From a virus (taxonomy: Duplodnaviria; Caudoviricetes): DNA of 64,000 nucleotides. The stretch lies in the IMG/VR virus record IMGVR_UViG_3300027708_000013; one strand, written 5' to 3'. The first letter of the stretch is position 1. The number at the start of each line of letters is the position of its first letter. Positions 1 through 64,000 of the stretch are shown here, in pieces. Both the position numbers and the translations under genes were made by a program. The notes under the pieces are model-generated. The model saw nothing but the letters and a program-made list of their open reading frames with translations, did no database searches and was not told the origin of the DNA.

Positions 1-675
1 GGCGTAGCACTCAATTGTTTGGCAAATAGACGTTTAGGAGATTATTTTGATAACATTTGGATTATGCCTTGTCCTGGTGATGCTGGTAGCAGCCTGGGTG
101 CGGCTGCTTTACGATTTGGGAAAAGACTACACTGGCGTGATGCTTACTTGGGCAGTGATATTCCTGGTGCTTATCCCGTTGATGCCGTTGTTGATCATTT
201 ATACAACAACAGCATCGTTGGTGTGGCTAGTGGTCGAGCGGAATTCGGGCCCAGGGCACTAGGCAATAGAAGTTTGTTGGCAGACCCAAGAGGGCATAAT
301 GTAAAGGATCGAGTAAATGAAATCAAACGAAGACAGCAATTTAGACCGTTCGCTCCAGCAATTTTGGAGGAACATGTACATGATTATTTTGATATCCCCC
401 GTGGCTGGAGTGACAGTAGGTATATGCAAATTGTCGGTGGTTGCCGGCATCCTGACTTATATCCTGCTGTTGTTCACGTTGACGGCACTAGCCGTATACA
501 GACTGTGCCCCGAGATGGATCGGGAATAAGACAGGTATTGGAAGCATGGCATCAACGCACTGGCTGTCCCATGTTGTTAAACACCAGTTTAAACATACGT
601 GGCGAACCCATGGTAAACAATAGAGCAGATGCAGATCGATTTGAACGATTATATAACATAAAGGTATGTTCGTGA
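1..675 (+). CDS. Carbamoyltransferase (NodU/CmcH family), C-terminal part, 5'-truncated
   Basis: Frame is open from base 1 (GVALNC). Motifs GDAGSSLGAA, GRAEFGPRALGNRSLLADP, FRPFAP, HVDGTSRIQTV and LNTSLN are present. Confidence 0.93.
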   Translation, partial: GVALNCLANRRLGDYFDNIWIMPCPGDAGSSLGAAALRFGKRLHWRDAYLGSDIPGAYPVDAVVDHLYNNSIVGVASGRAEFGPRALGNRSLLADPRGHNVKDRVNEIKRRQQFRPFAPAILEEHVHDYFDIPRGWSDSRYMQIVGGCRHPDLYPAVVHVDGTSRIQTVPRDGSGIRQVLEAWHQRTGCPMLLNTSLNIRGEPMVNNRADADRFERLYNIKVCS

Positions 676-1358
676 AAATTTTTACAGGAGCCAGCTGGTC
701 CATTGGTGAGTTTGGTGAACATAATCGGCTGGTTGGGCCCAGTATAACTCAGTACGTTGCATTGCATGATTGTGTTGTAAATTTGTGCAAGGGAGCCTTG
801 TCAAATTTTGATCAAATACATCGATTGGATAATTTTTTAACTAGGTATAAAATACAAAACAACAGTGATGCTGTTTATTGGTTAGTACATAATCCTTTAG
901 CCTGTATGCCGATAGAACAAATATACCAAGGGCAAGCAAGTCTCGTTGCTTCCGTTGAAAAAATAGTAATCGATCAGTTATCGTATGCAAATACCGTGGC
1001 TGGAAAATATAACATTGTTATAAATTTAATTGGAGCGTCGTGTGACTTGGATTCAGTTGATATCGGGCACTTTAAAAATTTAAACATGTTGGTTCCCAGT
1101 TGGGGGAAATTAATAGACGAATCATATCCTGCATCTATATTTGCACATCAAGCCGACGAGTTTACGCGATTAAAAAAAGAATTAGAAATACACAGATCAG
1201 ATTTAATAACCGAATACGAACGTATTTCGGGGATGGCATTTAGGAAAAGAAAATTTATGTTGACTCAGCCGGATAAATTTGCAAGTTTTCATCCCACTAG
1301 CCAATCACATAGACTGCTGAGAGATCATCTATTCCCCGAATACAGTCATTTACTTTAA
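666..1358 (+). CDS. Hypothetical protein, possibly SGNH/GDSL-like
   Basis: 230 aa ORF overlapping the upstream stop. N-terminal TGASWS and late HP motif resemble the 23491/24191/26761 paralogues. Confidence 0.6.
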   Translation: MFVKIFTGASWSIGEFGEHNRLVGPSITQYVALHDCVVNLCKGALSNFDQIHRLDNFLTRYKIQNNSDAVYWLVHNPLACMPIEQIYQGQASLVASVEKIVIDQLSYANTVAGKYNIVINLIGASCDLDSVDIGHFKNLNMLVPSWGKLIDESYPASIFAHQADEFTRLKKELEIHRSDLITEYERISGMAFRKRKFMLTQPDKFASFHPTSQSHRLLRDHLFPEYSHLL

Positions 1359-1367
1359 AGGAAACAC

Positions 1368-2159
1368 ATGACACAAAGAATATTAATAATGGGCCTTCCG
1401 GGCTCAGGAAAAACTACACTGGCAGAAACACTGAGAGAACAATTATGGCAAGCCGGGCGTACAGTGGCATGGTTCAATGCCGACGATGTGCGACGTGACA
1501 CAAATGACTGGGACTTTAGTGAAGCCGGTAGAATTAGACAAAGTATTCGCATGAGAGAACGTGCCGATGCCGCCGCCACTGACTATGTCATCTGCGACTT
1601 TGTTGCTCCATTGGTAGAACAACGCAACAACTACAAAGCCGATTGGATCATATGGATGGACACTATCAGTGCGGGACGTTACGCCGACACCAATGCTGCT
1701 TTTATTGAGCCCGAAGTATACGATTTCCGCATTACAGAACAAGCGGCAGAGAAATGGGCAGACTTTGTTGCTGACCATATCCTAGACAATCGTCGTCGCC
1801 CACAGTGGGATTCTAAAAAAGAAACTGTACAGATGATGGGCAGATGGCAACCTTGGCATGCGGGACACAGAGCATTGTTTGAAAGATTACTGGCACGCAC
1901 AGGGCAAGTTGATATTCAAGTGCGTGATGTACAAGGATGGCAAGACAGCAATCCGTTCGGTTTCTTTGATGTTGTGCGTTTCATTCGACGAGATCTAGAG
2001 CCCGTGTATCAAGGACAGTTTAACATTAGACTGGTACCTAACATTGTACACATTGGCTGGGGTCGTGGCGTAGGTTATACAGCAGGCGAAGAAACATTTG
2101 ATGCTAGTATTACAGATATCAGTGCTACCAAAATAAGAAAAGAGTTGGGATTGAAATGA
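1368..2159 (+). CDS. cysC: Adenylyl-sulfate (APS) kinase-like domain fused to a HIGH-type nucleotidyltransferase domain
   Basis: P-loop GLPGSGKTT, then NADDVR and VICDFVAP. C-terminal GRWQPWHAGH and ISATKIR. SD AAGGA upstream. Confidence 0.8.
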   Translation: MTQRILIMGLPGSGKTTLAETLREQLWQAGRTVAWFNADDVRRDTNDWDFSEAGRIRQSIRMRERADAAATDYVICDFVAPLVEQRNNYKADWIIWMDTISAGRYADTNAAFIEPEVYDFRITEQAAEKWADFVADHILDNRRRPQWDSKKETVQMMGRWQPWHAGHRALFERLLARTGQVDIQVRDVQGWQDSNPFGFFDVVRFIRRDLEPVYQGQFNIRLVPNIVHIGWGRGVGYTAGEETFDASITDISATKIRKELGLK

Positions 2160-2368
2160 ATGACACCGCTGTTAGAAGTCTAGCCAAAGCTGTCAGTTGG
2201 CGAGTGACTGGAACTGTAGATACATTCCTAATAAGTTGGCTGATCACCGGTGAAGTGCTGTTGGCATCAGGTATAGCACTCACTGAAATAATCACTAAGA
2301 TATTTTTATTTTGGATGCACGAGCGAGTGTGGAACAGGATCTCTTGGGGACAGCAACGGCAAGATTAG
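2156..2368 (+). CDS. Small membrane protein, DUF2061-like
   Basis: RSLAKAVSWRVTGT...HERVWNRI pattern; ATGA overlap with the upstream gene. Confidence 0.75.
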   Translation: MNDTAVRSLAKAVSWRVTGTVDTFLISWLITGEVLLASGIALTEIITKIFLFWMHERVWNRISWGQQRQD

Positions 2369-3455
2369 TTTGCAACTCCTGCCAGCAATGATCTAAAAAA
2401 TCATTACTGTAAAACAGATTGTAGTTGTGATTTAATATGGGTGTCATTTCTCTCAACATGAATTCAAGATCCTGCATACCGTAACTGCAAATTTCCTCAA
2501 TCACCTCTGCCACAGCAGTCATGCGTAAGATGGGATCTTCTATGGCATCGTAACTTTCGTTGAACCAACGTCCGAATGTTCTAAAGCCATAACTGCGTAG
2601 GTATTCCAAGTTGTGTGCTGGTCCCACTAATACAAATGGCATACGACTCACAATGGGTTTGAATATTTTTTCAGTTAAATGACATTTGTGTTCCCAGTAA
2701 CAAGTTTCTGTAACCACGTAAACAAAACTTTCCTGTGTCTGTTCTACAGCACTCAGCACAAAACTATGATTGGGAATCGATTCATGGTCCTGATAATCTA
2801 TGCGTAACGGTAGTTGAATTTGGTTGATACTAGCAACAGCTTGCTCAGCAACAACTCTTGGCACCAAAGCCGAGGATAATAAATTTTCTTGATAAGTACC
2901 ACCTTCAGGACAGACATCATTGTAACTAACGTATCCATCATCGAGTATGTCACGTTGAAGCAATTCACTGATTAAGAGACTACGGTAAACTCGTGGTCCA
3001 CTGGTTAGTCGATTAAAGGTGATATATTTTTTAGTTAGTTGCCTTTCACCTGGTGCAATTAATAAAGGATTGTAACGGTATCCGCGAAACCAATCGTTTG
3101 CAGAAAAAGCGTGATGGAAATAATAAACAACCGGGCAACTGTATCGTTCTTGTATTAGATCTACCGAGTTGGAATTTTTTTCGGTTGTAACTAATATAAA
3201 CTGATCACCATCTAAGAAGTTTTTGCACACTTGATCAAATACGGGATAATTAAATTCTCCCAGTACGGGCTCTTGATCATAAAATACAAATAGAGGTCCG
3301 CGTTTTCCTGGCCAATGGCCCATATCAGTCATTAAGAATTCAAAATTTTCTGGTTGAGTTGAACCGTAGGGCATTAGGTAAATGAGCCTGGGATCTGTTA
3401 CAATAGTGTTTAAATACGAAAAGATATTTTCGTAATGACTGTGGATATTATACAT
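2295..3455 (-). CDS. Glycosyltransferase-like protein (VTET...TEK..KP family)
   Basis: FITFNRL, VVTETCYWEHKCHLTEKIFKPI and LRSYGFRTF; paralogous to 27485 and 34975. Confidence 0.6.
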   Translation of the reverse strand: MYNIHSHYENIFSYLNTIVTDPRLIYLMPYGSTQPENFEFLMTDMGHWPGKRGPLFVFYDQEPVLGEFNYPVFDQVCKNFLDGDQFILVTTEKNSNSVDLIQERYSCPVVYYFHHAFSANDWFRGYRYNPLLIAPGERQLTKKYITFNRLTSGPRVYRSLLISELLQRDILDDGYVSYNDVCPEGGTYQENLLSSALVPRVVAEQAVASINQIQLPLRIDYQDHESIPNHSFVLSAVEQTQESFVYVVTETCYWEHKCHLTEKIFKPIVSRMPFVLVGPAHNLEYLRSYGFRTFGRWFNESYDAIEDPILRMTAVAEVIEEICSYGMQDLEFMLREMTPILNHNYNLFYSNDFLDHCWQELQTNLAVAVPKRSCSTLARASKIKIS

Positions 3456-5487
3456 GTTTGATGTTTTTTATTGGGGACCTAAACCCAATTTATTTGCTTT
3501 TGAACGGCCCGCTGACAATTTGGATCATGCGGCCGCTTTGTCACGAACAGGCCGCTACTGGTATATTTATGGTGGCAATGACTACACAGGATTTGATTTT
3601 GATTATCAACCAGTTCCTTGGGAAAGTCAGCACGTACATGTTTGGCCCAGTCAATGGCAAAGAAACGGTGGCGTGTATCTGGCCGATCGAAATACTGTAC
3701 ACAACAGAGAGTGGCATTTTAGAACTGAACAACAGGTTGTTAGACAGCCCGACCGGGATCAATGGAAGATACCCAACAATATAGACACCGCAGAGTTTGA
3801 TTTCTCCTGGCATCCTGATCCACTGGAACCGGATTACAGTTACTATTTTCCCACACAACACCAATCAGCCGGCGGCCCTGTATACCCGGGCACTGCTGGG
3901 ATAAAATTAGTTGCAGATCAAACTGCTCGAGCAGTGCCTGTGCAGGAATCGTGGAGCATACCTCCAGGAATTGATACCGCAGAGTTTGATTTCTCGTGGC
4001 ATCCAGACCCTAGAGAACCCAACTACAGTTACCAATTTCCTACCCAGCATCAGCGAGATGGCGGTCCTGTGTATCGAGGATCGGCCGGAATAAAATATGT
4101 CACTGATCAACGTATTCGCGCCAATGCTGTACAGATATTTTACATGGATTTTTTAAATGGAACTATGGCACAGCATCAATTTGAATACCTACGCACCAAA
4201 CATCCTGACATTAAACGAACAAGATACGTAGACAATCATCTCACAGTGTTCCGTAGAATCATGTTCATGGCCACTACAGAATTTGTTTGGATCATCAGCA
4301 GTGTTTGTGATTACACTGATTTTGATTTCACATGGCACCCTCCGGAAGAACAAAGAGAAATGATTCATTGTTTCCCCACAGGTGTTCAGAAACGTGGTGA
4401 TACATTTCGCATACATGTAGAATCATTTAAACGACAAATGATTGAACTAGAACTGTTGGATTGGTTCAACGTAATTAACTATGTTGAAGATCACCCAGTG
4501 AATCGTTTTTCGATTCCTGTTCATTATTATGAATCAGACGATTTAGTTACAGAAATAAAGAAATACCAGTTCGAAACACCGTATGTGTTATTTACAAATC
4601 GAAGAGATGTGCGATATTTACAAACTCAAATTGAAAGTACTGAGTGCTTGTGGAGTCCTAAAGACCGTGTGGTTTCGCGGTGTAGCGAAGCCGGTAGTAC
4701 TGTGTTCGTACCCCGCGACGTCAAGGTGGATTTGAAGTCGCAAATCTACGATTATCCCTACATCAAGGACTCGGTTTATAGGTTTTGCGACCCTAGATTA
4801 GATATTGTATACATTAGTAACGGAGAACCCGACGAACAACGCTGGCACGATCATTTGGTAAACGGCACAGGCCAATTGGACAGTTATACATATGAAAATC
4901 GGGTACAATGGGTGCGTGGCGTCAATGGTAGAACAGCCGCTTATCAAGAAGCCGCACGTCGATGTTCGACCCCTTGGTTCTTTGCTGTGTTTGCTAAATT
5001 GGAAGTAGTTGCCGATTTTGATTGGACCTGGATGCCGGACTATTTCCAAGAACCCAAACACTATATCTTCAACAGCCGTAATCCTGTAAATGGCTTGGAG
5101 TATGGTCATATGGGTATAATCGCTTATAACAAGAGATTGGTGCTGGAAAATAACACACCCGGCATTGATTTTACCTTGAGTCAACCTCATGAAAGTGTTC
5201 CTGTACTTTCTGGTGTAGCACACTTCAATCAAGATGCTTGGATGACATGGAGGACTGCATTCCGTGAAGTGGTCAAACTCAAACACTTCATGGCAGTAGA
5301 ACCCACCGTGGAAACAGAACATAGACTAAATACTTGGCTGACAGTGGCTGAAGGCAATTTTGCCGAATACTGTTTGGCCGGTGCCCGGGACGCTGTAGAG
5401 TACTACGATCAAGTTGCGGGAGATTATGAACTGCTGAAGTTGAGTTTTGATTGGGCCTGGCTGAAACAACGTTTTGACAATAAATAA
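3454..5487 (+). CDS. Glycosyltransferase-like protein with internal 63-aa repeats
   Basis: 677 aa. C-terminal GT-A-like half (DIVYISNGEP, FFAVFAKL, NPVNGLEYGH, WRTAFREVVKL); repeated IDTAEFDFSWHPDP. Confidence 0.65.
   Translation: MFDVFYWGPKPNLFAFERPADNLDHAAALSRTGRYWYIYGGNDYTGFDFDYQPVPWESQHVHVWPSQWQRNGGVYLADRNTVHNREWHFRTEQQVVRQPDRDQWKIPNNIDTAEFDFSWHPDPLEPDYSYYFPTQHQSAGGPVYPGTAGIKLVADQTARAVPVQESWSIPPGIDTAEFDFSWHPDPREPNYSYQFPTQHQRDGGPVYRGSAGIKYVTDQRIRANAVQIFYMDFLNGTMAQHQFEYLRTKHPDIKRTRYVDNHLTVFRRIMFMATTEFVWIISSVCDYTDFDFTWHPPEEQREMIHCFPTGVQKRGDTFRIHVESFKRQMIELELLDWFNVINYVEDHPVNRFSIPVHYYESDDLVTEIKKYQFETPYVLFTNRRDVRYLQTQIESTECLWSPKDRVVSRCSEAGSTVFVPRDVKVDLKSQIYDYPYIKDSVYRFCDPRLDIVYISNGEPDEQRWHDHLVNGTGQLDSYTYENRVQWVRGVNGRTAAYQEAARRCSTPWFFAVFAKLEVVADFDWTWMPDYFQEPKHYIFNSRNPVNGLEYGHMGIIAYNKRLVLENNTPGIDFTLSQPHESVPVLSGVAHFNQDAWMTWRTAFREVVKLKHFMAVEPTVETEHRLNTWLTVAEGNFAEYCLAGARDAVEYYDQVAGDYELLKLSFDWAWLKQRFDNK
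3766..4110 (+). repeat. Intragenic tandem duplication, period 189 nt (63 aa)
   Basis: ga(c/t)accgcagagtttgatttctc(c/g)tggcatcc occurs at 3784 and 3973. Confidence 0.9.
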
Positions 5488-5491
5488 TAAT

Positions 5492-6190
5492 ATGAGATCC
5501 AGTGAATTTATAACATCTAACAGAGTAGCAGATTTAACTCCCGCTCAAATTGGGCGTATTTTTGAAAATATACTCAACCCTAACGTATTGTTAGAAGGCA
5601 TTAATCCGCAAGCTGCCGCAGAGGTTAAGCAAGCTACCAATTCCACTATACAAAAAATACTCGCTGTTCCAGCCGGTGCTGTACAAACATTTGATCAAGA
5701 TGTCGCACAACTAGAACAAAAAATAATGGGATCAATCAAAGATCCTGAAGAGAAAAAAACTGTTTTACATTATCTAGGAAGGTATCAATTGTGGGCAAAA
5801 AAGCATCCTGTGACACAGGCCGCAATTTTAGCTACTCTGGCGGTGCTTGCAGGTGCAGCCGTAGGAACACTCACTGGTGCTATTGTAATCGGTCTTCTTA
5901 AAACAGTAGATGAATTGGTATTGGGTAAAAAAGCACATGAAGCTGTTGGTGCAGGTGTTGTAGCTGGTGGATTAGCCTGGGGTATAGGCAAGGCACTGGA
6001 ATTTGCCGCTGGTACTGAACTAGTTAAAAGTGCTGCTCACTGGGCCGCGGATACGGTGGGCGATATTGGCAAGGCTGGTGCCCGCGGAATAGCGGCTGGT
6101 GCTCGCAGTGTGGCTGGTGTAGCATCCGGTGTATATGGAGATACTGTAAAAGGATTAAAAAATATAGCCGGTGGTGGCGGCTATTATTAA
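5492..6190 (+). CDS. Hypothetical protein, Ala/Gly-rich hydrophobic C-half, likely virion-associated
   Basis: ATG 5492 follows TAAATA (5481). N-terminus MRSSEFITS resembles a capsid-targeting sequence. Confidence 0.65.
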   Translation: MRSSEFITSNRVADLTPAQIGRIFENILNPNVLLEGINPQAAAEVKQATNSTIQKILAVPAGAVQTFDQDVAQLEQKIMGSIKDPEEKKTVLHYLGRYQLWAKKHPVTQAAILATLAVLAGAAVGTLTGAIVIGLLKTVDELVLGKKAHEAVGAGVVAGGLAWGIGKALEFAAGTELVKSAAHWAADTVGDIGKAGARGIAAGARSVAGVASGVYGDTVKGLKNIAGGGGYY

Positions 6191-6202
6191 CGCAAATACC
6201 AG

Positions 6203-6547
6203 ATGCGTATACACGAAATCTCCGTACCTCAATATAAAGAAATAGAATTTGTCTGTGCCAATGCAGAGCATCCTGACGCTACAGATCCCGCTGTGCAACG
6301 AAAACTGTATAGAGAATTACAAAAAATCCCCGGAGTAATACCTTTATATCAAGACTGGACCGATTACAGTGAAGGTCAATATAGTTTAAGTGCTATATAT
6401 AAAGACCGTGCTGTTCGTGGTAAAATTTTATCACTGGCTCGGCAGTTGGGTGTGGAGGTTGATGTGGAACAAACAGTGGATGGGGACTATGTTGATCGTG
6501 CCTTAACAGGTAGTCACGAAGGACAAATTAACGCAGATAATTCTTAA
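6203..6547 (+). CDS. Hypothetical protein
   Basis: 114 aa ORF; MRIHEI N-terminus like the 47-61 kb proteins. Confidence 0.7.
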   Translation: MRIHEISVPQYKEIEFVCANAEHPDATDPAVQRKLYRELQKIPGVIPLYQDWTDYSEGQYSLSAIYKDRAVRGKILSLARQLGVEVDVEQTVDGDYVDRALTGSHEGQINADNS

Positions 6548-7634
6548 CCGCATTGACCACACTTTCAACTTCCGTGTCACGCAGTTCAGGATAAATCGGT
6601 AAGCTGATTGCTTCTCTCGAAAACGCTGTAGATTCTCTAAACAATTCTCTAGCATAGTCAATATAGTTGTAACCCACAGGCAATTCAAACAAGGGTGTGT
6701 CATAGTGGAAACGTGAGTCGATTCCACAACTCTGTAAGTAATCACGCAGGCCATGACGTTCGCTCAAGCGTATTACAAATTTACTCCAGGCCGAAGTTAC
6801 GTGTTCACCGGGTAATACCACATCCACCCATTCCGCAAGTTCTTGTGTATAGTATTCGGCGATAGCCTGTCTACGTGTTTGCCAAGCATCAAAGTATTTG
6901 AGTTTGACCAACATTTGAGCTGAATCGCTTTCGCTCATTTTGCTGTTGGTGCCAATGAAGCAATGATCCAGGTATTTGCCATTGTCACGTAAATTTAGTA
7001 ACTGATGATAAACATCAACATCGTCCGTGAGCACCATGCCACCTGAACCATAGTTATTTAGATTCTTGGTAGGGTCAAAACTCAACACACCGATGTCACC
7101 AAGACTGCCCGAGGGTTGGTCCTTGTATCTAGCACCAAAACTCTGTGCAGCATCTTCTATCACACGTATGTTGCTGTTGAAAAACTCTGTTTGCAGTCTA
7201 AATCTATCATAGTCTACAACATGTCCAAACAGGTTGGCATACATGATACAGTTAACCCCAGCTCCGGTTAGGGCCATGTCCATGCTTTCTAAATCTATCA
7301 GTGCTGCATCATCGGTGTCGCAAAACACCGGAGTATTGCCGGCATACAGTACCGAGTTGATGGTGGCTGCAAAACTCAAGGTGGGAATTAACACACGAGA
7401 TTCCTGTGCCAATATCACTTGTTGTGCAAAAATCAATCCCTGTGTGGCACTGTTCACTGCCACTGCATATTCTCGATCACATCGACGGGCTATGGCTGTT
7501 TCGAACCGTCGAGTCGAGTCACCATCTAACACCTGCCCGGATCTGTACACTTGATCCACAGCATCAAGTATCTCTTCACGCAGAGTCAAGAATTGACGAT
7601 CAACGCCGAAGAAGGGTATCCGTGATCCACTCAT
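6528..7634 (-). CDS. DegT/DnrJ/EryC1/StrS PLP-dependent sugar aminotransferase
   Basis: AVAVNSATQGL, IEDAAQSFGA, SFDPTKNLNNYGSGG. Likely start MSGSRIPFF at 7634. Confidence 0.93.
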   Translation of the reverse strand: MSGSRIPFFGVDRQFLTLREEILDAVDQVYRSGQVLDGDSTRRFETAIARRCDREYAVAVNSATQGLIFAQQVILAQESRVLIPTLSFAATINSVLYAGNTPVFCDTDDAALIDLESMDMALTGAGVNCIMYANLFGHVVDYDRFRLQTEFFNSNIRVIEDAAQSFGARYKDQPSGSLGDIGVLSFDPTKNLNNYGSGGMVLTDDVDVYHQLLNLRDNGKYLDHCFIGTNSKMSESDSAQMLVKLKYFDAWQTRRQAIAEYYTQELAEWVDVVLPGEHVTSAWSKFVIRLSERHGLRDYLQSCGIDSRFHYDTPLFELPVGYNYIDYARELFRESTAFSREAISLPIYPELRDTEVESVVNAVKNYLR

Positions 7635-8556
7635 GATATTTTCTAAATCCTGACTCAATGTCTGTGGTGCCACGATAACCAAAGTCTTCGCCGGCACGTA
7701 TGTTACTTAATGTTCCTCTTGATGGAAATCTAGGATTGGCATCGACAATTTTTATTCTGCCACCACCGGCTATCTTCACTGCCAATTCGGCAGCTTCCAC
7801 CAAACTTCTTGCCTCACCTCGGGTAATATTATATGTTCTACCACTGCTGTTGAAATTGACAGCGGCACGAACAATACCATCCACTACATCATCCACATAG
7901 GTAAAATCCAACAGTTCTCTGGCGCCACACACAGTCAATTCTTCATTGCGTATGGCCGAGAGTAAAAATCTACTCACAACTCTATCAACAACATCATGTG
8001 GGCCATACACAGCACTGGGCCGAACCACAACATGGTCAATGCCGGCTGTTCTACAAAGATCTCTAGTAAGAGTTTCACCAGTGAGTTTTAATATTCCGTA
8101 GATGCCACGTGGCCTGCACTGCATGTCTTCATAGGCCAAGGGAGCAAAGTCACCGTACACCATGCTGCTACTGATGTAAACAAATCTGCGTAACTGTACC
8201 TGCTCGCTGGCACGAAGTAGATTTATCAATCCTTGTGTCAACACTTGACTGCCTTCTGCAGGATTTAAATCCACTGCTTTGGCTCGGGGATATGCTGCAC
8301 AGTGTATAACCACATCCGGACGACATTCTTCAAACGCATTTACGACGTAATTGTAGTTTCTAATGTCTACATTGTGTATGCTCTGTGTTGAGATACGGTC
8401 AAGACGTTGTTGATGTAGGGGAGTTAATTCTGCGTCAGGTATAATACCATAGTTGGTAAAGTTGTCCAGCACACAAACTTCATGACCTTGATGTTCTAAT
8501 AGTCGTACTACGTTGTGTCCAATAAATCCAGCACCGCCGGTTACTAGAAATTTCAT
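7600..8556 (-). CDS. NAD-dependent sugar epimerase/dehydratase (extended SDR)
   Basis: VTGGAGFIG, SSSMVYG, YGILK (YxxxK), RPSAVYGP. Confidence 0.93.
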   Translation of the reverse strand: MKFLVTGGAGFIGHNVVRLLEHQGHEVCVLDNFTNYGIIPDAELTPLHQQRLDRISTQSIHNVDIRNYNYVVNAFEECRPDVVIHCAAYPRAKAVDLNPAEGSQVLTQGLINLLRASEQVQLRRFVYISSSMVYGDFAPLAYEDMQCRPRGIYGILKLTGETLTRDLCRTAGIDHVVVRPSAVYGPHDVVDRVVSRFLLSAIRNEELTVCGARELLDFTYVDDVVDGIVRAAVNFNSSGRTYNITRGEARSLVEAAELAVKIAGGGRIKIVDANPRFPSRGTLSNIRAGEDFGYRGTTDIESGFRKYHEWITDTLLRR

Positions 8557-9230
8557 TGTACAAATTCACCGGCCATGGGAAATATTTCTGCAATCACACC
8601 AGCACAGGTTTGAGCAATCTCTTGATGCTCCAGTTGTGTGCCGTTGGCACTGCGAAGTTCTATGTAGTGTATCCAACTTCTCAGTGTGCCATTCATGTAG
8701 AGTCTGCTCACAGTGTTGCCTTCGGGCAACACAGCACGGGCCTGTTCCTTGGCAATGCCGTTGCGTACAGCCCATGCATAAGTGTCTCGAGCCAGGTCAA
8801 TCACTGCCTGTTGTCGTTCCTGCCAAGTTTCTCGAAGAATTTGATTAGAAACAGTGTCGTCCAACTCAATGCTGTTCTGACGATTTTTAGTATCTTGTAA
8901 ACGTGCTGGTCTTGTAACAAAACTTAAATCCTGTGTGGGATCTGCATAGCGTTGACTGAACTCTTGGAAACTAAAACTTCTGTGACGCAACATCTGCCTA
9001 GCAATGTCTCTGGTTGTGGTAATTTCCAAACAGGCCGACACCATTTCCAACGGGCTCCAGTGTTGATGTTTGACTAAGTATCTAATCAATCGTTCACTGG
9101 TTTCTGTATTGATTTGATTGTTGGGATTACTAACTCTGGCACAGAACGCTACCAGTTCCTGCACGTTGTCCACTTGTGATGCCAGCATGTCTTGACTGGG
9201 TGCGGAATAACTTATTAGTTTAACTTGCAT
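8553..9230 (-). CDS. thyX: Flavin-dependent thymidylate synthase
   Basis: RHRSFSFQEFSQRY signature, HWSPLE, EQARAVLP. Confidence 0.96.
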   Translation of the reverse strand: MQVKLISYSAPSQDMLASQVDNVQELVAFCARVSNPNNQINTETSERLIRYLVKHQHWSPLEMVSACLEITTTRDIARQMLRHRSFSFQEFSQRYADPTQDLSFVTRPARLQDTKNRQNSIELDDTVSNQILRETWQERQQAVIDLARDTYAWAVRNGIAKEQARAVLPEGNTVSRLYMNGTLRSWIHYIELRSANGTQLEHQEIAQTCAGVIAEIFPMAGEFVQ

Positions 9231-9732
9231 GTTTATGTTGTCGTTTAAAAATTGGTGTGTATTTTACCAAGGTTGATCGAAAGTCGGCTGCTACTTCTGC
9301 TTTGACAGGAACAAATCCTGTCAGGAACGTTTTAAGTTCCATCCTAGTATCTATTTTAAACGAACCCTTGACATGTGTCAAGTAAACTGCATCCAGAATG
9401 TTAATGCATGATTCGATTAATCCTGGTCCACCTATGACCCATATTATACGATTGGGGTTTTCCTGTTCCAGTGCAAGTACAGATTCCACAATGTCCCCTG
9501 ACACTGTTCCTGCTGTAGCCACATGACTGTGAGTGGCCACATAGACAATACGTCCCAATAGGGGTTTGGGCATGGCTGGATCATCCCAGGTGCGTCGTCC
9601 CATGACCACTACATGGTTTTGGGTCAGTCGGGCGAACGAGTCAAGATTGTGTGTGGTGCTGGGCCATGGTCTGGTGCCATTGACACCCATACCGCCGTAG
9701 TGGTCCACGGCAAATAGTGCGTTGATAGTCAT
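9220..9732 (-). CDS. folA: Dihydrofolate reductase-like protein, divergent
   Basis: MGVNGTRPW, VVVMGRRTW, KPLLGR, WVIGGPGL, YLTHV. Confidence 0.8.
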   Translation of the reverse strand: MTINALFAVDHYGGMGVNGTRPWPSTTHNLDSFARLTQNHVVVMGRRTWDDPAMPKPLLGRIVYVATHSHVATAGTVSGDIVESVLALEQENPNRIIWVIGGPGLIESCINILDAVYLTHVKGSFKIDTRMELKTFLTGFVPVKAEVAADFRSTLVKYTPIFKRQHKHAS

Positions 9733-9735
9733 TGA

Positions 9736-10086
9736 TTATAAATTTTTAAGTAAGTTGTCTGTGATGGGTTGTACTGCTCGAGCAACATGGTCAACACTGA
9801 TAAAAAAGTCGACATTTTTTATAATGTCGTCTAGGGATTCTAATCGATCATTGATACGTTGTTCTAAATCTTCTGGTGCTACACCCTCGGCCAGTAGTTC
9901 TTGGATATCAATATCTACTTGGGTGCCATCTATTAGATTAACAGTGATTGCACGGAGTACAGATACTGGAGCTTGAGCCTTTTCGACTTCTGCCAGTATC
10001 TGTCGCCATTTGTCACGTTCGGTAATAGTTAACTTAAGCCGTTTGTTTTTTCGCGGGGGCTTTTTTGGCTTTGGTTGGTTTGACAT
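9736..10086 (-). CDS. Hypothetical protein
   Basis: 116 aa ORF in operon with abutting neighbours. Confidence 0.7.
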   Translation of the reverse strand: MSNQPKPKKPPRKNKRLKLTITERDKWRQILAEVEKAQAPVSVLRAITVNLIDGTQVDIDIQELLAEGVAPEDLEQRINDRLESLDDIIKNVDFFISVDHVARAVQPITDNLLKNL

Positions 10087-10714
10087 TTTTTGCAGGAGTA
10101 GTGAATTCGGCAGCTTCGAGTTCTAATCTCTCTGCTTCTTTTAATAAAGTCTGTGCATCTAATCGCATTTTGGCAGACTGTGCAATACGCTGACTGGCCA
10201 ACTGCTCGTCGGTCAACACATCACTGACAGTGGCAGTGCTGACTACAGCGGGCTGACTGCGACTTGCTGGACTTACACCCACTTCTCTTGGTTCACGACG
10301 TCCGGTCATTCCGGCATTGGCATCTAAATCAGCTAATTTTTTGATGGCCTCTTCGCCCTGGCTCATTTCGTTTAGGATTTTGTTTAATTCGTCCAAACGA
10401 ACTGTGCTTTTGGCATTGGGGGTAATGATGACTTGATTGGTATTCACCTTCTTTAACAGACCTTGAACATGCAGTGCTTCTAGACAGTTGCGTCCATCGG
10501 CCAACACATGACGAAACAGTGCATCGGCCAGTTCTGGACTGTTTTGTCCCACTGGGCTTTCCAACACCTTCATTACATCATCGTGAATCATCTGTGGTAA
10601 TGTGTCGCTGTAAATTACCAGGCACATGTGATCATCGCCGGGAATCTGACGATATGCTAATACAATTCTTTTGCCATTGTGCTTGCCAATGTGCTTGAGT
10701 ACGCCTTGTGCCAT
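10034..10714 (-). CDS. Hypothetical protein
   Basis: 226 aa ORF; SD GGAGA upstream. Confidence 0.75.
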   Translation of the reverse strand: MAQGVLKHIGKHNGKRIVLAYRQIPGDDHMCLVIYSDTLPQMIHDDVMKVLESPVGQNSPELADALFRHVLADGRNCLEALHVQGLLKKVNTNQVIITPNAKSTVRLDELNKILNEMSQGEEAIKKLADLDANAGMTGRREPREVGVSPASRSQPAVVSTATVSDVLTDEQLASQRIAQSAKMRLDAQTLLKEAERLELEAAEFTTPAKNVKPTKAKKAPAKKQTA

Positions 10715-10716
10715 GT

Positions 10717-10959
10717 TTATTCTCCTTGTGGTGGTGTTGTATCTGCTTCTGTATTAGGAGCAGTTGCAACACCTTGGGCTTGTAAAAATGCAGCTAAACG
10801 ATCATGTAAACCGCCAACTAAAGCCATTTCGTCTGCACGAATAGCACCACGTTGTGCTGTTACTTGAATAGTTTGTAAAGCCAGTGTAAGATCGCTCAAG
10901 GTCAACTGCGGTGCAGGTGCGTCTACTGGGGCTTGTGGTTGTTGTAATTCTTCTGACAT
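10717..10959 (-). CDS. Hypothetical protein
   Basis: 80 aa ORF; SD GGAGA; TAAATA motif upstream. Confidence 0.7.
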   Translation of the reverse strand: MSEELQQPQAPVDAPAPQLTLSDLTLALQTIQVTAQRGAIRADEMALVGGLHDRLAAFLQAQGVATAPNTEADTTPPQGE

Positions 10960-11026
10960 GTTATCTCCGTTTAAATAATTAACTACAGTTATTTAACCAG
11001 TGATGCCGGCCACGAAAAAATTTTTA

Positions 11027-11332
11027 TTAGAAAGGGTGATTGTCTGTATTAAACGTAGATAATACCAGTGCAAAGTAACTGGCTTCGCCGGCTGTTTCAA
11101 AGGCTGCTCGTTTTAAAAAACCTGTACTCAATGATATATCGATGGATTGCTGATTCGCCCATGATGCATCGCCGAAGTAAAATCTACCGTCAAGATTTGC
11201 CCAAATCCAGTCTGTGATGTCTTTGTCATCCACCAAGCACTCAAAATCCACTGGTGTGAAGTGTGGCGGACAGTGAGCCAACTGTCGTAGCCCAAACACT
11301 GCCAAGGGATTGGCATCGCCCAGTTTAAGCAT
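11027..11332 (-). CDS. Hypothetical protein
   Basis: 101 aa ORF coupled to the upstream gene. Confidence 0.65.
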   Translation of the reverse strand: MLKLGDANPLAVFGLRQLAHCPPHFTPVDFECLVDDKDITDWIWANLDGRFYFGDASWANQQSIDISLSTGFLKRAAFETAGEASYFALVLSTFNTDNHPF

Positions 11333-11678
11333 TTCCCGCGGCCTTTTTTGCCTGTTCAGTGATGGATTGGTTCAGTCGTTCCTGTGTGGCATCACTGACT
11401 TTACCAGTGATCACAGTGATATTTGGTTCATCTGATTGCGGATACTCCACAGTGATTTTATTCACCAACGCTGAATCTGCATCCAGTCTAAATCCACCAA
11501 TGATGTGCCACTGTGACGATGCTTCGGCGATTTCTGTGGCTCTAACCAAATCCTCCAGTCGCATTTCCAATTCCATGATGCGGGCAATGGCCTGATCCAT
11601 GTCCTCGGGTGCATTGTGATGAATGGGTTTTCTATCTACAGGCAAATCTTGTTTATCAACTGCTGTGTTATCGCTCAT
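11325..11678 (-). CDS. Hypothetical protein
   Basis: 117 aa ORF; ATGA overlap. Confidence 0.65.
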   Translation of the reverse strand: MSDNTAVDKQDLPVDRKPIHHNAPEDMDQAIARIMELEMRLEDLVRATEIAEASSQWHIIGGFRLDADSALVNKITVEYPQSDEPNITVITGKVSDATQERLNQSITEQAKKAAGNA

Positions 11679-12088
11679 GCTGTTCCTTGTGTTGTGTTTG
11701 ATTCATGTGGGGGTAATGCCAGTGCTTCAACTCCGCTTTTGTACCAAGCAGTCAAGGGTTCAACTCCCCGGGTCTGAGTCAATTTAATCATACAGCCATT
11801 CATGAACAAGGCTTGGTATTCAATCCAAGCATCTGCCTTGTAGCCACCACGAGGTTCATCTTCACGATAAAATCTTATCAAGCCATCGAATTCGTCGCAC
11901 AGTACCCAGCGTTCATTGGACTTTGTCAATCCGCCACCAAATATACCTTCACCATCTTCCCACTCTGCATCATATTCCTCGTACCACAGCTGATGGTTTT
12001 CAATTTTATAATTGTCCAATGCCTGAGCCGGAGTGTCTTTGGTTTGATACTCGCGTCCTTCAAAATTTAAAAGATCAAACATTCCCAT
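11675..12088 (-). CDS. Hypothetical protein
   Basis: 137 aa acidic/aromatic ORF. Confidence 0.65.
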   Translation of the reverse strand: MGMFDLLNFEGREYQTKDTPAQALDNYKIENHQLWYEEYDAEWEDGEGIFGGGLTKSNERWVLCDEFDGLIRFYREDEPRGGYKADAWIEYQALFMNGCMIKLTQTRGVEPLTAWYKSGVEALALPPHESNTTQGTA

Positions 12089-12108
12089 TTAAGATTTTCT
12101 TTCTGCAA

Positions 12109-12300
12109 TCATAGTCTACCTACGTCTTGGGCCAGTCTATCTATTGCCGCTTGCGAAATCTGTACAATGGTGCTGGGAGGGCAGTTGGCAAGTGCTTCTA
12201 TGGCCAAAGCTATTTGCAACAGCTCCATTCGTTTAATTGTGCTGGATCCAGTATCAATTTCGTTAATTGGTGACATCACGTTTGATGATTCGATTTTCAT
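12109..12300 (-). CDS. Small hypothetical protein
   Basis: ATG 12300 with GGAGA SD overlaps the stop of 12297..12530; shorter than the ORF-track call. Confidence 0.5.
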   Translation of the reverse strand: MKIESSNVMSPINEIDTGSSTIKRMELLQIALAIEALANCPPSTIVQISQAAIDRLAQDVGRL

Positions 12301-12530
12301 TGTTTTAAAGTCTCCCATATCAGTGTTGGATCGGTTCGCGGAACAGAGGCCACTGGCCGTATCCACCGTTGTTCAACGGCCAAGGCTATGACATCTGCAT
12401 AATACGGGGGGCAGTTTTTAGCGATTTCAATTGCGGCACGGCCGGTCACTGCAACATCACCCTGCAGTTGGAAACTGACATCACCGGGACGCAGTTCGAC
12501 CCATGGAGTTTGTTGTACAGTGATGGTCAT
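12297..12530 (-). CDS. Hypothetical protein
   Basis: 77 aa ORF, TAATG-coupled to the VWA gene. Confidence 0.6.
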   Translation of the reverse strand: MTITVQQTPWVELRPGDVSFQLQGDVAVTGRAAIEIAKNCPPYYADVIALAVEQRWIRPVASVPRTDPTLIWETLKQ

Positions 12531-13774
12531 TATTCAACGTCCTCATAGTGTACTCCCACTCCAAACTCAGGTTCTGCTGAAGGATTACCTTTGATAATCC
12601 ATACCGTATCACAGTAGTTTTCTACTTCGCTGGGATTCCAGCCAAAGAAGCAGTAGTCAGTAAACATGATCAACTTCTTGGGTTCAATGCCCTGCTCAAT
12701 CAAGTAGTTCCAAACACAGTGTGGATCTGTACCACCACCACCTTTGGGGTCAAAACTGGTAATATCTTCCAAGTTATCACTGGTGAATTCACCTACACCA
12801 CCAATCTCAGTGTCCCAACCCAGCACAGTGATTTTGTATTCACTGTAGGCTTCCATGATGCCTTTGATCTCGCTAAAGAATATTTTCAACTCTGCGGCGC
12901 CAATACTGCCCGAAGTGTCAATGCCAATCACAACATCAATCTGTTCGCCTGGCTTCATACCTGGCAGTATAGCATCCATGCCCCAGCCCTTGCGATTCAT
13001 TCTACCAAAGGTATAGTCTTGTTTGATGGTGCTTTGGATCTGTTGTTGAATCAATTCCTGCCAAGAAATTCTCGGTTCAGTTAAATCTTTAATAAGTCTT
13101 TTGACACCGCCGGGTATGTTGCCAGCACCTGCGGCCTGTGCCGCTTGCAACACAGCATCTTTGATTTCGTCACGTATGGCTTGACGTTCACTGGCAGACA
13201 GTTTGGGACGACCTTTGCCTTCGCCCTCGCCGTCCTCGCCCTCACCATCATCACCATCCAAGTGCTCGTCCAACATCTGTTTCAACAAAGATTCAATGTC
13301 AAGTTTGGTGGCGTTTTTGTACAAGTCATCGTACACTTCTTCGGCACTCATGCCACGATATTTGGTATTGTATAAACCAATTGGAATACGCTCGCCAATA
13401 CGCTGTTCTTCTAAATCAGCATTGACACAGTAGTCATCGGCAATGTTCCACAGTTTAGGATCTCTGCTGTCTCTACGTCCCATGTGATCGTATACCACGT
13501 GCAACACTTCATGCCCAACTAAAAATTCCACCTGCTTTAGTGGCATTTTATTGACAAATTCGCTGTTGTAGTACAATCTTCTACCGTCGGTTGCGGCAGT
13601 GGCACACCAAGCATCGGCATTGACCAACTGCATACGTGTGGCTAGATTACCAAAGAACGGAGCCTTGAGTAGTAAACCAATACGTGCAGTGATGAATTTT
13701 TCACGTGCGGCCTCGTCAATTCTTGGATCAGTCACTGTCACGGGTTTTACGGCTTGTAGTGTTGTCATATGCAA
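12530..13774 (-). CDS. DUF2201-like metallopeptidase (HExxH) plus VWA domain protein
   Basis: TAATDGRRLYYN, GHEVLH, MIDAS-like DTSGS, GGGGTD. Confidence 0.88.
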   Translation of the reverse strand: MHMTTLQAVKPVTVTDPRIDEAAREKFITARIGLLLKAPFFGNLATRMQLVNADAWCATAATDGRRLYYNSEFVNKMPLKQVEFLVGHEVLHVVYDHMGRRDSRDPKLWNIADDYCVNADLEEQRIGERIPIGLYNTKYRGMSAEEVYDDLYKNATKLDIESLLKQMLDEHLDGDDGEGEDGEGEGKGRPKLSASERQAIRDEIKDAVLQAAQAAGAGNIPGGVKRLIKDLTEPRISWQELIQQQIQSTIKQDYTFGRMNRKGWGMDAILPGMKPGEQIDVVIGIDTSGSIGAAELKIFFSEIKGIMEAYSEYKITVLGWDTEIGGVGEFTSDNLEDITSFDPKGGGGTDPHCVWNYLIEQGIEPKKLIMFTDYCFFGWNPSEVENYCDTVWIIKGNPSAEPEFGVGVHYEDVE

Positions 13775-13896
13775 TTCCTTATTCTATACTAGTATTATAC
13801 TACTTTTCAATTCTCAATGTGTTGTATTTACACTGCAAATAAATTGGAGGACTTACGGCCAATTCTACCTGCCTCCGGCTCAGAGACCGGCTGATC

Positions 13897-14997
13897 TTAC
13901 TTACCGCTTGCGGCAATGATGTACTTACCAAATCTCTTGTGGAATTCGTTGAAGTTAGGCATCTTGCCCGGTACCATTGGTAAGTTGTATGTGGTTAACG
14001 CAACTCTAGCACCCATAACAACAACTTCAGTGGTAAAATTATCCATCATAAACTTCAAGAAACGATCCGCTTGGGCATGCCATTCTGCCAAGTTGGTAGC
14101 GCCAGACTTCTTAAATCTTTCCTGCAATTCATAGCATAAACTAATGGTCAATGAATACATGGCCGAAATTTCTTTGGTCTTTAATTCAGTGGTCTTGCCA
14201 CTTAAAATATCGTCTGGCTTGGGCATGGAACTTGACACCTTGCGATGTGCCATGAACTTGAGAGCAAGTCCTTCGCCCACAGTACCAGCAATCAAGTCAG
14301 TGAGTTCAGCATCAGTGGCATCTTCATCATCCAAGAACTGACTTACAAATGTCCACGATCTTGGTGTAGCAAATGCACGGCTTGAGCTTTTTGGATCAAA
14401 GTCAAACAGGTCCTGTTTGGCAAAGGTCAAGTAACCCACTACATCTTGGTGTACATAATTCTTCACACTCCAAGCGAACCATGAATCAAAGTCCTTACGC
14501 ATTTCCAAGTGTACGAAACGATTGGCAAGCGGAGTAGGCATACGATAGGTGACACCTTTGTCGCTTTCTCTGTTACCCGCCGCCACCATGACTACGTTTT
14601 TAGGCAGGACATACTTGCCACTGCGACGATTCAAAATAAGTTGATAACCTGCGGCCTGTACACTGGGCGCCGCTGAGTTCATTTCGTCCAAGAACAACAC
14701 CACGATGGGGTACTGGCTGGCCAATTCTTCGCTAGGCAAGTCAATTGGAGGAGCCCAATCCATAACTTCTTTGTTCTTGTTGAAGAATGGGATACCACGA
14801 ATATCTGTGGGTTCCATCTGACTCAGTCGCAAGTCAATCATGTGTCCGCCCAATTCTTCTGTTATTTCGGCGATGATTTCGCTTTTACCAATACCTGGAG
14901 GGCCCCATAAAAATACTGGACGTTGTTTTTTGAAACAGCGTAAAATTCTACTGCGAGCATCGTTGGGGCTAACGGTTCTATTTTCAGTCACTGACAT
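13897..14997 (-). CDS. MoxR-type AAA+ ATPase
   Basis: GPPGIGKS (Walker A), LFLDEMN (Walker B), AAGNR, PLANRF, ATPRSW. Confidence 0.92.
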   Translation of the reverse strand: MSVTENRTVSPNDARSRILRCFKKQRPVFLWGPPGIGKSEIIAEITEELGGHMIDLRLSQMEPTDIRGIPFFNKNKEVMDWAPPIDLPSEELASQYPIVVLFLDEMNSAAPSVQAAGYQLILNRRSGKYVLPKNVVMVAAGNRESDKGVTYRMPTPLANRFVHLEMRKDFDSWFAWSVKNYVHQDVVGYLTFAKQDLFDFDPKSSSRAFATPRSWTFVSQFLDDEDATDAELTDLIAGTVGEGLALKFMAHRKVSSSMPKPDDILSGKTTELKTKEISAMYSLTISLCYELQERFKKSGATNLAEWHAQADRFLKFMMDNFTTEVVVMGARVALTTYNLPMVPGKMPNFNEFHKRFGKYIIAASGK

Positions 14998-15063
14998 AAT
15001 TACTTTCCTTTTGTTAATTGTTACTACTATTATATACGAATACTAATTCCTGGTCTGTGGCTT

Positions 15064-15396
15064 TTATGCTACTGAGTAAAATTCGGCATCCAATCTGGCC
15101 GACAGTTCTGCCTGTTCGCGACTGCGTTCATCGGCCAACCATTTGGCATGCATGGCTGACTCTTCATCTGACTCTTCAATCACCCAACCCGCGGCACGAA
15201 GTTCTTCGCGACCAGCAAAGGTTGCCTTCATGCGATCCATACAATCATGGATACTATTAATGCTGGACTCCAACCACTCACGACTACGCCATTGTTCCGG
15301 GGTAGCCGAACGTGGACGAGAACCGTAAAAATCCTTGTGGAAATCGCTGAAATAACCTTGTAATTCTTCTACTGAGTATTGGGCTAATGTATTCAT
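15064..15396 (-). CDS. Hypothetical early protein
   Basis: SD AAGGAG; directly downstream of the promoter at 15428-15456. Confidence 0.75.
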   Translation of the reverse strand: MNTLAQYSVEELQGYFSDFHKDFYGSRPRSATPEQWRSREWLESSINSIHDCMDRMKATFAGREELRAAGWVIEESDEESAMHAKWLADERSREQAELSARLDAEFYSVA

Positions 15397-15427
15397 CGAC
15401 TGCTCCTTAAAATTTAACTATACATAT

Positions 15428-15456
15428 ATTATAACAAATCTGGAATTCTGGGTCAA
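15428..15456 (-). promoter_or_regulatory. Sigma70 promoter, TTGACC-17-TATAAT with extended TG
   Basis: -35 at 15451-15456, -10 at 15428-15433. Confidence 0.85.
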
Positions 15457-15731
15457 CCAAACGGCTGATTTTTAAAATAAACTGTAAACGCACGGGCATC
15501 TGCTTTGTGGGTGTCTTGTTGCTGAGCATGCGGTCCACGATAACGAATTCTAACCCGATAGCCCAACTGAGTCAATCCCGATTTCACTGCGTTGTAATGT
15601 TTGATCGGTATCATACGCAGGTCAGGATTGGTGCTGGCCACCTCATACAATTCCACAAACCCAGCAACAAAACTTTGAGTTACAAGATTTGTTGTTGGCA
15701 CTTGTGTATTTTCTGGGCGATAAGTGTACAT
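15453..15731 (-). CDS. Hypothetical early protein
   Basis: 92 aa ORF abutting the upstream gene. Confidence 0.65.
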   Translation of the reverse strand: MYTYRPENTQVPTTNLVTQSFVAGFVELYEVASTNPDLRMIPIKHYNAVKSGLTQLGYRVRIRYRGPHAQQQDTHKADARAFTVYFKNQPFG

Positions 15732-15732
15732 G

Positions 15733-16200
15733 TTAGTTAGCCTCGTACACTGCCTTCAACTGCTTCATAAATTCAGCACGTAATTTGCCTGCTTCTTTTG
15801 GGCTGATTGTGTCTTTTTCATACTTGACCCGGCGGTCAGTGCCTGGGATTGTTTTATAAACAAAATCGCCGGCCTGTGCAACTTTAACAGTGTTTTTACC
15901 TACGGCAACTGCCCGGGGCTTTTTAACTGTTTTAGTCTTAGCAACAGTGCTTTCATCTTTGATCAAACCTTCCAACAAAGCCGCCGCTTCCACTGTATTA
16001 AAATTTGAATAACGATCTACTAAGTTAGCAAGTACATACCGAGCGGCATCATTTTTAGTCATTGCAGTAGGCAAAATTGTCATACAAATGTCAGTATCGC
16101 CTAATTTGGCCAACTGCTGAGCACGACCAATGTCGTTGGCAGTACGGAATTTTAAACTACCGTTTAAACGGCTAAATCCTGCAAAAGTTACTGTACTCAT
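15733..16200 (-). CDS. Hypothetical early protein, Lys-rich C-terminus
   Basis: SD AAGGAG; downstream of the promoter at 16231-16259. Confidence 0.8.
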   Translation of the reverse strand: MSTVTFAGFSRLNGSLKFRTANDIGRAQQLAKLGDTDICMTILPTAMTKNDAARYVLANLVDRYSNFNTVEAAALLEGLIKDESTVAKTKTVKKPRAVAVGKNTVKVAQAGDFVYKTIPGTDRRVKYEKDTISPKEAGKLRAEFMKQLKAVYEAN

Positions 16201-16230
16201 TTAACACTCCTTTTTGTTTACTATACTAAT

Positions 16231-16259
16231 ATTATAACAAACCCTGAATTATGGGTCAA
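16231..16259 (-). promoter_or_regulatory. Sigma70 promoter, TTGACC-17-TATAAT
   Basis: -35 at 16254-16259, -10 at 16231-16236. Confidence 0.85.
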
Positions 16260-16399
16260 CCAAAAAGCTCACGATTTTGATGCTTTTCTTGACGTTTGAA
16301 ACGTGTTTTCAACTCCACTGTACGGCTACGAAAAGGGCTGTTGTTCATAAACAACACTCTATGAGCACGGGTTTTTTGGGGTTTTTGTTTAATTTTCAT
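16256..16399 (-). CDS. Basic 47-aa peptide, ArfA-like
   Basis: ATG 16399 lies just after the promoter. SPFRSRTVE...FKRQEKH resembles ArfA PLFRQRVE...YxRKxKH. Confidence 0.5.
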   Translation of the reverse strand: MKIKQKPQKTRAHRVLFMNNSPFRSRTVELKTRFKRQEKHQNRELFG

Positions 16400-16408
16400 A
16401 ATACAGTT

Positions 16409-16437
16409 ATTATACGGTATTGCGAATTCTGGGTCAA
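16409..16437 (-). promoter_or_regulatory. Sigma70 promoter, TTGACC-17-TATAAT
   Basis: -35 at 16432-16437, -10 at 16409-16414. Confidence 0.85.
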
Positions 16438-16440
16438 CCA

Positions 16441-16467
16441 AAAGAAAAGCCCCACGAAGGAGCTTTT
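16441..16467 (-). terminator. Intrinsic terminator
   Basis: Minus strand AAAAGCTCC-TTCGT-GGGGCTTTT followed by CTTT. Confidence 0.8.
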
Positions 16468-16494
16468 ATTATTAATTTTAGTACTAATTTTTAG

Positions 16495-17547
16495 TTATTT
16501 TTTGCCGATATATTCGTGACTGTAACAAATACGATAAGCATCTCTAACAGTGGTGGTACCACCATATCCCGGCATCTTACGTGCAGAGCCATCGGAATTG
16601 AGATAACTACCTGTCCTGCTTTTCTTGTTCATTGAAGTGGCTCGCCATAATGGTGACTTTTCTCTGTGTTCACCAAATGATGGGTGTGCAGTTTTAGAAA
16701 AGTATCGTAATCCACGACTGACATAGATTTCAGCAATGGCGTCCGAGAAGGCTGTGCCTATGCCCATGCCTTGGAACTCGGGCAAGATCACTGTCCTGTG
16801 ACCACGCCAGTAACTATGTATATCTCTATTGGTTGAATGTATCGCGGCATGAAACCCAATGGGCTTGTTGCCCAACAACAGTACATAGTAGTGAGCACTC
16901 TTTGAGATAGCAGTGTCTAGATAGTGATACTTACCAAAATATTGCCAATAGTCTCGACTTGTGCTTTGGATGGTAAGCGTAATCTTGGGTCTTGTTCCCA
17001 TTGGAAGAAGTGACCTCCGATTTTCTAAGACACAGAGATCTGTGTCATAAACGTAGTCGGGATCAAGCCATTCTACTATGTCTCTGTGGCATGACGCAAT
17101 GTAAAGTGCAGACTTTTCTGTTTGCCGGTCATAAAACTTACGCATACTCAATGCAAGACTTTTAGCAGTATCCCTGTCCACTACTGACGTAAACTCATCT
17201 ATTTTGTTGATGCCTTGGTCCAAGCACTGGGCCATTTCAAATCTGTGGCGCTCGCCATTGCTCAGTGTTGACACAGGGCGGAACCATGCTGGTATTGATC
17301 TTAATCCGCAGGCCAATAATAATTCTTCTCCACGCTCGGCTGTAGAGAAATTACTTATAACCCACGCTTCGTCGTCAATGTAAGGTTGTTTGAGTTCTCC
17401 AATGTTGCGTAGGATTGTGCTCTTACCCGAACCCGATGTGCCTACAATCAGCACAATACCTTCTTGTGGCAGATCAGGGATAGCGACCGCAGATTCTTGA
17501 TAATCTTTGATATCGTATTTTGTTTTAATGGTTTCTAAGTAGCTCAT
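16495..17547 (-). CDS. ABC-type ATPase fused to a GNAT acetyltransferase
   Basis: GTSGSGKS, LSNGERHR, IDEFTS and SCH; C-terminal RTVILPEFQGMGIG acetyl-CoA motif. Confidence 0.88.
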   Translation of the reverse strand: MSYLETIKTKYDIKDYQESAVAIPDLPQEGIVLIVGTSGSGKSTILRNIGELKQPYIDDEAWVISNFSTAERGEELLLACGLRSIPAWFRPVSTLSNGERHRFEMAQCLDQGINKIDEFTSVVDRDTAKSLALSMRKFYDRQTEKSALYIASCHRDIVEWLDPDYVYDTDLCVLENRRSLLPMGTRPKITLTIQSTSRDYWQYFGKYHYLDTAISKSAHYYVLLLGNKPIGFHAAIHSTNRDIHSYWRGHRTVILPEFQGMGIGTAFSDAIAEIYVSRGLRYFSKTAHPSFGEHREKSPLWRATSMNKKSRTGSYLNSDGSARKMPGYGGTTTVRDAYRICYSHEYIGKK

Positions 17548-17548
17548 A

Positions 17549-18106
17549 TTATATAATCAAATGTTTAAAATAATTGTAATGGTCTTCCAGGGTCCAAGCC
17601 AATGGATCAATAGCCGTTCCGTCGTGCGTCTGGTAGGTGGCCGAAAAAACATTTGAATACCGTACAAATGGCAACCAAATATTTGGAGTACGACTGGCCC
17701 ACCCGGTTTCCTTTAGTTCCTTGTGTTTAGCACGACTCAATTTAACCGTGGGCGAATTAAGTGCTTGCTTGATTGTGATGGTCTTGGATAATAATAAATC
17801 ACGAATGATTTTCTCCGGAATCAAATGCTCAAAATCGCATTTTTTGTCGGCTCCAATTTCATGATAGTGTGCTTGCATACCATCTCGTTGTTCGATGCAA
17901 TATCCATGATATCTGCGTAAATTGTCATCAATTTCATTGCGAATTTCTCGTAATTCTTGTTGATCGTTTTTCACAGCATGGTATTCATCAAGCAAGCGGC
18001 CAAGATTTCTAGTACAACGACGGGCCACTGTTTGATAAGTTTCAGGGGTACGTTTGGTTTTGCCATAATTGGGTACTATGAACTTTTCTAATGACTCCTT
18101 AAGCAT
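17549..18106 (-). CDS. Hypothetical protein, possible HNH-like nuclease
   Basis: CDFEHLIP...LSRAKH resembles a His-Me finger; weak. Confidence 0.45.
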   Translation of the reverse strand: MLKESLEKFIVPNYGKTKRTPETYQTVARRCTRNLGRLLDEYHAVKNDQQELREIRNEIDDNLRRYHGYCIEQRDGMQAHYHEIGADKKCDFEHLIPEKIIRDLLLSKTITIKQALNSPTVKLSRAKHKELKETGWASRTPNIWLPFVRYSNVFSATYQTHDGTAIDPLAWTLEDHYNYFKHLII

Positions 18107-18599
18107 TGGCCAATCCCCATAAATCTTCTCCGAACAGGCGTCTGATCAGAATTTGTTCTGGCTCGTCACCCCAATTATTTTTTACAATTTTATTGCACCA
18201 TGCTCGAGCATGGTCTTCGCTAGGCACCTTAAACGGGCATGATCCAAAAGAAGTTGCTATGTACGGTTTTTCAAGAACTATTTCTTTGATATGTAATTCA
18301 TCTTGTTTAATCTGATTTCTTATGTAGTCAAAAAGCATTTTTTCCTTAACTTGAAATAATTCTGTACGACAGTCGCCAACTAGACTTGTTCCTGAACAAT
18401 AATCAAAATTCTTTTTAACTCTTGATTCTAATTTTTCAATGTGGCTGGCTCGGCCAAAAAACAAATAATCAAGTCCAACAGTGTTCCAACAATTTCTTTG
18501 TCTCAATCGAACAGCCGACCAAGGAGTCAACGCCTTTCCTACTTTCCATACATCTGCTTGGCCGGTTAAATCTTTGTGTGCATATAAAAAATGGCTCAT
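18099..18599 (-). CDS. GIY-YIG / T5orf172-like protein
   Basis: LYAH...WKVGKA...VRLRQ...KLESRVKKNF...TELF pattern. Confidence 0.5.
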   Translation of the reverse strand: MSHFLYAHKDLTGQADVWKVGKALTPWSAVRLRQRNCWNTVGLDYLFFGRASHIEKLESRVKKNFDYCSGTSLVGDCRTELFQVKEKMLFDYIRNQIKQDELHIKEIVLEKPYIATSFGSCPFKVPSEDHARAWCNKIVKNNWGDEPEQILIRRLFGEDLWGLANA

Positions 18600-19654
18600 T
18601 GTGCTACCTCCTGTGGAAATAGACCTGGAGCAATATTGCCATCCTCTATACCAGTTTTACTTGCATTACCGTGAAATGGTAAATTTAGCGTTCCGCCGTT
18701 GCGTAAATGCAGTTCACGTAAAAAATTACTCATCGCCAACGGAGCATTCCAACCGGCACCTGGATGACTGTGTTCCCATTGTGTTTTGGCCTTTTTGTGC
18801 ACCAATGATGAACTTTTAAATGATCGTTTGGCTGTGGACAATACCTGAAGCATCCAATTGTCCGGAAGATCAAATTGAGTAGGGTTGGTACCAATCAATC
18901 TTTGCAGTTCTACTAGCCCGATATAACAACCCTGGTCAATTTCTTCCTGCATTAGAAATACTGTTTTGATAGCGTCCAGTACACGATTCAAAATTGTTCC
19001 GGATTCATCTAATTCAATACCTTTTTGTGCATATTTAAAATGACTAAAGAAGTGATCGTTGTCTCCACGCAAGGTATCGCTGTTGCGTGAATTCTTGTCT
19101 TGAAGGTCTATTCCCAGTTGATCAAATTGATCCTGCATGGTACGAGCACGAACATTTTTGATATCACGACTACCGTTTTTGTAGCGTACCAATGCGTTAC
19201 GATGTAAGTCGCCTGGGTTGAGACGTTTTACACCTGTGTCGTTTAGCATTTCGAAAGCATACGAGGCAAAGTTTGGATCGTCTGTTTCCACTACAGCACA
19301 GGGAATTTTTGTGTAGTCAAGGATTGCCGCGGCCAGTGCCCGGTGCTGAGCATCATACAAATAGATAGTACCGCCTTTAATACAACAAGCCGACCCAGGA
19401 CTGCATATTCTAGGATCCCATTTTTTCATGATATTGATCACGTGTTTGTGTAGTACGTCACGTTGGACCTCATAGTCGATCCAAAGATCTTCAATGTCAA
19501 TCATGGTGCTGTGTGGAAATGTATGTACTAATGCTTTTGCACGAGCTCGCCAAGCCTCAAGGTCTTTTTCGGAAACTTCGTAATGTGCTTTGAGCTGTGA
19601 TTCTACTTCTGCTACTACCTCCGTAAATTTACGGACTAGGCGTTTTGCGGCCAT
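18596..19654 (-). CDS. ParB/Srx-fold (DGQHR-like, DUF6551-like) protein
   Basis: LWIDYEVQRDV...WDP...YLYDAQHRALAA; SD AGGAGA. Confidence 0.7.
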   Translation of the reverse strand: MAAKRLVRKFTEVVAEVESQLKAHYEVSEKDLEAWRARAKALVHTFPHSTMIDIEDLWIDYEVQRDVLHKHVINIMKKWDPRICSPGSACCIKGGTIYLYDAQHRALAAAILDYTKIPCAVVETDDPNFASYAFEMLNDTGVKRLNPGDLHRNALVRYKNGSRDIKNVRARTMQDQFDQLGIDLQDKNSRNSDTLRGDNDHFFSHFKYAQKGIELDESGTILNRVLDAIKTVFLMQEEIDQGCYIGLVELQRLIGTNPTQFDLPDNWMLQVLSTAKRSFKSSSLVHKKAKTQWEHSHPGAGWNAPLAMSNFLRELHLRNGGTLNLPFHGNASKTGIEDGNIAPGLFPQEVAQ

Positions 19655-19733
19655 TTATTTCTCCTTTATTAAGCTTCGTTACCCGACACAATGCGGGATT
19701 AGTTTAGTAAACGATTTACTTTAACTATTTACA

Positions 19734-19762
19734 ACTATACACAACTTCAAATCTACTGTCAA
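19734..19762 (-). promoter_or_regulatory. Sigma70 promoter, TTGACA-17-TATAGT
   Basis: -35 at 19757-19762, -10 at 19734-19739, upstream of the ParB-like operon. Confidence 0.8.
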
Positions 19763-19765
19763 CCT

Positions 19766-20317
19766 CTAAATTTCTAGTGTACTGCCTTTTGCCCGATTGT
19801 AGAAAATATGTACACCAATTTTCTTTGCACGTTGAGTAACATCGGCCCAGGCAGGATTTCGAATATAATCGGCATGATAAAATAAACTGCGTTCCAAGCC
19901 AGCGACACCTTCGCCCGCCAACACTGCTTGGGCAATCTCTTCACAACGATGGTATATACCTGGGTCGGGCTGTGGCAATCGTTTTAATAGTGTCCATGAA
20001 AATTGGCTGGGTGCATGCACCACACCACACACAGTTGTACCCCAGTATCCCGAACGTACACGATTCACAGTGACATGACCCACAGCATATCTACCTACAT
20101 CTTCTTGGTTACCGGCTTCGTAATAGATGTTTCGAGCCAAGCAATCCACGTCTCGAGCAGTGTAGTCGACACGATGACCCGTGTCAACAATACCTTCCAA
20201 TCTATTCAGGCGTTGTTCAATTTGTTGGGTTTGGGTTGATATATCACCAATGGTAAATGACAGTTTGATCAACAACAACACAGCAATGCCAGATAAAAAC
20301 AGTATGGAACGATTCAC
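19766..20317 (-). CDS. Cell wall hydrolase, SleB family (Hydrolase_2), with N-terminal TM/signal
   Basis: CLARNIYYEA, AVGHVTVNRV, VCGVVHAPSQFSW, FYHADY, IGVHIFY. Confidence 0.93.
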   Translation of the reverse strand: MNRSILFLSGIAVLLLIKLSFTIGDISTQTQQIEQRLNRLEGIVDTGHRVDYTARDVDCLARNIYYEAGNQEDVGRYAVGHVTVNRVRSGYWGTTVCGVVHAPSQFSWTLLKRLPQPDPGIYHRCEEIAQAVLAGEGVAGLERSLFYHADYIRNPAWADVTQRAKKIGVHIFYNRAKGSTLEI

Positions 20318-20394
20318 AAAGACCTCTACAAGTGGTTAGACAAGTAGTCATTGTACGATGTATTGGATTATCGTGTGTTGTTTTTACACAACGG

Positions 20395-20769
20395 CTACAG
20401 ATTTGATTGGAGATTGTTTAGATATGTAGCAAGATCGCCACCGTGTAACTGTAGCATCACAGCATCTGTTTCACTGTGGACATACAGTTGTTTGGTTGTG
20501 GTAAGGTAATAGGGTGCCTGAAAGATTCTTTCCAACTGCAACAGTTGCCGATAATGAATATCGGATGCCACAGCAACAGGGTGAAACGCAATATCAGTGT
20601 GCCGTTTAATCCAACGATAGCCCACAGTGGTTAATCTAAGACTGTGTGGGTTTAGTGGGTTCTTCCACCATTGATGTTCAACACCGGGCCAGGCAGAACC
20701 GGGCTCCACGTGATCAATTAAAAATTGAGTCCATGTGGCTTGTGAATTAAGGTCGGTAGACTGTGTCAC
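20395..20769 (-). CDS. Hypothetical protein
   Basis: 124 aa ORF in operon. Confidence 0.7.
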   Translation of the reverse strand: MTQSTDLNSQATWTQFLIDHVEPGSAWPGVEHQWWKNPLNPHSLRLTTVGYRWIKRHTDIAFHPVAVASDIHYRQLLQLERIFQAPYYLTTTKQLYVHSETDAVMLQLHGGDLATYLNNLQSNL

Positions 20770-21037
20770 CTTGCTTTAATAGCACAACAGTAAAGGCAGT
20801 GGTTTTAAAAAGAATGTTGAGTTTTTTGGCCAAGTTGATGGCATGACCTGAATTAGAGAATGAAACCTTCTTGTATTTTGGTCCAGGGTAATTTATCAGC
20901 ACGTTGAATGTTTTTAAATTGATAGGCTGGTTGTTGTAAAATATCGCCCAGATTCCTTCGCTGGCCAAAATTTGGTCACTTTTGTAGTTTGACTTGTTTA
21001 CATGTTCCAGCAGAACTGTTGGTTTTGGCCTACTCAT
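20747..21037 (-). CDS. Hypothetical protein
   Basis: 96 aa basic ORF; SD GGAGA. Confidence 0.75.
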   Translation of the reverse strand: MSRPKPTVLLEHVNKSNYKSDQILASEGIWAIFYNNQPINLKTFNVLINYPGPKYKKVSFSNSGHAINLAKKLNILFKTTAFTVVLLKQGDTVYRP

Positions 21038-21097
21038 TATCGATATCTCCCATACTTTTGATACAGTTATTTATCTCCTATAAGTGCGTATATTATA

Positions 21098-21313
21098 TTA
21101 AAATCCGCCGCCGTCCATGGTAATTTCCACAGCACCGGTGGTTACATCGGGTTGCTCACTGAGTTCAGCGATGTGTGACAGCAGTGCAAATATGTCCGCA
21201 TGCAGGTTACGTGCATCCTGAGCAGTCATGACCACGGTGGCACTTTGCGTTTGATTCATTACACGAATTCTGTCATTGAAGTTTCGTACATGTATGCTTA
21301 GTTTATGATCCAT
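21098..21313 (-). CDS. Hypothetical protein
   Basis: 71 aa ORF overlapping the upstream stop. Confidence 0.65.
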   Translation of the reverse strand: MDHKLSIHVRNFNDRIRVMNQTQSATVVMTAQDARNLHADIFALLSHIAELSEQPDVTTGAVEITMDGGGF

Positions 21314-21779
21314 TTGCTGTCCTTAGGTGTTGGTTGGCTGTTTCCTGTGTGTGAAATGGCCCTTGATATTCATAGCGATTTAAGGTAATGGCCTTGGGAC
21401 AATAGCCACGTGCCCAATGTGAATCAAACTTTACAATGTAGTAGCCAGCACAGAAAAAACTTTTGCTTTTGGCAGTTTTGGTGAAAATTGGCAACTGCCG
21501 TTGTACATCAAACAACACATTGTAAGGACGGTGTGGAGTGGGATAACCATAAATTTCGTAGGCTTTACCTTCTACAGCACGTGGTTTTTCCGGTTTAACA
21601 AATTCAATGTTGTATTTCTTGCTCAACAGTTTGATCGACGGGAATACTTCACGCTGGTCATTGCGAACATAGGCAACTCCTCCTTCGTCAATGGCCTGTA
21701 TGGTGGCAATCTTTTCTCCCGATGCTTCTACGATCCAAAATTTATTTTTTACTATTTGTTTTGCTATGGTTTCTGTCAT
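21303..21779 (-). CDS. Hypothetical protein
   Basis: Likely start MTETIAK at 21779, overlapping the upstream stop. Confidence 0.7.
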   Translation of the reverse strand: MTETIAKQIVKNKFWIVEASGEKIATIQAIDEGGVAYVRNDQREVFPSIKLLSKKYNIEFVKPEKPRAVEGKAYEIYGYPTPHRPYNVLFDVQRQLPIFTKTAKSKSFFCAGYYIVKFDSHWARGYCPKAITLNRYEYQGPFHTQETANQHLRTANGS

Positions 21780-22144
21780 GTTAGTGATCCTATTATTAGT
21801 ATGTAAGTCGCTGTGTGTAACAATTGGTCTAGACCCAACAACCACCAAAATTCTTCATGGGTAGTAGCAGTCCAACCGTAGTGCCGATTGATGTTGACCT
21901 TGGCCCAGTCAATGTGATAGTGTGCCACTGCATCTAATAAACCCATAAGAGAAGCAGTCATTTCATCATATCCAAACAATGCTAGGCATAGCATTGTAGC
22001 TGTGCCATGTAGGCCAGCATGTAGTACACCACCCGGGTGCCCATAGACACCTTTGTTTAGATATTGATAAGGCCTCTGTAGTAAAAAGTCCACAACAAAA
22101 TGCTTGACGAACAATACTAGAACCAGTGCAAGGGTAGTATTCAC
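21776..22144 (-). CDS. DUF3307-like membrane protein
   Basis: HFVVDF, HAGLH, HYHIDW and DQLLH within hydrophobic helices. Confidence 0.8.
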   Translation of the reverse strand: MNTTLALVLVLFVKHFVVDFLLQRPYQYLNKGVYGHPGGVLHAGLHGTATMLCLALFGYDEMTASLMGLLDAVAHYHIDWAKVNINRHYGWTATTHEEFWWLLGLDQLLHTATYILIIGSLT

Positions 22145-22187
22145 GTTATTCTTTCAAACAGCTCATGGTGATTATTTTTTTGCCCAG

Positions 22188-22481
22188 TCATGACTTCAAC
22201 AACTCCATGCTGACAATGTGTCCAATGGCAGTGGTGATGTCTTCGCCCTCGGGAATAACATGTGTGACCAAGTTATCTTGATCTGTTTTACGATTGTAAG
22301 TGTGAATCTGCACAACAGTTCCGCCCTGTGCTGGCATAACCTTAAATGACAAACCTTCAACTTCAACGTGAGCATGATTTCTGCCCGCTTTTGTATTGTA
22401 TATATCTTCGCTCTCGTAGCCGCGGCCGCGGTTGTAATCCCAGCCCCACTTCATCATTGCCGACCAAACTTTTCTAATCAT
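22188..22481 (-). CDS. Hypothetical protein
   Basis: 97 aa ORF; ATGA overlap with the rnh-like gene. Confidence 0.65.
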   Translation of the reverse strand: MIRKVWSAMMKWGWDYNRGRGYESEDIYNTKAGRNHAHVEVEGLSFKVMPAQGGTVVQIHTYNRKTDQDNLVTHVIPEGEDITTAIGHIVSMELLKS

Positions 22482-23470
22482 TTGGGATAACTTCTTGACA
22501 AAAATTCCACGTAACTGGCGGCTTGATCGCTGATACGCTTTAAATCATATTTTCCACAAAACTTTAAAAACAGTGTGCCAATCTGACTCACTGCCTTGGG
22601 CACTGATCCGGCAACAACGGTTTCTGTTATTTTTGCTTTGACATCGTCGGGCTGTGCAGATAAATCCACCAGTGTAACATTGCGTTGATAATCGTCCAGC
22701 ACTCTGTGTTCTACACCGTTGTGGTCAGTCCAGCGACTCAGCATTAAATTATTCCACGCAAAGCCTTTTTTATCCCGGTCTTCGTAGGCTTCTTTAAGTC
22801 CAACTTTATTCTTACTGCCAGTCGTCCTGACTCCAGGGTACGCACTGAATACGTTGTCTGTGGGGTCGCCTCGCATAGCTTTTTCAAATAAGATCCAACT
22901 TGGATCAGGGATGGATCGGTTTTCCTTAGTCTTTTTATCTTTGACTGGGGCACCTTTTTTGTCAAAAATGCCCGTAATAGTGTGGAGCTCATCTGCTATC
23001 CCGTTGTATTGTTTTACGTTTTCACTTAGTAGTTGATAAAAGTCTGTGTCACTGCTGACTATGACATGCTCGTCTTCAGGATGTGTCTGTATCCATCCGG
23101 CAATTAAATCATCTGCTTCTAACTCAGCGTGTTGTAGCACTGTGCAATTGGTCTTTTCTGTTAAAAAAGTTTTAAGTTCATCAAAACTTTCCCAAAATAA
23201 TCGATCTTCTTCTGCCTCAGCCTCGGTCAAGGCCGCACGGGCCACCGCACGATTCTTTTTGTATGGCTCGTAAAAGTCCTTACGCCAACTTCTACCTTCC
23301 AAGCAGAACACCACATGATCGGCCCGTTGATCTCGAAAAGCCTTGTTTACACTGCCCAAGGTAACATGTATGGCAAAGCCCAATTTATCCCATGTATCTG
23401 TTTGTCTATGGGCCGAGTGTCTTGCACGAAAGAATGTGTTTGCAGTGTCAACTATTAGATATTTTGTCAT
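22478..23470 (-). CDS. rnh: 5'-3' exonuclease / T4 RNase H-like (FEN1/PIN)
   Basis: LIVDTAN, SWRKDFY..YK.NR, EADDLI, SSDTDFYQL, GDPTDNV. Confidence 0.92.
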   Translation of the reverse strand: MTKYLIVDTANTFFRARHSAHRQTDTWDKLGFAIHVTLGSVNKAFRDQRADHVVFCLEGRSWRKDFYEPYKKNRAVARAALTEAEAEEDRLFWESFDELKTFLTEKTNCTVLQHAELEADDLIAGWIQTHPEDEHVIVSSDTDFYQLLSENVKQYNGIADELHTITGIFDKKGAPVKDKKTKENRSIPDPSWILFEKAMRGDPTDNVFSAYPGVRTTGSKNKVGLKEAYEDRDKKGFAWNNLMLSRWTDHNGVEHRVLDDYQRNVTLVDLSAQPDDVKAKITETVVAGSVPKAVSQIGTLFLKFCGKYDLKRISDQAASYVEFLSRSYPK

Positions 23471-23476
23471 ACAGTA

Positions 23477-23505
23477 ATAATAGCATATAACTATTTAGCA
23501 GTCAA
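23477..23505 (-). promoter_or_regulatory. Sigma70-like promoter TTGACT-17-TATTAT with TAAATA in the spacer
   Basis: -35 at 23500-23505, -10 at 23477-23482; predicted +1 is the A of the rnh ATG. Confidence 0.65.
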
Positions 23506-24189
23506 CAAGATTTCTGCTATTTCCTCGTTGGATTTGAATCCATAGTGCAATCCGTCTCGAGCAACATCGCACAACAGGTTCTGTTGGCTATATCTGCGGT
23601 TGAATTCGGCAATACTGAATTCCTTTACTTTGAATTTATAAATTTTGCTCAACAATGCAACTCTTGATTGATTTTGGTAAAATCTTTGAACAGCAACAGA
23701 GTCTTCCATATTCCATACATATTCTATTTTTGGATTCATTGGCATAATGTTCTGTATTTCGTTACCGTACAGTTCAAATCTGGCCATGTCTGGCCAAAGT
23801 ATGTAAATAGTTTGTATCTGATATAGTCCACATACATTGGTTAATATTCTTGCCACTGTGTCGGTACTGCCGCCGCTGTAACCCAAGTTTAACATAGGGT
23901 ACGGACGGTTCTTTTCGATCAGTGAGGGCCATGTACTGTCCTCTGGCATGCCCACTCCTTGAGTGAAACTGCACCCCAGGGCGATGTCTACTTTTTTGTT
24001 GTACATCTCCTCTAAATCATATGTTCTAAATCCCTGTGCATTGAATTGATACGCTATCTCAACTCCGCTCCACTTTTCCCGATCAGCGTTTTGTGACAAC
24101 GCTGTTTCAGTGTCACTACCATACCAATTCTGTGTGACATTTTTTACATTTGAATTCCACGGTATCTGTTGTGTTAGCCAATGATTCAT
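23491..24189 (-). CDS. SGNH/GDSL-like hypothetical protein
   Basis: LGCSFTQG, NLGYSGGS, late DGLH. Confidence 0.6.
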   Translation of the reverse strand: MNHWLTQQIPWNSNVKNVTQNWYGSDTETALSQNADREKWSGVEIAYQFNAQGFRTYDLEEMYNKKVDIALGCSFTQGVGMPEDSTWPSLIEKNRPYPMLNLGYSGGSTDTVARILTNVCGLYQIQTIYILWPDMARFELYGNEIQNIMPMNPKIEYVWNMEDSVAVQRFYQNQSRVALLSKIYKFKVKEFSIAEFNRRYSQQNLLCDVARDGLHYGFKSNEEIAEILLTAK

Positions 24190-24190
24190 A

Positions 24191-24889
24191 TTATCTCGTT
24201 AAAAATTTCAACACCATTTGCTTGTATAAGAATTCCGCCCAGGCTTGGTGTGCTGCTGCACCAAAATGGTAACTGTCAGGAGCCACTGTAGCAAACCCAT
24301 GGTTTTTACACCAGTTGTAATACGTGAAGTCGGGATTGTAAGGTTCCAGGTAGCGACCATTCCAATCAAACTGCTCAACACCGGTCCAGGGTTCATAACT
24401 AGTGAAGAAAAAATGATTTATGCCCAATCTTTCCAACTCTTGATGAAAATTGTAAATGTACTGATGCGAACGATTCATGGTGGGTTGCCATTGGAATTCT
24501 GTCACCCATTTCCGATACTGTTCTTTTATCTGCTGGGGCCAATCTTCACCCGCCCCGCCAGCATTTATTTGCCACCATACATCATCATAAAACCACTCTT
24601 CACGTTCCCATGTGCTCCAGCCAATGATGACTAAATCGGGTCTGGGATTATTTTTTAGATATTGCCCAGTGGTTCTTATTATTCTACTGTTGCTGGCAGC
24701 ACTTTCGGCATCACAGTGCAACACGGCACCCAACTGATTGGCTATGTGACAACCGTAACTTGCCCGTTCATTGTCAGGATGAGGCCTACGAGCCAAGGCC
24801 CAGTATAGTGGGTCGTCATTGGCAAAACAATAACCGTTCACTGCTTCCGCTCCAGCACTATGACTGTCGCCGTTGACGTAAAGAATCAA
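24191..24889 (-). CDS. SGNH/GDSL-like hypothetical protein
   Basis: NGDSHSAG, SAASN, late DSYHFG..AH. Confidence 0.6.
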   Translation of the reverse strand: MILYVNGDSHSAGAEAVNGYCFANDDPLYWALARRPHPDNERASYGCHIANQLGAVLHCDAESAASNSRIIRTTGQYLKNNPRPDLVIIGWSTWEREEWFYDDVWWQINAGGAGEDWPQQIKEQYRKWVTEFQWQPTMNRSHQYIYNFHQELERLGINHFFFTSYEPWTGVEQFDWNGRYLEPYNPDFTYYNWCKNHGFATVAPDSYHFGAAAHQAWAEFLYKQMVLKFLTR

Positions 24890-25363
24890 TTAACTGATCT
24901 CGGTTTTGCCGTCGCCTAGATCTCGACGATCCAGCACTCTTGGTCTAGCTTCATAAGGTTGATTGGCTTCCCACTGTTCGTAGTTTTCCTGCACCACATT
25001 GCGACACACATCCTGAAACCAACGATCCACAATAGCACTTTCATCTTCGCCCGGCTTGCTTTGATAACCTTGACGCACCAAGTTGACAATGAATTTTTCA
25101 TTCCAATCCAGTTCAAATGCACCGTTGCCAATGTTGTCTGGATCCAAGTCCACTTTGACCACACTGACCCAAGGCTCACCTTTGAGTGTAGCTGTGTCTT
25201 TGGGCGACATGTCACCCAATCGTGCCCACGTGTCCAATGCATCATCAGCATCTGCAGTTTTTTTTGTTGCGGCTTTTTGTCGCTTGGGCTTGGGTGCTGG
25301 TGGAGATGCCGGCTCGGGTGCGGTCTCTGGATTTGCTTTTTTAAATCGATCAAATATTCCCAT
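24890..25363 (-). CDS. Hypothetical protein
   Basis: 157 aa ORF; SD AAGGA. Confidence 0.75.
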   Translation of the reverse strand: MGIFDRFKKANPETAPEPASPPAPKPKRQKAATKKTADADDALDTWARLGDMSPKDTATLKGEPWVSVVKVDLDPDNIGNGAFELDWNEKFIVNLVRQGYQSKPGEDESAIVDRWFQDVCRNVVQENYEQWEANQPYEARPRVLDRRDLGDGKTEIS

Positions 25364-25366
25364 TTA

Positions 25367-25657
25367 TTATCCTTTCAATAACCATATTAAGTGTTCTACT
25401 GTGCTGTGATATCTAACAACGTGTACTGGTGGTCTCGGAATCGCAACAGCAGAAGTTGAATCACTGTGATTATTATAAGCACCGCGGTATGCTGTTTCCA
25501 ACCACATCAGCCGTCCACTTATGTCACAACGCTGAGGCCACCATAAAAACAGCAACCGCCATTCAATGTGTTCGCGGTACCATTCAGCTACCCAGTCTTC
25601 AGTCATTGATCTCCTGCCGGGTCCTAGTATTCCTGGCATGGGCATTACGTACCCCAC
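25367..25657 (-). CDS. Hypothetical protein
   Basis: Trp-rich ORF between queE and 24890; start uncertain. Confidence 0.5.
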   Translation of the reverse strand: MGYVMPMPGILGPGRRSMTEDWVAEWYREHIEWRLLFLWWPQRCDISGRLMWLETAYRGAYNNHSDSTSAVAIPRPPVHVVRYHSTVEHLIWLLKG

Positions 25658-26496
25658 TCGTTCTTGAAAAGCGGCACTTGAAGTCTGTCACTGTATCTCC
25701 AACCACGCTTCATAGCCGCCCCTGCTACATTACGTGCATTCAGTGAGTACACACTTTCCACACCACCCACTGGCATCAAGTACACAGGACCTGTAAAGCC
25801 TGCACTACGATATGCACCCACGGCACATTCTGCATCAGCAACATCTTGTTGTGTGGCCACAACAAATTTCAAATACGCTGTTCCATAATTTTCATATTCG
25901 CATACAACATCTGGAAGAATAGCTTCTTCCCACTTTTCACCTGACGCTGGAAGTTTAGCACTAACACTAAACGTAACTTCTTTTGAGTTTTCATAAACCC
26001 AATCTTCTAAATAACTTTTAAATTCTTCTGTTAGTTTTTGAGTGCCATTTGTTTCAAAGGTTATTTCTTTCAAAGCCTTCAAACTGGGATGATCTAGTAA
26101 ATCTGGGTAGGCACGTTGCCATCCCAACAAAGGTTCCCCTCCAGTGATCACAAGATGTTCGTCTCTCCACTCACCATGTGGTAAGATCTCCATGATACGA
26201 GCCACAATGGCATCCGTAGTCAACATGGGACTGAGCTGTTTAAAGTCCGGATGCCACGACGCATAACTGTCACAACCAGTTGACACCAATGGTAATGCCT
26301 CATATCGTGGGTAAGGATACAACTCATGTATTGCGGCCAAGTCATCGGCTTCGGTACTTGACTCGCCACGTGGCATGCCAAATCCGCTACAAGTGAAGTT
26401 ACACCCAAATGTTCGAAGGAACACACTGGGTACTCCCATGTATCTTCCTTCTCCCTGGATTGAATAAAACAGTTCTGCTATTTTAATCTTGCTCAT
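25645..26496 (-). CDS. queE: 7-carboxy-7-deazaguanine synthase (radical SAM)
   Basis: ELFYSIQGEG, FLRTFGCNFTC...CDS, VITGGEP, FETNGT, SAKL, DRLQV. Confidence 0.93.
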   Translation of the reverse strand: MSKIKIAELFYSIQGEGRYMGVPSVFLRTFGCNFTCSGFGMPRGESSTEADDLAAIHELYPYPRYEALPLVSTGCDSYASWHPDFKQLSPMLTTDAIVARIMEILPHGEWRDEHLVITGGEPLLGWQRAYPDLLDHPSLKALKEITFETNGTQKLTEEFKSYLEDWVYENSKEVTFSVSAKLPASGEKWEEAILPDVVCEYENYGTAYLKFVVATQQDVADAECAVGAYRSAGFTGPVYLMPVGGVESVYSLNARNVAGAAMKRGWRYSDRLQVPLFKNEWGT

Positions 26497-26764
26497 CGAA
26501 TATTGTACTCCACTTTCGTAATTTGTTAAATTTGTTTTGTTTTGCTACGGTTATTTCTGATTCTGTTACCACACCGTGTTGTTTTAACAGCTCAATCATG
26601 GCCACTACATCGCCAATTTCTTTCACTAAGTTTTCACGTTGTGTGCCTGATTCTTTGAGGTACACATTGTCCATACCAAAACGTCTACACTTGCTGATGC
26701 TTTGTATCACCTCGGCACACTCTTCTTGTAGTATATCTAATATTTCTGTTATCTTGCTAGTCAT
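26483..26764 (-). CDS. mazG: MazG-like nucleotide pyrophosphohydrolase
   Basis: LQEECAEVIQ...EIGDV. Confidence 0.8.
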   Translation of the reverse strand: MTSKITEILDILQEECAEVIQSISKCRRFGMDNVYLKESGTQRENLVKEIGDVVAMIELLKQHGVVTESEITVAKQNKFNKLRKWSTIFDEQD

Positions 26765-27483
26765 TTTCTTGCAATTCCATTTAAAACTAAATTAGTTTGT
26801 TCCTGCATCACTTGATCCAGTGTGGTGTTTATAGACAATCCCAACTTGGGTGCTATTATTTTATTACAATATTCCCAATGAGTCAATGGTGTTGGGTGAT
26901 TATCTGTGCCATCTGGGTGATATTGATGTCGAGTCAACATGTATTGATTGTTTTGTTCTTGATAATCCAGCAAGGAAATTCCCTCGACATGATTGTTGGC
27001 AATATTATATTTTTTATATATGTCCAACAATTTGGCATCTACCTCTTTTTCTGTTTCGCCTGTAAAAAACGGAAAAGCTGAAAAATGATACACAGTATAT
27101 TTTTTTCTATAACTGTCACAGTCAACCAAATACATGTAATCCATTGTGGTTTGAAAACGTTCCACACAGTGATAAAAATTGACTAAAAATGTTTTGTCTC
27201 CTCGTATACTGCCCAGGTGATGCCAGTGTGGATCATGTTTATTGGACGGACTTGATTTTGGTGTATCTCGATACCTGGACCAACGATCAAATCCAGACCA
27301 CATGATCACCACTGTATCACCGGATCGGGCTTGATCAACCACCGATCGTGCAATGGTGGCATTGTCTCCACCAGCGATGCCTACGTTGCGAAACTCATTA
27401 AATTCTGCACCGAGATAGTCGGCCCAAGTACTCCAACAGTAATCAGTAAAACTACACCCCGACACTACTAATCTTGTGTTCAT
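26761..27483 (-). CDS. SGNH/GDSL-like hypothetical protein
   Basis: SGCSFT, GIAGGDN, late DNHPTPLTH. Confidence 0.6.
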   Translation of the reverse strand: MNTRLVVSGCSFTDYCWSTWADYLGAEFNEFRNVGIAGGDNATIARSVVDQARSGDTVVIMWSGFDRWSRYRDTPKSSPSNKHDPHWHHLGSIRGDKTFLVNFYHCVERFQTTMDYMYLVDCDSYRKKYTVYHFSAFPFFTGETEKEVDAKLLDIYKKYNIANNHVEGISLLDYQEQNNQYMLTRHQYHPDGTDNHPTPLTHWEYCNKIIAPKLGLSINTTLDQVMQEQTNLVLNGIARK

Positions 27484-27484
27484 A

Positions 27485-28435
27485 TCAAATTCCCAAATTC
27501 TGTATTTTATTGTGATTTTCTATCATGTATTCTTCAAATCTCGTTCTATTATTGATCAATCTCGGCAATAGTTTTTGATATAACATATTTAGATCTGACG
27601 GGCGTTTATCAAAGTTTTTTAATATCTCCGCAATGGCATGTGCCCGGTCACGCCAATGCGGGAGACTCCACCAAGTACCAAATACATCATCAAAGGTATC
27701 AAATCCCGATTGATGCAATTGATTGTATAAATTATCGTCACCTAATATTAAAAATGGACGTAGGCCAATAATGGGTTTCCATGATTTCTCACTGAGAAAA
27801 ACATTGGAATGTTTGCAGGATTCTGTGACCACATTGATAAAAATTTGATTCCATATTGTGGGATCGCCTAGGCTAAAAATGTCGTTGGCTATTTTTCCAA
27901 TGTTTTCTGGTTCGTGAGGATCAAACTGCTTTACATCATAGTGCGGATCAATGAATCCTTGAGTACTTTGACTCACAATTCCATGATCTTTCACACTGGC
28001 AAGTTGTTCTAAAAATTCAATTCTAAACGGATGCAGTTTTCTATTTAAACATAGATATAATTTTTTTATATTGGGTGCTTGAGTATAACGTTGATCAAAG
28101 AAATACTCAGGATTTTGTCGTATAAACTCCACCCAATAACTAAAATAATACTGCCCATAACTGTTACCAATGTGTATTTGTGCTCTAGATCGATTGCAAA
28201 TTATTTCATGTGCTGCAGTTCTAAGAGGAATACATCCTGTGCTCTCCCAATCAATACTGGAATAACACACTGCAATTTTTTTACAATCTAGTTTATCAAG
28301 TTCTGTATCTGTTGCAGTGATACCACTGGTATCAATGAAAACATGATCCTGTGACAGTTGCGGTAGTATTTGTTCAATGATATAGCAATTGACTTTCCCA
28401 CGCCGAGATAAATTAAACGGTTTATTATATGCCAT
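27485..28435 (-). CDS. Glycosyltransferase-like protein (VTES...SEK..KP family)
   Basis: YLCLNRK, NVVTES, FLSEKSWKPI, GFDTFDD. Confidence 0.6.
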   Translation of the reverse strand: MAYNKPFNLSRRGKVNCYIIEQILPQLSQDHVFIDTSGITATDTELDKLDCKKIAVCYSSIDWESTGCIPLRTAAHEIICNRSRAQIHIGNSYGQYYFSYWVEFIRQNPEYFFDQRYTQAPNIKKLYLCLNRKLHPFRIEFLEQLASVKDHGIVSQSTQGFIDPHYDVKQFDPHEPENIGKIANDIFSLGDPTIWNQIFINVVTESCKHSNVFLSEKSWKPIIGLRPFLILGDDNLYNQLHQSGFDTFDDVFGTWWSLPHWRDRAHAIAEILKNFDKRPSDLNMLYQKLLPRLINNRTRFEEYMIENHNKIQNLGI

Positions 28436-28461
28436 TGATTTTTATTGCTTGTGCTGTGGAT

Positions 28462-28665
28462 TCAACATTGGTTCCAATGTCTTACTACACCTGCGATTAT
28501 AACAAAATTTGTTATTATGTATATCAACACAATTACTGTGCGAACACCGGCGACGCCGTCGGCTTCTTGATCAGTAGCACCAGTTTTTTCACCCAGTGCC
28601 TTGGCCCAAATTCTCCAAAGATGCCTAACCTTCGTAGATGGCACTGTTGGCTCCATGTTCAGCAC
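28462..28665 (-). CDS. Small membrane protein
   Basis: WRIWAKALGEK followed by a hydrophobic segment; start uncertain. Confidence 0.5.
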   Translation of the reverse strand: MLNMEPTVPSTKVRHLWRIWAKALGEKTGATDQEADGVAGVRTVIVLIYIITNFVIIAGVVRHWNQC

Positions 28666-29251
28666 ATTCCGCTCTTACACAGTAACAACGACCATTGGTT
28701 TTTTCTCTAATCAATTGATCGGCAAAATAAAATGCATGTTCGGCAAATTTCTCTGCACCCACACCATTGAATATTCTAATTTCGGCTAATCCCAACTCTT
28801 CCAGTTCTTGGAATTTGGCAAGATATGGATCAGCGAGATCCAACGCCAATTTATGATCAAAGTTATCTTCTAACCATGCCTTGAGCGGTTTGAGTCCGCC
28901 AAAGTCCACTGCCCAGTTTTTATCATCTAATTCATCGCAACCAAATGTAAATGTAAATGCTAGACTGTAACCATGTAGCAAATGACAATGACTGTGATCT
29001 GCGTTGGGTTGACGAAACACAGCACTGAGTCCTATGTTGTGTCCGTAGTGCTTGGTTGAGTAATATTTTGCCCCAGACCTTTGCCCTGTTTCGGCAATGT
29101 CATTGAGTGCTTGCTCGGTTGATTGAACTGTATTGCGTAACTGTTCAATGTATTCAGATGTCTCGTCACTATTTGCCTTGGTGCTATGGTAATGGTTGAT
29201 TCGAGCATCAAAATAGTCGCTCAGTGCTGATGTGAAAGTTTTATTTGCCAT
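28625..29251 (-). CDS. queD: 6-carboxytetrahydropterin synthase with ~60 aa N-terminal extension
   Basis: CHLLHGY, VDFGGLK, FDHK, EHGANSA; SD AGGAGA before ATG 29251. Confidence 0.9.
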   Translation of the reverse strand: MANKTFTSALSDYFDARINHYHSTKANSDETSEYIEQLRNTVQSTEQALNDIAETGQRSGAKYYSTKHYGHNIGLSAVFRQPNADHSHCHLLHGYSLAFTFTFGCDELDDKNWAVDFGGLKPLKAWLEDNFDHKLALDLADPYLAKFQELEELGLAEIRIFNGVGAEKFAEHAFYFADQLIREKTNGRCYCVRAECAEHGANSAIYEG

Positions 29252-29337
29252 TGTATTCTCCTATGTTAGATTATAGCATAGACTTGCAGAATTTGTATAG
29301 CGGGAATGAAAGCCAGAAAGGCCGCTTGAAACAGTAT

Positions 29338-29889
29338 TTATTGTTGCCACCAAGTTTCCCAAGGAAAACAAATCCACACCGGGTCTTCCAGTTTGTTGAT
29401 GTCCGTCCCCGAATAGTCCACCAAAAACTCACTCGCAGTGTTGTTCACCAGCACAGCAGTGCGTACATTGTGATGCCAGACGTTCAGCCAACGATCGTGA
29501 TTGGGCAAACAACTGCTTTGCCAATCCTCCCGAATCCAAGCCAGTGTGGCACCGGAATCATTGATGTCGTCTACTATTAATATACGTTTAGCATGTATGG
29601 TGTAGTCAAATGCACTGTTGGTGCCCAGGCCTTGATATCCGCCATCCACCCAACCGAATGCATCTTCGGCCATGCTGAGATTACTTGTACGCTCATCTCC
29701 GTCACGCAAACTCACATCCAGACTCCGCATTGGTACGCCCAAATAATGACTCAACATCAATGCCGGAGTCAATCCACCACGTGTGAGTCCCACAATGTAA
29801 TCGGGGCGCCATGAGCCCTCGTGCAGGTCACGTATAATTTCATGCACCCAACCACGAACATCTGCATCGGTGTAATAGATTTTTTTCAT
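29338..29889 (-). CDS. Type I phosphoribosyltransferase (Gpt/Hpt-like)
   Basis: IVGLTRGG, ILIVDDINDSGATL, WICFPWE. Confidence 0.9.
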   Translation of the reverse strand: MKKIYYTDADVRGWVHEIIRDLHEGSWRPDYIVGLTRGGLTPALMLSHYLGVPMRSLDVSLRDGDERTSNLSMAEDAFGWVDGGYQGLGTNSAFDYTIHAKRILIVDDINDSGATLAWIREDWQSSCLPNHDRWLNVWHHNVRTAVLVNNTASEFLVDYSGTDINKLEDPVWICFPWETWWQQ

Positions 29890-30635
29890 CTTGGAGCAAA
29901 GTCCTGTTGTAGTTTGATATTGTCCATGAACTCTTTTTTAGTTCCTGGGTCTGTGTTGAACGCACCTTTGAGTACTGTGGTCTGTGTCAAACTACTATGT
30001 GCCATGATGCCTCTATTGGTGCAACATCCATGTTCCGCCTGTATGTAAACTCCAATATGTTCCGAATCTGTTGCTCTCATTATTTCTTTTGCGATGTCGT
30101 TGCAGAGCTCTTCTTGTAAAGTACCACGCCTAGCACACCACTGAGCAATCCTAGTGTACTTGCTAAGACCAATAAGTTTGTTAGCGGCGATAATACCAAT
30201 GTAAGCCACACCACTAACAGGCTGATGATGATGACTACACATACTACGCAACTCACTTCTAATAACCAACATACCTTCATATCTATCCTCGCTATCATTT
30301 GGAAAAGCTGTTGCATCTGGTGCTGCATCATATCTACCCGCCATCGTTTCGTTAAAATACATTTTAGCCAATCGCTTGGCAGTGCCCTTGCTGTTTGGAT
30401 CCGTTTCTCTATCAATCAGCAAGCGATCTAAAACAGTTTCGAATGCCTCAGCGGCTTCGTTGATCAATTGTCGTTTGACGGCATCATTATTGACATATTC
30501 GCTAATATTGTCTCCAGCCCAAAATCTTTTACCATTTCGTTTCATTGTGGCACGAATCACGTCTGATACTGGGCATAGTTGATAACCACCGTCACCTGCC
30601 ATTGCGGCTAGGCCTGTTTCTTTTTTATTTGTCAA
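29886..30635 (-). CDS. folE: GTP cyclohydrolase I
   Basis: TAKRLAK, SMCSHH, GLSKYTR, RRGTLQE, HGCCTNRG. Confidence 0.96.
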   Translation of the reverse strand: MTNKKETGLAAMAGDGGYQLCPVSDVIRATMKRNGKRFWAGDNISEYVNNDAVKRQLINEAAEAFETVLDRLLIDRETDPNSKGTAKRLAKMYFNETMAGRYDAAPDATAFPNDSEDRYEGMLVIRSELRSMCSHHHQPVSGVAYIGIIAANKLIGLSKYTRIAQWCARRGTLQEELCNDIAKEIMRATDSEHIGVYIQAEHGCCTNRGIMAHSSLTQTTVLKGAFNTDPGTKKEFMDNIKLQQDFAPR

Positions 30636-30658
30636 TTAGTTCTCCCGTGTATTGTGTT

Positions 30659-30687
30659 ATTGTATAGTATTTAGATTCAAGTGTCAA
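30659..30687 (-). promoter_or_regulatory. Sigma70 promoter TTGACA-17-TACAAT with nested TAAATA
   Basis: -35 at 30682-30687, -10 at 30659-30664, TAAATA at 30668-30673. Confidence 0.8.
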
Positions 30688-30743
30688 ATAATTATGAACA
30701 TATATTATATAATAAATACCAAAACAATGTGATTATATTCAAA

Positions 30744-31826
30744 ATGAAACGTGCCGTTCTTTGTGTTGCCAATCCGCAGGACTATATCAATCAACTTGAT
30801 GATTACAGTATTATGATTGTCAATCCTGATGCTCCCGTGTCACGACAGCAGTATCTACTAGATAATTCAGATTGGAGCCTGCTGATCACAGCCGATGGTG
30901 AGCAACATCGTGACGGTGCCGACTACCCCAATGAACGAGTGTTATGGTATACTTCGGGCACCACCGGCGACAGTAAGTTTTGCAGTTTTAGTCAACGACA
31001 ATTAAACCATATGGCCGAAACCATTGTACAAGCATATGATCTAACCGAACAGGATAGGTATGTCAGTGTCATGAGTCTTTGGCATGCACACGGGCAAGGA
31101 TTTTATTGGGCCACACAGTTGGCTGGATGTGAAACACACTATCTTTCAGTTAAAAACCTACGTGCCTGGCCCAGCTACAGTCCTACCTTTGTCACTGCCA
31201 TACCTGATGTATTACAAACCGCCACTCAGTTAAAATTTGATAACAATCTAAGGTTTATACGCACAGCCAGTGCTCCATTGCCTGATCGGTTGTACACTGC
31301 ACTACGAGAATGTTTCGACGTCCCGGTATTGGAAGCATTTGGTATGACCGAGGCAATGAGTCATTGTTTTACCAATCCCTTACACGGTGAGCAAAGAATG
31401 GGCACCGTGGGTTTACCGTCAGGAGTTGAAGCTCAAATTGATGATGGGCACCTGTTGTTGCGTGGTCCCACTTTGGATAGAGAGGTATGGTTTGACACCG
31501 GTGACTTGGCCGAGCAAGATGAAAAAGGATACTATCGAATACTTGGTCGCAGCCGTGATCAAATCAATGTCAAAGGTGTTAAATTAAATCCGTTGAGTCT
31601 GGAACAAAAAATACTTGAGAATATCGCCGGAGTGTCGGCGGTGGCAGTGTTTGGCTCAGATTCGGTTAAATGTGTTTATGTTGGATCTGTTGACAGTAAA
31701 GAAATTCAACAATTCTTAATTGATCTAGCACCATACTGTCGAGCCACAGTATTGGAATCTGTTTCTGCTATACCCTTGACTCCTGCAGGTAAAGTATCCC
31801 GCAGTTTGTTAAATACTCTTTACTAA
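30744..31826 (+). CDS. AMP-binding acyl-CoA synthetase-like protein, compact
   Basis: YTSGTTGDSK, EAFGMTE, DTGDL, GRSRDQINVKG, GKV. Confidence 0.9.
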   Translation: MKRAVLCVANPQDYINQLDDYSIMIVNPDAPVSRQQYLLDNSDWSLLITADGEQHRDGADYPNERVLWYTSGTTGDSKFCSFSQRQLNHMAETIVQAYDLTEQDRYVSVMSLWHAHGQGFYWATQLAGCETHYLSVKNLRAWPSYSPTFVTAIPDVLQTATQLKFDNNLRFIRTASAPLPDRLYTALRECFDVPVLEAFGMTEAMSHCFTNPLHGEQRMGTVGLPSGVEAQIDDGHLLLRGPTLDREVWFDTGDLAEQDEKGYYRILGRSRDQINVKGVKLNPLSLEQKILENIAGVSAVAVFGSDSVKCVYVGSVDSKEIQQFLIDLAPYCRATVLESVSAIPLTPAGKVSRSLLNTLY

Positions 31827-31939
31827 AGTATTTTAAGTTATAAACTGGTGTTTTGGTTAACTTGTATATTTTGTGTTGCTAACAAAACATAAAGATTGTC
31901 TGTTGTCGTGTAGTAGTGTATATTCGTAATGGTCAAGAA

Positions 31940-32557
31940 TCATTTGATATTAATTAATCTACAATCGGGATAGTCAAAATGCTTGTCAAGTTGAGGAGTG
32001 AATTTCTTTTCATTGAGCAAGTTTAATCCCGCTACACACTCTTCTGGACGTAGGTAATAATGATATCCGACTTCAAATTCACATTGTGAAATCCACGGAG
32101 TATAGTTAAAAATATCCCTGCCATCATAACGCATACGACTGGCACGACGATATACTTCTGGATCATCGGTCAACAGGCAACCACCAAGGCCAATTTCCAA
32201 TGGTTTACTCATGCCAAAACTTACACATTGTATAGTGCCCGATTTGTACATATTAGATTCAAATTTACGAGCATAGTCCCAAATATTAGACCCTTTAAAC
32301 TCATATGACCCATGCCAGCGGTCATTGGTTAACATGTACGGAATGTTTAACTTCTTCATGGTCATTGGCACACTCAGATAAGTGTATGCTGGAAACATAA
32401 CCATGTCATTATTAAAATTTATACGAAATGCTATTTCTATAGCATGAGTACAGCAATCTGTGGTTACGCAATAAGGTGCACCAGTATAGTTGGCTACCGC
32501 CAACTCAAAGTCTTGAATAACATTAAATGGATTTTTATAATCACTTAATTTAATCAT
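31940..32557 (-). CDS. Short DegT-like PLP aminotransferase-fold protein
   Basis: VTTDCCTHAI, CVSFGMSKPL.IG.GG (catalytic Lys region), RMRYDGR; only 205 aa. Confidence 0.75.
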   Translation of the reverse strand: MIKLSDYKNPFNVIQDFELAVANYTGAPYCVTTDCCTHAIEIAFRINFNNDMVMFPAYTYLSVPMTMKKLNIPYMLTNDRWHGSYEFKGSNIWDYARKFESNMYKSGTIQCVSFGMSKPLEIGLGGCLLTDDPEVYRRASRMRYDGRDIFNYTPWISQCEFEVGYHYYLRPEECVAGLNLLNEKKFTPQLDKHFDYPDCRLINIK

Positions 32558-33071
32558 GTAAATGTGTTCCTGTAATCTGCATAGTGTATCTTGACTCTAC
32601 CCCAAAGTTTCCGGCAAAATGTGGTACATCGTAATTCCACATCACATAATCTCCTCTGTTCCACGACATAATAGGGTTTCCATCAACTTCCATGTAATGA
32701 CCGGACTTCCAATCCTCTAAAAATACAATACAACGCCAGATAGTTGTGGGATCTTTTATGTTAAAATTTTGTTGATAAGAATGATAGTGGTCTTGGTGTG
32801 TTGGAAACATATTTAATGTATTCATGCAAAAAAACCCAACACCGATGTCTTTCCATTGGAAACTATTGGTAAATAATTCAATAATTGTATGTACATAATC
32901 GGGCATAGGATTTGGCATACTATATAATGCACCATTTAACGTCACATTAACATAGCCCTGTTGTTGCCAGCGTTTTTCGTCCCACGTGTTTTTAATAGGC
33001 AAATATTGGTATGGAAGATCTTTAAAACTGTCATCCCATAATATATCGATATGGCCTTGCTTATGCTTCAT
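32550..33071 (-). CDS. 2OG-Fe(II) oxygenase-like protein
   Basis: PTHQD (HxD), late PHFAGN...RYTMQIT (H...R). Confidence 0.7.
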   Translation of the reverse strand: MKHKQGHIDILWDDSFKDLPYQYLPIKNTWDEKRWQQQGYVNVTLNGALYSMPNPMPDYVHTIIELFTNSFQWKDIGVGFFCMNTLNMFPTHQDHYHSYQQNFNIKDPTTIWRCIVFLEDWKSGHYMEVDGNPIMSWNRGDYVMWNYDVPHFAGNFGVESRYTMQITGTHLHD

Positions 33072-33427
33072 TCCGACAAATGATCCTGTTTAATTTCCCT
33101 CACACTGCATCCCAATTTTTCAGCAAGAGTATTTTTAATGGCGATGCGTTTGTTATTCCAATCTCGTATCTTTATGGCGCGGCGCCCGATTTCTTCCAAT
33201 CCCAACTCCTGCTCGCGACCGGTCTTTAGTAGGCTTTCTAATTCCCAGATCTCGTTATGTATCTGTACTAAATTGTTGTATAAACCAGTAACAGGTGCAA
33301 GATCAAAATGTGACGATTGATCAAGATACCACTCAAGTTCTTCCCTGTTTGCACCCGAGGTACGTGCAAATTTTACTTCGGCAATGGCCAGTCTATCAAT
33401 TAGTTCAATAACAGGAAATATGATCAT
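33068..33427 (-). CDS. Helical hypothetical protein (DUF6165-like)
   Basis: ELIDRLAIAEVK...HNEIWELE...NNKRIAIKN. Confidence 0.6.
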   Translation of the reverse strand: MIIFPVIELIDRLAIAEVKFARTSGANREELEWYLDQSSHFDLAPVTGLYNNLVQIHNEIWELESLLKTGREQELGLEEIGRRAIKIRDWNNKRIAIKNTLAEKLGCSVREIKQDHLSE

Positions 33428-33971
33428 GATATTTTTTTGCATTTGATAAAATTAAATCTTTATTAACCGACCCTATTTCTTTAACAGGAGATCCAGCATA
33501 TACAATCCATCCATTTAAATTTTTATTAACTAGGCTATTAGCACCAATTCTTGCTCCGGTGTCTACAGCTACGTTTGGTAATATAACTGAATTTGCACCT
33601 ACAATGACATGCGAGCCAATATTAATATCTCCAGTTACAAAAAAATGATAATCAGTTTGTTCGTTTACAATTACTATTGATTTATAAAAATCGTTGCTAC
33701 TGCACAATAAAGTAGAGTTTGGAGCTACAGCGGAGTGTTCTCCCATAGTAATTTTATAATTTTTGCCACCCATAAGAACACAACCCGCTTCTATTTTAGT
33801 ATTGGAATTCATAATCAACCCAGTGGAAATAAAAGTAAAATCGTCAATAATAACATTGTCGTGCAATTCTACCAGTTCCGGAAATCTAATACGAACCGTT
33901 TTGCCAATGATTACATTATTGCCTCTATATTTTAAACGAGACGTATCAAAAAATATGTTTTCATTGTTCAT
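33405..33971 (-). CDS. Hexapeptide-repeat O-acyltransferase
   Basis: Left-handed beta-helix repeats, VGANSVILP, IGANSLV, YAGSPVK. Confidence 0.9.
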   Translation of the reverse strand: MNNENIFFDTSRLKYRGNNVIIGKTVRIRFPELVELHDNVIIDDFTFISTGLIMNSNTKIEAGCVLMGGKNYKITMGEHSAVAPNSTLLCSSNDFYKSIVIVNEQTDYHFFVTGDINIGSHVIVGANSVILPNVAVDTGARIGANSLVNKNLNGWIVYAGSPVKEIGSVNKDLILSNAKKYHDHISCY

Positions 33972-34996
33972 AGATATAAGGCCTCGATATCTTTGGGATT
34001 ATTTAGAATATTTTGTATCTTAATATTACTTATATTGGGTCTACAAGGTTGGCAAAATTCAACCCGAGTTTTATTATATATGTCATAATGACGTTTGTTT
34101 AACCAACTGTCACGGAAGTCGTTTTTGTCCCAGTTAGTTAACTCAAACTGAGGATTACCCTTGCCTTCACAGCACAAATAGATTTTACCGTTGGCACAGA
34201 ACACAGGAAAGTGGAACATTTGATGACATTTCTTATAGTTGCGTGGAAGTGTTTTGTTTTGGTTGGCCCAGTATGGTAACTGGTACTGTTGGCTATACTT
34301 GTCTAAACGAGCAATAGTCTCTTTGGTAATAGGATACGCTTGATTATCAACAATTACAGGACGGAAATATAACATGCGACCCTTGAGTTCTTTAACCAGC
34401 CTAAACAAGTCGTTTATTGCTTCGTCATTGTCATTGAGCGGATTGATCAAGCACTTGAAGTCTACATTAACTCCGGCCTCAATTAATCCACGAGCGTTGT
34501 TGCACACTTTAGTAAACAAACTTTTGGCAGTTAAACTGCGTCGTATCTGTTCGTATAAATCTTCTGTGCCAGCATCTATGTCAATGCCAATCCAGGCTAT
34601 TTTGCGTAACTTTTCTACTCTGACTGTGTCTAGCAATTGATCCAAGTTACTTCCGTTAGTGGTGATGCTGGTTAAAAATCCCAAGTCTATGGTATGTTCT
34701 ATCACTTGTTCATAATTGACCAATACAGTGGGTTCGCCGCCGCCGGGATAGGTTATGGTGTGTGTTGTTCCGTAACTGCGAGGCGAGTGGGCTCTCCACC
34801 CAGCTAGTTGATCTAACAAGTCTATGTATTCTGTATATTTCTTTTGCACTGGCTGTTGTTGTCTAAACTCGGCACTGTTGCAATAGTAACAGTCTTGGTT
34901 ACACACATTGGTCAGGTCAATGTCTACTTGAGCCGGTAGTATTTTCATACTGTCGGAGTTTGTCATCCAGTGTGCTACTTCAGCGTATTGATACAT
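33968..34996 (-). CDS. Radical SAM/SPASM protein
   Basis: CNQDCYYC, GGGEP, TTNG; C-terminal C...G.IY.CC...CQPC. Confidence 0.9.
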   Translation of the reverse strand: MYQYAEVAHWMTNSDSMKILPAQVDIDLTNVCNQDCYYCNSAEFRQQQPVQKKYTEYIDLLDQLAGWRAHSPRSYGTTHTITYPGGGEPTVLVNYEQVIEHTIDLGFLTSITTNGSNLDQLLDTVRVEKLRKIAWIGIDIDAGTEDLYEQIRRSLTAKSLFTKVCNNARGLIEAGVNVDFKCLINPLNDNDEAINDLFRLVKELKGRMLYFRPVIVDNQAYPITKETIARLDKYSQQYQLPYWANQNKTLPRNYKKCHQMFHFPVFCANGKIYLCCEGKGNPQFELTNWDKNDFRDSWLNKRHYDIYNKTRVEFCQPCRPNISNIKIQNILNNPKDIEALYL

Positions 34997-35937
34997 TCTT
35001 GTATTTTAGGTTGATATTGAGTATCAAACTCACCGGCAAAAAATTTAGCTCTATTAAGTGCTCGTCTTGCCACAGTGTTTTGATTAATTTTATATAAATC
35101 TTGCTGGATTAAATCTTCAACAAGTTCATGGACTTTTGTGATTCTTGTTTGCCAGTCGAGTTCGTTGTCATAGTACTTATGATCGATTATGTCGTCAAAA
35201 ACATCTACTCCCTGAGTTCTGAGATAGTCAACTGTGCCGGGATTGCCTATTATTAGAAATAGTTGTCCCGTGGCCACAGGTTTCCAAGTTTTTTCAGTGA
35301 CAAATACCTTAGGTATAACTGTAGTTTCTGTTACCAAGTTGATATAACTATCAGCATAGGCAGAATGGGATAAATCGGTACTGGTCTTTACCATTAACGA
35401 CACCCTTGCATCTCCTAGCCTGGATTGAATTGAATTCCATTTTTCTAGCATATTGTTGCTTAACTCATAATTATCAGTTCTCATTGAGAACTGATCGGAT
35501 TGACGATGCATACTAAACAAAAGATCAGCAACATAGGGTTTTTCTTGAAGAGTCATCCAATTATAAATTCTATGCGGTCGTGGTACGCCATTTAGGCAAG
35601 ACACTTTGTATTTCTTTTCTATTTCAAGTAAGTCGGGGCAATTATATAAGTTTTTCCGGCACCAGTGATACCAGTGCGGATAAAATAACAATCGTGGTTT
35701 TATTAAATGATCCTGTGGATTGTGACTCAACAATAAAAAATTAAGACCATGGGATTCCAAGTCATTATGCAAGTTGTACAAAAAGTCACGGTCTCCGTAA
35801 TGCTCACTGCCAAAGTCGGCAACAACCAAATTGTGTGTTTTTAATAGTGTTATTTTTTCTTGATCCAAGCACCAAGTAGTCTTGTTAAAAATCGTATCTG
35901 GCTGATTAAAATAAAAAACTCCTGGTTGATTAAACAT
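34975..35937 (-). CDS. Glycosyltransferase-like protein (VTET...TEK..KP family)
   Basis: SCLNG.PRPHR, INLVTET, FVTEKTWKP; likely start 35937. Confidence 0.6.
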   Translation of the reverse strand: MFNQPGVFYFNQPDTIFNKTTWCLDQEKITLLKTHNLVVADFGSEHYGDRDFLYNLHNDLESHGLNFLLLSHNPQDHLIKPRLLFYPHWYHWCRKNLYNCPDLLEIEKKYKVSCLNGVPRPHRIYNWMTLQEKPYVADLLFSMHRQSDQFSMRTDNYELSNNMLEKWNSIQSRLGDARVSLMVKTSTDLSHSAYADSYINLVTETTVIPKVFVTEKTWKPVATGQLFLIIGNPGTVDYLRTQGVDVFDDIIDHKYYDNELDWQTRITKVHELVEDLIQQDLYKINQNTVARRALNRAKFFAGEFDTQYQPKIQECINTLK

Positions 35938-36904
35938 TCCTGGTGTACCACCGATGGGCACTATCAATGATGGTGGCAATGTCACTGTGTTCAGGCACCC
36001 ACGCCATCTTTTCTTTTATTAAACCAGCATCGGCCACAAGTTCCGCAGGATCTCCAAATCTAGCTGGACCATAATTAACCGAAGTTATCCCGTATTTTTC
36101 TAATACATAATCCACAATGGCTTGATTGCTGGTGCCTGTGTTGGTGCCTAGGTTAAACACTTCAGCACCAGGTTGTGGATAGTCATTGAGTTTATAATCA
36201 GCGGCCATGACATGTGCTCTGGCTATATCCCATACATGTATGTAGTCTCTTACACAGGTACCGTCCTCTGTGGGGTAATCACCACCGTTGATAGTAACAG
36301 GTTGTTGAGCTATGCTGGCTTCTAAAGCACGAGCTATCAAGTGTGTGGCACCAGGTTCTTGACCTAGATCTGCACTGAAAGGTTCTGCACCAGCAGCATT
36401 AAAGTACCTAAAGCACACACTGGGTACAGCATAGGCGCCCCAGTAGTCGGCCAACATGCGTTCAGTCATGGCCTTGGTGGCACCGTAGGGACTGATGGGT
36501 TGGATAGTGTCGTATTCTCTGCAAGGCAATCTATCGGGTTCTCCGTACACACTGGCACTGCTACTGAACATTACTACAGGTTTAGTATCAAAGTCTTTCA
36601 CCGCATTCAGCATGCGTATGGTCTTGGCAATGTTGTTGTCGTAGTATTCACCAGGATTGTCCATGCTGGGCCCAACCAAGCTGGTTCCGGCACAGTGTAC
36701 AACAACATCTGGTGCCAGGCTGTGCATGGTGGCTAGACTGCTATCACTGGCGAAATCTGCAATCAAATAGCCATCTATACCTTGTAAGGTATGATCTCTT
36801 TGCTCTCGATCAATGATAACCACATGATCACCATTCTGTTTGAATGCTCGTGCCACGTGGCTACCAATGTAACCACAGCCTCCAGTTACTATGATTTTTC
36901 TCAT
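35930..36904 (-). CDS. galE: UDP-glucose 4-epimerase
   Basis: VTGGCGYIGSH, SSSASVYG, YGATK, FRYFNAAG, VRDYIHV. Confidence 0.93.
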   Translation of the reverse strand: MRKIIVTGGCGYIGSHVARAFKQNGDHVVIIDREQRDHTLQGIDGYLIADFASDSSLATMHSLAPDVVVHCAGTSLVGPSMDNPGEYYDNNIAKTIRMLNAVKDFDTKPVVMFSSSASVYGEPDRLPCREYDTIQPISPYGATKAMTERMLADYWGAYAVPSVCFRYFNAAGAEPFSADLGQEPGATHLIARALEASIAQQPVTINGGDYPTEDGTCVRDYIHVWDIARAHVMAADYKLNDYPQPGAEVFNLGTNTGTSNQAIVDYVLEKYGITSVNYGPARFGDPAELVADAGLIKEKMAWVPEHSDIATIIDSAHRWYTRNV

Positions 36905-37131
36905 TTGGGTTTTGTTTGTGTTAGTTGCCAATTTTTTTCTAGCAAGATATTGTTTTTTTTGCGTAGGTCAATGACATCCTGTATTAAACTGTCTGTCAAA
37001 TTACGATGGTACGCTAAATCCCGTTGTAGCTTTTCATCAGTGATGGGAGGTTTTTGTTGGCTGGCACAATAGGCATAGCCGGCTAAAAAGCCTACCATCC
37101 CAACTACACCAGTTAATAAGTCAATGGTCAT
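36901..37131 (-). CDS. Small membrane-anchored coiled-coil protein
   Basis: N-terminal TM helix. Confidence 0.6.
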   Translation of the reverse strand: MTIDLLTGVVGMVGFLAGYAYCASQQKPPITDEKLQRDLAYHRNLTDSLIQDVIDLRKKNNILLEKNWQLTQTKPK

Positions 37132-37144
37132 ATATAAAATCCTT

Positions 37145-37348
37145 TTATGTTTGGGTCAATGGGGTCGGGAATACAATAGTTTTTAACATTACATATTGAT
37201 CAAATAATTTAGTTAATTCATTTTCCTCACCCAGGAACCATTGACTGGCAGCTCGCATACTCAAGGCATCAAGTTCAGTTTCGGTCAACATGGGGTACTG
37301 CTCTCGAGCCAAAGTTATCCAAATTTCTCGTTTAGTATTTAGACTCAT
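37145..37348 (-). CDS. Hypothetical protein
   Basis: 67 aa ORF overlapping the GT stop. Confidence 0.55.
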   Translation of the reverse strand: MSLNTKREIWITLAREQYPMLTETELDALSMRAASQWFLGEENELTKLFDQYVMLKTIVFPTPLTQT

Positions 37349-38510
37349 GTGTGTGTTTTCTGTAATCTGTACTCATGCGTAGCCACTGTTCTCCAGATCC
37401 TTGTAATATATCAACAATACGATCAACAGTACCATCGGTCCAGGCACTGATACGGCCCATGTGTTGGCTTGGTTTGTTCAACAAAGATTGTAACTTGCTC
37501 ATAGCATCTTCCAAACTCCAAGGAACATACAAGCGGCTTGCGTCGTTGGCAAAAGTCTCAGGGAAACTTCTATATGCTGGATATAACACATTGGCACCCA
37601 AGGTATCTGCTTCACTCACAGTGTTAGACACCCAATCTTGTAAAGCACAGTTAAACAATACCCTAGTGTCGTTTAATAACGCATAGTATTCATTCTTCTC
37701 AAGGTTATCGTACACTTTGATCATGCCCTTTGCTTCAAACGCACGGATACGATCAATGGCACCTTGATCATTGCCACGCAGTTGAGAGCCACTGAAGATA
37801 GCAAACTCTACTCGAGGCAAATGAAAGTTATCGTGCCATGCTTGAATTAAATCTAAATAAAAGTGCGGCTGTTTTTCTTGATCTGTTCTGGCCGCAAAAG
37901 CCACTCGCATGGCTCTTTGATCAAACGGTGTTAATTCTCCAGGCACTCTTGCACGGACTTCATCTCGACCAAACGCCAAGCCGGAGATGTTGTAGATCGG
38001 GGCTTCCCAGCCAGCTATTTTCATGTGCATTGCCATTTCTTCGTTTGAAGCTAATACAATATCCGCAAAACTATCCACCATTTTCTCATAAAGTGCCATC
38101 CACTTTGACATACCCCAGACATGAACGAAATCGTCCGGGTCAATGCTTTGTGCAAGACAACGAACAGCGATCCTAGGACGCATGTTAGGCTCAACTTGAT
38201 TAATAATGTAAGGTAGGCTCTCGATGCCTGGTTGAAACATGTCTTCAAAGTATATAACATCTTCATTTGTGATTTCTCCTGCTTTCATTTTTGCCACAAG
38301 CATCATTAATTGACTCATACCAAAGTAAGTACGTCCGTGTGCATCCAACACCTGTCCGGTTACAATGGCTTGATCATTGCTTAATGTTTCACCAGCGACA
38401 ATTTCATAATCAATACCACGACGCCGAAATACACGTTCGTTCCAGTCTTGTAACTGTAGTGTGTATCTTGCTTTATAGGGCTCTAGGCCCATGTACCAAA
38501 GTTTTCTCAT
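37332..38510 (-). CDS. GT-B glycosyltransferase, T4 DNA alpha-glucosyltransferase-like
   Basis: N-terminus MRKLWYMGLE...YT..LQDW recalls Agt (MRICIFMARGLEG...QRDW). AART..EKQP; QDWVSNTVSEA. Confidence 0.7.
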   Translation of the reverse strand: MRKLWYMGLEPYKARYTLQLQDWNERVFRRRGIDYEIVAGETLSNDQAIVTGQVLDAHGRTYFGMSQLMMLVAKMKAGEITNEDVIYFEDMFQPGIESLPYIINQVEPNMRPRIAVRCLAQSIDPDDFVHVWGMSKWMALYEKMVDSFADIVLASNEEMAMHMKIAGWEAPIYNISGLAFGRDEVRARVPGELTPFDQRAMRVAFAARTDQEKQPHFYLDLIQAWHDNFHLPRVEFAIFSGSQLRGNDQGAIDRIRAFEAKGMIKVYDNLEKNEYYALLNDTRVLFNCALQDWVSNTVSEADTLGANVLYPAYRSFPETFANDASRLYVPWSLEDAMSKLQSLLNKPSQHMGRISAWTDGTVDRIVDILQGSGEQWLRMSTDYRKHTHESKY

Positions 38511-38845
38511 CGTGCTTTCCTAAATTCTTCAACATCTTTCACTGCTTGTTGTAGTATTGTAGCATAGTTGACAGCCTGTTGTCTATTCATTATGAGACTA
38601 GATTCGTATCGGATGTAACCTCGAGTCAGCAGTGTCCAGATGTGATACCATCGAGTTCTACTCCACCAGTTGGTTTTACCTGTGGTATAGGTAGTAACAG
38701 TGACACCTGTTTCATCGGATTCGACCCAAACATCATGATCATGATCACTTTGGCCACACTCACATATGACCTTGTACATTTTGGCGTCGCCCCAGGTGTT
38801 TTTGATCAAGACTCCGGTGGCAGGAGTTTCGGGTGTTAGCGCCAT
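38507..38845 (-). CDS. Hypothetical protein
   Basis: ORF in operon; CEC...H motif. Confidence 0.65.
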   Translation of the reverse strand: MALTPETPATGVLIKNTWGDAKMYKVICECGQSDHDHDVWVESDETGVTVTTYTTGKTNWWSRTRWYHIWTLLTRGYIRYESSLIMNRQQAVNYATILQQAVKDVEEFRKAR

Positions 38846-39105
38846 GTTCTTGGACGCCAATTTGCATCACGTGGTTTGAAATCACGTTTTTCTTTGGGAT
38901 ACGGGCTCCAATTATCTTTAGGATGTTTGCCGGCTTTCACACGTTGCATTTCGCCCCAGGGAGTTTTTTCATTGTAGAGATGATTTTCATCATACACATA
39001 ACCTTGTTTTTTACAGAACGTGAGATACTCTTCAAGATCATCAAACAGGTCGCGGACTTCGGGTCTTAAGCGAAGATATTTGTTTAACCAAGTGGGCTGG
39101 CCCAT
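38836..39105 (-). CDS. Hypothetical protein
   Basis: 89 aa ORF; SD AAGGAG. Confidence 0.7.
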   Translation of the reverse strand: MGQPTWLNKYLRLRPEVRDLFDDLEEYLTFCKKQGYVYDENHLYNEKTPWGEMQRVKAGKHPKDNWSPYPKEKRDFKPRDANWRPRTWR

Positions 39106-39116
39106 ATACTACTCCT

Positions 39117-39560
39117 TTAAATTACGATTGAAAGACTTGGACGGACTACGTTGTAATTGATATGGCATCCGTTTTCACCGTCCTCGGATACCTCAATTGA
39201 TACATAACGACCAGGATATCGTTCTGCTACTTGAAGATAGAGATCGTCGGCGAGCATTTCCACACTTTTAAAGTCCAACTGTAACACATCCTTGCTGTAA
39301 AGACTTTCCAGCCAACGTTTGAATTGTATAAATTCAATGTCTCTATCATTATGCTCTACACCAATCCAGACTTGAAAATGGAATATGTGTCTGTGACTAT
39401 TGGCTAGGAAACTCACATCATACTCACCGGGAGTACACAAGTTGGGATCTGTAGCTGCAGCTGGATAGCGATGTATGCCTTCACGTTGGAACGTGACCCA
39501 AATCTGTCTTTGGGCCTGTGTCATGATTCTATCCACTGTTTCTCTCAATTCTTGATTCAT
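39117..39560 (-). CDS. dpdL: QueD-like T-fold protein, DpdL-like (candidate CDG decarboxylase)
   Basis: LANSHRHIF matches LxxxHRHxF rather than QueD CxxxHGH. Also RDIEFI, SVEMLA and VSEDGENG. Confidence 0.72.
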   Translation of the reverse strand: MNQELRETVDRIMTQAQRQIWVTFQREGIHRYPAAATDPNLCTPGEYDVSFLANSHRHIFHFQVWIGVEHNDRDIEFIQFKRWLESLYSKDVLQLDFKSVEMLADDLYLQVAERYPGRYVSIEVSEDGENGCHINYNVVRPSLSIVI

Positions 39561-40078
39561 TTTATTACCTCATCTTTGGTATATTGACTCCAGTCCGTAA
39601 AACACTTACGGTCCTGTAACGCATGTAAACTATGACACCAGACTCCAGGATTGGAGGCCGCAAAGTCTCTATCGTCTAGTTTAATTGTAGCATTATATCC
39701 CAGCTGTTGTATATAGGGCAATTTAACCGAAAGCATGGGAACAAAGTTGTGAAACTCTGTCAATCCACTTTCCAATAACCCTTCGGCACAGGCAACATCT
39801 ATATCCAAGGTGCACAACATACCACGGCGTAAAAATGGAGTAATCATAAGTTCCCATGCTTGCCAGGCCTCGGCATCATTCACTGCCAACAGTGGGAAAC
39901 TGTGATTGGCACCAAAATAAATATGATCAATTGGGTATGGTTGTGCATCAGCGGCAGTGATGATGGCCGATTCGCTGTGTACACCAATGACAAATAAAGT
40001 TTTTTTATTGTATGCTGGTGTGTGTTCTACTTCAGTTCCAACGAAAAAGTTCACATCTTCATGTCCAGGTCTATCCAT
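39557..40078 (-). CDS. Conserved-looking hypothetical protein between dpdA and dpdL
   Basis: SD GGAGA, ATG 40078 at the dpdA stop; GTEVEHTP, HIYFGANHSF, GVWCH. Confidence 0.75.
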   Translation of the reverse strand: MDRPGHEDVNFFVGTEVEHTPAYNKKTLFVIGVHSESAIITAADAQPYPIDHIYFGANHSFPLLAVNDAEAWQAWELMITPFLRRGMLCTLDIDVACAEGLLESGLTEFHNFVPMLSVKLPYIQQLGYNATIKLDDRDFAASNPGVWCHSLHALQDRKCFTDWSQYTKDEVIK

Positions 40079-40079
40079 G

Positions 40080-41675
40080 TTATTCTCCAAATAGGTCTGG
40101 GTTGAGTAAGGGCCGTGGTTGTTCAGTTTTAACAGGTTTATCGCGAGCCAAATTGCCTTCGATGTCCACCAGTTTACCGGCCATGGTGTATGCATTTACA
40201 ACTTTATCGCCTTTGAATCCTCTGGTTCCGATGATGTCGGTCCAATACTTGCTGTATTTTTTAATAATTTCTAAACTGTCTGCTTGCGTTGGAGCAACAA
40301 ATATGCTTTCCACAATGTCTTCAAAGTAGGCATGGTCTCCGGTGCGTCCTTTGGTTCCGCTGTACTGCATCATTGCCGGATGTTCACCACTATCGAATCG
40401 TCTATTGGCTTCTTGCACTGCTGTCAAATGCATCCAAACATTGTGACCCATCAGCAACATATAACTGAAGCTGTCCCAACTAGTTCGTGCTGGCTCTTTG
40501 CCATTCTTATTAAGATCACCAGGTGCATACACACAAATATCTTTCATTTTCAGCATGTTGCTGATGGGGCTTTCATCCCAATTTTTAATTGCTGTGCCAG
40601 GATCTTTGACAGGCAAGTCAGCCAATACTCCTGTACTCCATTTACGAGTGTCTTGGGCATATTTTTTATCATCCAACACAGGAGCCATTCTATAACTCCA
40701 TTTACCGTCCTGTGGGAATACGTTTTCAAAGTACACCTGTCCGTTGGCAGTGGCCAAGAAAGGACTGGCACAATCAAAACTAATGGTAAAAGCAGGATTG
40801 ATGTGTTTTCTCACCGCACGTTGTATAACTGTAAGTAGCACTGCCCACTCTAATTTGCTAGTGCCCAAGAAGTGCATCCAATCATGTACGCCTGGTTGTA
40901 GCAAATTATCATATCGTAATGCAACAAGTCTTTTTAATACTAGTTCTACATCACACATGTTCTGACCACCCATACTCCAGCCATTAAAATGTGTGTCGGG
41001 ATACTTGACAGGATCGCAATAATCTTTCATTGTTTGATACCATTGTTCAGCATCATCGTGATTGGCACCTTGCAACACGTTCAACACTCGCATACCACCG
41101 TTGTTGATGCCTCGACGATGCTTCATGTAAAAGTCATTGTTGAATCTAGTGGCATCCACAGCTTCTTGTAGAGTGCTGATACCACATGCCAGACTGGCTT
41201 TCTTATCGTGTATCACCCAAGTTGGAATATCCAAGGTCATGCCATAATCGGCAATGCCATCCAGCCATTTAAGCACAGCTTCACGCCGAGCTTGAGCCCG
41301 GGGGCATCCACTGTTAGCCCGCCAGTCACCTTCCCATAGGCCTTTGGCAATTTGGAAACCACCTGAATCGCCCAGCATCACGGTGTTGGGATCTCTATTA
41401 CGAACCATGTCCTCACTCCAGTCCTGCTTGTTAAGATCAAGATTGGCATGACCACCCGAGTAAAGACTCCATCGATAAGGGAACAGGGCTTTCTGTGCAT
41501 CAAGCCAGTTCATCTGTTCCATATCTGTCAGGCCCTGTGGAAAACGTGCAGGATCTACATAAGGTGTTGCTGAGGTATCACGTTGTTTGCCTATGAATGT
41601 GGCATAAAACCCCGAGATGGCTGGAAGAAATACTGCATAATCTTTTTGTTTTGCTGTTAAGTTATCTTGTTCCAT
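40080..41675 (-). CDS. dpdA: tRNA-guanine-transglycosylase-like DNA transglycosylase (DpdA/DpdA2-like)
   Basis: LGDSGGFQ, MTLDIP, LNVLQG, GWSMGG, HFLG, SFDCAS, HN; que genes nearby. Confidence 0.85.
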   Translation of the reverse strand: MEQDNLTAKQKDYAVFLPAISGFYATFIGKQRDTSATPYVDPARFPQGLTDMEQMNWLDAQKALFPYRWSLYSGGHANLDLNKQDWSEDMVRNRDPNTVMLGDSGGFQIAKGLWEGDWRANSGCPRAQARREAVLKWLDGIADYGMTLDIPTWVIHDKKASLACGISTLQEAVDATRFNNDFYMKHRRGINNGGMRVLNVLQGANHDDAEQWYQTMKDYCDPVKYPDTHFNGWSMGGQNMCDVELVLKRLVALRYDNLLQPGVHDWMHFLGTSKLEWAVLLTVIQRAVRKHINPAFTISFDCASPFLATANGQVYFENVFPQDGKWSYRMAPVLDDKKYAQDTRKWSTGVLADLPVKDPGTAIKNWDESPISNMLKMKDICVYAPGDLNKNGKEPARTSWDSFSYMLLMGHNVWMHLTAVQEANRRFDSGEHPAMMQYSGTKGRTGDHAYFEDIVESIFVAPTQADSLEIIKKYSKYWTDIIGTRGFKGDKVVNAYTMAGKLVDIEGNLARDKPVKTEQPRPLLNPDLFGE

Positions 41676-42294
41676 AGAACTTTACTGAGTTAATTAATTC
41701 GTAGTCTGCGGCAAAGTAATCTTTGACTGCTTTGAGATATCGAGGATTTTGTATTTCTCTCTCAAATATATTTTTAAACTTTTTACGTATGGGATCTGCT
41801 TCACTGACATGTTGTGGTTCATACCTATGATACCTATTAGGCATACCCTGTTCATCCAAGAACACACTGAAGTCTTGTCTATAGTATTCGTCACATAGAA
41901 AAAACACACATTGTTCACTGTCAAGTCCATGTACAAAGTTTACTTGACGCTCGGTGTGGTCGTCAAATGCAATTCTATCAAAAATTAAATCCATGGCTTC
42001 TAGATCATGCATGATAAAATCTGGATGATACAGTGCAAGGTATTCGGCAATGCCCGAAATCCAACGCTCAACAGGATCACGCAGTACCACCATGGCTGTT
42101 TTGATCTGAAGAATTCTATCTGTGTGATAGTTGTAGAACTCCCAACCAAAATCTTTCAAGTTGGGTTTGGTCCACGAGCTGGCATTTTTAGGAATGTTGA
42201 CATACATGAGATCCGTGTTGTTGCTGGACATGCATTGACCATACACATGGCCTTTTGAACTCCACTGAGTTAAAAATCCTGCATCAATCTTCAT
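41662..42294 (-). CDS. Sulfotransferase (Sulfotransfer_2-like)
   Basis: YVNIPKNASSW (5'-PSB), VLRDPVERWISG (3'-PB), DYELI. Confidence 0.85.
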   Translation of the reverse strand: MKIDAGFLTQWSSKGHVYGQCMSSNNTDLMYVNIPKNASSWTKPNLKDFGWEFYNYHTDRILQIKTAMVVLRDPVERWISGIAEYLALYHPDFIMHDLEAMDLIFDRIAFDDHTERQVNFVHGLDSEQCVFFLCDEYYRQDFSVFLDEQGMPNRYHRYEPQHVSEADPIRKKFKNIFEREIQNPRYLKAVKDYFAADYELINSVKFYGTR

Positions 42295-43022
42295 TTGGTC
42301 TGTGCTGGGATAATGTAAGAGTATTCTGCAAGTCCAGAGTCTACGGTGATCATAGCAGCACCTTCATCGGAGATTTTAAATGTTTTGTCTCCACTTAGAT
42401 TTAAAATACTGATAACAGCCGCAACTGGCCAATTCCATGCTTTAGAGATAGTACCCGAAACTCCTGCTTGAAACACAAAGTTACCTGCATGACTGCTGGC
42501 ATCACCAAAGAAGAATTTCAAGTCACCGTTTTCGGTTTTGGCAATGAATGTGGTTTCTTCACTGTTGGCACTGGCTTGAAATTTCAAACGTTGAATATTT
42601 GCATTGGTGGGAACAAAGTCCACACCCCATTTGACACCTTTGAATTTCACTGCTTTGAGTTTGTCATTGATGATTTCTGCAGCCATAAAACGATAGTCGT
42701 TTTTAAAGTCGCCGGCGGCATTTTGAAAATGTACTCCTGCGGGAATAGATTCACCGTTACGGTCTTGACGATTGATACTGAGTTGTGCATTTTCTCTGTA
42801 TTCTGGAATACCCAAAATAGTATTGAGTTTGCCCAAGTTAGGCATACCAAACACACCAATGAAATCTGGATGTGCTGATTTGAATCGTGCTTCTACGATG
42901 ACTGATCTATCTTCGGCCACTGCATTGATCACTGTGTCGTCTTCAGTGCCGGTAATTTTAACTAGGTCAATAATGCCCAGTCCGTGTGTGTGCGATACGA
43001 TATCTTTTAAAAAATCTTGCAT
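42291..43022 (-). CDS. Sliding clamp, T4 gp45-like
   Basis: 243 aa, next to the polymerase; clamp-like beta/alpha pattern ending AEYSYIIPA. Confidence 0.7.
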   Translation of the reverse strand: MQDFLKDIVSHTHGLGIIDLVKITGTEDDTVINAVAEDRSVIVEARFKSAHPDFIGVFGMPNLGKLNTILGIPEYRENAQLSINRQDRNGESIPAGVHFQNAAGDFKNDYRFMAAEIINDKLKAVKFKGVKWGVDFVPTNANIQRLKFQASANSEETTFIAKTENGDLKFFFGDASSHAGNFVFQAGVSGTISKAWNWPVAAVISILNLSGDKTFKISDEGAAMITVDSGLAEYSYIIPAQTK

Positions 43023-43042
43023 ATAGTTCTCCTGTTGTATGT

Positions 43043-43072
43043 ATTATACGTGATTGTATTTAGACCTGTCAA
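43043..43072 (-). promoter_or_regulatory. Sigma70 promoter TTGACA-18-TATAAT with nested TAAATA
   Basis: -35 at 43067-43072, -10 at 43043-43048, TAAATA at 43057-43062. Confidence 0.7.
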
Positions 43073-44004
43073 CGTTCTTGGTATTTTATTTCGCCCAATA
43101 CTTGGTGTGCTTTGACTGTGTGTAAGGTTCCTGGCCGTTGAATTTCCAACCAGGTGATGTTGTATTGATTGAAATCACTGTGTATGCAGTAGCCTAGACT
43201 TTCGCACAAAGGTATCAATAGGCTCTTGGGCATATATGTCTGTGCAAACGATTCGGCTAGCCCGGCACCATGTGTGGTGTCACCATCATTGTAACTGAAC
43301 ATAAACACACCACCCGGTCTCAGTAACTCAAATATCTGTCTCAGGTACGATTTCATAGTGTCCAAGCTGACATAATTAAAATATCCCCAGCTGAAAACAA
43401 AGCTCATTTGTTGCAGTGGCAATGCAGATAAATCATGATTGCTTATGCGATATTTTCTCAATCTTGTTTGGTACTCTGGAGTAAACTGACTGTTGGTTGA
43501 GTCAAGGAAATCCTGATTGGGATCTGCTAGGTATAAGGGATCCGCTGCCACCATGTACTGTGTCCATTCACCGTCTCTACAGCCAATTTCCAAGGCCGGA
43601 TATCTCCAGCTGGTATGCAACATTATACGTTGTTTTATGTCTTGTTCGGTATCGGGCAATATTGCGATTCGTCTATTGGTTCTAATAGATTCTATGGTTC
43701 CCGGCTGTTGCTCTATGCCGTAATTGTTGGCAAACAGTCTATGAGTTATTTCGTTGATTTGATTGTTGATCTTTTCAATCCTGGGCCCTAACTCATCTGC
43801 CTGTTGCACTAAATTTTCAATTGAGTGTATAAGTTTAATGATGTTGGTTTGAATGTATTGTTTGTGTTCGTCACTGATGTCGCTGACCTGTGACTCAATG
43901 TTTTCAAAATTACGTTTCAACTGTTGCAATTCTTCAATGGCAGAGTCAACTGCCATTGCTTCAAGCAACGATTGTCGTAGTGCAACAAGATTGTATAAAT
44001 TCAT
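43069..44004 (-). CDS. Class I SAM-dependent methyltransferase with N-terminal coiled coil
   Basis: ALEIGCRDG, LYLADP, FSWGYFNY, LLRPGGVFMFSY. Confidence 0.85.
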   Translation of the reverse strand: MNLYNLVALRQSLLEAMAVDSAIEELQQLKRNFENIESQVSDISDEHKQYIQTNIIKLIHSIENLVQQADELGPRIEKINNQINEITHRLFANNYGIEQQPGTIESIRTNRRIAILPDTEQDIKQRIMLHTSWRYPALEIGCRDGEWTQYMVAADPLYLADPNQDFLDSTNSQFTPEYQTRLRKYRISNHDLSALPLQQMSFVFSWGYFNYVSLDTMKSYLRQIFELLRPGGVFMFSYNDGDTTHGAGLAESFAQTYMPKSLLIPLCESLGYCIHSDFNQYNITWLEIQRPGTLHTVKAHQVLGEIKYQER

Positions 44005-44006
44005 CT

Positions 44007-46676
44007 TTATTCAAATGTAAACAAACTGTCAAATGTAGTTTTAATGTCAGTGGCTTCAGCAATGCCCCACTCCAGCACACCCAACAAATTTTCCACCTTT
44101 TGATCCACAATGGTCACTTCCATGAGGTCGTTGTCAAATGGCAAGTTTTTAAACCAGTCGGGAATGTGACTTTCATCTGTGGGATAGCCCACCGACGTAT
44201 AGCCCAAAGGATTGTCCTTTAATTTACACACAATGGTTTTCATACCATCCACAATACTCATGGAATAGTTGTCACTCATCATGCGTTTTAAGTTGTTCCA
44301 ATTCATTGCAGCTCTAACATGTCCTGGCATGTTGGCCTTGCCCAAGCGTTTTTCTTCGGCTGTGTATTTGGTTAGATTGTTTACACGTTTGGGTGTACCT
44401 TTTTCCCAGGCCGGACGTTCAGCAAATTCAATCTTGAATTCTCTAACTCTATCCACCACACGTTGTCTAACATCTCCGGTGCCGGTGAGTACTTCCAATA
44501 AAATTTCACTGAGAAACTCCTGCACAATCTTGGGAGTATCACTGCGTTTCAAATCCAAGCCCATGGCCTTGACCTTACCCGGCCGACCCATGACATCCTG
44601 TCGCTTGCCTTCTTTATCATAGATCAACACAGCATAGCGTTTCTTTTTAATGAACAATCCTTTACTTGCTACCAGTTCTCTGCCACCTAGAATAATAGCA
44701 CCCATGTCTCTGGGGCAGTGACAAGCACGTTCCATGAACGCTGGGAAACTTTCATTTACACTTTGGGCAATGGTGTCGTACAGTTGTACGCAGATTTCCC
44801 GCGACCATTCCATTCTACCCGCCGCAACTTCCTCTTTGACTGCGGGCCACGCTGAGAAGTATACCGAGTCGGTGTCGCCGTATATAATCGACGAGCCCAC
44901 ATGGTCGTATTCGCCTGTAATGGCTTCATTAACATGTGCATCCATGTGCCTTGCAATGATGCGGCCAGTGAGTGTCGTGCTCTGACCAATGCGGTGGTCG
45001 AAGAACCTGCAACCCGGGTTGAGGATCGCACCGTAGAGGCTGTTGAGGTTGATTTTTTTGACCAACTGTCGTTTGTCCCAGAACGCAACATCTTCCGGAG
45101 TTTCTGCGGCTTCCTTTTTGGCTTGTAAGTCTTTTCGTTCGGCATACCATCTCTCCAGTAATCCAGGAATAATTCCTTTGGTGTCGTATCTAAATATTGT
45201 ACCATTGGCACTGAGTGTCCATGGTTGTCTGCTGTCAAAGATCATTCGCCATACTTCAGCGGCCGAGTGTACAGTACTTTTGCCCGAGTCCTCCCAGTCA
45301 ATGGTGATTTCTGTGCCGGGTTCGGCATTCATCACAGCAGTGTATTCCACACTACCAAACATGTTTTCCCAAGCATCAGCAAAACTACTGCCTGAGGCTA
45401 TTTTATCCCCAATGTATCTATCTGTCATGATGGGACGCAGTTGAGCCACAACAGTTTCTGGACCCATGTTGAGTGCTCGAATGGCTGAGGGATACAAACT
45501 GTTGATGTCTATGGCACCAATGTATTCGTGTACACCGCGTTTGGGATAGGCCACATAAGCACCTGCGGCTTGACTGTTGACTTCTTCGTCACGTCCTCTA
45601 CGGTTGGGGGCAATCATGCCACGACTGTGTGCTTCGTTGATGATGGCCTGTTCAGTAACAGCCACAGCACCCATTGTGGTGGGCAACAACACTGTGTTGT
45701 CATGTGCCAGTTCATTGGCTAGATCCAAGTAACGTAATTTCTTATCCAGTTTGGCCAACAAGGCCACGTCCTGACGATTGTAGTCTATGAACTTTTCAAA
45801 CTCTCTGTTGTACAGTTGATCCAAGGTGCCTTCGTAGGCAGTTTTATTGCCCACTTCTTCGTATTCGCCAATGGCATCTAAACTGTAACTGTGACGTTCT
45901 TCATAGGTGTATTTTCTATACAACTGCATATAGTCCATATGCACACGACCTATCAAATCAAATGTCAATTGTTCGGCACCAAAGCGTTCAAATGTTCGCT
46001 GTTTGGGAAACTGTCCCCACAAGCACAGGCGTCGTGTGTCGTCTTTGCTCAACACACGATTGATACGCATGGTGGTGTAGGGAATATCATATCCCTCACT
46101 ATTCCACCCGCTCAAGATGTCGGCATCGTCAATGATGTCCAGGAATGTGTTCAACATGTCTGCTTCACGTTCAAACAAGAAACAGTTGTCAAATTTACGG
46201 CAAATTTCTTCTGCCGATTGCCATGAGTAACTCCGGGGTGGCACCACTAGAGTAACCATCCGGTCCATCCAGTCCATGTACACTGATATTGAAGTGATGG
46301 CGTTGAATGGATCATCCGGCTTGGAATAGCCACGCTCGGGATCAAAGTCCACTTCAATATCAAAAAAGGCTGTGTGTAATCTGGGTGAAGCCACGCCGAG
46401 ATAGTTTTCCTCTAGGCAACGAAATATGGGATTGATATCGCTTTCCCACAGTTGCTTGTTGGAGTTTATGCGTAGTTCTTTTTGGAATTCTTTATTGTTA
46501 CGTGTGGTAAAACGGCTCACAGGTGTACCGTAGATGGTTCGATGTTTGCCCTTGGGGTCATCATAATACAGGGTGTAGTTGGCTGGATATTCTCGATAAA
46601 CTCGCTCACCTGCAACTCGTTCTACCACATGAATACGATCTTTATTGCGATCAAACAATGCGTCAATATAGCTGAT
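44007..46676 (-). CDS. Family B DNA polymerase (T4 gp43-like)
   Basis: Exo FFDIEVDF, GWNSEGYD, YNRQD; pol DINSLYPS, KINLNSLYG, YGDTDS, KKRYA. Probable start is ATC 46676 after AAGGAG. Confidence 0.97.
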   Translation of the reverse strand: MSYIDALFDRNKDRIHVVERVAGERVYREYPANYTLYYDDPKGKHRTIYGTPVSRFTTRNNKEFQKELRINSNKQLWESDINPIFRCLEENYLGVASPRLHTAFFDIEVDFDPERGYSKPDDPFNAITSISVYMDWMDRMVTLVVPPRSYSWQSAEEICRKFDNCFLFEREADMLNTFLDIIDDADILSGWNSEGYDIPYTTMRINRVLSKDDTRRLCLWGQFPKQRTFERFGAEQLTFDLIGRVHMDYMQLYRKYTYEERHSYSLDAIGEYEEVGNKTAYEGTLDQLYNREFEKFIDYNRQDVALLAKLDKKLRYLDLANELAHDNTVLLPTTMGAVAVTEQAIINEAHSRGMIAPNRRGRDEEVNSQAAGAYVAYPKRGVHEYIGAIDINSLYPSAIRALNMGPETVVAQLRPIMTDRYIGDKIASGSSFADAWENMFGSVEYTAVMNAEPGTEITIDWEDSGKSTVHSAAEVWRMIFDSRQPWTLSANGTIFRYDTKGIIPGLLERWYAERKDLQAKKEAAETPEDVAFWDKRQLVKKINLNSLYGAILNPGCRFFDHRIGQSTTLTGRIIARHMDAHVNEAITGEYDHVGSSIIYGDTDSVYFSAWPAVKEEVAAGRMEWSREICVQLYDTIAQSVNESFPAFMERACHCPRDMGAIILGGRELVASKGLFIKKKRYAVLIYDKEGKRQDVMGRPGKVKAMGLDLKRSDTPKIVQEFLSEILLEVLTGTGDVRQRVVDRVREFKIEFAERPAWEKGTPKRVNNLTKYTAEEKRLGKANMPGHVRAAMNWNNLKRMMSDNYSMSIVDGMKTIVCKLKDNPLGYTSVGYPTDESHIPDWFKNLPFDNDLMEVTIVDQKVENLLGVLEWGIAEATDIKTTFDSLFTFE

Positions 46677-46683
46677 GATAATT

Positions 46684-46740
46684 CTCCTTGAGTGTGACTT
46701 TGAGCTCACACAGCTCTACATGTTCGTAAGTGAACGACTC
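46684..46740 (-). promoter_or_regulatory. Structured 5' leader of the polymerase gene, candidate translational operator
   Basis: Hairpins GTTC/GAAC and GAGCT/AGCTC, alternative GTGTGA/TCACAC and outer GAGT/ACTC, directly before the SD. Confidence 0.55.
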
Positions 46741-46744
46741 TATA

Positions 46745-47050
46745 TTATACTGTTTTACTTATCATGTGAACAAGACCTATAATATCAATAGTAACAAGGA
46801 GGCAGTAATTAGCCAACATACCAAAGCTACCACGAGTCCAGCTTGCCCAAGCGTACATGCAACATCCTGAAATCCAAAAAGGGTACATGAAGAGGAGAGG
46901 AGGATTAGGTACAGTAAGGGCCATAGTAATGCTACAACCCACACTGATAGCCCAAGCCAAAATTTCAATACAGAACCTAAGTGGCCACTGTTGATAGTCT
47001 CTTTTAGCCCACTGATAAAGTTCGACGATGACATTGGCTACATGACCCAT
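46745..47050 (-). CDS. Small membrane protein
   Basis: Three hydrophobic segments; TAATG coupling. Confidence 0.7.
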   Translation of the reverse strand: MGHVANVIVELYQWAKRDYQQWPLRFCIEILAWAISVGCSITMALTVPNPPLLFMYPFWISGCCMYAWASWTRGSFGMLANYCLLVTIDIIGLVHMISKTV

Positions 47051-47310
47051 TAAAGAGTGTGGCCTGCTGTTTCTAAAATCTCATTCAATTCCTCGTGATC
47101 GGCATTGGTGTCAGTGAGTTTTGATTTTTGAGCAATTTTGATGGCTTTTTTCAACAGTGCTGGTTTGAGTTCTAATTCTTCGGCAATGGCCTTGACTGTT
47201 TCGCTCAAGCCTTCATTCAGTGCTTCAATTTCGGTAAGCACAGCAATACCTTCGTTGAACACTTGTTGTAATTTTGCACGTTGTTCGGCACTAAACATTC
47301 TTGATGTCAT
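47050..47310 (-). CDS. dsbA: dsDNA-binding protein, T4 DsbA/GapR-like
   Basis: 86 aa helical pattern (LNEGLSETVKAIAEELEL...LKKAI); SD AGGAGA. Confidence 0.65.
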   Translation of the reverse strand: MTSRMFSAEQRAKLQQVFNEGIAVLTEIEALNEGLSETVKAIAEELELKPALLKKAIKIAQKSKLTDTNADHEELNEILETAGHTL

Positions 47311-47371
47311 AAAATTCTCCTGTTGTGATTAATATGTTATTGTATATTATAAAAGTTGAAAAAGCAAAGAA

Positions 47372-47468
47372 TATTTGCTCGTTTTAGGGAGTTTTGGGCA
47401 CGACTCCTACTCCTCCCAGGCCAGCAGCCGGCCACACCAAAACCACAAGGGTCCTAAGGTAGGTGTTC
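47372..47468 (-). ncRNA. Unassigned GC-rich structured intergenic element
   Basis: Stems ACACC/GGTGT, ACC/GGT, GGCCGG/CTGGCC and GGAGT/ACTCC; possible CCTAC/GTAGG pseudoknot. Confidence 0.5.
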
Positions 47469-47474
47469 TTTACG

Positions 47475-48995
47475 CTAGTAGATACTGATGGGATCCACTA
47501 TGACCAACTGTCCGTTGGCACGTCTTCTAATATTTTCAATCTGACCCAAATCCAAATTATAACCTTTGGGTCCAACTAGACCCTCAATGATCGCTTCGGT
47601 GGCATATATTAGGCCATCCAATTCTTGTTCGCTGATGCCGGAGGGTCTTGGTTTATTCATCATGAACGCATTTACCCCCAGCTGACCGCGTGCCATGGCT
47701 GTCATTAAATCCTCAATGTACTCTAGAGTAGCTTCTTCACTGGCCACATACTCCAAATACTCTGTTTCGTACACAAAATAAGTTTCTTCGCCCAGCTGAA
47801 AATCTCCTGAATTGTATATTCGTGGATAATGTGGGTTGCGTTGATTGCGTTGAAAAAACTCCACATAGTCACGCACAGCTTGTTCTCTATCACCATCACC
47901 CACACCCAGCACCTTGACTATGGTGTTTCTTGGACTTTTGAAAACTATTTGATCCCGCCCTTCACCCACGTACTTGTAGCCTTTTGAAAAGAAATAATCC
48001 TGTATTCTTTCGCTCACTTCAAGTTCATCTGCATCGTTGACTTCTTTTACTAATTCTTTTTTCTGTTGTTCCCAGATATTTTTACTTGGTTTATGTTTGT
48101 TCCAAAACCCAGCACCAGCCGCAGTTTGTGAAGGATTACGGCGTATTTTATATCCTTGATTTTTCATATAGTCATACATGGTGGCAGCAATGCCTTGACC
48201 ACGACAGCGATCATCAACTTCTAAATCTTCTGGTGTAAGATATTCGCCATCAAATGAAAACAGCACATGTCCCAGTTCTTGACCGTCGCTTCTAGCAATA
48301 ACATATATGAGTGGTTCATCATCCGGGTCAGCTATATAACCTTCAATATCATCTTGTGTTTCAATTGAAATATCTATGCCGTTGTAGTGTACAGTTTTGG
48401 CCTCTGCAACAGATTCTCTCGCAAATTCTCTGGCTCTGCCTTCTGGATCCACATGCCAAGCATAGAATCTTGTGTCGGGATATTCCTGCTTCAATTCCAT
48501 AAAACTGTTCAAGTTGGGCACAGCATCATCATACATGATGGCCTTGGTGTAACTACCTTGATCTAATAAATCACGTATGATCTTCTTTTTCTTTTCTTCT
48601 GTGGTAGCACCCTGCATGTTGCCGGCACGGTACACATGCACACGACTCATGTCAACACCGTACTTGCGGAACGTGTCTAAAAATAATTCTTTATCATCAA
48701 AGTCAGCTCTGGCCGTCACCATCACAACTCGGTTGCCTGTGGCAATATCGTGCTTGAGTTGATTCATCATGGGAATAATTGGACGCGATTTTTCAAAGAA
48801 TTCTTGTGCGTTTCTAAAGTCCGCAAAGTCAAATTCCTCGCCAGGCTGGAGTCGGTACAGTGTAAAGTCATGACTGTTTAAACTTTTAACTACAGCACCA
48901 TTGCGAATCACATGCACTTGAGTTTGCGTGTGCACCAAGGTGTCGTCTATGTCAAAGACAACTAATTTACTTGGTTGTATTTCATCAGCTCTCAC
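47475..48995 (-). CDS. Modular protein: HAD phosphatase + GNAT + protein-kinase-like domain
   Basis: VFDIDDTL, VTAR, MYDDA; EVDD..RGQGIA; GEGRDQIVF, VKVL, PRIY, EYLE, D...EN...VIVDP. Confidence 0.8.
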   Translation of the reverse strand: MRADEIQPSKLVVFDIDDTLVHTQTQVHVIRNGAVVKSLNSHDFTLYRLQPGEEFDFADFRNAQEFFEKSRPIIPMMNQLKHDIATGNRVVMVTARADFDDKELFLDTFRKYGVDMSRVHVYRAGNMQGATTEEKKKKIIRDLLDQGSYTKAIMYDDAVPNLNSFMELKQEYPDTRFYAWHVDPEGRAREFARESVAEAKTVHYNGIDISIETQDDIEGYIADPDDEPLIYVIARSDGQELGHVLFSFDGEYLTPEDLEVDDRCRGQGIAATMYDYMKNQGYKIRRNPSQTAAGAGFWNKHKPSKNIWEQQKKELVKEVNDADELEVSERIQDYFFSKGYKYVGEGRDQIVFKSPRNTIVKVLGVGDGDREQAVRDYVEFFQRNQRNPHYPRIYNSGDFQLGEETYFVYETEYLEYVASEEATLEYIEDLMTAMARGQLGVNAFMMNKPRPSGISEQELDGLIYATEAIIEGLVGPKGYNLDLGQIENIRRRANGQLVIVDPISIY

Positions 48996-49366
48996 GATTC
49001 AAAAAACTCCGGATGCTGTTCGCCAAAGTCACGCATGAGTACACCGGCTTCAGCATTGGCTTGATTTTCGGCCGCACTGCCTGTGGCTCCATCACCTGGA
49101 TCTAGTTCGTCCTGTTCTCTTTGACGTGCATGCACCAGCTCATGTGCCAGGGTACGTAACACATCAACGGGGTGTCTATCGCCCACAACTAGGTTTATTT
49201 GTTCTGTGTCTAGGTCAAATCCACCAAAGGCAGTGCCAGTGGGTTCACGAAGCAATCGAATTTTGGGAACAGATTTTAATTTTACTTGATCAACAAACCA
49301 AGGCAAGTACTGCCGAACCACTGACACAGTGTCCTGACCTTCAACCAGTATCTCAACAATTTTCAT
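48992..49366 (-). CDS. Zincin-like HExxH protein with CTS-like N-terminus
   Basis: LAHELVH...ENQANA; starts MKIVEILVE. Confidence 0.7.
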   Translation of the reverse strand: MKIVEILVEGQDTVSVVRQYLPWFVDQVKLKSVPKIRLLREPTGTAFGGFDLDTEQINLVVGDRHPVDVLRTLAHELVHARQREQDELDPGDGATGSAAENQANAEAGVLMRDFGEQHPEFFES

Positions 49367-50166
49367 TTTTTATGGCCTGACTTCATGTTGGCACACCATT
49401 GATACATTCGTTTACGTTCTCCCGATGCTGCTTTGGCTTTTTGTTTTAGACTGGTCACCGATCCCTTACAACTGGCACCTGCACGTTTTACACGTCCGGG
49501 ACGACTCTTGCCTCGGACCTTGCCATCGGCAAAGTTTTCTTTTACTACTTGTGCTTGTTGTGCCAATTCTGGAGTCACTGTGAATTCACTGTTGGGTGCC
49601 GAGGCCACACTATCGGTGTACTGTGCTAAATCTTGAGTGGGCACATCTATATAGGTCAATGATCCACCGTACTGTTGTAAAAACGGTAATGCTATGCCCA
49701 CTAAACTGTTGGTAAAAGTTGGATTTTGTCCCACTTCGCCGGGCCTATTGCCGCGCCACAAGCGTGTGTGGCCAGACTCAACAGGAGCCAGTTGACTTTC
49801 AATCTCCTGTGCCTGCTGTATCAAACTTTGAATACGTGGCGTGTCCATGTAACTTTGACCGTTGTAGTTTAATCCAGTGTTTTCTTTTAACTTTTGTTTC
49901 TTAATCCAATTGTCCGGAATGAGATTGTGTGCTTTGACAAAATCATCATGTAGTTTTTGACCTGTTATGTTGTGACTCCGGCAGATTCGTTGCATCATGG
50001 CATCTATGTTTTCATAGTTCATCTCGGTGCCGTTTTTCTTGGCACGTATCAGGGCCGTTTCTAATGCTGCTACTGCTCCATCCTTGGCTGTGCCCTTGGC
50101 GGATAAAGGCTCCATGGGTCCGGAGTATTTGCCTTCTATTAGATCAACGATTTCTAAGATTTTCAT
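49363..50166 (-). CDS. Modular protein with an ADP-ribosyltransferase-like module and basic C-terminal module
   Basis: LWRG...TFT...SEF (R-S/T-E pattern); modules split at LKE/VKE. Confidence 0.6.
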   Translation of the reverse strand: MKILEIVDLIEGKYSGPMEPLSAKGTAKDGAVAALETALIRAKKNGTEMNYENIDAMMQRICRSHNITGQKLHDDFVKAHNLIPDNWIKKQKLKENTGLNYNGQSYMDTPRIQSLIQQAQEIESQLAPVESGHTRLWRGNRPGEVGQNPTFTNSLVGIALPFLQQYGGSLTYIDVPTQDLAQYTDSVASAPNSEFTVTPELAQQAQVVKENFADGKVRGKSRPGRVKRAGASCKGSVTSLKQKAKAASGERKRMYQWCANMKSGHKK

Positions 50167-50243
50167 ACAGGTGCGTAGGGATTCGTTGGTCTATCATCGT
50201 TGGGGTTTTCCTTTTCAGGATACACAGGATAAGGATAGTTCAT
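50163..50243 (-). CDS. 26-aa Pro/Tyr/Asn-rich microprotein
   Basis: MNYPYPVYPEKENPNDDRPTNPYAPV fills the gap exactly, with TGATG and ATGA overlaps. Confidence 0.7.
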   Translation of the reverse strand: MNYPYPVYPEKENPNDDRPTNPYAPV

Positions 50244-51622
50244 CAGCAGTTCCAACGTCGACGTGCTTTACAAATGGCCTTGTCCGGAGTCTTGGCACAC
50301 GAAATATTATGCATCTTCATTTGTCCTCGGCTTCTTGAACAGTAGCTTTTTCTACGCTTTGACGCTTTACTACCACGCTTTAGCTTTGACGGCTTGGTGG
50401 TTACAGCAGTTTTTAATTTTGAACCTGGATGTTCTCTACGATAGGCATTGACAGCTTTTTGACTCATACCTGAAGTGTGATCCCGTTTATTGACCTTTTG
50501 CCAATCTTCTGTGATGGTTTGCTGTGTAACTGCAAACACATACAGTTCGTCATCTGTTAATGATTCTAGGTCTTCCCATATCACTTCGGCATCTACACTG
50601 TTGTGATCAGCCAATCCTTCAATGATGCTTTCAACTAAATCAAACTCTTCGTCCAATTCATCATCATCTTCAGGACCTTCGGTATTCCGTATGTCATTGG
50701 AAATATCCATCATGCTTGCATCCGACATCCTGGACTGGGTCACAGCCCAATCCAACAGCTCTTGGAATTCTGTTTTGTCGGTCAGGATGGCCGGTTCCAA
50801 GGTTTTCAGCTGAGCTATCAGTTGCGGATAACTAGCCAGGGTCTTGATGGCAGTAGCTCTATCCATTTGCCAAGCCTTGATGGTCATGGCCGCACGATAG
50901 GCTGCACGACCCACTGGATCATCATCCAGCTCGCCGTCGTCCCAGTTGTGATCTTCGGGAGGTGCAAATTCCTTTAAGTTGTCTTCCGATACCCCTTGAT
51001 TTTCGTGATCGTTGATCAAATCATGTGCCTGTTGAACAAAAGGCCGATATCTATCTGTCATCTTGTAAGCAAAGTATTTCACTTTTCCATTGAGAAAAAT
51101 ATCACCTTCGAGTATGCCTCGAGCTGAATTGACCATGCAGTCACCCATTTGCTCGCCATCCTCATCGATCACATCAAAATGGTAGTTATAACTGCGTTTG
51201 CCATGGTTCTCAGCTTGTATCCCAGCCGAAACAAGAACCAATTGTGGCATATAGTCCTCGCCAGAGTCTCTGTTAGGAGAAAATTCGTTGAGTCGGTCTT
51301 CTTCAGTGACACTTTCATTGGGCACACATTTACGAACTTGTCCACCGTTCTTGCCCCGCTTGGTTCCTTCGGCATGATGATTTGGCCAGCAACGGGTAAA
51401 ACCGTTGGCGTCTTTTTGACCTTTGGCAATTTCATTGATGTTGCCGTGTGTTTCACACCGACCGCAGTCCGGGCAAGTCATTTCCATCACTTCATGACTT
51501 TCATTATGCTTGCGTTTACCAGCACAGTGAGCCCGTTGACTAAAACCTTTGGGATGACTGCAATTAATACTGTTTTTGTATTTTTGACTCCACTTTTCTG
51601 TTAGTATTTCATTGATTCTCAT
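50243..51622 (-). CDS. Modular virion-type protein with Cys-containing basic modules (C-terminus DUF6321-like)
   Basis: MRINEILTE start; KWS.KYK.SINCS.PKGFSQRAHC, CW...GTK...KCVPNE and AYRREHPGSKLKTAVT...RRRWNC. Confidence 0.75.
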   Translation of the reverse strand: MRINEILTEKWSQKYKNSINCSHPKGFSQRAHCAGKRKHNESHEVMEMTCPDCGRCETHGNINEIAKGQKDANGFTRCWPNHHAEGTKRGKNGGQVRKCVPNESVTEEDRLNEFSPNRDSGEDYMPQLVLVSAGIQAENHGKRSYNYHFDVIDEDGEQMGDCMVNSARGILEGDIFLNGKVKYFAYKMTDRYRPFVQQAHDLINDHENQGVSEDNLKEFAPPEDHNWDDGELDDDPVGRAAYRAAMTIKAWQMDRATAIKTLASYPQLIAQLKTLEPAILTDKTEFQELLDWAVTQSRMSDASMMDISNDIRNTEGPEDDDELDEEFDLVESIIEGLADHNSVDAEVIWEDLESLTDDELYVFAVTQQTITEDWQKVNKRDHTSGMSQKAVNAYRREHPGSKLKTAVTTKPSKLKRGSKASKRRKSYCSRSRGQMKMHNISCAKTPDKAICKARRRWNC

Positions 51623-52056
51623 TTTAATGTACTCCTTAACATCCATGCGTGTTTTCTAAAGGCATCCATTCTTTCAGCAAGAAAATTGCTGAAGCCGTGT
51701 TCACCTGCGGCTTCAGCTTGGTCGTAAACAATCTTTAATATTTTAAACATTTTATCTGCATCGTTCAATAGTTCCGCCACCATCTTCTCTGCCACCCACA
51801 CTGCACTTTCATCTTCAATGCGGGTCAGCATGGCGAATCTACTGTTTGACCCCGGAGCATAAGCACCCAAACTTCGTATTTTCTCAGCGAATTCATCCAC
51901 AGCACCATACACTTCGGTGTAGATGGTTTCAAATAAACTATGTAGTTCTTGAAAGTGTATACCTTCCACGTTCCAGTGGAAGTAGTGACTTTTCAAATAA
52001 AAAGTATAGTGACTGGCAAAGGCTATCTTTGCTGCTTGTGTTAGTTCATCGTTCAT
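51619..52056 (-). CDS. dps: Dps / ferritin-like DNA protection protein
   Basis: HYFHWNVEG..F..LH.LFE.IY, DEFAEKIR, KHAWML. Confidence 0.93.
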   Translation of the reverse strand: MNDELTQAAKIAFASHYTFYLKSHYFHWNVEGIHFQELHSLFETIYTEVYGAVDEFAEKIRSLGAYAPGSNSRFAMLTRIEDESAVWVAEKMVAELLNDADKMFKILKIVYDQAEAAGEHGFSNFLAERMDAFRKHAWMLRSTLK

Positions 52057-55000
52057 AGTATCTCGTATCCTGCTCGTTTAAGTTGTTGTAGGTAATTTTC
52101 CATGATGTCAAGTTCGTCATCGTCATCTTCTACCGGTATCAGCTGATCAAATGTGGCTGACCATCCGCGACCTTGTTTGTCACCGATCCAGCAACGACCA
52201 CGTTCTTGGTCACAGTGACTCACTGTGAATATCTCATCTGGGCGATCTGCGTACTCTGGTGTGAGTTTGACCTGCATGCCGTTGCGGAATGATTGCGAGC
52301 CTTCCTTCATTAAAGCACTACCACCATGATGCTTTTCGATATCTTGTTCTTTGCTGCTGATAGAATAATCCATAACACCGACAATCTTATCTACTGCCTG
52401 AGCAATTTCGCTTTGAACCCAGTCTGGCAAATCTTCATTGCTACCAATGGCATTGTCTAAATGGGTTATTACTCTTTTCATGGTGTGTAATTGATTTTTA
52501 ACAAAATCGCCCTCGCCTTGACTATGATTGTCAGCATCAACATTTTTTAATTGTGTATCATTGACATTGCCGTTGTATTCCGTTACACCGTGTATGGGGC
52601 TGATGCTGTCCACTGCCACTGGCATGTTGCTATCCTCAGATGCAACTCCAGTCACTGGCTTCAATGTAGCAGCCAACACTTTGAAAAGTTTGCCGGTCCA
52701 ATCTCGGATGACAACCTTTCCGCCCTCAATGCCCTGCACTGTGCAGGGTCGATTTGAAATACCCTCGTGCCGTACCTGTTTGCCCTTGGCTAACCAGCTT
52801 GGAACTGCTGATTCCGCCACACCTTGTTGGTCCAGACCATCTACGCTTTGCCACGCATGAGCAAATGCTTGATTCAGTGCTTGAGTAATTCCTGGATATT
52901 TTGATTCCCAGTTAAACTCGTCCAAACTTTTTTGATTCATAAGAATATTATAGATACCTTTAGCACCAGTATCCGCCACATCAATGATCCAGTCCGATGC
53001 TTGCCAATTCTTTGATAAGTTTTTAGCAACAAAACGAATTTGTTGAACTGCTTCCTTGGCTTCTTGATCGGCTTGTTCTTTTGAATATCCCAATTGAGAA
53101 ACATTTTCTTTTCGAGTGCGAAGAATATTGTTACGCAGTAAGGTAGCAAAACGCTGGGCCATCTGTTCTACTTTTGTTTGAACTTCTGGAGATAAAGTTC
53201 CTCTGCCTTCCGCCACACCCGGCTCGCCTGTGATGGCCTGTAACATGGCACGGGCAACCACACGATCTTTTTCTTTTTCATCTTCTGGCAATTGAGCATA
53301 GTTCTGTGTTACCAGTCGTTGACGCTGTGCCAATTTGGCTTGTAATTTTTCCGGAGCCATTGTTTTGCTATCATCAAATATCATTGGATTTTGTATAAAT
53401 GCCTGTGCAGTGACATTCCACCCTCTATGGATGGCATCACTGATCTTTTCAATGTCAGTCTCACCCGAGTCAATCATCTTTTTAGCATAAGCAGCTGATT
53501 TCAAGTTGGCCTGCCATCCAAATGTGTTACCTGGTGTGCTACGACCATAATGATAAGCCGCGTCTAGGGCCTCATCACTGATGGTGGCCAACTGTTCTAC
53601 ACTCAATGGTTTTCCAGCGGCTTCGGCCAGGCCACTGTGTACACGGGTCTTCAGTTGTTCCAGCACTTCATAGGCGGCTGTTAGATCCTGTTGTGCTTTG
53701 GCACGACCCTGATCGGTTTTCAGTATTTTTGTTTTTTTGTATAATTCACGGATTTGCGACTGCACTTTTTTGATTTCACCCATGGTGGCTGTTTCTGGAT
53801 GTTGAAACAGATCCTTGAACGCCTGTGCCAATGCGACGCCATAGACTGCTAGTCCGGATCCAATCACAACGCCAATGCCGGAGAGGTGATTGAGATTTTC
53901 GGGTTTCAAAGGACTATAGGGATTCATGGGACTAAAGGGACTCATGGGATTCAAAGGATTGGTGCTCCAAGAGCTTTCATTGGTGGTGCTGTGTGTGGAG
54001 CCTTCTGTCACACCCGGCTTTTTAGTCATGTACCGGTCAGCATCTGCGGCTCTGCACTGTGCTGGATCTAAAGGATCAAACTTTGCATTTCCAATTGTAA
54101 AATTCTTGCCGTATTTCTTATAAAGACTATTTGCAAGATTTTCTCTGGCTCGACTGGCTGTTGACAGAGAGGGAAATACTTTCCAGTAGATGTTATCGCC
54201 ACCTTGAGTTTTCCTCCACCAAACCACTTGCGGAGTATTTTCTATTGGGCCATTACGATCAACATAGCCTTCCGCCACAACTTGGAATTTACTTTGTATC
54301 TCTTGTAATGCTTGAGCCAACAGTTCGGTTGGTGCCCGGCTGAGTAATTGTGATATATCGTTATGGAACTGACGGTATAACTGACCCCAAGTTGGGCAAC
54401 TATACGCCATTGCATGAGCACGATTACTACTGCCTTCTTGATCTAGAGAGCGAACGTATTTCCAAAGTTCACGTCTAATCGTGTCACGATCGGTTGGAGC
54501 AACTAATTCTCTACGTGCATCTCTAGACAACGGAGCAGTTTCCTCCACACCCGACCGTTGTTTAACCTGCTGTCGTTGTTTTAATTTTAATTTAGTCTGT
54601 GGATCTAATGCCCATCCTGGCTTGTGCCCGGTTGGTTGACTTGTTGAAGCTTTGTGATTTTTCTCCCAAGCAGATCGCATTAGATCCCCTTCGGCCACAT
54701 CCTTCTTGTTGATGTCATCAGTGCCGTGTTCAACGCCGCCGCCAAACAGTTCATGCCAAACCATTGTAAGCACTGGTGCATAGGCTCTAGAGCCGGGCAC
54801 AGTGTTTAATATTTGGTATATGGGTGCCAACCTATTCCAATAATCGGTATAGTTTTCGCTGTAGTCCAACACCGAATGCCAACTGTCTTCTCCGTCTGCT
54901 GGATTTCCATCCTCATCTTCGTCATTACCGGCAAAGGCTCTAGGTCCTATGCGTTTCCACAGTTGCATCATCTCCTGGTATGCACCTCCATCACTGCCAT

Positions 55001-56252
55001 AGAAATGTCCACCGGGATATCCATTGGGGAACATGTCGGGAAACATGCCAACAATCTTGTCAGCTGATTGGCTTTTTTCTTGATATTGGGGGAATTGACG
55101 AATTATGTCAGCCCACTGTTTGGCTATGGTTTGAAATTTTCCACTGGATACCAGTTTACTCAACATGGTGTCAAATTTCAAATCACCAGTGACTTCACCT
55201 AAATTATCTTTGCCATGTACACGATTCAATGCACGATCAACACCTTTTTTGCGTTGCGGACCTTTTGGTCCAAAGGTTTTCTCTATCTTGCCATACATGT
55301 CGCGTTGTACGCCACCCAGCTTTTCGGCTTGTTTTTTGGTCACATCCAATAGATATTGCTCGGCTTTTTCTATTGAGGTTTCCGTTACATCTCGCACAGC
55401 AACACCGTAGCGACGCAACAGGTTCCTGCCATCACTCACTCTAAATGCACCTTTTACATAAGGTCCCACTCGCTTGATGGCTTTTTGTTCTATATGGGGT
55501 AGATGCATTTCAGCCTGTTCGGGGGTGTTGTATTCACCGTATATCACTGCTGCACCGTCCCAGGCCCATACATAATATAATCCGGGGTCAACTGGGTACT
55601 CTCTACCTTGAATGGTTTCAATTGCTTCCGCCACACCATCTTCTTTCATTTTATCCAGCTCGTGTTGTGGAATTCCTTTTTTTCTGAGATAAAAGTCTCT
55701 AGCTCGTTTACCAACCTCAGGGGTATAATTGAATAGCACACTGGCTGGGGTCAATGGTGGAGGATGTCCATGGGCTTTGATATATGCTTTACGTTCTGCT
55801 TTTTCTTCTGGACTTCTCGCATCATGACGCCCGCTTTCCTCCACACCTTTGCTCATAGTAGGACCTGTTGTAGGTAGTTCTTCAAACTCAGCGTATGCAT
55901 CAAATACATCCTTATAGCCTTGTTGCTGGGCTAGTTTGTCAAAGTAATTATATGATACTCGGTATTTCTGCATTAGTGGTTTTAATGCATCTGTTGGGTC
56001 AATGTCTGGATAGCCCTGTGTTAGTGCAGAAATAACTTCTGGCCAGCTTGGACCACCGGAGCCTTCCTCCACACCCGAGCCAACGGGACTGGCCACATTG
56101 TCTGAATCCTGTGTGGCCGCCACACCGTTCAAGCCAGCTGAGGTGAATAGATCCGTGTCTTCGGCAAACTCGTGTATGATTTCAATTCGAGATTCGCTAA
56201 CCGTGGGTTTGCTTGGTTTTTTGTTGCTGTCAAATAAGTCGTATATGTTCAT
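52053..56252 (-). CDS. 1399-aa polyprotein-like protein; modules separated by GV(A/E)E
   Basis: At least 11 GVxE-type linkers; contains RyR-like and SH3/KOW-like modules and an LPxWVQ helical module. Confidence 0.85.
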   Translation of the reverse strand: MNIYDLFDSNKKPSKPTVSESRIEIIHEFAEDTDLFTSAGLNGVAATQDSDNVASPVGSGVEEGSGGPSWPEVISALTQGYPDIDPTDALKPLMQKYRVSYNYFDKLAQQQGYKDVFDAYAEFEELPTTGPTMSKGVEESGRHDARSPEEKAERKAYIKAHGHPPPLTPASVLFNYTPEVGKRARDFYLRKKGIPQHELDKMKEDGVAEAIETIQGREYPVDPGLYYVWAWDGAAVIYGEYNTPEQAEMHLPHIEQKAIKRVGPYVKGAFRVSDGRNLLRRYGVAVRDVTETSIEKAEQYLLDVTKKQAEKLGGVQRDMYGKIEKTFGPKGPQRKKGVDRALNRVHGKDNLGEVTGDLKFDTMLSKLVSSGKFQTIAKQWADIIRQFPQYQEKSQSADKIVGMFPDMFPNGYPGGHFYGSDGGAYQEMMQLWKRIGPRAFAGNDEDEDGNPADGEDSWHSVLDYSENYTDYWNRLAPIYQILNTVPGSRAYAPVLTMVWHELFGGGVEHGTDDINKKDVAEGDLMRSAWEKNHKASTSQPTGHKPGWALDPQTKLKLKQRQQVKQRSGVEETAPLSRDARRELVAPTDRDTIRRELWKYVRSLDQEGSSNRAHAMAYSCPTWGQLYRQFHNDISQLLSRAPTELLAQALQEIQSKFQVVAEGYVDRNGPIENTPQVVWWRKTQGGDNIYWKVFPSLSTASRARENLANSLYKKYGKNFTIGNAKFDPLDPAQCRAADADRYMTKKPGVTEGSTHSTTNESSWSTNPLNPMSPFSPMNPYSPLKPENLNHLSGIGVVIGSGLAVYGVALAQAFKDLFQHPETATMGEIKKVQSQIRELYKKTKILKTDQGRAKAQQDLTAAYEVLEQLKTRVHSGLAEAAGKPLSVEQLATISDEALDAAYHYGRSTPGNTFGWQANLKSAAYAKKMIDSGETDIEKISDAIHRGWNVTAQAFIQNPMIFDDSKTMAPEKLQAKLAQRQRLVTQNYAQLPEDEKEKDRVVARAMLQAITGEPGVAEGRGTLSPEVQTKVEQMAQRFATLLRNNILRTRKENVSQLGYSKEQADQEAKEAVQQIRFVAKNLSKNWQASDWIIDVADTGAKGIYNILMNQKSLDEFNWESKYPGITQALNQAFAHAWQSVDGLDQQGVAESAVPSWLAKGKQVRHEGISNRPCTVQGIEGGKVVIRDWTGKLFKVLAATLKPVTGVASEDSNMPVAVDSISPIHGVTEYNGNVNDTQLKNVDADNHSQGEGDFVKNQLHTMKRVITHLDNAIGSNEDLPDWVQSEIAQAVDKIVGVMDYSISSKEQDIEKHHGGSALMKEGSQSFRNGMQVKLTPEYADRPDEIFTVSHCDQERGRCWIGDKQGRGWSATFDQLIPVEDDDDELDIMENYLQQLKRAGYEIL

Positions 56253-56941
56253 CGTGTAGTTCCTGCTGAAGGTGGTGTTGTGGCAGAGGGTGCTGGTGTT
56301 GTGCTAGTTCCAGGCTGTGCGGGTTGACCGGCAGTAGCCGAGGCAGTGCCAGCTGTGGGAGTTTGTCCCATGGACTTTTGAGCCTGTTGTACCTGTTTGT
56401 TTTTTTGTAATTCTGTTTGTTGTGTTTTATCCAACAATGCTTTGAACTGACTGGCAGTTTGTGGATTCTGTAACATGTTGCTGGCAGCCACAGCCAATGG
56501 GCCCAGCTGATTTTGTTCTTGATTGCTGAGGTCAGTGCTGGGAGCCTGATCTAATTTATCCATTACCGCAGTGAACTTGGCAGGATTCATCTGCTGAGCA
56601 GCACCCAGCTGATTTAACTTTGGTTTGATTTGATTCACTGATTTTTGTATCTGTGATTGATCTGTTTTCTGTTGAAGGGCCGCTGGATCGGGTTTTTGTG
56701 CAGTGGAGCCCGGGGCGGTTTGAGCGGCAGCTCCATATCCGCCCACGCCACCGTATTCAGTAACGTAGGAGTAATACTCCTGCATTAGCTCACGGGCAGT
56801 TTGTTTCACCTGCGGACGACTTTTTAATTCAGCTTGTAATTCTCGCAGTACACTTTCAGTGACAAGGGTTGATGGTTGATCCAACGGCGTTGCGGTGTCA
56901 GCAATGGTGTCCATACGATGGATTAATGTACGTAGATTCAT
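56249..56941 (-). CDS. Gln/Ala/Thr/Pro-rich hypothetical protein
   Basis: 230 aa; TGATG and ATGA coupling on both sides. Confidence 0.75.
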   Translation of the reverse strand: MNLRTLIHRMDTIADTATPLDQPSTLVTESVLRELQAELKSRPQVKQTARELMQEYYSYVTEYGGVGGYGAAAQTAPGSTAQKPDPAALQQKTDQSQIQKSVNQIKPKLNQLGAAQQMNPAKFTAVMDKLDQAPSTDLSNQEQNQLGPLAVAASNMLQNPQTASQFKALLDKTQQTELQKNKQVQQAQKSMGQTPTAGTASATAGQPAQPGTSTTPAPSATTPPSAGTTR

Positions 56942-59670
56942 CAGCGTTTGATCATACTTTCTTTTTTCACTGACTTCTTACGAAAAGGACTGCTGGGGTT
57001 CTTGTAAGTACCACCAAACAGTGTACCGGTTCCGGGTCCTGAGCCTGGAGTGATTGCTGTGCTGATTGAACTGGAAAAAGTTTCGGCTATACGATCTAGA
57101 TCTTGATCCAGGGTGGGTAATTCTTTTGTTTTCTTAAGAGCTTGTCCGGTTAAGTTGTGTACTTTGCCTTGAGGATTTTTCTTAGGATTGGTTGGTTTCC
57201 ATGGGCCTTCGTCTCGCCAACTGGTGACATTTCCATCTTTATCTTTTGTTTCAGTTCTGTCTTCCGACACACCCGGCTTCTTGACACCCAGGTTGGCTGC
57301 TGGATTGCCGCCACCAAACATGCTGTCAAAAGCATCTTTAGATTGTTGTTTGGTGTCTGCTGTTCGTTGTTTGGCTACTGCTTTTTTACCAGTGATGCCT
57401 TTAAACATCTTGTCAAACTTTGGGTCGCCGGTGGCTTCCGCTACACCCGACTCTGGTAAATTAGGTTTGCGGTGTTGGCCAAGCTGACCTTTAATAGCGG
57501 CTTTAAGATCGCCTGAACGACGGGCTCTCTGCTGATCAGCAAATTCTTTTGTCTCTGGACTTGCACCGGGAGTATTCATTCCAGGAATATTCCCTAGATC
57601 GGTTTGACCTGGTCTAGGAAATTTATGTGCAGTGTTCATACCTGTGCGAGCCCTCAGTCTGTCTGGACTTGTTCCTAATGCTTCCGCCACACCTTCACCA
57701 AATCTATTTGTTGGGGATACATTGCGTGGATCAGAGAAGTCAGCACTAGGCTCAGGCATACTATATTCATGAACTTCGTGAACCCACTCCTCTGGAATAT
57801 CTAACTTACGAGCAATAGTTGCCGCTGGTACACCCTTTACCAGCAAGTCAATGATCTGTTGATCAATTTTACTTTGTGGGCCATTGCCTTCCGCCACACC
57901 CGACTTGCCAGCAGGAACAACTTCAATTTTACTAAATTTACTGTTTTTCATTCGTGCTTTGAATTTTTCTTCAGCGTCTTGCGGATTCAATGCTTTGATT
58001 GTGGCGCTGGAATAGCTTGTTCCAGACTGACCAAAATAGCCCTTGACATCATACACTTGTCCGGGCTGGGCATTGAAATCTGCCTGCATTTTTTTCAAAT
58101 TCATTACACTCTGCTTGCTGATTCCGCCGGGATTGCCGCGACGAGGTTTTTTAAGAGCGGCCTGATACGGAGTATGTATATCTTTTTGTGTATCAAAACC
58201 TTGTTTATCCAGGTAATGCAATACATCGTCGCTGACCTGGGTGTCGAGATCAAATAGTGCGGCAATACCAGCAGTCATTCCTTTGTGTAAAAAAGTTTCT
58301 CCTACTTCTTTGATCATTTCTCCGTCTTCTGCAGAAGCTTCATCATCCCACAATGTGCTGTACTGTTTGCTGAACTCAACAATAGCTGTACCATACTGTA
58401 GCGGGCCATTGTTACCTTCTCCGCCGGGTGCAAATTCGTTTAGTTTACCATTGGCTGACTTTGCATCTTTTTCTAATACACTTGCTGCATGTTGTAAAAA
58501 ATCAATTAAATCATATGCTGTTACAATCTCATAAGGTGTCATGGCACGGCCAAGATCAATGCTCCAGTCGTCCAACTCGTAACGACCTGAGGTTACAATT
58601 TTTGCATAACGCAAGATCCATTGACGTGCTTTTGCAAGATTTGGACTGGCCAAGTCGCGAGTACGATTTAGTACATCATACAACGTATCAATGTGTTGAC
58701 CTGGATCTGCTACTTCTTGATCAATTGCTGAAATTATATCTTCAAGGCCCAGAGACTGTGTATCCGCTTGTTTTTTACTAGTGATGTTGTTGAGCCAGGT
58801 GTCAAATTTTATATCGCCGGTTGCTTCCGCCACACCTTGCTTGCTACTCATTCTTTTCAACAAACTCACAGCATAAACCAAATGCTGGCCAAGTTCTTTT
58901 CGTTGATCTGTTCCTGGTTTAGCATTGCTATTTTTCTGTATACTCTTTGCTAAATTTTCGGCGGCAAGTGCTTGACGGGCCAAATCACCATTGGACCGAT
59001 TGCCAACGATTTGATTTAAAAATCCACGCTTGCGGTTGGCTTGATTTGCACCATCAATTAGTGCCTTAACAATTTTATCTATCTGTTCAGCTGTTGCTCT
59101 ATCACCCACTGTGACAAACTCATCGTGGCGTGTTTCCCAATCCAAGCCTTCCTCCACACCTTGTTCTTCATTCACAGCCCGGTGTTTCACATCCTTCAAG
59201 TGTGCATCAACACCCGCGGTGTTTTTTAATTTCCATTTGGCAGCGGCCTTTCGAGCAGCTTCATAGGAAGTTTTGGCTGTTACTTCGCACTGACCTTTTT
59301 TTGCGTGTACACAAACATAAGCACGTTCTGCATCACTCTCGCCCAACAATTCAGCAAACTTTTCTTCAGCTTCGGCAATGTTGAACACTGTCATGCCACT
59401 GGCATGGGGTCTTTCGCCGCTCATGACATCGTACTCCAACCATTCGACCACAGTTTTTAAATAGTCATTGGCTAGACTGATCTTTTCAGCGGCCCAAGCA
59501 TCCAGTTCGTGCCCGTCGGGTAATTTGCCCAGTAATTGATGTAGTTTGATTGCGTTGGCAGCCGAGTGATAGCACTCTTCTCTCAGCATGTGGTGTTGTT
59601 GGCTCTTATGCATTTGATGTGCGTCATCGCCAATAAATTCGTGTTCTGTGATAAAATCTTGTGGTTTCAT
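56941..59670 (-). CDS. 909-aa polyprotein-like protein; modules separated by GV(A/E/S)E
   Basis: MKPQDFITE start, six GVxE linkers, duplicated ATGDxKFD modules. Confidence 0.85.
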   Translation of the reverse strand: MKPQDFITEHEFIGDDAHQMHKSQQHHMLREECYHSAANAIKLHQLLGKLPDGHELDAWAAEKISLANDYLKTVVEWLEYDVMSGERPHASGMTVFNIAEAEEKFAELLGESDAERAYVCVHAKKGQCEVTAKTSYEAARKAAAKWKLKNTAGVDAHLKDVKHRAVNEEQGVEEGLDWETRHDEFVTVGDRATAEQIDKIVKALIDGANQANRKRGFLNQIVGNRSNGDLARQALAAENLAKSIQKNSNAKPGTDQRKELGQHLVYAVSLLKRMSSKQGVAEATGDIKFDTWLNNITSKKQADTQSLGLEDIISAIDQEVADPGQHIDTLYDVLNRTRDLASPNLAKARQWILRYAKIVTSGRYELDDWSIDLGRAMTPYEIVTAYDLIDFLQHAASVLEKDAKSANGKLNEFAPGGEGNNGPLQYGTAIVEFSKQYSTLWDDEASAEDGEMIKEVGETFLHKGMTAGIAALFDLDTQVSDDVLHYLDKQGFDTQKDIHTPYQAALKKPRRGNPGGISKQSVMNLKKMQADFNAQPGQVYDVKGYFGQSGTSYSSATIKALNPQDAEEKFKARMKNSKFSKIEVVPAGKSGVAEGNGPQSKIDQQIIDLLVKGVPAATIARKLDIPEEWVHEVHEYSMPEPSADFSDPRNVSPTNRFGEGVAEALGTSPDRLRARTGMNTAHKFPRPGQTDLGNIPGMNTPGASPETKEFADQQRARRSGDLKAAIKGQLGQHRKPNLPESGVAEATGDPKFDKMFKGITGKKAVAKQRTADTKQQSKDAFDSMFGGGNPAANLGVKKPGVSEDRTETKDKDGNVTSWRDEGPWKPTNPKKNPQGKVHNLTGQALKKTKELPTLDQDLDRIAETFSSSISTAITPGSGPGTGTLFGGTYKNPSSPFRKKSVKKESMIKR

Positions 59671-59704
59671 GCGTTAAACTCCAGTATATTATAGTATTTA
59701 GCAG

Positions 59705-59983
59705 CTAGATTGTAAACGATAAATCTTGACTGCTGATGCCGGCACCGTTGACAGTAAAATTTTGTGTGCTTATACAACCTTGTGTAACACATTCCTGTAC
59801 TGTTAACTGATGTGTTCCCGGCTCAAGATCTACTTCAATATTTTCTTGAACATAAACACTGTATGCGGGCCAACGCCAAGTGCGTTCAGTGAGTAGATCA
59901 CTGTCAACATAAACTCTATACACCGGAGCACCCTCAGCAGTAGAGTTGCAATGAACATCTACAGAGAGTGCCAATAAGGTCAT
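59705..59983 (-). CDS. Beta-rich hypothetical protein
   Basis: Start MTLLAL at 59983 overlaps the upstream stop. Confidence 0.65.
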   Translation of the reverse strand: MTLLALSVDVHCNSTAEGAPVYRVYVDSDLLTERTWRWPAYSVYVQENIEVDLEPGTHQLTVQECVTQGCISTQNFTVNGAGISSQDLSFTI

Positions 59984-60828
59984 CGATACGTGCCTTGCCA
60001 AAGTTGCTGAATTTTACTCTTTAACTCGGCAATTTTCTTTTGATAGTGGGGTTTGGCAGCAGAATCAATGTTGCTATCGGCAATCAAGTCCTGATAGTGG
60101 TCAATGTCATCGCGATATTTTTTAATCAAGTACACAGTGGCATCCACAGTGGGATTGCTTTCTGCCACACCTTGTTGTACAGTTTCATCTAACACACTGC
60201 TTAATAATTTCAAAGCACGTTGGGGATTTTTTGGGTATAGTGTTTGTGCAATTTTTGCACGACCTGCAGGCGTGGCCTTTGCCCAAGCAGCACGTATTTC
60301 ACTGGCACTGGTGACTCCACCTGCAAATTCCACAGTGGGCAAATAGGCCATGTAGGCATGTTGAGCCAAGGGTAGAAGATTTTTGATATTAGTAAAAGAC
60401 TGCAAATAGTTGCTTACTGGTTGCCCCTTACGTGGCCCACGAGTAACCAAAGGTAATTTACCTGTTGCAGGATCAACTTTTGCTGGTTGTGGTGCTTGGT
60501 TGCGATCTTTTTCGCTACGCACAAATATCAATGCTGTAGCTGTGGGATCATAGTGATCTACAATTTCCTTTGCAGTAAAAGGACTTTTGACCTGTACAAA
60601 GTGGTCTGCTGGAACACCAGCGATGGTGGCCAATTCTTGTTTAACTGCAAAAGGTATCGGACGTTCGCTAGTATCGTTGGTAGAAGCCACATATACATCA
60701 GCTCCAGGAAATGCCCGCAGTGCGGATGTGTAAAGAGACATGTGTCCAGGAGTCCATGGATGAAATCCCCCCGGCATTATCACAAGAGTTTTTAGAGTCG
60801 TTGCTTCAAATAAATCTGCTATGAACAT
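59980..60828 (-). CDS. HIGH-type nucleotidyltransferase (cytidyltransferase-like) with appended GVAE module
   Basis: PGGFHPWTPGH, SASEIR; starts MFIADLFEA. Confidence 0.8.
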   Translation of the reverse strand: MFIADLFEATTLKTLVIMPGGFHPWTPGHMSLYTSALRAFPGADVYVASTNDTSERPIPFAVKQELATIAGVPADHFVQVKSPFTAKEIVDHYDPTATALIFVRSEKDRNQAPQPAKVDPATGKLPLVTRGPRKGQPVSNYLQSFTNIKNLLPLAQHAYMAYLPTVEFAGGVTSASEIRAAWAKATPAGRAKIAQTLYPKNPQRALKLLSSVLDETVQQGVAESNPTVDATVYLIKKYRDDIDHYQDLIADSNIDSAAKPHYQKKIAELKSKIQQLWQGTYR

Positions 60829-60857
60829 GGCAATATCCGTTTATAGCAGTATTTAGT

Positions 60858-61334
60858 TTAAATGTTTTCTAATAGAAATATGTAAAAAGGATTGGTCCAC
60901 TGGAGCCGCCACTCACCGTTCCAGCCAAGATTCACACAGTTTTTAATTATTTTAGTAATTTCACCACTGTGTTTAACCGGTTGATCAACATGATATTCAC
61001 TTAGGTTATATATTAAATGTCCCAGATCAATCTCGTCAATTTCCACGCTGACAATATTTAACAACATATCGCCAATGATTGTAAAATTGTCAGGATCTGT
61101 ATACTGGTCTTTTTTAACATCATTGGCAGTTTTATTTTCCAATCTTATTTGCAACCGATTGAGTTCCACGTCAGAATCTAAATCAAATTCTACATAAAAA
61201 ACTTCGTCCGTGGCCGCGTCTATTAGTGAGGATTTGACCACAGCCATGTCATTGACCAAAACACTGTATTGGGGCGGCCGATCCCAATACGTGCCGCTGA
61301 GTCCAATTCGAAAGTGTAAGGTTTCTTTTTCCAT
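60858..61334 (-). CDS. Hypothetical protein
   Basis: 158 aa ORF. Confidence 0.7.
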   Translation of the reverse strand: MEKETLHFRIGLSGTYWDRPPQYSVLVNDMAVVKSSLIDAATDEVFYVEFDLDSDVELNRLQIRLENKTANDVKKDQYTDPDNFTIIGDMLLNIVSVEIDEIDLGHLIYNLSEYHVDQPVKHSGEITKIIKNCVNLGWNGEWRLQWTNPFYIFLLENI

Positions 61335-61351
61335 GTTGACCTGTTATGCTG

Positions 61352-62293
61352 TTAGTTGATTTGTGCTTGTGGTTGTCCAGCCTTGGCCATGTTGACAGCA
61401 TCTTTCAGCGCCGCCGGAACACCGGATGGCAATGTGTCGCCGGATCCTGCTGGAGCAGCACCTCTTGCTTGATTGATAACATCAATCTTGCTGAGATCAC
61501 CGGCAAATTCAAAGTGTCCAATGTGGTTAAGCAATACTTTACTGTGTACCCAAATTTCGCCACCCATGTCTTGCCATCTACGACAGAACAACCAGTCTTC
61601 ACTGAGATAGTGACCACGAGCGTCAATTTTACAATCGAAGATCGAGTACATCATGGGCTCGTATTGTTTACCAAGTCCTACATCATCCACATATTTTGTT
61701 TCTGGAAACTGTGCAATCATTTTTTCATACACTGCACGTTTGAACAACAAGAAACCTGTGCCTGTGGTGTCCACAGTGAAGATGTCACCTTGAATCTTAG
61801 TTTCAGGTTTTAAATTAATCACATAATTAACTGGTAATGCTTTTTTAGGATATAATCCACCAATGACTTCTTTGTCACAGGCAATCATTTGCAAGATTGA
61901 TTCTGGTTGGAAACGAATGTCTGCATCAATAAACATGAAATGTGTGGCAGTGGTGTTGGTCATCATTTTGGCCATCAAGTTGTTTCTGGCACGAGTCACT
62001 AGGCTTTCGTTCACCATGGTGTCCAGGCTCCAATTGAGTCCTGCTTGACCTGCCAACAACACAAAACGTAAAAAGCTGGTCATTGTGGGCTCGCTCACCA
62101 TACCACCGTAGCAAGGAATACCTATGTGCAAGTGTACTCGACTGAAGTCGTAAGGAACGCCCTGGCCTTGGTTGGCCGGAACTAGCTCAGGTGGTTTTTG
62201 TGCTTGTTGTGCTTGACGTGCGGCAGCTGCTTTGATCATGGCTACTGCATCATTTTGACTGACAGGAGTGCCAGAGGATTTTTTTGTACTCAT
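61352..62293 (-). CDS. GT-A glycosyltransferase-like protein
   Basis: IGIPCYGG, SLVTRARN, FMFIDADI (DxD), GTGFLL, YLSEDWLFC. Confidence 0.8.
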   Translation of the reverse strand: MSTKKSSGTPVSQNDAVAMIKAAAARQAQQAQKPPELVPANQGQGVPYDFSRVHLHIGIPCYGGMVSEPTMTSFLRFVLLAGQAGLNWSLDTMVNESLVTRARNNLMAKMMTNTTATHFMFIDADIRFQPESILQMIACDKEVIGGLYPKKALPVNYVINLKPETKIQGDIFTVDTTGTGFLLFKRAVYEKMIAQFPETKYVDDVGLGKQYEPMMYSIFDCKIDARGHYLSEDWLFCRRWQDMGGEIWVHSKVLLNHIGHFEFAGDLSKIDVINQARGAAPAGSGDTLPSGVPAALKDAVNMAKAGQPQAQIN

Positions 62294-62313
62294 TGATTTC
62301 TCTCTTTAATTGA

Positions 62314-62484
62314 TTAGGCTGTGGTTGTTTCAATTTCAACAAGTGCGCCTGCACCTGCTAATTCTTGTACTACTGCTTCTAAACTGGTAACTAATTCTTC
62401 GCTCAGTGCTGTACTGATGTCATCTGAATCTTTAATTAATTTACTAATTTTAATTACTAATACGTCCTCTTGAAGTTTTGCCAT
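62314..62484 (-). CDS. Small hypothetical protein
   Basis: AAGGAG SD before ATG 62484 (MAKLQED); TAAATA upstream. Confidence 0.7.
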   Translation of the reverse strand: MAKLQEDVLVIKISKLIKDSDDISTALSEELVTSLEAVVQELAGAGALVEIETTTA

Positions 62485-62513
62485 GTTGGGCTCCTTGAAT
62501 AATATGCTAGTAT

Positions 62514-63230
62514 TTAGCCAGGCGCTGACACCATGGCATGAATATTTGATATTAATGCAGGGTTTATTAGGCCAATAAACGTAACAATCGCTGGATCGTT
62601 GGTGTAAAAGAACACACCCCAAGTGCTTTCATACTGTTTATTCAGCATGTCTTTAGATGTTTTGCTTAGTTTAACTGTGTCGCCTAGATTTTCTAAATAG
62701 TGTAATAATTGTTGTTTAGTTTGAAGTGAATATCTACCATCGCGTACAATTACTTTGTGTGAGTATGCCCATGGTGTTGGTGTTACAATGGCACCGCACT
62801 GTAACAATGGCACCATTTCCGGCTGTGGGTATGTGATAGATTCTATATATTTTGGATCAATCTTCAATGCTATGGTTTTTAATGTGGCTTCATCTTGGGT
62901 ATAAAATTGTATGTTGGGTTCTTCTATACGTGTTCTAACTGAGCCAGACATGCCTGTTTTGATCTCTTGAACTGTACGCAACAGCGTTAAATCTACTAGA
63001 TCCAAGTTGGGAGATCTATAAAACCAACCAGTTTTACCAAAATTATATCCAGATTGAGCCATAGCACGTCTATGTTCCAACGCCGCTTCAAGACTTGCAA
63101 GTTTTGAATCCAACAGTCTACCGCCTTCGGCATGTATTACCAAACGCCAAAGATATCTACCGTGAAATTGCTTCACAGTGGTAGCGAGTTTGATACCCGG
63201 TTGTATTTTATTCCAGAACGATGAGTCCAT
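62514..63230 (-). CDS. Hypothetical protein
   Basis: 238 aa ORF overlapping the clp stop. Confidence 0.7.
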   Translation of the reverse strand: MDSSFWNKIQPGIKLATTVKQFHGRYLWRLVIHAEGGRLLDSKLASLEAALEHRRAMAQSGYNFGKTGWFYRSPNLDLVDLTLLRTVQEIKTGMSGSVRTRIEEPNIQFYTQDEATLKTIALKIDPKYIESITYPQPEMVPLLQCGAIVTPTPWAYSHKVIVRDGRYSLQTKQQLLHYLENLGDTVKLSKTSKDMLNKQYESTWGVFFYTNDPAIVTFIGLINPALISNIHAMVSAPG

Positions 63231-64000
63231 CGGCGTCCACTGTGGCTTGGGTTGGTACTGAGATTGATTCGAATGTCAATGCTTCATCCACACAGTCAAC
63301 AACCACTGTGGTAGATTCAGGAATCTTTTCAAATAGTATTTTTTTACTCAAGGGTACTTTGATTAAATCGTTAATTTTACGTGCCATGGGTCTAGCACCC
63401 ATTTGACTGTCATGTCCTACTCTGGCTAGATAATCTATTGCTGATTCGGTCAGTCTAACACGAATAGATTTTTCGCTGAGTAATTCATTGAGTTCATTGA
63501 TGAACTTGGCTACAATCTTTTTCATACTCAGTGCATCTAGCCGATTAAACTTGCAAACTCCATCCAGTCTGTTGCGAAACTCAGGTTTAAAGAACTCCCG
63601 AACTGCTCGGTCATCTTCATCACTTCGGTTGATGTCGCCAAATCCTATGCTTTTACGTTCATTGTCGGCAGCACCTAGATTGCTGGTTAAAATAACAATA
63701 CAGTTACGTGCATCGGCTTTTTTACCATTACTGCTGGTGACAACACCTTCGTCCATCAAGCTCAGCAACACATTGACAACATCCGGATGTGCCTTTTCAA
63801 TTTCATCAAACAACAACACACTGTTGGAGTTTTTCTCAATATCGGATATTAATAATCCTCCGCCTAGATTGCCATCATCGTAGCCAACATAGCCGGGAGG
63901 AGCACCAATCAGTTTACTTGCGGCATGCTTTTCTTGATACTCGCTCATGTCGTAACGCAACAGTTTCATTCCAAGATTTTCACTCAGTAGTTTTGCCAAC
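63208..64000 (-). CDS. ClpA/ClpB-type AAA+ chaperone, C-terminal NBD2, 5'-truncated
   Basis: DMSEYQEKH, LIGAPPGYVG, LFDEIEKAHPDV, LTSN, PEFRNRLD, MGARP. Confidence 0.95.
   Translation of the reverse strand, partial: LAKLLSENLGMKLLRYDMSEYQEKHAASKLIGAPPGYVGYDDGNLGGGLLISDIEKNSNSVLLFDEIEKAHPDVVNVLLSLMDEGVVTSSNGKKADARNCIVILTSNLGAADNERKSIGFGDINRSDEDDRAVREFFKPEFRNRLDGVCKFNRLDALSMKKIVAKFINELNELLSEKSIRVRLTESAIDYLARVGHDSQMGARPMARKINDLIKVPLSKKILFEKIPESTTVVVDCVDEALTFESISVPTQATVDADGLIVLE

Follow-up and report, generated by a model that had tools for sequence, protein, structure and literature searches.

Cassette polyproteins of a freshwater jumbo phage

The window (the whole 64,000-nucleotide stretch of DNA that was analysed) contains, between positions 50243 and 60828, four genes encoding cassette polyproteins of a T4-superfamily jumbo phage of approx. 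341 kb from freshwater lake metagenomes. All four genes are located on the minus strand, and the array they form encodes chains of 2 to about 14 unrelated small modules with hydrophobic-x-Glu linkers between them. The genes, their distinctive parts and the features that accompany them are as follows:

60848..60856, minus strand: late-promoter-like motif CTAAATACT, 19 nt before the start of g282
59980..60828, minus strand: g282, composed of a 9-11-aa tag like the T4 CTS (MFIADLFEA), an HxGH nucleotidyltransferase-like core, a GVAE linker and a 59-aa C-terminal module
59693..59701, minus strand: late-promoter-like motif CTAAATACT, 22 nt before the start of g909
56941..59670, minus strand: g909, a polyprotein with an N-terminal leader, at least 7 modules and 6 G-V-x-E linkers
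59338..59670, minus strand: leader of g909 (aa 1-111), which starts MKPQDFITE and in homologues is always N-terminal and followed by a linker
58825..59148, minus strand: 108-aa module of g909 (aa 175-282), with linkers on both sides in most homologues
56249..56941, minus strand: g230, a low-complexity Q/P/T/A-rich protein of the same gene string, without linker
52053..56252, minus strand: g1399, a polyprotein with approx. 14 modules and 9 G-V-x-E linkers plus GLAE, VVAE, DVAE and DVTE
56160..56252, minus strand: N-terminal leader of g1399 (MNIYDLFDS...HEFAE), with an insertion immediately 3' of it in a relative
52302..52577, minus strand: module of g1399 (aa 1226-1317), found in loci L002-L006 in other genes and contexts and linker-bounded there
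51619..52056, minus strand: Dps/ferritin-like gene lying within the gene string; its product is not a polyprotein
50243..51646, minus strand: g467, with a Cys-rich N-terminal module, acidic middle modules, a C-terminal DUF6321 module and the degenerate linkers SVTE, GVSE and ELDE

Sequences sharing a module with one of these genes form about 976 clusters at 50% identity. There was no match among 50,697 cultured-phage records (megablast of the region; tblastn of g1399 and g909), and a literature search found no published description of polyproteins with such DNA-conserved linkers.

The four proteins comprise 28 modules of at least 30 aa, ranging in length from 35 to 312 aa. In an all-against-all BLAST comparison the modules proved mutually dissimilar, except for a shared ATGD-x-KFD start, which bears out the view of the first-pass annotation that the segments between linkers encode unrelated mini-domains. 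The same annotation had called the modules effectors, a label that lacks support, since hardly any of them can be assigned a function. When whole proteins and single modules were scanned against Pfam and PHROG, only DUF6321 and weak HTH and CTP_transf_like matches resulted; the recognisable parts are a DUF6321 domain, a possible HTH and a core resembling nucleotidyltransferases. A weak match was also obtained for aa 483-556 of g909, to phrog_917 ('released from the phage upon host infection'; E=9e-5). An AlphaFold2 model of g909 aa 283-594, based on a 3-sequence alignment, reached a mean pLDDT of 53.6; a wide PDB search with this part gave only Z scores below 7, on a small beta-alpha-beta piece, and no fold was assigned. 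The leader and the 108-aa module of g909 matched only unnamed viral clusters and generic helical proteins in the ESM Atlas. In one sample, sequencing depth over the 108-aa module was about 4x that of its flanks.

Linker copies and their DNA spelling

The linker sequence GGTGTGGMGGAA is present in 10 exact copies, all on the minus strand between positions 52812 and 59160; 0.02 copies are expected, and none of 100 shuffles reached 10. The exact copies all lie in frame within g1399 and g909, where they are read as GVAE or GVEE, while g282 and g467 carry one-mismatch or degenerate in-frame versions (GGTGTGGCAGAA in g282; GVSE in g467). In total we counted about 21 linkers (16 G-V-x-E sites plus GLAE, VVAE, DVAE, DVTE and SVTE), slightly more than the earlier estimate of about 19 in-frame copies in four genes, 10 of them exact:

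60160..60171, minus strand: variant linker GGTGTGGCAGAA (GVAE), in g282
59149..59160, minus strand: exact linker GGTGTGGAGGAA (GVEE); junction in the syntenic relative L001 and in an X5 contig
58825..58836, minus strand: exact linker GGTGTGGCGGAA (GVAE)
57889..57900, minus strand: exact linker (GVAE); junction
57682..57693, minus strand: exact linker (GVAE)
57436..57447, minus strand: variant linker GGTGTAGCGGAA (GVAE)
57262..57273, minus strand: variant linker GGTGTGTCGGAA (GVSE)
56064..56075, minus strand: exact linker (GVEE)
55836..55847, minus strand: exact linker (GVEE)
55626..55637, minus strand: exact linker (GVAE)
55380..55391, minus strand: degenerate linker (DVTE)
54690..54701, minus strand: degenerate linker (DVAE)
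54540..54551, minus strand: exact linker (GVEE)
54270..54281, minus strand: variant linker GTTGTGGCGGAA (VVAE)
54003..54014, minus strand: variant linker (GVTE)
53622..53633, minus strand: degenerate linker (GLAE)
53208..53219, minus strand: exact linker (GVAE)
52812..52823, minus strand: exact linker (GVAE)
52578..52589, minus strand: variant linker GGTGTAACGGAA (GVTE)
51302..51313, minus strand: degenerate linker (SVTE), in g467
50984..50995, minus strand: degenerate linker GGGGTATCGGAA (GVSE), in g467

The peptide GV[AEST]E does not occur in the remaining approx. 65 ORFs of the window, and outside the array the window holds only 2-mismatch matches to the 12-mer, at chance level; the first-pass annotation had likewise seen no full copy in the first 47 kb.

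The DNA spelling of the linker is conserved far beyond codon bias, both here and in many metagenomic relatives. Within the window GCG makes up 8.3% of Ala codons, GTG 35% of Val codons and GGT 40% of Gly codons. The probability of the exact spelling is 0.009 for a GVAE site, yet six of eight such sites are exact, as are all four GVEE sites (P = 0.023 each). The Ser and Thr variants of the linker mostly use the rare codons TCG and ACG, one step from GCG. Both regularities had been pointed out in the first-pass annotation (synonymous positions that are fixed, and a final G of the third codon that often persists when the residue changes), and they hold up; its 12-mer is indeed a conserved repeat, but the core conserved across the family is longer, 18 nt (CAAGGTGTGGCGGAAGGC, encoding QGVAEG). 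Conservation collapses beyond about 6 nt on either side of this core, which is shared by phages spanning 34-47% GC. Among relatives picked by protein similarity alone, 28 of 46 GVAE sites have the exact spelling, in loci where GTG accounts for 9-36% of Val codons and GCG for 6-15% of Ala codons. Two exact copies spaced 300-324 nt apart are present in 51 IMG/VR contigs, and each of the 207 exact copies in the window and in the loci that entered this count lies on the coding strand and in frame. Five sequences of one module (from the window and four loci) use the same codon at 72% of conserved residues, but their close relationship blurs any contrast with the linker, and the figure is given no weight.

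Exchange of modules at the linkers

Modules have been gained, lost, replaced and moved between genes and between phages, with junctions inside the linker sequence. In the syntenic relative L001 the polyproteins are 565 and 932 aa long, compared with 909 and 1399 aa in the window, and consecutive blocks of the alignment overlap by 12-14 nt, which is the linker. Of 24 block ends, 10 are no more than 6 nt away from a linker when the linker is strictly defined (4.1% expected; P=1.5e-8), and 15 when it is broadly defined (P=1.6e-13). An independent metagenome contig joins position 57893 to position 59154, inside both 12-mers, and many metagenome contigs diverge at linkers (other contig joints, with short sides of under 40 nt, were not counted). 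One module occurs between different neighbours in five loci, and in two of these (L005 and L006) it adjoins g467-type modules. When g909 was aligned with 181 representative relatives, 50 of 140 alignment starts (P=4e-22) and 70 of 189 alignment ends (P=2e-31) fell within 5 aa of a linker, against 7.3% expected in both cases.

The interpretation of the linker as a recombination joint is strongly supported, because breakpoints fall at linkers, blocks overlap by the 12-mer, and one module appears in different genes of different phages. The first-pass annotation had predicted that module insertions and deletions would break at the 12-mer, and the gains, losses and replacements seen in relatives do so. 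As a counterpoint, 12-18 nt is short for efficient homologous recombination, and some of the breakpoints may lie at linkers because only in-frame junctions are viable and were selected, not because crossover took place there.

Integrons hold cassette arrays, and polymorphic toxins exchange cassettes at conserved motifs such as the VENN motif of CdiA. The present array resembles both in having exchangeable units and a recurring boundary sequence. However, none of the 27 window products scanned, which include all neighbours of the array, matched an integrase or recombinase, the repeat, 12-18 nt of coding sequence within ORFs, is not palindromic and is no attC-type structured site, and there are no promoterless whole-gene cassettes; the description 'integron-like', as used in the first-pass annotation, is therefore an analogy only. 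Unlike polymorphic toxins, the array has no immunity genes, and exchange is not confined to the C-terminal domain.

Possible processing of the chains, and comparison with known systems

Several features bear on whether the linker peptide may also be a proteolytic site. In decayed linkers P4 and P2 differ from copy to copy, but P3 remains V or L and P1 remains Glu; this pattern matches the motifs of prohead proteases (L/I-X-E for T4 gp21, S/A-X-E for phiKZ and A-X-E for SPN3US; PMC9026906, PMC10052503) and was counted in favour of cleavage. A Peptidase_S77 (gp21-type) prohead protease is encoded in a close relative (G001) and in G002, G004, G005 and G006, and relatives also encode a Gp23-type capsid protein. 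The S77 protease gene of the relative is located at L012 10263-10898, minus strand. All four array genes begin with M-x(2-3)-[DEQ]-[FLIMY]-[FLIY], an N-terminus that resembles the T4 capsid targeting sequence (CTS), and CTS-like N-termini were found in 24 of 45 array ORFs compared with 49 of 453 others (P=1e-10). One and the same widespread enzyme core occurs both with and without the MF[IV]A[DE]LFEA tag, a detachable add-on. The motif CTAAATACT also precedes structural genes of the close relative; CTAAATA has been published as the late promoter of Aeh1, a T4-like phage (PMC1524935), and the window does not contain the T4 late promoter TATAAATA. In RNA libraries, identical contigs cover early as well as late genes in patches, which shows no timing and does not prove transcription.

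Other observations are neutral or point the opposite way. The 119 nucleotidyltransferase homologues comprise 31 tagged proteins, 9 of which have a GV[AE]E linker, and 88 untagged ones, 15 of which have it, an association that is not significant (P=0.12); linkers therefore exist without the presumed capsid tag, which counts against a strict coupling of the two. In the close relative, GVxE is missing from capsid, scaffold and portal proteins, which have only generic LLE, LME and h-x-E motifs. Complex prediction with the protease of the relative and a 61-aa linker-bearing piece of g909 gave a score of 0.00, which speaks neither for nor against. On the whole, the sequence data are consistent with, but do not prove, the suggestion that the linker peptide is a cut site of a T4-type prohead protease and that the chains are packaged in the head.

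The explanation that we regard, on balance, as probable is that these are cassette polyproteins delivered by the virion, in which the linker would serve both as in-frame microhomology for module exchange and as a prohead-protease site. Modules would be swapped at the identical 12-18 nt by the recombination machinery of co-infecting phages, and every product of such an exchange would be in frame and carry a functional linker. The array genes would be expressed late and the chain taken into the prohead by its N-terminal tag, after which the Peptidase_S77 protease would cut behind each Glu, and the small proteins so released would be delivered together with the DNA. The fuller proposal, which goes back to the first-pass annotation, that one 18-nt element is crossover site and cut site at once and that a large clade of freshwater giant phages thereby keeps a combinatorial, horizontally exchanged library of injected small proteins without a dedicated recombinase, is advanced tentatively, since we doubt it slightly more than we believe it.

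A rather unlikely alternative is that the linker is a recombination joint and nothing else: DNA identity would mediate exchange, and the peptide would be a flexible, uncleaved spacer in intact multi-domain products of the polyvalent type, packaged or not. The linkers of untagged homologues and the lack of GVxE in the structural proteins of the relative fit this alternative, and polyvalent proteins are known to stay intact (PMC5512222). Nevertheless, every decayed linker keeps the final Glu and a hydrophobic residue two positions earlier, which neither a spacer nor a DNA site needs and which agree with the specificity of T4-type proteases; where the canonical linker has been lost, the junction still follows h-x-E (ALMKE|G), and CTS-like tags and late-promoter motifs are enriched.

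Chi sites are G/T-rich, as is the linker, and the repeat, in place of being passive microhomology, might be recognised by a DNA enzyme of its own, such as a nuclease or recombinase of the phage, or be a Chi-like hotspot of the host. The retention of 18 specific nucleotides across phages of such different GC content is indeed stronger than partner identity alone demands. We nevertheless consider this improbable, given that no integrase or recombinase was found among the scanned products beside the array, the repeat has no inverted-repeat structure, and none of the 207 copies is intergenic or in another frame. A role of the synonymous conservation in translation or at the mRNA level, such as pausing at rare GCG or at an SD-like GGAGG so that the upstream module can fold, is very improbable: GCG, TCG and ACG are rare codons here and the GVEE version does include GGAGG, but the dominant version (GGCGG) lacks the SD core, the common codons GGT, GAA and CAA are equally fixed, and module indels that break inside the repeat would be left unexplained. 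Chance, codon bias, recent tandem duplication or assembly artefact has a practically negligible probability; it is refuted by the copy number, the per-site spelling statistics and the occurrence of the same sequence in contigs of dozens of independent metagenomes and in independent runs, and the flanks of the linkers are unrelated.

If the dual role is true, giant phages diversify their injected cargo by swapping ready-made modules rather than by evolving whole genes, with a standard joint that guarantees both reading frame and release site. A large set of uncharacterised phage proteins that probably act early would then be defined, a simple sequence rule (a tag, then h-x-E linkers) would serve to spot virion cargo in metagenomes, and T4-type capsids could be loaded with several cargo proteins after a natural model. 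The recombination part alone is a statistically strong case of selection or drive on synonymous sites of a protein linker.

The closest precedents are the T4 proteins IPI, IPII, IPIII and Alt, which carry a capsid targeting sequence and are processed by gp21 (PMC9026906, PMC3012670). The array shares with them (i) a short N-terminal tag ending in hydrophobic-x-Glu (MKPQDFITE and MFIADLFEA; MKTTEFLVE in relatives), (ii) an S77 prohead protease (in relatives), (iii) a late-promoter-like motif and (iv) a diverse, fast-evolving, non-structural cargo. However, the T4 cargo consists of single proteins with one N-terminal cut (and a C-terminal one in Alt), whereas in the array up to about 14 unrelated modules are chained by repeated putative cleavage sites, which are conserved at the DNA level. 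Ejection and inner-body proteins of phiKZ, 201phi2-1 and SPN3US are cut at S/A-X-E or A-X-E, some of them at several sites (PMC9026906, PMC10052503). These are also giant phages, whose head-internal proteins bear multiple motifs each and are cut after Glu by a gp21-like protease; there, in contrast, multiple cuts strip propeptides from one mature protein, and no cassette architecture, nucleotide-conserved site or site-bound module exchange has been described.

Polyvalent proteins of phages and conjugative elements, for which co-delivery with DNA and proteolytic release have been proposed (Iyer et al. 2017, PMC5512222), similarly unite many unrelated domains in one mobile-element polypeptide and show extensive mosaicism. 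Their hallmark domains (zincin-like MPTase, ParB/DdrB, ArdC-N, methylase, helicase and others) were absent in the Pfam and PHROG scans of the array, and no standard linker, prohead-protease sites or DNA-conserved joint is described in that paper. PeSLs are, like the linker, short repeats in plastic regions of T4-superfamily genomes, and there too related phages differ by insertions, deletions and replacements whose ends coincide with the repeat. They are intergenic promoter-plus-terminator (stem-loop) units that move whole genes, whereas the linker is a coding, in-frame sequence of 12-18 nt that moves protein modules inside genes; mini-circles have been shown for PeSLs only. In the gp38 adhesins, conserved glycine-rich motifs alternate with hypervariable segments (PMC3157838), so that here too short conserved in-frame motifs part interchangeable segments of one phage protein. 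The gp38 motifs together make up one domain's structural core, whereas the array linkers part independent, unrelated modules and resemble cleavage sites.

Distribution and spelling of the linker

The linker GGTGTGGMGGAA occurs ten times in the window (0.02 copies expected), always on the minus strand and within 52812-59160. Each of the ten is in frame, encodes GVAE or GVEE and lies in one of the array genes g1399 (52053-56252) and g909 (56941-59670), and one-mismatch and degenerate linkers carry the series into two further array genes, g282 (59980-60828) and g467 (50243-51646). In total, the array contains 16 G-V-x-E sites plus GLAE, VVAE, DVAE, DVTE and SVTE; the GV[AEST]E peptide is absent from the rest of the window.

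The spelling of the linker is not explained by codon usage. In the other ~65 ORFs of the window GCG represents 8% of Ala, GTG 35% of Val and GGT 40% of Gly codons; the exact spelling was found at 6 of 8 GVAE sites (probability from codon usage 0.009) and at all four GVEE sites (0.023). The Ser/Thr variants mostly use TCG/ACG, rare codons one step away from GCG. The first-pass annotation had reported ten exact in-frame copies, fixed synonymous positions, and a third codon that often keeps its final G when the residue changes; these observations were confirmed.

Homologues of g909 mostly have one module in common with it, and in almost every one GVAE recurs several times, often at a spacing of 108 aa. 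An exhaustive profile-free search revealed 976 clusters (50% identity) with a module in common with g909. GV[AE]E was present in 124 of the 181 relatives retrieved (the best 150 of this search plus those of an earlier g909 homologue search), with 296 GVAE per 94,686 residues, i.e. ~100 times the expectation from composition. A pattern search for two exact 12-mers 300-324 nt apart yielded 51 IMG/VR contigs (34-47% GC, up to 524 kb); since these were picked by the linker DNA itself, a cleaner estimate is provided by metagenomic loci found via protein similarity only. In the latter, the spelling was exact at 11 of 17 GVAE sites (L001-L006) and at 17 of 29 (L065-L068; GGT 29/29, GTG 27/29, GCG 23/29), or 28 of 46 when pooled, against ~1% or less expected.

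A logo built from 158 distinct sites revealed an 18-nt core, CAAGGTGTGGCGGAAGGC (QGVAEG), with conservation collapsing ~6 nt beyond the 12-mer. Exact copies numbered 207 in the window plus the loci fetched up to that count, and every one of them was on the coding strand of a long ORF and read as GV[AE]E, which indicates that the linker is constrained both as DNA and as a peptide.

Module exchange at the linker

Breakage of module indels at the 12-mer had been set beforehand as a test, and this is what the comparison of relatives revealed. Locus L001, syntenic with the window (83-97% DNA identity where aligned), encodes shorter orthologues of g909 (565 vs 909 aa) and g1399 (932 vs 1399 aa). In blastn alignments, neighbouring blocks share 12-14 nt in L001, which are the linker itself. 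Ten of the 24 block ends in the array are no more than 6 nt away from a linker under the strict G[VLI]xE definition (4.1% expected, P=1.5e-8), or 15 of 24 under a broad hydrophobic-x-Glu (h-x-E) definition (P=1.6e-13), and one further end immediately follows the g1399 leader, HEFAE. The identity of modules ranges from 83% to 97% (flanking genes ~86%), a spread that suggests separate histories for single modules.

In the 181 representative relatives, 5 aa or less separate a g909 linker from 50/140 alignment starts (P=4e-22) and from 70/189 alignment ends (P=2e-31; 7.3% expected in both cases), and an additional cluster of ends coincides with the end of the g909 N-terminal leader. The module g1399 aa 1226-1317 is present in five other loci; its homology begins straight after the upstream linker and ends right before the downstream QGVAE. 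It comes after a g467-type Cys-rich module in L005 and L006, and before a g467-type DUF6321 module in L006. A contig of an independent metagenome joins 57893 to 59154 with the junction inside both 12-mers, and many metagenome contigs part from the window at linkers. In one sample the 108-aa module reached ~4x the depth of its flanks, which points to several contexts for it in that sample.

The linker breakpoints could in part reflect the survival of in-frame, linker-preserving recombinants only. However, because the junction overlaps equal the repeat and its synonymous positions are conserved, crossover within the repeat is the simplest account. We therefore consider it highly probable that the linker is a recombination joint; this half of the dual role assigned to the 12-mer by the first-pass annotation is strongly supported.

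The window lacks, at 52296-52310 (-), the 15 nt CAAGGTGTGGCGGAA found after ...ALMKE in L002-L005; this loss, between two GGAA repeats, fused two modules without a canonical linker.

Presumed capsid targeting and cleavage site

In T4, the first ten residues of the capsid targeting sequence (CTS) are enough for packaging, and processing is controlled by residues 8 and 10 (PMC9026906). All four array genes start with a motif resembling this sequence, and CTS-like N-termini (e.g. MKPQDFITE, MKLREFITEA, MKTTEFLVE) were found in 24 of 45 array ORFs vs 49 of 453 other ORFs in the same loci (P=1e-10). In g282, the nucleotidyltransferase-like core is one of a family of >2,500 proteins, which either carry the 11-aa prefix MF[IV]A[DE]LFEA or start right at the core; the prefix thus acts like a removable tag that ends with L-F-E before A.

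Three linker-less ORFs with T4-CTS-like N-termini, for which no Pfam match was found, may encode single-module capsid-targeted proteins:
5492-6190, (+), MRSSEFITS, without linker
11675-12088, (-), MGMFDLLNF, without linker
48992-49366, (-), MKIVEILVE, without linker

Both g282 and g909 are preceded, at a distance of 19-22 nt, by the motif CTAAATACT. In the structural block of a relative, this motif precedes an ORF for a structural protein and a large ORF adjoining tail-fibre genes. The motif matches the late-promoter consensus reported for the T4-like phage Aeh1, CTAAATA (PMC1524935); the window contains no copy of T4's own TATAAATA. Three of the six exact copies in the window are located 19-30 nt before start codons:
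5326-5334, (+), exact match
30666-30674, (-), exact match
37334-37342, (-), exact match
59693-59701, (-), exact match
60848-60856, (-), exact match
62509-62517, (-), exact match

The linker would be cut on packaged chains by a T4-type prohead protease (Peptidase_S77), which linker-carrying relatives encode together with a Gp23-type capsid protein. Such proteases cut after L/I-X-E (T4 gp21), S/A-X-E (phiKZ gp175) or A-X-E (SPN3US gp245) (PMC9026906, PMC10052503). In decayed window linkers P3 is always V or L and P1 always Glu, while P4 and P2 vary, and junctions that lack the canonical linker are still preceded by h-x-E (e.g. between E and G of ALMKEG). Two results, however, count against cleavage: in a relative, the proteins of capsid, scaffold and portal have generic h-x-E motifs only, without GVxE, and among nucleotidyltransferase homologues the linker is not significantly associated with the tag (9/31 tagged vs 15/88 untagged, P=0.12). 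On balance, we lean slightly towards the linker being a prohead-protease site on capsid-targeted, late-made chains, the other half of the proposed dual role; that it serves as joint and protease site together is a tentative reading, close to evenly balanced.

Modules, related systems and gene neighbourhood

The 28 modules (at least 30 aa, between linkers) have no mutual similarity except a common ATGD-x-KFD start, in agreement with the earlier description of unrelated segments. Recognisable content comprises the nucleotidyltransferase-like core, a weak HTH and DUF6321; the others are without annotation, bar one with a weak match to a PHROG whose annotation is release on infection. One structure prediction gave no usable fold, and the label "effector" is unproven.

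A second motif, L-[NK]-E-F-[AS]-P, is found where one type of module starts, usually directly after a linker (GVAEG-LNEFAP), and also occurs in L039, L041 and L047:
50960-50983, (-), L-[NK]-E-F-[AS]-P motif
51280-51300, (-), L-[NK]-E-F-[AS]-P motif
57550-57570, (-), L-[NK]-E-F-[AS]-P motif
The linker before it in g909 is a decayed one, and the 312-aa "module" is therefore probably two modules. Upstream of the polyprotein in L065 (1-176), a gene for a 1252-aa protein (Pfam CTP_transf_like and dCMP deaminase) suggests enzyme modules in other arrays; a GNAT domain is present in P0033/P0055.

The array had been called integron-like. A scan of 27 window products revealed no integrase or recombinase, the repeat is without attC-like structure and circles were not seen either, so the term is only an analogy for array architecture. 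The packaging logic would resemble that of T4 internal proteins and Alt and of the phiKZ-like ejection proteins that are cut at several sites. In its shuffling logic the array resembles PeSL cassettes and the motif-bounded gp38 mosaics of T4-type phages (PMC2839356, PMC4122927, PMC3157838), and in its architecture polyvalent proteins (PMC5512222). Neither the sources on these systems nor full-text literature searches yielded a description of an in-frame, nucleotide-conserved linker bounding exchangeable modules.

The window comes from a tailed phage of large size. The family-B DNA polymerase that it encodes (44007-46709, minus) shares 42-50% identity with its counterparts in Atu_ph07, Phosso, 121Q and Rak2-type jumbo phages, and g909 was found in a protein database on a 340,958-bp contig. 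Near-identical DNA was detected in freshwater and lake metagenomes only, and the array genes had no nucleotide- or protein-level match among 50,697 cultured-phage records.

A Dps/ferritin-like gene (51619-52056, -; Pfam Ferritin, E=1e-20), conserved in L001, sits between g1399 and g467 and overlaps them at its start and stop; a phage Dps among presumed capsid-cargo genes is unusual. The protein g230 (56249-56941, -), low-complexity and Q/P/T/A-rich, separates the two largest polyproteins; it is without linker or family match and 82% identical in the relative. Immediately upstream of the array, a partial ORF (63208-63999, -) encodes a ClpB/ClpX-like AAA+ ATPase (AAA_2 and ClpB_D2-small domains). 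The window also encodes a 506-aa protein (47475-48995, -) whose N-terminus resembles polynucleotide kinase (phrog_415) and which has a weak GNAT acetyltransferase region, and, in the replication region, a 414-aa HNH endonuclease (12530-13774, -; phrog_1314, E=2e-108).
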